Below, piece after piece: positions 1-64,000 of a stretch of DNA of 64,000 nucleotides (the first letter of the stretch is position 1; each line of letters opens with the position of its first letter). A program made the position numbers and the translations under genes. This DNA is from Macrostomum lignano. Lineage: Eukaryota. The stretch covers positions 50,320 through 114,319 of the forward strand of contig NIVC01003173.1 of assembly GCA_002269645.1 (NCBI GenBank), read 5' to 3'. The notes below the pieces were generated by a model. The model was not told the DNA's origin. It was given only the letters and a program-made list of their open reading frames with translations, and did not search any database.

Positions 1-68
<68 letters not shown>
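1..68. repeat. (GATA)n microsatellite
   Basis: Pure TAGA/GATA tetranucleotide run at the window start. Confidence 0.95.
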
Positions 69-69
<1 letters not shown>

Positions 70-642
70 TTGTGCGTATACTGATCGCACCAGGTTTCGC
101 GGCGCGAGAGTCAGAAGCTTCTCTGTCTACATTTTACCAGTACATGCTCCGCAGCACTCATGATTGCTGTGAACAAGAGCTGAGCAGATGCGCTGCCACC
201 TCCGCCCAAGCATTTACCTGAAACGGGCGCCTTTATCTTCTTCTGTTGACGAAGTTCAGCGCGGCCTCCGAGCTGCTCAGGACTGCTTGGCTTCTCAATA
301 AACACCTGACGCAGCTCAGCCTCCAGGTCTTCTGCGGGGGAGCGGTGGTCACAAAAAAGGTATTTATTGTGTAAAAAATCGATAAGAAATGGCCCGCATT
401 GATTGACAGCTGCCATTGAAAGGCTTAATTATCTTTTCAACAATGACAGCGGACTCCCCATTGACTGCTATGAATGGGATTTGGAAAAGTGAATGGAGCT
501 GCCGACCTCGGACAATCCGCCTCTGAATTTTCTAATGACGGCAGGAGTTCATATTTGATTCCCTCTTTGAAGCAGTCGACTCTGTCCATCTCCTGTGTGC
601 CTTTGTTTATCTGCCCGATCATCCACATGTCAAACTGGCTAT

Positions 643-976
643 TCATATCTACCTATCTATCTACTTATCTATCTACTTATCTATCTATCTACTTATCTAT
701 CTATCTACTTATCTATCTATCTACTTATCTATCTATCTACCTATCTATCTACTTATCTATCTATCTACCTATCTATCTACCTATCTATCTACTTATCTAT
801 CTATCTACTTATCTATCTATCTACTTATCTATCTATCTACTTATCTATCTATCTACTTATCTATCTATTTATCTATCTATCTACTTATCTATCTATCTAC
901 CTATCTATCTACCTATCTATCTACTTATCTATATACCTATCTATCTACCTATCTATCTACCTATCTATCTACTTAT

Positions 977-1062
<86 letters not shown>

Positions 1063-1071
1063 GTCTACCTA

Positions 1072-1104
<33 letters not shown>

Positions 1105-1110
1105 CTATCT
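643..1110. repeat. (TATC)n compound microsatellite
   Basis: TATC/TACC/TACT tetramer array; it generates the spurious IYLS-rich ORFs. Confidence 0.95.
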
Positions 1111-2104
1111 TTTTAAAGTCTCTTACTTTCCCATTGTTCTGGTATCCTTCATCATTAGACACTCCTCCCAGCAGCTTTCGGATCCGGGCAGCATTAGCCC
1201 CGGGAGCGAGTCAGTGCCGGTCAGTCCATCATTTCCCCCACCCATCGGAGACTGACGCCACTGCAACCGGGCACTCCGCAGAAATGGACGAGCATTTTGC
1301 TCTCCCTGCCTTCCCAAGCAAGCGGCCCCCGAGCTAGGCAGACTCATACTGACTAGAAATGCGACATAAAGCATTTTTGGCCAGCTGATTTACAAGCTGC
1401 CCCGCGTCGCAGCTCTGACACTTGCTGGCCGCGGTGAGAGCAGCAGTGAAAACGAGGAATAAAAAACTGTTTACTGCACACCTCGCAGAAAAAAACAAGT
1501 CGTTACTTAATGCAGCTAAATAATATATGCCTTCCTATACCAGGCTAGTCTCAACCGAGGTCTCATAGATCACTCTGAGTCGAGAGCCTAATAAAACAAA
1601 TACGATTTCATTATTGCTGACTGTCTACAGGTTTGGGGAGTGAAATACTTACTCATCTCGAACTCATCAGGAGCAGTAGAATTGCTGCTTGTAAAATTCT
1701 GCCTCATCCAGATAATCGGAATGGACGGTTTTAGTCGGAGCAAATTTTCAGCTGAAATAACTTTAATTTCCTCTAGATTTTTATGGCTAGGGCCAGCCCA
1801 GTGGCTTTGGGGGATGGGATATTTAATACAAATAGAATTGAGCTCCTGTAGCTACCAGGATCCTCATTGGTCCGCTGAAACTGACTGGGGGCTTGGTGAG
1901 TGATTTATACTGCGTTTAAGATCATTGAGCTTGATAGGAGTTAGCTGGGGTGATAAATTATGCAGAATGACGAGTAGCTGTGTCTTATGCTGCATTGAGA
2001 GTGCATGATTGGCTCCTTAGAAGTGTTTTTGCAAACATGCGACGCAACAGTTTCTTTAAATATCCTTTACAGTTGCATTTTCGATGAGTTATATCGCTGA
2101 CAGA

Positions 2105-2651
2105 GATGTATATTGGAGCCCCTGAAAAGATAAGAAATCGTGTACATTGGCATCCCTGAGAGAAAGAGAGTCGTGTACATTGGTATCCCTGACAGACAGA
2201 GAATCGTGTACATTGGTATCCCTGACAGACAGAGAATCGTGTACATTGGTGTCCCTGACAGACAGAGAGTCGTGTACATTGTTATCCCTGACAGACAGAG
2301 AGTCGTGTACATTAATATCCATGACAGACAGAGAATCGTGTACATTGGTATCCCTGACAGACAGAGAGTCGCGTATATTGGTATCCCTGACAGACAGAGA
2401 CTCGCGTATATTGGTATCCCTGACAGACAGAGAGTCGCGTACATTGGTATCCCTGACAGACAGAGAGTCGCGTACATTGGTATCCCTGACAGACAGAGAG
2501 TCGCGTACATTGGTATCCCTGACAGACAGAGAGTCGTGTACATTGGTATCCCTGACAGACAGAGAATCGTGTACATTGGTATCCCTGACAGACAGAGAAT
2601 CGTGTACATTGGTATCCCTGACAGACAGAGAATCGTGTACATTGGTATCCC
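2105..2651. repeat. 33 bp minisatellite (~16 copies)
   Basis: Unit cgtgtacattggtatccctgacagacagagaat; explains the 11-aa periodic ORFs in several frames. Confidence 0.95.
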
Positions 2652-3212
2652 TCTAAAAAAAAATTTCCGGCATATTTCGAAATGTAGGAACCAAAATAAG
2701 GAGTAAAATTAGGAGCAGAGAAGTAAAAAAGAATGATGGCGGTTGATGCTCACGAAAGCCGACGAATTTCAATTTAACTAATGGATCGGTCGAGAGACGG
2801 TTGCTGGTCGGTCGGCGCTTGCTTTGATTCAACTCTGAGTGGAAGGCTCCCGACAACAGCAAGAATTTTACAGAGCAGATGGAACTCTAGATGGCGTGTG
2901 CCAAGCCACATATGAGAGCAACAGAGACTCGCGAAATCCTCTCTGTGGGTTAAATCAATCCCATTATTTGATAGTTCAATCCCGAAGCACCAGTTCCTCC
3001 TTCCATTTTTTCTCAGTCGGTTCCCGAAATACCCGGCTTGTTCTTTTATGCTGGCTATTTTTTTGGCAATGAAATAGCTAGATACGACCGAAAATTCGGG
3101 ACACGCAATAAAAATGGCTTCATGGTCTGGCTTTTTCATATTCGATTTTAATATATAAAATGGACTCGAATGTATTGGCAACTGAATTTATGAAGACTGC
3201 TAATGAGAGTCC

Positions 3213-3530
3213 ATGGCGCCCAATCCAACGAAATGACGCCCAATCGAATGAAATGGCGCCCAATCCAATGAAATGGCGCCTAATCAAATGAAATGGCGCC
3301 TAATCAAATGAAATTGCGTCTAATCAATGGAATGGCGCCTAATCAAATGAAATGGCGCCTAATCAAATGAAATGGCGCCTAATCAAATGAAATGGCGCCT
3401 AATCAAATGAAATGGCGCCTAATCAAATGAAATGGCGCCTAATCAAATGAAACGGCGCCTAATCAAATGAAATGGCGCCCAATCAAATGAAATGGCGCCT
3501 AATCAAACGAAATGGCGCCGAATCAATGAA
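3213..3530. repeat. 20 bp minisatellite (~16 copies)
   Basis: Unit atggcgcctaatcaaatgaa. Confidence 0.93.
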
Positions 3531-4889
3531 ACTTTCGCCATGTGAAATATAAATTAACTGTACTTTACTGGCCTTGCTTCATTGCAGATTAAAATTTCAT
3601 GAGAACACATTTCAACGGAAAAGGAAAGAATGGTCTCCTTTGACTTTTTGCTTTTTTTGCAATTTTTGTTCAAAGCTTTCCCAACTGAGCCAAGCGTGAC
3701 TTACTCGGTCCTGTGTGTCCAGCTTGATTAAAAGCTAAATGATTTCTTTAGAAGCTGCTCTCTGTTAGCCAAACAGAGTTGAGCATTAATTTTTAATCAA
3801 TTTAGACTCTCAAAAAAGAGCTGCTCAGATCCTGTTTGAGTCATCAACTATCGTTTTCTTACGAAACTGCAGCTTCAATTTTGTGGTGGCTTGAACCCCC
3901 GCCCTCCGCAGAGCCCTGCTTGGACTCAACCGCAGGGACATCAGGGCGGTGACCAGTGTCGTTCGCTACCCTGAGGACTACCGGGCGAGCGACCATCCAC
4001 CTCCTGGACTCTCCGGAGGGGGACCGCGCTGAGGACACCGGCACCACCGGATCTCTGTGCGCGACACCGCAGCACCAGCGACGCCTCAAACACTAAAAAC
4101 GGCGCTTCTCAAGCCTAATTTACGGAGGATAAAAGTGCAACTACAAGCAACAATTTCTCCGATTGCCCACCTCGCTAACTGCTAAACTGTTCCGGACCTG
4201 CGGGTCTGAAAAACTGACGCAAGTCGTGATGCTTCCCGAGCAGCAGCCAAAGTGAAATAAAAACTGCCAACGCTTCTCGCGCGCTTCTTGGCTTCACGGA
4301 ACGTCGCTTTAGGAGGATGAAACTTTTTTACATCTCTTTCCCCTCACGCGATCCCAGTACTGCAGCTCCGAGCCCAGTGCACCGAGCTGCAACCAGGCAG
4401 TCAGCTGAGAAGGCCTCTCCTCTCCTCTCCTGCAAATTCAGGGGAAGTCGAGGAAGAGAAGTGCGAGAAAAGCGCCTCCATTGGCAAGTTTGGCAACTCA
4501 GACTTAATTTCCCTCTGAAAGCTGATAGTATTAATCGCTTAATCTGTCATTTTATTCTCTCTGTATTAGCTTCCTCTAAATCGCCAATGTATATTCGTTA
4601 TATTTGTTTATTAAATTATTGACCAGTTTTCACTGGACTCTGGGAAATTAAATTACAATAAGTACGAGCGTATTATCATAATGTATGACTTGACAGACCT
4701 GTTGGAATATTTGATCGCGCTTGACACATTTCTAATACAGGCTATGACGTAACACGATAGGCGCTTAGAGACTATTCGATCGACTAAAAGATTGAAGTTG
4801 AAAATCATAATAGTGAAATAATGAAGTTTCCTGTATGAACCTATGCAGCCACTAATGCTTAATACGAACGTACCTTCGAACATTGTCTA

Positions 4890-5740
4890 GTATTTTCATG
4901 AAAGACCTACACAGACACTATATAGTGTTTTCATGTAAGACCTACACAGACACTATATAGTGTTTTCATGTAAGACCTACACAGACACTATATAGTGTTT
5001 TCATGTAAGACCTACACAGACACTATATAGTGTTTTCATGTAAGACCTACACAGACACTATATAGTGTTTTCATGTAAGACCTACACAGACACTATATAG
5101 TGTTTTCATGTAAGACCTACACAGACACTATATAGTGTTTTCATGTAAGACCTACACAGACACTATATAGTGTTTTCATGTAAGACCTACACAGACACTA
5201 TATAGTGTTTTCATGTAAGACCTACACAGACACTATATAGTGTTTTCATGTAAGACCTACACAGACACTATACAGTGTTTTCATGTAAGACCTACACAGA
5301 CACTATATAGTGTTTTCATGTAAGACCTACACAGACACTATATAGTGTTTTCATGTAAGACCTACACAGACACTATATAGTGTTTTCATGTAAGACCTAC
5401 ACAGACACTATATAGTGTTTTCATGTAAGACCTACACAGACACTATATAGTGTTTTCATGTAAGACCTACACAGACACTATATAGTGTTTTCATGTAAGA
5501 CCTACACAGACACTATATAGTGTTTTCATGTAAGACCTACACAGACACTATATAGTGTTTTCATGTAAGACCTACACAGACACTATATAGTGTTTTCATG
5601 TAAGACCTACACAGACACTATATAGTGTTTTCATGTAAGACTTACACAGACACTATATAGTGTTTTCATGTAAGACCTACACAGACACTATATAGTGTTT
5701 TCATGTAAGACCTACACAGACAATATAGTGTTTTCATGTA
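4890..5740. repeat. 35 bp minisatellite (~24 near-identical copies)
   Basis: Unit gtgttttcatgtaagacctacacagacactatata; the repeat contains the 14 bp palindrome ACACTATATAGTGT once per period. Confidence 0.95.
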
Positions 5741-7904
5741 AAATGTATCCAAAAAAATTGTATTATTTTTTGTAAAATTTACTGACATACTAATGCATCA
5801 TGTGCAATCCAACAGTGTTTTGTGCAAGATCTAGCTAAATCCACTTTTTGGAAAATCTATAGTTGCTCAAAAGCTCTATTTGTTCATTTTGTATAAAGCC
5901 AACTTTATGCTGCACTTCTTAAATAAACAGGTGTGTTCAGTAAAAAAAATTACACTGTGTCTTCCAATGCAAATAAATTGCTCCAAAGTTTTTATTCAGG
6001 GATAATCTCCAAGATTATTGTTTCCAATCCAATCAGTTCTTTTTTGTGGTCAAATTCTTCAACAAATTAAAAAGAACCCGCGAGCATTTGGGGGCATGGA
6101 TTACAATCTCGGGCAAAGAATTTGTTAAACTAGCGTTGGTGAAAAAACACATTAACCTGGAATATGAAATCACAGACCTCTAGAGAGTCTTCCAACATCA
6201 ATGGTGCCTCGTGCAATATTATCTGTACACTTTGGCCTTCGCAATAATGCCTACAGCAGCTTTCGACCTTAATTAATTTACCGACACGACGCACCTGCCC
6301 AGAGGGGGGATCGGGGGTCAAGCAACGAGGCTAACACGATAATCCCAACCTTTCCGCGCTAGAATAACATTTATCTAGAAGGTAAGTATAGCAATTAAAG
6401 TCAGTCGCGCTTTTAGGTGGGGGCGGGAGTGTGGAAGAAATCCGCTAAAGAAGCAACTGGATGGACTTATGAGATGATTGGGATTGCTCCCAACTCTCTT
6501 AGACAGAAATCGATGATTCTCTACTTAAGCCTGAAGCGTTTTCCAACTTCGTATCCCAGCTCTCTCTCTAACTCTGCTTTTTCCCTCAGCAACGTTTAGC
6601 AGAGGCTGCAAACTAGGAATATATAGTGTTGCAAAGCGCTTGCCGTCACAATAGAGTAGTGGGCGAACTTTTCCCCAAGGGAGAACTGCGAAATACGAAG
6701 ATTGCTGCATAGAAACTTGACTCGAACTGAGCAGTGATTTCACTCTGTTGATCCGTTGCAAACCGCTCATCTCGGCCGCACTGGAATGCCGCTGGACAGC
6801 CACTCTGATCCCTCATAACCTCCCAGAGCCAGCCGATGCCAGTAAAACATGAAATTTTCTTGGCATTTTCTGTGTCTCATGTCTGTCGCCCCTTAACTTC
6901 CTCTCTCTCTCACTCACTCGCTGCCCACCAACCTACTCTTTTATTCGACTCGACTCGTGAGCGAATTCCCTGGGGAAGCCTGGCTTGGGACTGGTTTTGG
7001 TTTAGCGAACCACTAGCTGGCTCTTCATCAATATGGATCTCTTCTTTGCGTCGCAGACTCTCTATTAACCCCATCCGCCCTCGCTCTGTACCGCTCTCTT
7101 AGCCCAGGAATGCCCTGTCAATCTGCCATTATCTTTCGCCCGCATAGTCTTTGATCCAAGGCAACCCGCGCCTTCCATAACCATATTTGTTTTTATAGGG
7201 CCTCCCACCGAAACACGGTCAGACGGAGGCTATAAGAAGTCAAACGCATAAAAAAACATGATTACTTACTGAAGTCGTCCGGTCAAGTTTCCAGTGCCGT
7301 CAGTTGATATCTAAACAGTTGGGAATCGTGCGCTTTGTACTGCGCTTTGTCAGTTTTAGGGGCTCAGTGTCCCAGTAATGTTTATAACTTTTGGATTCTG
7401 ACCTGATTTTCTGATCACTGATGCGTCAGTTAATAGTTCGTCTGCTCTTTGCTCAGTGGGACCAGATTTTTATATCAGACGGCAGACCCATAAATGGTTA
7501 ATTATTCACTGGCATCGCCGATCTTAATATTATTTCTCTGTCTCCCTCGCCTCTGCTGTCCCGCACCCAGATAGAATTCTATTCGGAATCAGCATCGACC
7601 AATGACGGGCAGCCTGAAAAGCTTATTTAACAAAATCACACTAATGGAATTTCGACTCTCAGCTCAGTCCTACCTGCCTATTTGTCTTTTGTTTCAGCTT
7701 GGATACACTTTAGCTTGATTAATGCAACTTGAACCTCATAAAGAAGCCCCTACCCGGAACAAAGCCATCGGTTCCTGTTTGCAACTGGAAAGGAAGCCCC
7801 TGAATATAATTAAGGAAGCCTTGAAAAAATGCAAGAAAACTGCTTTCAGCAGTTCCAGCAATACATAATAATAATAATACTAATAATACTTGCAGGAGGG
7901 CTGT

Positions 7905-8150
7905 GGCCACGGCGACATTGTCCTCACGACCAGCGCTGAGGCAATTCTGCCAAGTCCGCTGACTCCTGAGCACACACCAGCGCGTCAATACTGCACACGC
8001 ATCCGCGTACTCAAACACACGCTCACACAGGGTGTACAGCGGCCCTGGCTTTCTAATCGGTCAGGCATGTACACCCTCTCTGTGCCTTGGGGGCTGGGCC
8101 TCGTGGGTGTGAATCGAACGACAATCCCCGGTCTGAAGTATTTTCCAGCA
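7905..8150 (-). mobile_element. SINE body, 5'-truncated copy of the family at 8250-8608 and 50540-50900
   Basis: Shares blocks such as gtgtacagcggccct, ggcatgtacac and gccttggggg with the other two copies. Confidence 0.65.
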
Positions 8151-8249
8151 GTGCATTTTCCCAAAAAGTGCTCAAATTCCAACGTAGCTATCTTGCTCAA
8201 AGCGGTAGAGCTCCTGTGCGTTTTGATCTTATTTAACCAATAATTTTTT

Positions 8250-8608
8250 TTATTAGAGGCAGGGGGGTTGTGTGCACCCTGGCGCACTTTAAGCGACATA
8301 GGCACACAACCGGCGAGAGGCATTGCTGCCCATTCCGCCGACTCCCCTGAGCAGGCATACAAAAAGCGCGCGGGTACGTACGCAGGCACACACTCACACA
8401 GGAGTGTACAGCGGCCCTAACTTTATTTCATCGTTAGGCATGTACACTTCACTGCGCCTTGGGGGGTTGGCTCTCAAGGCCATTAATTGCACGAGCAGAG
8501 CCAAGCCGAGATTCCAATTCAGCCCTAAATTAATGTGACTGCACTTGGAATTGAGCCTGGGTCGCTGGCACACCAGAGCCTGCGCTAGACCGCTGGGCTA
8601 CGGCCCCC
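8250..8608 (-). mobile_element. tRNA-derived SINE
   Basis: Minus strand starts ggggccgtagcccagcggtctagcgc (A-box-like), then ggctcaattcc (degenerate B box), then a body colinear with 50540-50900. Confidence 0.65.
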
Positions 8609-9227
8609 TCCGCCTGACTCTCAGAAAATAACTCCAATTTAGTCTTGAGCAGTTCCTATCTATTTTGGAAAACTCGCTACGAACGAAAAAGCAATGAACT
8701 TCTATCGATACGTAAATCCATCACATCGATGCCAAGATCTAAATAATTCTTCTTATGATTTTATTTCAGTCTCTCATCCGTAAAAAGCGTTCTGATAGAT
8801 AAATCATACTAAAATGACTGTCTTTCCTGGCTGCTCTTCCTTCTACGAGTAAGTTGGCATTACCGGTATTTCTGCAGATACTAGTAATTGAATTCTGTAA
8901 TTCACTACAGTCTTGGTAAAAACGTGCGGCACACATTAGTGAAAAAAACACGTCACTTACATTCGCAAGTGCTTACTTAGATTACCGCTACTAAGTAGCT
9001 TGGTTTGAATGACGACAACTTATCCAATTAATAACTTGTTACTGAGAGTATTGAAGATTTTTATCGTTATGAGTTGATCCAGCTTTTTTTCAGGCCAGTG
9101 AAAAAAAAATTACATAGAGTCACAAAATGATTTAACAGAACAGGAAATGTCAATGAGAGTGCATTAGTACTCGCAGGACATTCACAGGACCAAAAGTTGT
9201 GGCGGCGGGAAAGTCAGACGCGTTCAT

Positions 9228-9278
9228 CTTCTATCTATCTATAGAAGATAGATAGATAGATTGATTGATAGATAGATT

Positions 9279-9327
<49 letters not shown>
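9228..9327. repeat. GATA microsatellite
   Basis: TAGA/GATA run. Confidence 0.9.
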
Positions 9328-9639
9328 CTCCAACGTACTCATGAAATACTTCTTTAGTGACAACATTGACATCAATTTTACATTTACAAAAAAATTCAAT
9401 TACAACAAAAAAATACAATTACAAGTACAAGGAGATACAACGAAAAACGCCAAAACGATTTCGAACTAACATTTTTTCTGTCTGGAAGGCGAGGCCGCAT
9501 ACCAATTAGCCAAAAGTGCCATGAAAATGTCCGTAAAAACTGACTGAAATCGAAAAAATCTGAAACTGCTCATAAAAATAGGGCACACGTTTTAAATCAG
9601 TACATAAACTTAAGGTCACTGCTGTCATCTTCAAGTGAC

Positions 9640-12600
9640 TTAACCGTCCAAAGCGGTCTGCGTCTCGATCGACGCCGACCCACGGGGCGTCGCCAAGCAC
9701 CGGCGTCGGTAACTGCCAAGCGACGACAACGCCGCGTGACGCATTTCAACCCTGGAGCTGATAGCCTGCAACACCTTCGCCTCGTCGATTTTGCGTCGAG
9801 TTTCTCGGCAGAACATTCGCATAGTGGACATTGTGTATAGATACGGATTCAAAGTGGGATTGATGGGCAGGACAAATATGATGAAACCGGTGATCATTGG
9901 CATTGGCATGTGAACTCCGATTGCCAGACAGAGATACATCACAATGGTTGGTATCCAGGTGACAAGATTAGTAGCTACCAATACCGATAGTCGTCTAGCC
10001 AACAGATGATCCTGTTCCATGGCTTTTCGTTTGGCGCTCTTTCTAGTAGCGCGAATATGAGCGAATATGCGTCCGTAGCACGTTGTGGCTAGAATGAATG
10101 CTGCAGCATTGTAAGCAACGAATAAGTATTGCAGCAGTGTGACCGACCACAGATCGTCTGGATTCGTAACCAGAGGTACGCAAGCAGAAGTTCTACTGTA
10201 GGCGTTTCCTAATTTGTTTTTCCGTACCAGAATTATGCTGGAGAGGGCCAGGAACACCAGCCACGTGCTGACCGCTACAGCCACTGTCCTTCGCATTGTG
10301 AGGCGCCGGCCATTGCGATTGAAGCTGTCCACAATTGACAGGTAGCGCTCAAGCGAAAGTAGAGCTAAAAATGTGATAGACGTCTCGGCGCTAATAAGAA
10401 ATGTCATGCCCGCCAAACTGCATACCGGGTGCTGACGCCAGAAATCATCGAACAGGATGTAGCGATCCTGGTAGATTGCGTCTACTATAGCAATGCACAA
10501 GAGGTATAGCGCCATCAGCAGATCCGCAAAGCTGACATTGAATATGATAAAATCTGACGGAGTCTTCAATTTGCGCCGATAGAGGCGGTAGCCGATGACT
10601 AGAATGTTGCCGACAAGGGCCACCGCTGCGTAGATCCAGACTGCGATGCGCTGACCCACGCGACCTAGGAGATCTTTGCAAGAATTGAAGTCATTATCCT
10701 GCGGCGTGCAATTTGCCTTTGTGTGCTCCAATAGGCAGCAGAACTTGAAACTATTCGATAAAAATGTTTTAACCCGTTCCAAACTCGCGAAAGTGTTCTC
10801 ATGTACGTATATTTGCTCGCTGACTCGCAAATCGATCGTCGAGTAGCAACAGGAACCATTGCTAAATGATAGCTCGTGCAGCTTCTGAAGAGGGTTCCAG
10901 CTCAAATTCAGATTTCGCAAATTCTCCATTCCGGCCAGAGCAAAATTTGGCAGCTCCACGATTTGCAACTCCTCAAGTGACAGGTGCGTTATTGCTGCCA
11001 GGCTGTTGAAAGCAAACGGCTCTATCGTTGTCAGCGGGTTTCCGGAAAGACGCAAGTCGAGTAAGTTTACCAAACCTACCAGCGATTCCGACTGCAATGC
11101 CTGAATTTGATTGTCTCTTAGATCGAGAACCACGAGATTAGGGCTGTGGACAAACATTCCTGCCGGTAGACTAGAAACCCCAGCTGCTCGAAAAGAAAGA
11201 AGTCCCAGATAAAGAAACGATGCCAGAAAGTTCGAATGAAGCTTTACTCGATGGTTGCCGTCCAGTATTAGAGCTCGCGTCTGTGTAGACACCTGATCAG
11301 GGAAAAACCCAATTGCTGATGCATTGCCTGTGCAGCTCACGGAGTAGCCAATGCAGTAACAACCTTCAGGACACTGTTGGTCGCAGAAGAGTTCGTCTTC
11401 TCCTCCTGGACAATTTTTCGCACCGTCGCAGACTCGATGCCGTTGCACAAAGACGTCGCCAAAGCGGCCCGGCCCACGACAACGGAAATAGTATGGGAGC
11501 GAGTAGTCGGCGCCGCAGTCAGCTTCGTCCGTTGCTCCCGGACAATCAGCGGTGCCGTCGCAGATGCGAAACGCCGGAATGCAGTAGCCGACCCCGATTC
11601 TGCACTGGAACTGTCCGGGACATACAAAGTCATCGCATTCGCTTAGATGCTCTAAGTTCGGACAGGCCTGCTTGCGCCACACCGCAGTGTTGTACATGCA
11701 CGCCTCGCTCCTTGCAAAACATTTGACGTGGTTTATCAAGCACCGCTCCTCGAAGGCGTTGTCGCAGTCAGGAAACTCCCATGCGCGACTGTTATGCAGG
11801 CAGTCACCATCTCGCAGACAGCTACCGTCCTCGTCTTCCATCATAATGCCGGGACAATCAACTTGTGTGTCGTTAACAAAGAAGCGCGGCAGGCAGTGCG
11901 TCGTCTCGCTGCGGCACTGGAAGCCGCGACACTCCCCGTTGCAGCCTTCCTCGTCTTGGTTGAGCTCGCAGTCCATTCGCACGCCATCGCATCTACATTT
12001 AGCGGTTAACAAAAACGGTATTTGACAACTAAGCGACCTGAATACTGCATTTAAATGATTATTTAAAGTGCAATTAGCACAAGGCCCAAATCCTTTCAGC
12101 AGTATACCGGCATATGTTGACATACCTTTTTTCAATCGGAATGCACCGTCGGCTTGCTTCGCAAGTGAACTCGGTCTCCGGATTGCACTCGGCGAACTGG
12201 CAGTTCCGCTCGTCGCTTCCATCGTCGCAGTCTTGCCGATGATTGCAGTAGCGACTCCACGTGATCATCTGGCCATTCACGCATTCAAAGAATCGGTTCT
12301 GCGACTCTCCGGTGCAGTCTGCCTCGTCCTCGCCACCTGTTTTGGATTGAAGAAAAATTACGAGGTACGTCTCAGCGAGTCGTTGCTACCTGTTCTGAAA
12401 ATTCTACTCATTTCCCTTTTAGTGATTTCTAAAGAAGTAAAACTTTTCTCTGTAAATTATACGAGTTAATCGGCCATGGTAACTACCTGGACAATCGATC
12501 TCTCCATTGCAAGTATAGTCACTGCTAATGCAGGTGCGATCGGAGCATTCGAACTCGTGACCATCGCAATTGTCAGGCAGCGGATCCAAGGACCGCCAGC

Positions 12601-15600
12601 ACAATACAGATCTTGGCGGTATGATGGTGGTCCACTTAAAATTTGCATTTGCCTCCGAGTCTGAATAGTCTTGTGGGTCGACAAAAATTGAGTTCCATTC
12701 CAGATTCGATGGGGTACTATGTCTATTGGCATGGTCAGAAACCGTAATTGTAGCATTCTGTTGCTCCATTTCACTCTCTGCATAGATGTAGATACGGCCT
12801 CGATGGATCGGGTACTTCCAGACTCGAAGCATAGTTGCTAGCTGGGCGGTGTTGTTTAACACCCGAGCAATGCTGCCGTTCAGCGAACTGCACATTTTGA
12901 CAGCATCAGACGCACTCAAGTGTGTTACATTCGAAGCGGCGCTGACTATCATGTAGCAGTGATCGTCTAGCTCGTACCAGCCATCTCGGCACTCATGAGT
13001 TCGGCTTTGCATCATGCCAACCTGCTGCTGAAAATGCAGCCGATTTTTATCCACCTGAGCCGTGACGTTTGCTGGTTTCTCACAGATGTGCGACTGGCCA
13101 TGAATTTCCATGTTGCACGGCACCTGCACCCAGTTGCTGTGATGTCGAGGATTTTGAAGCATCATGCCAACGCAAAGGAAAGCGTTATAATAGTTCGGCT
13201 GGGGAAATTTCTCATGGACTACTGTGACAAGATTTCTTGGCACCTGAGAATACAAGCTGTCGTTGTGCGACGGATACCACTCCTGATAGGTGAAGGGCTC
13301 ACCGCTGCTCCAAATAAAGTCCTGAAATTTTTAATCAAAGAAAACTTTATTGACAGAAAAGCAAGGTGCGCCAAGGTACGCTTAACCAAATTTCAAAATT
13401 TGTCTGTCTGACTTACATGTACATTTCTGGAGACGTTCCTATTGGTTAACAACGTCCAGCAAGATGAACCGCCGGTCTGACTAATGGCACATTTCTGAGC
13501 AGAGAACGCGTGACTTTTTACCTGAAGGCCAATGTAGACGAACATTTCTTCGGATGAGTACACCGTCTCACGCCAGGAGTTGTTCTGCAGTATCAGTTCC
13601 ATTAAGTCCCGCATCTCGGCATGCGAGTTGATGCTCACAAGGTTACCGCCGAAAGATCGGCAGTTACTTTCAGCTCTGTCCCAAGAGATTGGCTCTGCAC
13701 TCTTAAACAATTTGTAGCACGAGTCTGACCGGTGATGCCAGTCTTCGGAACCAGGCACTGGGCAAGCGTCAGACGAGGGCTTTGACGATTGTTTTATTAG
13801 ACGAAATCGGATTGAGAACCCCTGGTATCGGGGCTGAAGGGAGGCCTTCATCGAGTTGTATGAAATCTTATTTGCCTGAAACATGATGTAGATCTCGTTT
13901 GACGAAAGCGTGTAAAGGTACGAGCCGCTGTGGCTTTTGCATTGGTTAAGCCGTGCTTGAACTCGAGCTGAGACGCGTTCCATTATAGTGAGAAAACTGT
14001 TCGAACAAATGTCCAAATCAAATGTACTGAATTTGAATGAATAGTAGCTGGATACGTTTACTGGACTGGTGTAGTTGAAAAACCACACTATTGGTTTTTC
14101 GTACTTTTCGTAGGGAAAAGGAAAACCTGGACTCTCGATGATGCCGCATTCTTGCTCTACGGTGCTCTGGAGTGGCCTACCGATAGTGCCAATGTCGTTG
14201 TATGGAATGCGAGCCCGACACTCTGACTCCAGGTGCAGGGTCCAGAAGGTCGCGCAGAAGTCGCAGTCGGACTGCAGTGTCACCTCCGTATAATAGCGCT
14301 CATTAGCATACCGACGACGAATTGAGACGACCGACTCGCAATTGAATTTTTTCATCAACGTTACTGTGCCATTTTCATGCTGCTCCGTTAGCGCCATCAG
14401 ATTCGAGCTAGTAAACTTTGAGAAAGCAAGGAGTGGCTCAGTAGTAGTGATCTCTACAGTCTTGTTTCGCTTGCTGGCCACCTGCACCTCCGAAATAATA
14501 CTCAAACATTCCTTGTAGTAAAACTCCTTGCGCGACTCAACTTCGCTGAGATCGATCATCTCGCACGGATAGGCGCCAATGCTATAGGTAAAGACATTTT
14601 CGCCCTGCCAGTCGTTGTCCTCAACATCCAGATCGTGGAAATAGTACAGCAAAAAGTACACCTCGCTCCCCTGGCTAAGAACAGACACAGGCAGCGAGCT
14701 GGCGGAACAGAATGGGCCAATTTTTTTCTCTCCGATTGTTAAAGCGTCACGTTTCACCACGAACAGGCCCGTTTTGTTGCAGCTCTCGTCGCTGTATTTT
14801 CTGTCAAGGTCAAACGATGTAATATTCCAATAAACATGGCTAATACCGTGAGTGCGAGGCGCGCCGATAAGCATTTGAGAAGTATGCAGCTGCATTGATA
14901 ATTTTTGCATGTGGTCGATTAGATCAGAGTTTTTCAAATAGAACTCAGCTCCCTTACTAACGGGCAAATCCAAGTGCCCAGCGTAAATTTCCAAGTCTTC
15001 TGTGAATACTTCCAAGCGCACCGACTTTTGAAGCTTGTCACCAAATGTAGCCACGTAGATCATCATCTCGAACGATTGGGTACTGATTGAGCCGGTCATT
15101 GTAACCGGGTCTAGAGGCACCGAATAGACATAACGTTCTTGAATGCCTAAAAGCTGTGACGGTGTTGTGCACAGGAACCTGTCAGAGAAGTAAACCATGG
15201 CTCCTGTTGATGTTGACACGGACGTTGTATTATCAAATAGTGATACAGTCACCGTCGCGCTGAGCCTTCTACCAACTTCGGTGCGAAATTTAAACTCGTA
15301 GAAAGTGACAACAATATCGTCGGTTTGTTTGAGAGAGTAGCTGCAGCGTTGGTTCGGCTCCATTTCGTGTACCAGGATGCTCAGCGGTCGCTCCTGCGCA
15401 TGGTAATAGTACGGCTGTCGTAGGGTTACCCAAAACCGTTCGTTAATGCTGAAGTACTGAAAACTGAAGATCCCAGTTAAACGACTAAGGTCGTTGACGT
15501 AACGCACTCGCACCTTGTTAGCATTGATAATAAACTCTGGCCCGCTTTGAATTCCGCACATCGCTTTCGTATTGCTCGCATTCTCCGGCGCGTAATCGAA

Positions 15601-17063
15601 TTCAAACTCCAGCCGGTCGTAGATGCAATTTGGTCCGGAATAGGGCAGACGAAATCGTTGAAATTCAATTCGAAGTACGTCGTCATGATTGACACCATTA
15701 ATAGTCACCACGCAATCGCTTGATGAATTGGTGTGCAAAGCGGTCACCTGCTGCGTGGTAGCTAGCATGTTGGGCTCGCCCTTGCACTCTAGTTTTATTG
15801 TTTCAGCCAACTGAGCCATGAAGCCCACTTTCTGAATCACGTGATCCGACACGAAGTTCAACCTGATACTGCCGGATTTACTAATGAAAGCAAAGTCGGA
15901 GCTGACGTTGATGTTGCCGCATCGATTGCCGCAGCATCGGACGCTGTAACTGGCATCGACAGCGTCCTCAATGATCAGATAGTCACGTATGCATCCTTCG
16001 GAATCTTCTATGTAGAATTTGCCAGAATTGAAGGTCAAAACTAGTTTTGAACCTGGCGTTACAGCTTTGATAACCTTCTGACAATGTCTGTTGGACGGAT
16101 AAAAGTTCAAATTTCCTGGATCGACTGGTGTCCGTAACAGCAGGCTAGAGTAGCTCGCGTCATCAGGAATAACGCACATATCGACGCTGGAAAATATGGT
16201 GATGCGTTTTACTGAGCTGCTGTTACAAGTACCACTCGCAACTTTCATAAGAAATCTAATGGTGACAAAGAATAAGCGAAAGCGCAATGCTACTTTTTAA
16301 ACTGCTATTTGTAAATTAAATCACATCAAATGGGGTTTTAATGTAAATAATAAATTTTCAAAATAGGAAGGAAATGTAACATTTCTTGATTTTTTGCTTT
16401 TTTGATCTCTATTAATATTCTGTAAACCCGTACAACATTTCGAAGTCCACCGACATTTCCGAAGAACCTGACGTTGATAGAAGTTGATGGCAAATGGACA
16501 CTGATTGCACACTATGCTGATGGATGCCAGCGTTAGCAATATTAAGACAAAGTTACTTTTATTTCGCAACTTACTTATCCTTTTCTCATCGGTTTTAGAT
16601 ACTTTTGACTAACGCCGCTTGACCATCTGCGTACCGACAAAGTACTCATTTGCCATTGCCGTCGAATTGTTGTACGAAAAATCTATGTCGATAAACTTCT
16701 GGTACCATATATTGGAACAACTACTTGAAGTAGAAAAAAACATTCTTTTGTCTTCATACAGCATGTATTAAGAAATTAACAGTTTTATAGCTTAAGTTAA
16801 AGTTCTTAAAAGAAAATTTATGTAAATTGCATGACAACTACGAATCACCCCTGTTGTTTTTGAGTGAAAAAATCCAGTAAAAATCAGTAAGACACTTACT
16901 GATCGTTCTTGCCGTCAATCAGTAGGCTACTAGAGCCATTAAACTGGTTGCCAAGCCAACGCAGTTCCTTGTCCAGCGCTTCAGAGTCCATAGTATCCAA
17001 TTTGGCTGCATTCATTAATGGTGCTTCTGGTAGTTGAAGAATCAGAAATAGTAAAATAAACAT
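9640..17063 (-). CDS. GRL101-like leucine-rich-repeat GPCR with CUB, C-type lectin and ~6 LDLa domains (multi-exon)
   Basis: 7TM in ORF 9640-12222 with the LERY motif (TM3) and NPTLNPYLY (TM7). It is preceded by LRRs, an LRRNT (CPEGCYC) and LDLa repeats (CDGTADCPGATDEADC). C-type lectin motifs (CYKLF..SWDRAESNC; WSSGEPFTYQEW) and CUB motifs (YPSNRHC..; GIIESPGFP) lie in 12485-16190. Splice phases checked compatible at the ~13525/13321, ~12485/12336 and ~12126/11994 junctions. The hydrophobic N-terminus MFILLFLILQL starts at 17063. The small 5' exons at 16.4-16.8 kb are only approximately resolved. Confidence 0.88.
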
Positions 17064-18056
17064 TTTCGCTGCTACGTCAATGCCTTTGAAGAGCATTTTT
17101 AGCTGCTCAAAATCAATTCACTGCGTCGAAACAGCTCAGTGATTTTCAACAGCCGCTTGTAGTTATAAATGGAACCAGAACTATACTATTTTGCATTTTG
17201 GTCACGCCTTGACGAAAGATATCAACTGATTATTTATCTTCCCTCCGAATGCATTCCACTGAAGCTCTCGTCTGGCATCCCGCTTCTGCATTGGCAAAGA
17301 AGGGTTTGAGCCGCGCTTATCGGCCAGAAACTGTGATTTCTGATAAAAACCAATTGCAAACCTTACAGTCAACTTCTTCCTGGGCCTGGAGTGGCCTTCT
17401 ATTCACGCTCTTTTATCAAAATTTGTTATACTCTGTTGCCACCATGTGCAAATACAAACCATAGCCGTTTAGTAGTTCTATTTTATCAAAGAAGCAACTA
17501 CTTCTTACTTTTCTACTTTAAGTAGCACTTCTCTCAAACATTGCTCTGTAAAGGAATTTAAAGACAAAGTTAAATTTACATCTAACTTGGAGAAAGTAAT
17601 TATCACGATAAATAATTTACAACTATCTGGCATATAAAAAGGTTATGCAAGTCCGTTGTGTCTTGTTCGAAAATGAACCAGGGAGCCGGAGCCAGAGACA
17701 GAAGCATGAAGTGAATGGGAATATCATCAAACCTATAATTTACGGATAAAAGTACTGACAGGCTATTGCAAATTGGGTTGGAAATTATTATAGCGTTTCG
17801 CAGACTAGCAAGGCTTGCTGTAACACGATTTAAATGTGTAAAGGCGTGCATTAAACGCTAAAAGCGTGCTTAAACGGCTCGTCATCGCGTATTCGCTAGA
17901 GTCATTTAATACACAAGAAATATATATCGGATTACATTAATACTCAAAAATTGTTTTTTTCTGGCTTCAATGTCTATGGTTCCAAAAGCACGGACAAACA
18001 GTGTAACTAGAGTACGCCCATAGACAGCATATAATTCATTCTAATCTAGTATAGTA

Positions 18057-18464
18057 TTTGTCATGCTATCTCAGCCTAGAGACATCCAAACTCAGCCAGC
18101 CCATCTCAACAGTGCGATTTTTTACGTAAGCCAGTCAAGTTTTACCATAGACATGCTTCTTAAGGCCATGCTATCTCAGCCTGGGACATGCAATCTCAGC
18201 CACTTTTCAGATTCTTACTGACTTTTCTTGCTGCGTTCATTCATTGCTGTTTGTTGCCATTTCATGTCACGTTACAGAAATGATAGCATTGAGATCTGTT
18301 TGCAATTGAAATCTATATTGGCTGAGATTGCATGTCCCAGGCTGAGATAGCATGGCCTTAAGAAGCATGTCTATGGTAAAACTCGACTAGCTCGAGCCAA
18401 AAAACGCATTGCGGAATGGGGCTGGCTGAGTTTGGATGTCCCTAGGCTGAGATAGCATGACAAA
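18057..18464. mobile_element. MITE/foldback element with 146 bp inverted arms
   Basis: Arms at 18057-18202 and 18319-18464; the inner ~63 bp are a perfect inverted repeat; spacer 116 bp; no TSD seen. Confidence 0.8.
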
Positions 18465-18469
18465 AGCTA

Positions 18470-18750
18470 TAACAACAACCACAACAACAACAATCAGGGT
18501 CTTTATCAGGGTCTCTAGAAGTCAGCGTCTTAGGGCACGCTTCTGGGCTTGCAAGAAGACCGCCGGCAGGGTGTCTGCAGCGTCAGTAACATGATATTTT
18601 GGCCTGCCAGCTGGAGTCGCCGACGGCACAACAGGTCGCTTGGACGGAACAGGCCAGCGCGACGATACAGTGTCGCATTGGTGACATGCTCGTCTTGTAA
18701 GAATCAGTTGGATCCTCTACGGGCTCACAATAGTCTATTCGCTGAATTTG
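18470..18750 (-). mobile_element. 3' fragment of a non-LTR retrotransposon (RT C-terminus) with a (TTG)n tail
   Basis: Minus-strand frame reads NRLL*AR..HVTNATLYRRAGLFRPSDLLCRRRLQLAG, resembling the HV.N..LY...RRRL.LAGH motif downstream of LINE RT domains (recalled); contains in-frame stops and a microsatellite tail. Confidence 0.65.
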
Positions 18751-18989
18751 AATTTAGAGTTGGGTGATGATGCAGACAGTGTAGACGGAAGCTGCTGTGG
18801 TGGACTTCGCTATTGTTGACAAATCAAATTCAGCTTTGTTGCTTGTTGAAAACTTGCTTGAGTGAAGCTAAATCTAAAACCAAATTATTAATCACAGACT
18901 CCTATGGACGCAATTGACAGTGTTATAATAATAATAATACGATGGTTTTCCATCGTATTAACGTCACGCAACTGGTGCTCAGTGCTGCC

Positions 18990-19022
<33 letters not shown>

Positions 19023-20071
19023 CTTTTTTGACTGGGCCAGCTTGCCACGACAAAAATATTGATAGAAAAATATAATGCTTGATTGATTGTTTCCGAACGT
19101 GTCAGCAGTTCAAACAGCTAGCGTGGCAGTACCCCAAATATCTGGCACGCAAGCTTTGCATCAGTCAGTTAGTCAGTGAGGTTTCCCTGTTTGCTTGAAA
19201 TCCTGGCACCTCCAGTAGTTGCTTGCTTCACGCTTGACTCCAAACGAAGTAGAAAAAATCTGTTCAAAGGTTTGACTGCTCGAGATAATTGAGAATAAAG
19301 AGATAAAAGCAGATAAATCAAATAGTTTAAGAAACAACTCACAATCTAATTTCTTGCAATTATTCATAAGCACAATATTTATATTAGATTGTGTAATAAG
19401 ATTGCAGATAATCATATGCAATGCAATGCTCAGTCCAGATTATAATATAATCATAATAAATAAGCACGAAATGCTGTTGTATTATGGAGCTGCAATATGG
19501 GTCAGAAATATCGGGTTACCTTGGTACGTGCCCCTGGAGCAAGACCAAGCGCCCCGAAAGCAGAATTTATGGAAGGGTACAGAAAACGCGTAAACAGTAA
19601 TTTCCCTTCTTCTCGACAGAGACAGCGCATACCTATCGTCGCTATAGGATTACACTGCACTGACTTGGTTAAAGCGGTGGAGAAGCGAGAAAGAAAGTGG
19701 AAGAAAGAGAGCGGAAGAGGCGAAAGTTCAGATTCCATAACTCCGTTAAAAATCTTTGTCCCCTGGCCCCACCACACATGCCCATTTGGTACTTCGATAA
19801 ATCGGTTGGCCCTGAAGCTTTCAGCTGTTAAATGCTCTATTAGTACTTTTTTGACGCAGTTGAAGTGAACCGAAAATATTTATTGAGGTCAAGGTTTTTT
19901 CCAACGAAAAAATTCTTGCATTCTTTTCTAATTGCTATGCGTACTCTTAACACTTAAAAGTGGATTGATTAAGAATGGAACATGCCTGACTTGGATGTTA
20001 AGTACACGAGAGTTATTAAACCACATAATTGTATCAGAATGCAAAACTTGGCAATCCAATAGTCCCATCAG

Positions 20072-20185
20072 GTGTCAGGAAGGTCGCAAACGTGTGAGAG
20101 TCGGACAGTCATATTGAGTGTCAGGAAGGTCGCAAACGTGTGAGAGTCGGACAGTCATATTGAGTGTCAGGAAGGTCGCAAACTT
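20072..20185. repeat. 46 bp direct repeat (~2.5 copies)
   Basis: gtgtcaggaaggtcgcaaacgtgtgagagtcggacagtcatattga repeated. Confidence 0.85.
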
Positions 20186-20792
20186 GGGAGTAAGACAGTC
20201 ATATTTATTTGTCAAAATGCACACGTTATAGTCAAGAACTCAAAAATATAAAAAGTGCAGCAGTTAGAGATAAATGCATTACAGAGCCAAAAAAAAGATT
20301 TTGTTCAGACTGCGGAGTAGAAATCAAGCTTTGCTTTTCCGCATCAATGACTAAAATAATTAAATAATTATACCTACAGACAGAGAGTATATCCGCGACC
20401 TAAATTTAATTTTGTACAATCTAAAACATAATTATTATATAAAAATTGGCACAAGAAAGAGCTGGGAGAGACACTGATGCTCTGAACGATAGACAGTTTC
20501 GACTTTGGGAGGTGGCGGATCCCCCAATTCTCTGCACAAGAGACGAAAATTGGCTTTGTGGGTGTTGGGTGGAACTGAGGGATGAAGATAATTGCATTTC
20601 GCATCATTGCTGCATCCTGAGAAAATAAGACAAATGAGAATGAACTATTGGATATATAATTGTATTATATATAGAGCGGGTTATATAAATTTATGCATGT
20701 ATCCCAGACACGTAGCTTGGACATTTTGGAGAAAAGTGCAAACAGCATTCTTCCCTAAGCCAAGGAGGACTTTAAAACCAGAATCTGGAGTA

Positions 20793-21092
20793 GGCGCCAG
20801 CACCAAGGGGCGCCAGCACCAAGGGGCGCCAGCACCAAGGGGCGCCAGCACCAAGGGGCGCCAGCACCAAGGGGCGCCAGCACCAAGGGGCGCCAGCACC
20901 AAGGGGCGCCAGCACCAAGGGGCGCCAGCACCAAGGGGCGCCAGCACCAAGGGGCGCCAGCACCAAGGGGCGCCAGCACCAAGGGGCGCCAGCACCAAGG
21001 GGCGCCAGCACCAAGGGGCGCCAGCACCAAGGGGCGCCAGCACCAAGGGGCGCCAGCACCAAGGGGCGCCAGCACCAAGGGGCGCCAGCACC
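20793..21092. repeat. 17 bp GC-rich minisatellite (~17 perfect copies)
   Basis: Unit ggcgccagcaccaaggg. Confidence 0.95.
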
Positions 21093-21571
21093 ATTTACAG
21101 ACTGTCTGTAAATGGAAGTTGGGGAGAATACTGGGTAATCTAGGTCGTAGTTCTTGATCTCCTTGTGTTTCTCCGTTATGACTAGATGATCCGCTAAATC
21201 TCCTGACTAGGCTGGGGGATTTGCAACAAGTCAATTCGGCACCGACCATGATTTTTTTCGGCAATATTTTGTCAGCCTCGGGCGGCAGATGATGAATTGG
21301 GGCTTTGGTTTGAACCTATAGATGCTTCGTTGGCTGCCTCCCGAATCCTGACAGGCAATTTCGGTTCCAGAAAAAAAAGGTAAAAAAAACAGACGACACG
21401 AAGTTGGTTTCACAGTGCAGTGCTTTTTGGAAGCCGAATAATGATGCAGTCCACTGTCTGCAGATCGCTTTTCTCTTTCAGGCTTTACAGAATTGCTATT
21501 GTGCTTTCTGGTGCAAAAATGTGGATAGTTATCTGAGCCTGGCGCATGAAAGCAAAGAAATTAATGGGCTT

Positions 21572-22352
21572 ACCTTTACCAGATATTGGTGTCCCTTTAC
21601 CAGATATTGGTGTCCCTTTACCAGATATTGGTGTCCCTTTACCAGATATTGGTGACCCTTTACCAGATATTGGTGTCCCTTTACCAGATATTGGTGAACC
21701 TTTACCAGATATTGGTGTACCTTTACCAGATATTGGTGTACCTTTACCAGATATTGGTGTCCCTTTACCAGATATTGGTGAACCTTTACCAGATATTGGT
21801 GTACCTTTACCAGATATTGGTGTCCCTTTACCAGATATTGGTGTCTCTTTACCAGATATTGGTGTCCCTTTACCAGATATTGGTGACCCTTTACCAGATA
21901 TTGGTGTCTCTTTACCAGATATTGGTGTCCCTTTACCAGATATTGGTGTCTCTTTACCAGATATTGGTGTCCCTTTACCAGATATTGGTGTCCCTTTACC
22001 AGATATTGGTGTCTCTTTACCAGATATTGGTGTCCCTTTACCAGATATTGGTGTCCCTTTACCAGATATTGGTGTCCCTTTACCAGATATTGGTGTCCCT
22101 TTACCAGATATTGGTGACCCTTTACCAGATATTGGTGTCCCTTTACCAGATATTGGTGTCCCTTTACCAGATATTGGTGTCCCTTTACCAGATATTGGTG
22201 TCCCTTTACCAGATATTGGTGTCCCTTTACCAGATATTGGTGTCCCTTTACCAGATATTGGTGTCCCTTTATCAGATATTGGTGTCTCTTTACCAGATAT
22301 TGGTGTCCCTTTACCAGATATTGGTGTGCTTTTACCAGATATTGGTGTGCCT
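21572..22352. repeat. 21 bp minisatellite (~37 copies)
   Basis: Unit ctttaccagatattggtgtcc; explains the LPDIGVP-type ORFs. Confidence 0.95.
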
Positions 22353-22799
22353 TTAGCATGCTAATTTAGATGACGTTGACTTTTACCAACCTAGAAATTA
22401 TCAGTAAAAGTTTTTTATTAGAGATCCCCGCCATTGAACTTTCAGAAAATGCAGGATACGATAACTTTACTTCAACTCTTTCTTCAGAATAACCGCGCTC
22501 ACTATGCAGGCACAAGCCAGGGCTGTTCTGTTTATCCAGAATTGATTGAAAGATAATTTCTCTTCGCTTTTCTTTATGCCCGCCGCCTCTTTTAGATCGA
22601 TACACTGCATGTCTTTTGTTGTGGCGGAAAAAAACCTCTGCGGACCTTGAATAGCTGGAATACAATCAAGCAATGAAGATTAAGGTTAAGGTAAAGGTAT
22701 AGCCTCGAAAGAACTCTAATGATAACTTTTTCTAGCTAGATAAAACTTCAACAATTAACTGTACAATCTCCTGCGTCGAAGAGACGATGAGAAAAGTAG

Positions 22800-22990
22800 T
22801 AACAACGAGAACAACAAGAACAACGAGAACAACAAGAACAACACGAACAACGAGAACAACAAGAACAACGAGAACAACAAGAACAACGAGAACAACAAGA
22901 ACAACACGAACAACGAGAACAACAAGAACAACGAGAACAACAAGAACAACGAGACAACAAGAACAACGAGAACAACGAGAACAACAAGAA

Positions 22991-23021
<31 letters not shown>

Positions 23022-23143
23022 AAGAACAACAAGAACAACGAGAACAACGAGAACAAAAAGAACAACGAGAACAACGAGAACAACAAGAACAACAAGAACA
23101 ACAAGAGCAACAATAACAACAAGAACAACAAGAACAACAAGAA

Positions 23144-23174
<31 letters not shown>

Positions 23175-23179
23175 GAGAA

Positions 23180-23210
<31 letters not shown>

Positions 23211-23269
23211 AAGAACAACGAGAACAACAAGAACAACAAGAACAACAAGAACAACAAGAACAACAAGAA

Positions 23270-23300
<31 letters not shown>

Positions 23301-23590
23301 AAGAACAACGAGAACAACAAGAACAACAAGAACAACAAGAACAATAAGAACAACAAGAACAACTAGAACAACGAGAACAACAAGAACAACAAGAACAACG
23401 AGAACAACAAGAACAACAAGAACAACAAGAACAACACGAACAACAAGAGCAACAAGAACAACGAGAACAACAAGAACAACAAGAAAAACAAGAACAATAA
23501 GAACAACTAGAACAACTAGAACAACGAGAACAACAAGAACAACAAGAACAACGAGAACAAAAAGAGCATCAAGAACAGCAAGAACAGCAG
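22800..23590. repeat. 9 bp AACAACAAG/AACAACGAG array
   Basis: Simple 9-mer repeat decaying into A-rich sequence to ~23680. Confidence 0.93.
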
Positions 23591-24779
23591 GAATAACCAG
23601 AACAAAAAGAACGAAAGTAAAAAGGCGGAAAAAACGAACAACAAGACCAAAGCAAAAGCAGAAGACCAAAAAGAAAAACGAGTCACGTTGGCTAAAAAAA
23701 TTGCTTTCAAACGCTCTCTCGATGAGTACAGTGTAAAGAAAAGCACTTTCTATGCGTACAGTTTTTCACTTAGGCTTAGGAAAATATTTGATGGCACTCG
23801 CAGCCGAATGAGAGCACCTCTCTGCTCTTCTCTCCTTTCCTTCTCTCTCTATAGTATGAGCACTTCTTTGGCTAGGAGTGGAGAGTGATAGAAAACTACT
23901 TAAAATAGATCGAAAGAAAACACTACGCCTTCTGGTGAAGAGTAAATATCGGATTATTTTGTTATAAAAATGGTATAAATATTATCGTGTCCCTACATCG
24001 ATACTGGCTGTGAAACTCTCTCGGCTAAAAGCACAGCTAAAACCCCATCTGATTCACATCCCTCTCCAGGATTCGAGCCGCTCTGTCGCTCACTTGGCCA
24101 GGATTTCTTTAATAGTAGCGAAAAGGTAGGGAAGGGGATCTCTTGCAGCGTGTGACAGAGGCAGCTGGAGGGAAGCAGTTGGGGGGGGGGGTTGCAGCGA
24201 CCTCCCAGGCAACATCCCGCAAATCTACGTGGGAGAGGGAGATTTTCGGATGCCAGTCTTCTTCAAACCAATTCTGCCAGTGCTTATGCGGGCTTAATAC
24301 ATTTTACCAAAGCCTGTTAATTTGTCTGGCAGTCAGTTGAATCCCTTCGGGTCCGCAATACTGCGCGGCCAAGCGTCTCCTCGCAACTTTCAAAAATTGT
24401 GTCTGGCGGATTTTATTTTGCTTCGACATATGCAGCTAACTATAAGCTCTGCTTCCCATTGTAATTTCCCGTCCCATGTTCGGTGGGGCGAAAATTCCCA
24501 AGTTACTGCTGCAACTACGGATAACGTGTTAGGTCTGCCTCAACTGTATAACTCGGATCCTCGCCCTGCTACGGCTGATGCGACACTGAGACAAGTAATT
24601 CATGTAGCTTTATAAGAGCTAGATAGATTAAAGTAAGCTAAGGAAGATTACGAAGGATTTAGTAAGGAGTGTACGGCTCGTAGAAGGTTAGACTAAGAGG
24701 GTGAAGAGGGTTAGACACCGAAGACGAAGAGTATTAGGACAGAAAGGCTGAGAGGGTTAGACACAAAAGACAGAGGAAG

Positions 24780-25050
24780 TTAGACAAAGAGGCGAATAGG
24801 GTTAGACACAGATGCGAATAGGGTTAGACACAGAGGCGAATAGGGTTAGACACAGATGCGAATAGGGTTAGACACAGAGGCGAATAGGGTTAGACACAGA
24901 TGCGAATAGGGTTAGACACAGAGGCGAATAGGGTTAGACACAGAGGCGAATAGGGTTAGACACAGAGGCGAATAGGGTTAGACACAGATGCGAATAGGGT
25001 TAGACACAGAGGCGAATAGGGTTAGACACAGATGCGAATAGGGTTAGACA
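24780..25050. repeat. 22 bp minisatellite containing TAGGGTTAG
   Basis: Unit gggttagacacagaggcgaata, with aggc/atgc variants. Confidence 0.92.
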
Positions 25051-25054
25051 CTGA

Positions 25055-25890
25055 AGGCAGAGAGGGTTTGACAGGGTTGAACACAGTGGAAGAGAGGAGG
25101 CAGAGAGGGTTTGACTGAGTTGAACACAGTGGAAGAGAGGAGGCAGAGAGGGTTTGACAGGGTTGAACGCAGTGGAAGAGAGGAGGCAGAGAGGGTTTGA
25201 CAGGGTTGAACACAGTGGAAGAGAGGAGGCAGAGAGGGTTTGACAGGGTTGAACACAGTGGAAGAGAGGAGGCAGAGAGGGTTTGACAGGGTTGAACACA
25301 GTGGAAGAGAGGAGGCAGAGAGGGTTTGACAGGGTTGAACACAGTGGAAGAGAGGAGGCAGAGAGGGTTTGACAGGGTTGAACACAGTGGAAGAGAGGAG
25401 GCAGAGAGGGTTTGACAGGGTTGAACACAGTGGAAGAGAGGAGGCAGAGAGGGTTTGACAGGGTTGAACACAGTGGAAGAGAGGAGGCAGAGAGGGTTTG
25501 ACAGGGTTGAACACAGTGGAAGAGAGGAGGCAGAGAGGGTTTGACAGGGTTGAACACAGTGGAAGAGAGGAGGCAGAGAGGGTTTGACAGGGTTGAACAC
25601 AGTGGAAGAGAGGAGGCAGAGAGGGTTTGACAGGGTTGAACACAGTGGAAGAGAGGAGGCAGAGAGGGTTTGACAGGGTTGAACACAGTGGAAGAGAGGA
25701 GGCAGAGAGGGTTTGACAGGGTTGAACACAGTGGAAGAGAGGAGGCAGAGAGGGTTTGACAGGGTTGAACACAGTGGAAGAGAGGAGGCAGAGAGGGTTT
25801 GACAGGGTTGAACACAGTGGAAGAGAGGAGGCAGAGAGGGTTAGACGGGGTTGAACAAAGTGGAAGAGAGGAGGCAGAGAGGGTTAGAAA
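25055..25890. repeat. 43 bp purine-rich minisatellite (~19 copies)
   Basis: Unit gagagggtttgacagggttgaacacagtggaagagaggaggca. Confidence 0.95.
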
Positions 25891-26353
25891 ATTTTTCTAA
25901 AAGCATAGCTAGCGACAAGAGAACCAACCCTGGGAACACGGCTCAAAGCATGCATGCATAATCGATTCGCTCATTCCGACCGGCCCCTAGCTCGGTGTCT
26001 AAGCTATCACTCACCGCGCATTCATTTGCAGTAGTGAATAATATGCAGTATAGCTACCGCTGGCCCAGGGGCCCTGGATTCGCACCTATAGATACTGTAT
26101 TATTGCAAACGGTGAGGGTACAGCCAGGGGCCTCAGGGCCCAGGGCCTCAGCCAGTCAGAGTCAGGAGAGGGAGGGAGCGAGAGAGAGACGTAGGCAATG
26201 GGGAGGGGAGAAAGTGCACCCTATATAATTGATTCGCCCGGCCGCGCTATATACATTTCCGTCTCAACACTCAATACACGTTGCCCGCTCCGGTTAGTTC
26301 AACAAATATCAAAGTCGGTCTGTTGAAATTCATCGTTACTACAGAAGCAAAAC

Positions 26354-28023
26354 ATGCCTAGCTGGAATCTAAAACTGTCGCTATGTTTTGGCCGTAGGCC
26401 CGATACGCGTATTAAAAAATCGAAAAACAAAACGATTGGAAAGACGCCAACAACCAAGACGGTTACAGCGACTGAAAACGCAACTACGAACTGTCCACAG
26501 TGTGGTTGCTCTCTAACGGAGCACCTGAACAGTTATCTGCAGCAGCAAAGTCAGCAGGATTGTACAGGAATTCCTATTAATCCTTGGTCGACGGTAAGAA
26601 TGCAGAAAAGTGTCGACTCTGGCATCTGCGAGGAGCTCAGCGGAGGTTCAGGCGAACGGGCAGGAAGTTCGGGTTGTCAACTGCCTGCTGCCGTTAATGT
26701 CGTCGACGAAGCGGATGCCGAATCTGACGCAGCCGCTGACCTGGAGGTCTCAAATATTGTTAATAGCAGTCGTCAGCAATTTCGTCAACGCCGTCCCGTT
26801 GTTGAAGGCGTCGCTCTGAGAGGCTTCGTGCCGCCGCCAGCAGCGAATAGTGGTTGGCACGCTTCGGCCACTCTGGCTACACTGCCGCGCGACTCGCCGA
26901 GTTCCAGCGTGGCTTGTCTGGCTCGGTCGGACAGTGACGACTCTGTGGACGAGCTCGACAAAGTATCGTCGGGACAGAGACAGGAGGTAAAGCACGATGA
27001 ACAACGGTCGAAAATGGGCAGGTGAGCAGTGTGAATGTCTTGTTGTTGCTTCTCCAGGCCTCGATAATGAAAAGCAGTCATGGCCATTCAGTTATAAGCA
27101 GACAGACGCACACAGGGTACGCTATCGCTAAACCATAGACATCTGCACCGATGCAAGTGCAAATAAGCTAAATCTAATGCTAAACCATAGACATCTGCAC
27201 CGGTACAAGTGCAAATAAGTAAAATATAATGCTAAACCATAGACATCTGCACCGATGCAAGTGCAAATAAGCTAAATCTAATGCTAAACCATAGCCATCT
27301 GCACCGGTACAAGTGCAAATAAGTAAAATATAATGCTAAACCATAGACATCTGCACCGATGCAAGTGCAAATAAGCTAAATCTAATGCTAAACCATAGAC
27401 ATCTGCACCGGTACAAGTGCAAATAAGCAAAATATAATGCTAAACCATAGACATCTGCACCGGTACAAGTGCAAATAAGCAAAATCTAATGCTAAGCCAT
27501 AGACATTTGCAACAGTTCAAGAAAGCATCTGATGATAATGCTATCTTTCTTGGTTGCAGAAATATTAATAGATGAGAAATAGGCTCAAAGTCTTAGACGA
27601 TTAATACTTTCTAAAAAACTGGTCAAATAGAGAACCGTATTATTTCTAATGTTATTTCTATTGTTACGAGTATTTCTAATGTCTAAGGCACTGACCACAT
27701 TTTATTAATATTGGGCCGTACTTAATAAATGAAATTAAAAGCCAAACCAAGAAACGTGACTTTCTTCTTTTAACCCATGAAGTTATTCTAGACCGCAAAG
27801 CAGATGGACCGTCCATCAGCAACAGCAGAAGCAACAGCAGCAGCATCAGCAATATCACCAGCTGTTGCGCGAACAGAAGCGAACAGCACTGCTTTGGGCG
27901 ATGGCTTCTGTCAGGGACCGGCTGGAGAAGGAGATGGAGCGGCTGCTGGAGGCAACCGCCGACGACCTCGTCGCCATTGGCAACGAAAACGAATCCAGCT
28001 GGTTTTTAACCAACTTCGACTGA
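26354..28023 (+). CDS. Two-exon orphan protein (~299 aa): acidic/Ser-rich, then poly-Q and a short helical C-terminus
   Basis: Exon 1 26354-27021 ends AG|GTGAGC (phase 2). Exon 2 starts after ttattctag at 27792 and reads in frame PQSRWTVHQQQQKQQQQHQQYHQLLREQKRTALLWAMASVRDRLEKEMERLL...NFD*. TATA-like motifs lie at ~26222 and ~26268. No family recognised. Confidence 0.55.
27127..27510. repeat. 52 bp intronic tandem repeat with alternating A/B variants (~7 copies)
   Basis: gctaaaccatagacatctgcaccgatgcaagtgcaaataagctaaatctaat alternates with ...ccggtacaagtgcaaataagtaaaatataat. Confidence 0.92.
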
Positions 28024-28823
28024 CTGATTCTATGAAAGTTTCTGCTTTGATTTTTTGACTGAATTTATTTAGAATTAATAAAATTATAATTGTCAAAAAA
28101 ACGTTCTATTTCACAAATATTTATTCATCAACTTTTTTGCAAACTTGTCAATAATCTCATTATATTATGATGAATTTTTTTGTTTTAATTTTCAGAAAAA
28201 TTTTTTGCACCTATAGTGATCCACCAACTATCTGCCTGTGCTTACTGCTGTAAATATTGTTGAATTCACAGTCAATATCTAGCTAGATATTTGTAATAGC
28301 TGTTTATTTACTGTTTCGCTGCTTTAATGTCTGTATTTCAAAACTTAAATGCACTTTTTTCGACAAACTTTTCAGTTAGAAAGATGCTTTTATTCTAATA
28401 GTCTGTCTTTCTAAATATTCGATATTTCGTGAAAAAAAAACTGTTTTCGATGATTTAGATTTGCTAAATTTCATTACTAACAATGTTTTTTTCTGAAAAT
28501 CAGTAAATACATATTTAACAAGACTTTCATGCATTAACTTCATTATGAGAGGAAACTTCATCGAGAAATTTTATCTGAACGATTAATCTTTGAAAGACGA
28601 TATATTGCTCCAATTGCAGTACAAGACAAACATATTTTGGTAGAGACCACTTGGGATTATGCGCTTTGTACTAATACGTGTAACTGGCTGCTTATATACA
28701 TGTACATGTATACTCTGACAATAACATGTTTTATATCCGGCATTCTCGTTGTCCAGTTCGAGCCGGCCTCTCTCCGCTGCAGTCACTACGTATCGTGCAG
28801 AAACTGCAGGGTTTTCAGAATTC

Positions 28824-29210
28824 TGACGCAAAAAACGCAAATTAGACTACTATCTGAAAATGAAGTAAGTAGTATATGAAAACGCTATCCTAAGCGTGAT
28901 ATACATGGCAATATGTAGTCGTAATAATCCATGTGCTCATATATGTACATTAATTCCATGTACATTAATCCCTATCTATCTCAAATTGGATATGTACATT
29001 AATCCCATGTACATTAATCCCTATCTATCTCAAATGTCCATGTCTATCCCCAATTCTATATGTACGCTGTATGTGCATTAATCTACATGTACAGTGTCAT
29101 CCCCAGACGGCCCGCGCGCGCGCACCAAAATTACAACTCGAAACCCTACTACATGTACAGTTGTACAATCTCATCCAAATGAGTCAACTAATTGTGTAGC
29201 TCACAACGTA
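28824..29210 (+). repeat. Left inverted repeat (putative TIR), 387 bp
   Basis: Reverse complement of 40435-40809; manual alignment gives ~11 substitutions plus 4 bp and 8 bp indels (~97%). Confidence 0.93.
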
Positions 29211-30229
29211 AATGTATATTTCCAAGGTACATTCTCAGACAGATTTGAATAATACTGGTCGGAGTCTATATGTACATCGATAGCCTCTATACTCATATCC
29301 GCTACATACCCCAAAAATTAGGTATGTACATTTTCACCCTCGGAGACTGTAGGTTTGAATATGCTGATAATTTATTCAAAATCACTTATAAAATACACAT
29401 ACTTTCATATAGAGGCGGGCCTGTACAAACTCTCGCCAAGCGATGGGGTGGAGGTTGCGTCATCCAAGCCTCTCCCCAAGCCAGACCCCAAATGCAGGAC
29501 TGTGTTGAAGCAGTGCTTTATATTTCTATATTGACAGTGCGGATGATACAAGACGCTTCGTCACGCTTTAATTGGTAATTATCAACTGCTACTGCTGTAC
29601 GGTATATCCTCACCCCTCGAAGCTCCTATACTGAATGTTGAATCACCCTTTAACTCGGACCATAGTCAAAATTCAACCCAAGACTGTTCGAAAACAGCCA
29701 CCCCTCCGATGTTCACCAGACTCGTCTTCACAGCGCAGACCCCATAGCAAATCGAACTAAATTTTAACACTCGCCCCTGTTCTCTCTGTCCCCCTTCTAA
29801 ATGCCAAGGAATTTCGACCCTCTCTCCATTTTCAGTGTACAGACAGATCTATCCACAGCACAGACCCTATATCAAACTTCATTCAGCAAAACCCCTCTCT
29901 TCTCCGATTACGTCATCCATACCCCTATAGAAGCAGTTAGCAAGAAACCAACTTTTAATGCACACATCAACCCCACGAATCTGAGCAAATCCGAGTCCGC
30001 CAACCTCTACCTGCATTGACAAATCCCAGCTGCATTTGTAGATGTACACAGCCTATGAATCAGTGTCTCCACCGCATGCAATTCTGATTTACTTGATCCT
30101 AAACTTTGTAAATTGTATAAGTTACCCTTGCGTTATACTAGAAGTAGTGAAGTCCACATATTTAAATACGTGAGGCTATTCAATTCTGCCTCTCCGCCTC
30201 CCCATGCCTTCTCACTTCAAGCTTTCAGA

Positions 30230-31202
30230 CTTGGTCTTTGAGATGGTCGGTTTAATCTGTTAGAAGCAGGAATGAATCATGCACTGACCTCTCCATACAA
30301 AGTAAAGTTGGAATTTCAAACAAGAAATTTGGTTATTTTGAAAGCTAAATGACTAGAAAAGCACATTTTTCATTAAAATGCAGCTTTTCACAGTTTTTTT
30401 TACGATTTTAACCTTGAAATGCAGACTTTGTTGATCAAAATCAGTAGTTTCATCACTAGAAACCATACTTTCAACAGCTAATTTGTCCAAATGTCGTTTT
30501 CAACTTGACCTTAGACAGCTTTTAAGCAGGAATGAACCCCAAACAAACATCCACAAGCCAGCCCAAATCATCCAAAGACATGGCTGTTGAAGCCTAAATT
30601 GCTAGAAATGCGCATTTTTTCATAAGAAAATACAAATTTTCACAGTTTTTTATGCATTTTTACGTTAAAATGCAGACTTTATTGATCAAAATCAGTAGTT
30701 TCATCACTGGAAACCATAATTTCAACAGCTAATGTGTCCAAATGTCGTTTACAACTTGACCTTAGACGGCTTCGAAGCAGGAATGAATCCCGCACGAACA
30801 TCCACAAGCCAGCCCAGAATCAACCAAAGACGGCTATTGAAGCCTAAATTTGTATAGAAATGAGCATTTTTTCATAAGAAAATACAATTTTTCACAGTTT
30901 TTACGCATTTTTTACGTTAAAACGCAGACTTTGTTGATCAAAATCAGTAGTTTCATCACTGGAAACTTCAACAGTTAATTTTCCCAAATGCCGTTTCAAC
31001 TTTACTTGAGACGGCTTCGAAGCAGGAATAAATCCCACACGGAAGTCCACAAGCCAGCCCAGCCCAAGAAATAGTTAATGGAGGCTAAATTACTAGTAAT
31101 GCAATTTTTTTCATGAAAAACACGAGTTTTCCTCATTTTTCGATTTTTACCGTTAAAATGCTTACTTTATGGATCGAAATCTGCCATTTTATCAATAGAA
31201 AT
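30230..31202. repeat. ~250 bp diverged tandem repeat (~4-5 copies; last copy resumes at 33408 after the LTR-like insertion)
   Basis: The landmark gatcaaaatcagtagtttcatcact recurs at 30433, 30684, 30936 and (diverged) 31172. Confidence 0.88.
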
Positions 31203-33407
31203 TGATGTAACCGCCTTGTCGCCGGTCCGCTCCGTTGAGAGACGAACGCATGACTAGAGGGGGCAATGACCGTAGGCTGCCTATGACCGGGCAATGGCCT
31301 GACGGACCTCCAGCACCAGACTGTCCCGCCCACATGATTGATAGCTTTGGTAGCGCTTCGTGACCAGAGGGCCAAGGACCCACATGGACCCCACCTGTAG
31401 CCAAGGTGCAATAGTTGGTCACTCGGTCATAGTATGACCGAGTGGCTGCCACCACTCTATGTGACCTGGCGCACCTGGATCTTTCTACCAGACCTCTCGA
31501 GGCTAGAGCCCCGCCTGGGATGGTTACCAGGAGATTTAGGCTAACAGGGGAGACACATGCAGCCGAGTACAGGGACTCTGCTTGGGGCATGATCGGGAAC
31601 TCTGGGCTCAACCTGGAGGATTTCTCAGCAGGGGATCCTTTGTGGCTGTGAGCGAGGCTAACTTGCGACTTTGATTACTAAGAGTAGTATGAGACGAACA
31701 TGTACTGTCTATAGTTTAGATTGCTCAGGGCGAAGGGACGCGTCAGCATGGGGTTGCAACCTTCCTACTGCCATTCTGTGCCAAGACTCGCTAATCCCTC
31801 TACTGCACGCACACGCGGCCCCGCAGCACGCACTCACAGGCGGGCTGTGCACGGGGAGAGGCGATTAGCTTACCCAAACTTCCTTATGCTTTGCCACCCC
31901 GGGAGAAAGGCTTAGCAAGCCATGAGAGAAATGATGGTGAAAGAGGGAATAATTAGTTAGTTAGTTAATAGTTAATAATTAGGCCCTTAAACGAATAATC
32001 AGGCAATTAGACGGCTTCACTATTGAGTAAAATACAGCAAAAGGTTACGGTATCACAATTGGCTCAGCTCTCTAATCAGACAATGGAAAAATAGGCAAAC
32101 CCCGGATAAGCAAGGCGATTAGAGCACAAATTAGTAACAGGAACTTACCGGCAGCTGCACAGAGAGAGAGAGAGGCGGAGTGACCGAGGGCGGCTGTAGG
32201 CTGCAGTCAGGCAGACGGTGAAGCGGCGATGCGCTGAAGCGACGAGGCGCTGATGTAGATCAGGCGATGCTGATGATGCTGGGCGGTTTCAGACCGCTGG
32301 CCGATAGGCGAGCTCACTTGGGGAGCTAAGGATAACTTGGCGGTAACAGACCGCGGACCGGCAGGGATTCGTCTTATAGACGAATGGGTCAGAACTCAGT
32401 CTGACAGCAAGTCCAAAGAAGGACGAGGAGCCGAAAAGGTGAGGATTCTCATGCCGAAATCGCTTCCTTTTATAGACCTCACTGCCGCCTCCTCAAGGTC
32501 GTTACCATGGCTCCCTCTCTCTGATTGGCTGCCGGCAGAATGACGTCAGAATGAGTCATGATGAGAAGCATGAGACCGGCATAGCAACATGAGAAATCGG
32601 GAAATTGCGCAATCCGGAGGTGGGGTGGGGGGATAATTGGCGCAGCGGGTGGTCGCGAAAGTGTTGCGCAAGCAAACATTGAGAACAATAGGGCTGGGGT
32701 CGAGAACAAAGGAATTGGAAGTCGGGGATAATTGGGGAGAATCGAGAACAATAGAAAAGCAAACATTGGGGAAAAGGTGATAATTAGGTGCGAAAACGAG
32801 AACAAAAGAAAGAGAAAATCGGAGAAAATGTGATAATTGGTGGGGGTCGAGAGAACAAAAGAATCAAAAACGAGAACAATAGAAGCGGAGGTGGGGTGGG
32901 TGTCGCATGAGAAATTTGGGAAGGAGAACAATAGCGTGAGAAAAGGTTGCGCAAGAGAGGGGGATGAGTCATCGATGAGTCACCGAGGGGGAGAAGGGGT
33001 CACACGACTTGCGTCACCGTTTGGGAGTTTGGGAGGGGATGGGGAGACGGTGAGCACACAAAATACTGTAAGTAGACACAGGGAAAGGGGGGACAGCGCA
33101 GGAAAAGAGTGCAGAGGGAGACAAAAAGAGGGGGGATAGGGAAAGTACGGGAAGAATAGGGCGGAAAACAGAAGAGATAGGGTAGAGGGGGAGATACAGA
33201 GAGGGGTGGGGAGCTCCGGAAAGGCAGGTGTGGCGGCAGGGGAGACGGAACCAAGGCAGCGGGAGGGGTGCAGCAGAGCGGGAGTCTCCAGGCCTGGTCG
33301 GAGACCTGGCCGAGTCTCGACAGCTCTGTGCAGGGGGTGCACGGGATAGGAGGCACTTTCGAAAAAGTTCCCATGCCCTATCCCGCGACCAGAGCGTGGT
33401 TACATCA
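31203..33407 (-). mobile_element. Solo LTR-like insertion, 2205 bp
   Basis: Ends TGATGTAACC...GGTTACATCA (10 bp perfect inverted termini, TG..CA); 4 bp TSD AAAT at 31199-31202 and 33408-33411; minus-strand promoter cassette inside; no coding domain seen. Confidence 0.78.
32467..32560 (-). promoter_or_regulatory. Pol II promoter cassette in the LTR-like element
   Basis: Minus-strand TATAAAAG (32467-32474), CCAAT box (32521-32530), CRE TGACGTCA (32541-32548) and AP-1 TGAGTCA (32552-32558) in canonical order. Confidence 0.65.
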
Positions 33408-34505
33408 AAATCATAATTTCAGCTAATAAACCATCAAAAATGCTGTTTTGTCATTCAAATAGGCATGTACATTGTCCAAGAAGCTGGGGAAATATTCTAT
33501 AGACACTGTAAAAATTGGGGCTAAAAACACAGTCTGCTATTACCCTATTAAACTTAAAGTTTTCAGAATTCAATTGATTTCGATTACTACATCATGCCAT
33601 TGATGCTATTTTAAACGTTATTCTCAGTTCTGAAGCTCACAACAGCCTCTTTTAGATGCACTGAATCGGTTTTGTTGCATACTTTGCATGTTGATTCACC
33701 CTTCAATTCAACGATTCTCCGCTATACATTCTAGCCATATTCAAAATTCAACCCAGGACTATTAATGTTCGCCAATATGGAGAGAACAACACCTACCCAA
33801 GCCTCACCAAGGCAATTCTTTACTACCGCGTAAATGCCATAACTGACTCTCTGTCCCTATAACCCCAGGTCCATCCCTAAACATTACGTAAACAGAAGTA
33901 GAAAACTCTGTCTCTGATTTGGCTTGCGACAGGGGCTGTCACCTTTATTACTCTTTGATGGATATTTTAGATGATGGCAAGAGCTTTTCATCGACTATTA
34001 CTCTTCCCGAGCCTCTGTCAATCGGATGCTTTGCACACAAGCCCCATTTCACCCAGGTTATTAAATTGATACAGCGATTTTTAACAACCATTTTCTCGCA
34101 GAGACCGGCGGGCCTTAAAAACCACAGAAGTCATCTTTCATATTTTTCATCTGTATTTAGCTATTATTGGTCCGCCAAGGTATTGTCTTTTGAATAAACA
34201 CCGTTTTCTATCCGATTTAAGTCGAAAAGACATGCTGCAAGAGGAAGCTGTCTTCTTCTTTGAGAGACTGTACTCTGGCGGAGCAGCAGTTTTCACTCCT
34301 GCGAGAATGCTGGTTGGGTGGCTCCGCTCAGATCCAATAAAATACCGCATGAGAAAAGAATTGGTGGGGTATTTTCGACCCCCAACTTTTCTATACCAAA
34401 TGCGGAACCGTGTGTACAATCGTACACTAATCTAGAAAATATAGACCCGGGAAAGAAAATCACGCACACCTCTCGTGCCCCTACCCCATCCTCCCTCTCG
34501 CGGGG

Positions 34506-34513
34506 TATATAAA
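34506..34513 (+). promoter_or_regulatory. TATA box upstream of the pPolB gene
   Basis: TATATAAA after a GC-rich stretch, ~280 bp before the first ATG (34787). Confidence 0.55.
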
Positions 34514-34786
34514 GCGGGTGAGAGCTGCTGCAGCAGCATCAGCAAAAGCAGCCAGCAGCAGCAGAAGCCACAACAGCAGCATCAACTGCTTCAACAGCAT
34601 CAGCCTGCAACAGCGGCAACACAGCAGCAGCATCAGCACAGCTAGCAGCAGAAGAAGCAACAACAGCAGAAGTCACAACATCAGCAAACGGCAGCAGCAT
34701 CAGAAACCGCAAGCATCAGCAGTCACAGTCGCAATCACAGCAGCATCAGCCGCAATCGCAGCAGCAACAGCAGCAGCAGCAGAAGC

Positions 34787-34852
34787 ATGGCATCAAAACG
34801 TTCGGCCGCTGAAGCAGCAATTTCAGCCTTGTGGGGGCGAGCAGGCCCCCCA

Positions 34853-34893
<41 letters not shown>

Positions 34894-37800
34894 TCAGCCT
34901 CACCATCAACCTTCTTCGCAGGCTGGGGCGCATCTAGCGCCCCCGTCCCTTGCAGCCCAGCTGACATCGAGACGTGCGGTGCAGAGAGAGAGAGAGAGCA
35001 TCAGCCTCCGGCCGCAAAGAGGGGACGCCCGCTAGGTGAGTCTCTGCGTGTGTAAAACTATATGCTTTTAGCATTTGCAAAATCTGAATTCAGAAAAATA
35101 GGGCTGTATAATTGCTTTAGCATTTGTGTGATTTGCAAATTTTTTCGCTAGTTGAAATATGGGCTTTCTTTGAAACCACAGCTTTTCATCTTTAGCATTC
35201 ATTTTGGCTTAAAATTTCTGAATTTCCTCTTGACATAGATGTTGAAGTAAAGGGAGGAACTGGATTTCTCAAATTCAGGCCTGTTGAAATAACAGAGTTT
35301 TAGAGAATATCCGCAGCAGCAGTATAGCCGGATAATGCCTGTAGAGGATAGTCATAAAATTTCAGGGGTTATGTGACTAATCCTTGAACTAGAGAGAAGC
35401 AAAAACAGCAATCCTGCGGCGAGCGCGAACGTGACTCAGCGGGGGGCGGGCCGGTATTCTGGCGGCAGTGATAAAATCAACCCCCCGATTTTTGGGCTCA
35501 GCATGATGATGTAATCACCGCTGCAGTTGACAGTAGGGGTTTTGGCAGCAATAAAACTTGGCTGCTACAGTGAGGGTTATTAATCAGACATTTATGACAG
35601 CTTTAAGAATCCAAAAGCGGCGCGCGGTGTTGTTGCTAGGTGTCAAGGAGGCACAATGGAGGCACGTGCTGATAGGTGGTTTTCTTAAATTATACAATGT
35701 CTGCTGCGGCAGGATCAGTGTTATCATGGTCATCAATCAAACATTTTTGACAGCCTAAAATTCGAAGCGGGGGTCAATCAACCCCACATTTCTTTTGTTG
35801 CTACGTGTCGGAACGTGTCGAGTTGGGGTTTTTACAACTCACCGATTTTTGTTGCTTGGGGTGGGACGATAAAATTGCTGCTGCTGCAGGCAATCAATCA
35901 AAAATTTTTGACAGTTGTAAAATTCCAAGCGGTCAGAATTTTAGTCACCATGCGCATTTTATTGCAGATTTGGCTCAATTTCAACCCCCGCCCCAGCCCG
36001 ACACTGTCGAAGGCGATGGTAAGGAGTTGATTTTATTTCATGAGTCATACACCCACCGCCTCTCGCAATTCTAATTTCAAAACCCTAAAATTTTTCAGGC
36101 TTCATTGCGCGTCTTGGCGGGGCGAAAACCCTGCCTAAATTTAAAGCTAAGGGGGTAGAATATGTGGTATCGTTCACCCCAGTATCGTCATCGTCCACTG
36201 ACATTCGAGCCATATTCGCCGAATTAATCTCTGTGCTCTGCAGTGACCTGCACGCAAATGATTTTGTTTCGGCCAAGTTGATTGCCGACAACATGATGTT
36301 GACGGTTAATGTTCCGCCCGTCCGCCGCAGCCGCTTCACTGCAGAGCTTGTTTTCAAGCATATAAACAAGGTTCTGCAGTCGGACTCCAGTGTCTTGGGC
36401 AACAACTTTAAATTGTTTTTGCTCAAGGCCTGGGTCCCGCGGGGCGGCTGCGGCAGCCTGGATGCGGAGGAAAAACACATCCAGGCTCGCCATTCAATTG
36501 GGCGCAACTATGTCGTCATCGCCAACCGCGACAAGCGGTGCCTCATCCGGGCGCTAGTGGTGGCCAAGGCCTTTGCCGATCTGGAGGCCAAGGCCATTAC
36601 TAGACAGGCTTGGCGGACCATCAAGGCTGACTCCCCAATGCAGAAGAAGCTGACTGGGGAGCTTCAGATTGCCGCCAAATTGTATTCGGTGAGTAAAAAA
36701 TATTCTTGCACATTTTAATTTGCATTTTTATTAATATACAAATGTTTTAGTCTTTATCAACCATTGCACAGGCCGGGCCTTTCGGGGTTGACGTGCTCCC
36801 CCAACTGCTCGCAGTCCTGAACGCCCAGTACACCCTGCCTGGCAGCACAGTGCTCAATCTACACCTAATTGGCGACCACTTTAACGCGGTGTGCAAGGTG
36901 CCGCCATTTTTCGGAGCCCGCCGCTACTGTGACCGCTGCCAGCAGGCGTACGACTGCAAGTCTAGAGAGCACAAGTGTGCCGACACCTGCCCTCAATGCA
37001 AAGTGCCTGGCGCCAATTGCAAGAACCTGCAGCGTGACTACAAACGCTGCCCAGACTGCGGTTAAAATGCTATAACAGGCAGTGCTTCAAGAACCACCGC
37101 CAAAAGAACCGGGCCGGCAGGTCGCGCTGCGACTCCACCCGTGTATGCGCTAATTGCGGGTATTGCGAAGAACTAAAAGCCGGCCAGAAGGAGCCGGAGC
37201 ACAAATGCGGCCTCGTCAAGTGCCCGCTGTGTAAACAGTACGACGAGGCCGGCTCGCATTTGTGCTTCGTCAAGGCTCCCAAAGTGAAAGCTTCAACTAT
37301 GCCGTACGTGTTCTACGATACGGAAACGTACACGGATGATGAGAAGCAGCATCACGTGCATCTGGTGACTGCCGTCACGTGTTGCGAGACCTGTTCCGGC
37401 CGGGCATTTCCGCGCGAGACTTGCCACCTCTGCAATGGCCTGCATAGCACTGCCAATTGTCTGACTGGCCGCGATCTGGGGAAGGAATTCTCCAATTGCG
37501 TCAGCCACTCAGACTGCGCCTGCCAAATGGCCGATTTTGTGGCTGTGGGCCCGGCCTCGCTGAATGCTTTTTTCGCCTGGCTAAGCACCACATTCCGAGG
37601 CGGCGCCATTGTTGTTGCGCATAATGCATCAGGCTACGATTCGTTTTTATTGCTTGGCGCTCTACTCAACGGCCTGGCCAAGAAGCGGCCCCAAGTACTG
37701 TTCCAGGGCAGCCGGCTAATGAGCATGACGGTTGATAAATTGGTATTTAAAGATTCGCTAAATTTTATACCAATCCCGCTTGCGCAATTCCCCAAAGCTC

Positions 37801-40092
37801 TGGGGCTCGAGGACACAAAGCTGGCCAAGGGGACATTTCCCCACGAGTTCAACAAGCCGGCTAATTGGAACTACGTTGGCCCCTACCCGACTATTGATTA
37901 TTATGGCGGCAAGACAAACAACGATTACGGCTCCATCTGTGCTTGGCTGGCCTCGCGACAGGGCGAGTTGTTCAACTTTAATCGGGAATATCTCGATTAT
38001 TGTTTGAGCGACACAGTCCTGCTTCGCGAGGGCTGCATCAAGTACAGGGCAATAATTGGTGAAATTTGCGACGGCCTGGAACCATTTGTACAGGCCAACA
38101 CGATTGCCAGTTTGGCAATGGCCGTTTTCACCACCCGGTTTATGGAGCCCAACTCGGTCGGCGTGATTGCCAGGCAGGCCGACCAGCAATCGTTCAAGGC
38201 GCGCAAGTGGCTGACTTATTTGAATGCCACCGAATTTGGCGGGCGACTGCGAACCTGCGACTCGACTGACGGCGGCGAGGCTGTCATTCTCGGCCGCAAG
38301 GTGGACGGCTTTGATGAGGCCAGCAACACTGTTTTGCAGTTTCATGGCTGTTTCTACCATGGCTGCGAGCAGTGTATGCCCGATCAGGATGCTGTCCACC
38401 CGCTCAAACGGCAGCCTCTGAGCCACATCCGCCACGAGACTGAGTGGTTCACTCGCGAGTTGGAGCGGCACAATTACAGTGTTCGAGTCATTTGGGAGCA
38501 CGAATACGACACTGTATTGGCATCGCAGGCCGATTTCATTGCCGCAACTGCACATCTGCGCGCTCCGCTCAAGATGGAGGATGCGCTCTACGGCGGCCGC
38601 GTAGAGTGTTTTATCCCGCATGCTGTGGCCAGTGAGACTGAGACTCTCAAATATCGGGATGTGGTGAGTAGTAGTGATACTACTAATATAGTAGAATATT
38701 TTGCAAAAATACAGTTTATCAAAAATAATGTTTTATTTCAACTGGCAAGTCTCTCTGTACCCGACGGTGCAGTCGAAAGACCCGTACCCGATTGGCCACC
38801 CGGTGAACCACTTGACGCCGCAAGTGCTCGATTCTGACGCGCTGGCCAGCTACTTTGGCATTGCCAAAGTGACAGTGCTGCCGCCGTCAAACTTGCATAT
38901 TCCGCTGCTGCCCTACAAGGTGCAAAAGAAGCTCTTTTTTGGGCTTTGCCGCACCTGTATGGAGCAGCAGTGCAGCGGCTGCTGCGACCACTCAGACGAG
39001 GAGCGGGCGCTGACTGGCACCTAGGCCACGCCGGAGCTGCGAAAGGCGTTCCAGTTGGGCTACCGGCTGCAGGTGGTGCATGCGCTGGCCTACTGGACAG
39101 AGCAGCGGACGGGCCTGTTCAGTGACTATGTCAGCACCTTCCTCAAATTGAAGGCCGAGTCGAGCGGCTCCCCTGGCATGTCGGATGAAGACAAGGCCGC
39201 CTACATTGCCGATTTTTACGCCAAGGAAGGCGTCACGCTGGACAAGGTCGAGCCCAACCCAGGACTTCGCTTTGTAGCGAAAATCTTTTTGAATTCGTAA
39301 GTATTCATGAATCTTGTTTTTAAACGATTTCTTCTTCTACTAACAGTAGCTTTTCTTTACACGCAGGCTCTGTGGTAAATTTTGTCAGCGTGACGACCTG
39401 ACATCGACAGAAATTGTATCCAGCTACGAGGACTGGCTCGCCCGGCTGACCGACCCCAACCTCAAAGTCAAGGCCTGCGAACCGATTGGCAGCGAGTTTA
39501 TGCTGCTGGAGTACCGGCACCGCTACTTTAATCAGCGGCCGTTCCGCTACTCCAACGTGCCAATCGGGGTTTTTACAACCACGCAGGCCCGGCTGCGCCT
39601 GTACGAGGCATTGGAGGGGCTCGGCGAACGGGCCATTTACTGCGACACTGACTCGTAAGTATTGCTCTTTTAGAATTGATTACATGTAAATAGTTAGCAA
39701 TTATCTCGTTTTTCTCTCTCCCCCACACACAGGGTCGTTTACCGGCATTCGAATGTGGAATGTGGACCGATGAGGTGCCTGCAGGCAGCCGGATGACCGA
39801 CTTTGTAAGTGGAGGGCCAAAGCTCTACACTTACATTGTTGAGGATGCGGCCAGTGTCCGGAGCCAGGTCTTGAAATGCAAGGGCATTCGCCTGACTCCG
39901 GAGATTCGGGAGCGTAGCGACGACATGCGCAATGCCCTGCTGCACGGTGGCTCTCTGCAGCTGCCGCAGTTTCAGTTCAGGCGCGACAAGGCGTCTTGTA
40001 CCATACAAACTGTTAGTATGGACAAGACGTTTCAGCGCGTCCTGACAAAACGTGTGTACGGGGCCGGCAGCCGACCTTATGGCTATAAATAA
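34787..40092 (+). pseudogene. Protein-primed family B DNA polymerase (DNA_pol_B_2 type), six exons, disrupted in this copy
   Basis: Exons ~34787-35035, 36099-36688, 36772-38663, 38749-39296, 39367-39654 and 39733-40092. Motifs: ExoI FYDTET, ExoII AHNASGYD, ExoIII YCLSD, PolA YRDV|VSLYP, PolB KIFLNS|LCGKF, PolC YCDTDS, then GPKLY and KCKG. Multiple CxxC fingers precede ExoI. Lesions: 1 nt frameshifts at ~34835 and ~37063, CAA instead of CAG at acceptor 38748, TAG at 39022 in place of the W of TGTW, and a frameshifting deletion at ~39755. AATAAA at ~40113. Confidence 0.9.
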
Positions 40093-40434
40093 TGTGGTCT
40101 TTGCGACTAACTAATAAATGTCTTGTTAAATTTGACAGAGTAAAATCTATTTATTGTTGTACATATTTTGCATGTTAAATTAATGAAGAGTTACAGACTA
40201 CTATACAAATGTACATAAAGCATTTTTTTATTGTATACAGCGAAATTGCCAATGTAAAAATCTATTGTACATATTTTGCGTGTCAAACTTGTTTAAAATC
40301 ATTTAGAAGAGAAAATTATTGAAAAACAATGTAAAATTTTCTGTATATTGTATTTGCTGGTAATGTTGTACATAAAATATTTCCTGTAATATGCTACTGA
40401 TTTAATGTAAATATATATTTGTAAATAGTTTATA

Positions 40435-40809
40435 TACGATGTGAGCTGTACAATTAGTTGACTCATTTGGATGAGATTGTACATGTAGTAGGGTTTCGAG
40501 TTGTAATCTTGGTGCGCGCGCGCGGGCCGTCTGGGGATGACACTGTACATGTAGATTAATGCACATACTGCGTACACATAGAATTGGGGATAGACATGGA
40601 CAATTGAGATAGATAGGGATTAATGTACATGGGATTAATGTACATATCCATTTTGAGATAGATAGGGATTAATGTACACGGAATTAATGTACATATATGA
40701 GTACATGGATTATTACGACTACATATTGCCATATCACGCTTAGGATAGCGTTTTCATATACTACTTACTTCATTTTCAGATAGTAGTATAATTTGCGTTT
40801 TTTGCGTCA
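40435..40809 (-). repeat. Right inverted repeat (putative TIR), 375 bp
   Basis: Reverse complement of 28824-29210. Confidence 0.93.
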
Positions 40810-40850
40810 AAACATCGGAAAATCAACCGTTAAAGGCGCGATACGTAGTC

Positions 40851-41150
40851 GTGACCTAAATCTGTATCTGGGGGGCCGTGACCTAAATCTGTATCTGGGG
40901 GGCCGTGACCTAAATCTGTATCTGGGGGGGGGTCGTGACCTAAATCGGTATCCAAGCTTGGTCATGACCAATTATGAATCAGTTTCCGGGGTCATGACCA
41001 ATTATAAATCAGTATCCGTGGTCGACGTCATGACCAATTATAAATGAGTATCCGTGGTCATGACCAATTATATAATCTATTCTGACCTAAATCATTAATC
41101 ATTTAGTCATGACCTAAATCAGAAGCTAGCTAGCTGGGGTCATGACCTAT
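40851..41150. repeat. Short tandem arrays abutting the right inverted repeat
   Basis: 27 bp gtgacctaaatctgtatctggggggcc x3, then ~30 bp gtcatgaccaattataaatcagtatccgtg x~4, then decayed copies. Confidence 0.85.
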
Positions 41151-41367
41151 AAATCAATATCGGGGACAATTTTATGCATGTGCATGTAATTGATTTTCTG
41201 ATTCTGCACCTACATATGTAAATCAGTACCTGGGACAAGTCGCTTGTGGAGCTGCATGTACATTAAACGTCAGAATTAATTGGTACATGTTAAAAACATA
41301 CGGTACATGTATTTACAGCTGCCAATGCACGCACTAACAATCCCACGCCGACACAGTTGCTGACGCC

Positions 41368-63824
<22,457 letters not shown>

Positions 63825-64000
63825 AGTCTCAGAGTTCTTGATGGGCTATGAGCTTACCTGGGCGATCGAAAACTGAGCTTGTTTAAAACCGCATTTCATG
63901 GATGCAGAGCGGGTTCCGCTATCTTTATGGTCTGAAGCCGTTTGCCGATCTGCGCTAATTTATTATTAACGAATGCTCAGCTAGAAGACTCAGTTAATTA

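Follow-up and report, generated by a model that had tools for sequence, protein, structure and literature searches.

Organization of the element

The 64-kb stretch of Macrostomum lignano DNA analysed here (the window) contains an element of 12,065 bp (28785-40849), measured between the ends of its inverted repeats, or of 9.9 kb once a nested insertion is subtracted (Table 1). The element is chromosomal, with host genes on both sides, and the stop codon of its polymerase gene lies 340 bp from the right repeat copy.

Table 1 Features of the element in window coordinates
Feature	Position	Strand	Remarks
Left terminal inverted repeat	28785..29213	+	11-bp tip, diverged 25 bp, core ~96% identical to right arm
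Inverted decayed remnant of polymerase last exon	29524..29625	-	mirror position; weaker colinear piece may reach ~29727
251-bp tandem repeat	30338..31202	.	~3.5 units, 74-87% identical; nested insertion splits last unit
Nested solo-LTR-like insertion	31203..33407	.	2,205 bp, TG...CA ends, perfect 10-bp terminal inverted repeat, 4-bp target duplication
Unique interior DNA	33434..34519	.	short ORFs 33892-34197 and 34085-34435
CAG-rich (Q/S/A) tract	34520..35037	+	weak relation to low-complexity segments of sister gene models
Protein-primed B polymerase pseudogene	35950..40092	+	PF03175; comparison with sister models and homologues
Intron 1	36019..36098	+	80 nt, GT-AG
Intron 2	36689..36750	+	62 nt, GT-AG, 19% GC
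Intron 3	38664..38748	+	85 nt, GT donor; acceptor defective in window copy
Intron 4	39297..39366	+	70 nt, GT-AG, within polymerase motif B
Intron 5	39655..39732	+	78 nt, GT-AG, directly after motif C
Right terminal inverted repeat	40432..40849	-	adjoins 27-bp tandem array beginning 40850

A preliminary description of this DNA had reported inverted repeats of ~380 bp and ~97% identity around ~12 kb, and this holds. The arms pair 28812-29225 with 40822-40419 (92.3% over 416 columns by blastn), and in the core (28821-29213 and 40432-40812) 368 of 393 columns match, giving 93.6% identity with gaps and 96.6% without (368/381 aligned bases). Beyond the core just 12 of 26 columns are alike, and the outermost tips (28785-28795 and 40839-40849) are identical in all 11 columns. 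The left repeat includes a 49-bp duplication, and its outer part resembles a peptide of the sister gene model P0014 (13/16 residues, E 0.037). No third copy of the repeat was found within the window (blastn, word size 7, E 0.1). At ~430 bp, the terminal inverted repeats are inside the 100-1,500 bp range of Polintons/Mavericks.

End motifs reported for Mavericks in PMC8097293 are (AGT)2//(ACT)2 or (AG)3//(CT)3. The outermost tips start with ACTACG and lack (AGT)2 and (AG)3; AGTAGT, the motif reported there for Maverick ends, occurs in the left repeat at 28868, and a symmetric end motif is found at 28868/40765, 83 bp internal to the outermost matching tips. As stated before, the candidate ends show no target-site duplication (TSD), which in Polintons/Mavericks measures 5-8 bp: direct repeats of at least 4 bp are absent at all four candidate end pairs, and when 70 x 80 end positions were scanned, only 4-6-mers came up, none of them at a complementary terminus exceeding 4 bases. 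The left and right flanks of the element bear no relation to each other, and for this reason the absent TSD says little.

The polymerase and the repeats of the interior had been recognized correctly, but an inverted remnant of the last polymerase exon in the left arm had been overlooked. This remnant lies 311 bp inside the left repeat, compared with 409 bp on the right, and matches in 37 of 50 bases, a score reached by 0/100 and 0/200 shuffles. Its frameshift-aware score is 68, against 34+/-4 for shuffles (maximum 51 of 60), and is the best among 222 non-polymerase segments of the window; a profile HMM recovers it weakly (i-E about 2). The identity of 74%, set against ~96% for the arms, suggests that a polymerase-ended layout has long been copied, rather than produced by a single deletion.

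The polymerase gene

The pPolB described earlier does contain PF03175, but it is a spliced and broken gene rather than one ORF. Its predicted domain order is terminal-protein-like, vOTU-like Cys/His, Cys-rich region, exonuclease, VSR-like insert and palm. Five introns of the spliceosomal type interrupt the gene, and no fewer than three of them are common to the two polymerase subfamilies (A and B) of this flatworm. Homologue residues run contiguously across intron 3, whose donor is also used by subfamily-B models, as is the acceptor of intron 5; intron 4 is read through in the subfamily-B model P0015.

Six breaks were counted in the gene altogether: the reading frame is broken near 35958, 37060 and 39750, a gap of ~19 codons near 36829 keeps the frame, a premature stop lies at 39022 and intron 3 lacks a usable acceptor. 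The polymerase of the window copy is a pseudogene, and this copy therefore cannot self-synthesise, which removes it from consideration as the minimal self-synthesising element that had been proposed.

In two alignments, of 100 and of 54 homologues, a candidate pair of vOTU-type catalytic Cys and His residues is conserved in 90% or more of the sequences; the window polymerase has it as well. The sister model P0002 matches the phi29 polymerase in fold (Z 16.4, rmsd 3.5, 392 residues), and adintovirus PolB ranks first in a BFVD fold search with a sister model. No OTU or terminal-protein fold was returned by the whole-model search, which barely reached those parts. PF03175 and the phi29-like fold modelled from P0002 place the gene among the protein-primed family B polymerases.

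Search for other genes

Six-frame translation of the interior, read through stops, gave PF03175 as the sole Pfam match above cut-offs and two low-complexity matches under the curated cut-offs, in agreement with the earlier statement that integrase, capsid, ATPase and protease are not recognisable. No rve integrase was found in the window copy by this read-through, by ORF scans or by a codon model, and the read-through likewise gave no packaging ATPase, protease, or major or minor capsid gene. Elsewhere in the window, no Polinton genes occurred among 60 ORFs scanned; the flank scan took 44 of 125 long ORFs, tandem-repeat and overlapping frames being left out. The element has no Rfam match. The two short ORFs of the unique interior DNA showed no family match, and an Atlas search with the second (34085-34432) gave no usable match. 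That the interior holds only short unassignable ORFs is upheld insofar as PHROGs matched 0/10 non-polymerase ORFs from interior or flank, but as an argument it is weak since genes of this family have introns. The absence of other genes follows instead from the fact that outside the polymerase just three unique stretches are left, of ~1.0-1.1 kb each and without coding signal. Of 58 segments of 150 bp, the codon model picked out two, one each within the nested insertion and the CAG tract.

The nested insertion described earlier as an LTR was confirmed; its ends and target duplication (Table 1) suggest a solo LTR, and no recognisable coding domain was found in it. The CAG-rich tract scored 54 against segments of sister models, where controls reach 40. 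A peptide resembling the tract is also present in P0016, as judged by eye.

Several candidates were discarded. The segment 33408-34530 was rejected as a second polymerase remnant, as 63 of 100 shuffles reach its score; in a second comparison it scored 30 against a shuffle mean of 34. Long paralogy of two unique interior segments was rejected too (108.5 against a shuffle maximum of 131); they share just one 29-bp match. When bacterial and archaeal genomes were scanned with a polymerase alignment, 160 pattern matches yielded one locus (L001), a distant polinton-like element with an A32 ATPase and a weak capsid match, which was set aside as uninformative on the family. In a frameshift-aware comparison of low power, its ATPase and capsid scored 31-50 against the interior (best control 40), with the top score in the CAG tract.

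The polymerase family in Macrostomum lignano

The polymerase is a member of a family with many copies in M. lignano, represented by 64 gene models, 17 of type A and 47 of type B, the subfamilies being ~57% identical. In the phylogeny that the preliminary description had proposed (FastTree, 132 rows), all 64 form one clade with SH support of 100; the tree includes no other polymerase group as outgroup, and the clade attaches to its nearest rows by what is flagged as a long-branch join. The stem branch of the family is long (1.09) and a close relative is absent among the 132 rows. The closest named homologues come from Nematostella, Branchiostoma, Apostichopus and Oculina (27-36% identity), and of 20 top or GC-rich homologues looked up, M. 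lignano was the source only of 2 already in subfamilies A and B, so that no polymerase of the published integrase-linked families was recognized among them. Pfam domains of integrase, ATPase, protease or capsid were found in 0/64 models, which are single-stranded, so that genes on the opposite strand are invisible in them. In the B models P0011 and P0242 the polymerase lies between host exons with nothing more on that strand.

Sister copies carry a further gene. PC4-like genes occur in Polintons (literature searches gave no support for this). Model P0014 runs from antisense polymerase through a PC4 domain (Atlas lead 0.88) and ~400 residues to the peptide matching the left tip of the window element, and P0247 has a 43% identical partner. 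The antisense of a PC4-type gene lies directly upstream of the polymerase in 14 of 47 subfamily-B models, scoring 129-132 against shuffle maxima of 48-50, with 121 of 123 positions compatible. Neither the PC4 gene nor the adjoining parts of P0014 were found in the window interior (scores 28-39, controls 29-42). Among shorter proteins, the PC4 region of P0014 as query had no homologue in 3,773 candidates, and an ORF of unknown kind in P0014 (residues 951-1040) had an antisense match in 0/30 target/register pairs.

For the host assembly GCA_002269645.1 (Mlig_3_7), 78 integrase-linked polymerase rows have been published in PMC10748475, where entries had to contain an ORF of 900 aa or more. Across 70 of the 78 rows, the integrase lies 4-8 kb downstream in 34 and within 1.2 kb upstream in 10. 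Conventional Polintons or helpers are thus probably present in M. lignano; given the ORF length demanded, the listed entries probably represent other, intronless families and provide no tie to the window family.

Discussion

On balance, the window copy is probably a dead, non-autonomous, internally deleted or rearranged member of an intron-bearing Polinton family of the Alpha-adintovirus type, which on this same best reading was undescribed until now. The earlier suggestion of a deleted Polinton is thereby favoured, since sister copies carry a PC4 region that the window interior lacks. Counted in its favour were PF03175, the vOTU-type Cys/His pair, the fold matches, the 64-model clade, PC4 in the sisters, the six breaks, the 78 integrase-linked rows and the 96% of vertebrate Mavericks that PMC8097293 reports as degraded. 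Counted against it were the lack of integrase, ATPase, protease or capsid domains in 64 models, P0011 and P0242 without further genes on the polymerase strand, the probable membership of the published integrase-linked entries in other families, the arms at ~96% beside a remnant at 74%, the absent TSD and the tips without (AGT)2 or (AG)3.

By analogy with the known family, the polymerase of intact members would be transcribed and spliced by the host, and its terminal-protein domain would prime synthesis at the repeat tips. Perhaps a PC4-like single-stranded-DNA-binding protein, encoded head-to-head with the polymerase, aids strand displacement, and insertion of the linear copy would fall to a retroviral-type integrase, encoded in cis or supplied by co-resident Polintons. 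Intact members would presumably carry integrase and capsid genes. The window copy may have lost the PC4 gene and all beyond it when an interior stretch was deleted, or when a fold-back doubled the polymerase end; later the solo-LTR-like element would have inserted, disabling mutations would have built up and rearrangement of a flank would have removed the TSD.

Alternatively, though we consider this rather unlikely, the whole family could be a capsid-less and integrase-less, nuclear linear-plasmid-like replicon of which the window copy is a decayed member, comprising repeats, a spliced polymerase, a PC4-like gene and one or two small genes, and integrating through the integrase of co-resident Polintons or host repair. 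The minimal element proposed earlier thus survives at the level of the family, where all 64 models lack integrase and virion domains. Introns kept over the ~57% identity split, as a long-term nuclear resident would keep them, the long stem branch without close relative, the candidate helpers in the host and the absent TSD are consistent with this, and PMC11161782 describes a precedent in cytoplasmic linear plasmids, derived from Polintons with loss of the morphogenetic module. However, the PC4 gene shows that opposite-strand genes exist, and there an integrase or capsid would stay invisible in one-stranded models; the window copy lacks even PC4 and is a derivative in any case, and with mutually unrelated flanks the absent TSD weighs little. 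It is similarly doubtful, but conceivable, that the M. lignano family is an old, twice-amplified, capsid-less and integrase-less set of self-synthesising elements, made up of the repeats, the spliced polymerase and the PC4-like gene, which would replicate as linear DNA in the nucleus, often in inverted dimers, and borrow the integrase of conventional Polintons.

Less probable still is that both ends are the same polymerase-proximal end, joined in a fold-back (snap-back) defective molecule or in a chimera of opposite neighbouring insertions, the missing genes being on the half never included. The inverted remnant at the mirror position, the difference in the outer 25 bp of the arms (12/26), the unrelated flanks with no TSD and the models P0014 and P0247, most simply read as inverted neighbouring copies, would fit such an origin, but the remnant has diverged much further than the repeats have and its profile support is weak, and the left-tip peptide of P0014 comes after PC4, as it would at a true left end. 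It is highly improbable that an unrelated dispersed repeat, present in two inverted copies, happens to flank an orphan polymerase pseudogene. The absent TSD and the non-canonical tips would fit, but the right copy starts shortly past the polymerase stop, the sequence of the left tip is found again at another locus in a model that contains the polymerase, 64 kb hold no third copy and the mirror remnant links the left arm to the polymerase.

On the favoured reading of a dead copy of a Polinton family, the element resembles group 2 Polintons/Mavericks, i.e. those with Alpha adintovirus PolB, in its repeat length (PMC8502044; PMC10748475; PMC8097293) and in PF03175 with a candidate N-terminal OTU-type Cys/His pair, as described in PMC8502044. 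Its VSR-like insert is as described for mollusc and marine-nematode pPolB2. It differs in size (12 kb, reduced to 9.9 kb when the insertion is disregarded, against 13-25 kb), in the lack of integrase, ATPase, protease, capsid and TSD, and in its polymerase being a pseudogene. Stops, frameshifts, nested insertions and lost TSDs are also the marks of the degraded or defective Mavericks described in PMC8097293, where 96% of the vertebrate copies are counted as degraded; in contrast to such post-insertion damage, the introns are family-wide and common to two subfamilies. Unlike this five-intron polymerase, core genes are reported as intronless in the intact Mavericks of vertebrates and nematodes. 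Cytoplasmic linear plasmids share terminal inverted repeats and a TP-vOTU-exonuclease-palm polymerase without virion module. They are extrachromosomal and cytoplasmic, with transcription genes of their own, whereas the window element is chromosomal and dependent on the nuclear spliceosome.

The window copy itself is a fossil and ordinary; the interest lies in the family, in which a replicase kept spliceosomal introns during divergence and amplification. Surveys would miss such elements where they require the polymerase ORF to reach 900 aa (PMC10748475) or capsid and ATPase genes to be present (PMC11131425), or where introns are ignored, as in the approach outlined in 10.1101/2025.04.19.649669. 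The picture of Polintons as intronless and always capsid-coding may thus partly be an ascertainment effect. If the family is without capsid and integrase, animals would possess in it a nuclear equivalent of the linear plasmids of fungi, one to which surveys based on long ORFs or capsids are blind. Whether some Polinton lineage persists purely as a transposon or plasmid, never forming virions, becomes directly testable in this model animal with long-read assemblies.

Introns inside Polinton-like elements are also found in the introner-invaded maverick-polinton-like elements of dinoflagellates (PMC11957031). Most introners there are reported as gained after integration, whereas M. lignano has short GT-AG introns at positions shared between its two diverged subfamilies.

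A probable dead derivative of a Polinton family with introns

The evidence somewhat favours reading the window element as a dead derivative of a Polinton family with introns in its polymerase gene; intact members would, on this reading, replicate by protein priming at their tips and integrate via an rve integrase. Of 58 segments of 150 bp scored with a codon model, 2 were flagged. In a six-frame scan of 27001-41700 read through stops, DNA_pol_B_2 was the only match above cut-off, the short interior ORFs had no Pfam, PHROGs or Atlas match except one DUF match below cut-off, and the unique sequence left outside the polymerase amounts to just three stretches of 1.0-1.1 kb each. Integrase and virion genes are thus truly absent from this copy rather than hidden by introns, in agreement with the preliminary description, which had recognised no integrase, capsid, ATPase or protease.

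Compared with its sisters, the window polymerase carries three frame breaks, an in-frame gap and a stop (see table), and its intron 3 has no usable acceptor. Judged by its sequence, the copy is dead; assembly error may account for one or two of the single-base frame breaks but is unlikely to lie behind the larger gaps and the stop. Of the two possibilities originally proposed, a deleted Polinton or a minimal self-synthesising element, the former stands as most likely, and the latter falls for this copy with a polymerase broken by frame breaks, gap and stop. Because integrase, TSD and capsid were each sought in the window copy and none was found, it is classed among Polinton-derived elements, with the working of a defective Polinton, and not as an intact member.

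The literature searched, exclusive of subscription journals, Repbase and bioRxiv supplements, yielded no paper on Macrostomum Polintons/Mavericks and no animal Polinton whose polymerase is spliced; earlier annotation of the element in sources beyond that range is possible. Insertions of Orthopolintovirales in Rhabditophora are mentioned in the accessible part of one preprint, which leaves introns unconsidered, and those of PMC12220804 and PMC11131425 add nothing on spliceosomal introns.

Features of the element and its surroundings (window positions)
Feature	Position	Strand	Remarks
Element, tip to tip	28785-40849		12,065 bp
Paired inverted repeats	28812-29225 / 40822-40419		
Facing ACTACT and AGTAGT	28846-28873; 40760-40787		16 bp apart, inside each repeat
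Inverted piece of last polymerase exon	29524-29625		left arm
29-bp internal duplication	29660-29688; 33735-33763		90%, either side of 251-bp array
Polymerase gene	35950-40092	+	
Frame breaks	near 35958, 37060, 39750		
In-frame gap	near 36829		~19 codons
Stop	39022		
Tandem units, 27 bp and 30-36 bp	40850-41170		start exactly at right tip, with the 27-bp array
CUB / C-lectin / LDLa / LRR / 7TM receptor gene	9643-16296	-	
Q-rich ORF	27781-28023	+	short, protein-like tail, left flank
Laminin/FN3 gene	41368-61497	-	multi-exon; laminin N, laminin EGF, laminin G, many FN3, galaxin-like repeats
Imperfect palindrome	18050-18471		420 bp
200-bp dispersed repeat	7933-8131 / 50638-50838		two inverted copies, 81%

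The polymerase and its introns

The best 22 of 35 matches to the large exon were M. lignano gene models (21 so named), and all 45 matches of a second homologue search came from this species. Gathered together, 64 models fell nearer subfamily A, that of the window copy (17), or subfamily B (47), with about 57% identity between the groups; being unverified gene predictions, some possibly redundant, they are not a copy count. Five fragments (P0078, P0079, P0147, P0161, P0180) and the model P0015 were assigned by identity, not name. A and B form a single clade (SH 100, stem 1.09) in a tree of 132 rows; other homologues show 27-42% identity, and those named outside Macrostomum are from Nematostella, Apostichopus, Branchiostoma and Oculina. 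The predicted structure of the sister protein P0002 (mean pLDDT 74) matches phi29 polymerase (E 1e-8; Z 16.4, rmsd 3.5, 392 residues) and an adintovirus PolB (E 7.5e-20). The Cys and His of a candidate vOTU are conserved in the polymerase, and a VSR-like motif is found together with a weak endonuclease match. Domain order appears to agree with that in the accessible part of PMC11161782, the vOTU being a candidate identity, and the protein would fit the Alpha class as described in part of PMC8502044, its OTU-type domain likewise a candidate.

The gene is interrupted by five AT-rich segments, each 62-85 nt long and with 19-35% GC where exons have 54-59%; all five have GT donors and four have AG acceptors. 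In distant homologues with a single ORF the aligned residues are contiguous across introns 3 and 4, as in P0080 at 831/833 and 1019/1021. Since subfamily-B models use the same splice sites, introns 3-5 at least would, as predicted from gene models, be older than the A/B split. Of 46 B matches, 20 skip from the motif-A donor to a downstream exon, in 13 the last acceptor is reached from another donor or in another frame, and P0015 reads through intron 4. In contrast to this polymerase with five introns, intact vertebrate Mavericks are reported without introns in the accessible part of PMC8097293, as are nematode Maverick core genes in that of 10.1101/2022.07.12.499685. Several homologues terminate close by or have an intron-like insertion within the VSR motif, which speaks against uniqueness, as do the introners known in dinoflagellate elements (PMC11957031, in the part accessible). 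Among the ENA records P0024-P0034, several homologues share one end point ahead of motif A; such truncations and VSR inserts hint at possible introns in other animals' elements.

Gene content of sister copies

A less probable alternative is that the family itself is capsid-less and integrase-less: integrase, ATPase, protease and capsid domains occur in none of the 64 models, in a scan that sees one strand only. Integrase-linked polymerases are listed for two host assemblies, of which we take GCA_001188465.1 to be ML2. The accessible part of Supplementary Table 3 of PMC10748475 holds 78 such rows for GCA_002269645.1 (Mlig_3_7 in the part of PMC10733133 consulted) and 175 for GCA_001188465.1, counts taken as two occurrences per row. 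Among 70 Mlig_3_7 rows the integrase lies 4-8 kb downstream in 34, 8-12 kb downstream in 8, within 1.2 kb upstream in 10 and elsewhere in 18, and one part of the GCA_001188465.1 rows is laid out similarly. Because an ORF of at least 900 aa was required there, these rows are probably other, intronless families, and some integrase matches may be retrotransposons; integrase-linked Polintons are possible helpers and no proof of a parent element.

The sister model P0014 runs from sense through antisense polymerase to a PC4 domain (E 2e-4, just below the curated cut-off; Atlas lead 0.88), about 400 residues without assignment, a peptide in which 13 of 16 residues match the left tip of the window element (E 0.037), and polymerase again. 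The B model P0247 has a PC4-like segment (43% identical), and B models have, upstream of their polymerase, a peptide that is the antisense of this segment. Five of six B targets scored higher than every one of 60 shuffles (at most 132, with shuffle maxima of 40-50), compatibility extends to 121 of 123 positions, and the peptide occurs in 14 of 47 B models. In subfamily A none of four targets beat the shuffles, and the window holds no trace of the peptide (scores 28-39 versus 29-42 in controls). The 200 bp upstream of the window polymerase recur in five A models, so an A lineage without PC4 is possible.

With respect to the polymerase, PC4-like and low-complexity segments in P0014, P0247 and another model, P0075, occur either way round, a possible sign that both subfamilies contain head-to-head copies or internal inversions. 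In the left arm of the window element lies part of the last polymerase exon in inverted orientation (37 of 50 bases, a match above all shuffles; score 68 versus 34+/-4), with 14 differences over 51 bases, 9 of them at third codon positions; a profile HMM barely detects it. This remnant points to a putative old inverted duplication or chimera. That two polymerase ends, by fold-back or as a chimera, make up the whole element is unlikely, and partly compatible with a dead derivative.

Element ends and surroundings

In the core of the inverted repeats 368 of 393 columns are identical (96.6% without gaps), close to the ~97% first given for repeats enclosing ~12 kb; outside it 12 of 26 columns agree, then 11 of 11 at the tips. 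No third copy lies within the 64-kb window. No TSD occurs at any of four candidate end pairs or in a positional scan, as already described, and the two flanks are unrelated to each other; even so, it is highly improbable that the ends are unrelated repeats. The tandem units abutting the right tip have no counterpart on the left flank and are possibly the end of another element. A nested insertion of 2,205 bp (TG...CA ends, 10-bp terminal repeat, 4-bp duplication) splits the last unit of the 251-bp array. The facing ACTACT and AGTAGT form a 9-bp hairpin on the right arm; the inner pair has the sequence of the reported Maverick end motif, but the repeat runs 47 bp further at 45/47 identity.

The element sits between two host genes, the receptor on the left and, on the right, the laminin/FN3 gene, presumably usherin-like, which ends about 500 bp away. 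The Q-rich ORF of the left flank has no family match. Minisatellites are frequent across the window, in over 20 arrays whose periods range from 4 to 104 bp. In a scan of bacterial and archaeal genomes, a 9.5-kb contig of a MAG titled Flavobacteriales (L001:227-9290) was found to encode a eukaryotic polinton-like polymerase, an A32 ATPase and a capsid-like protein, and is probably a mis-binned viral contig.
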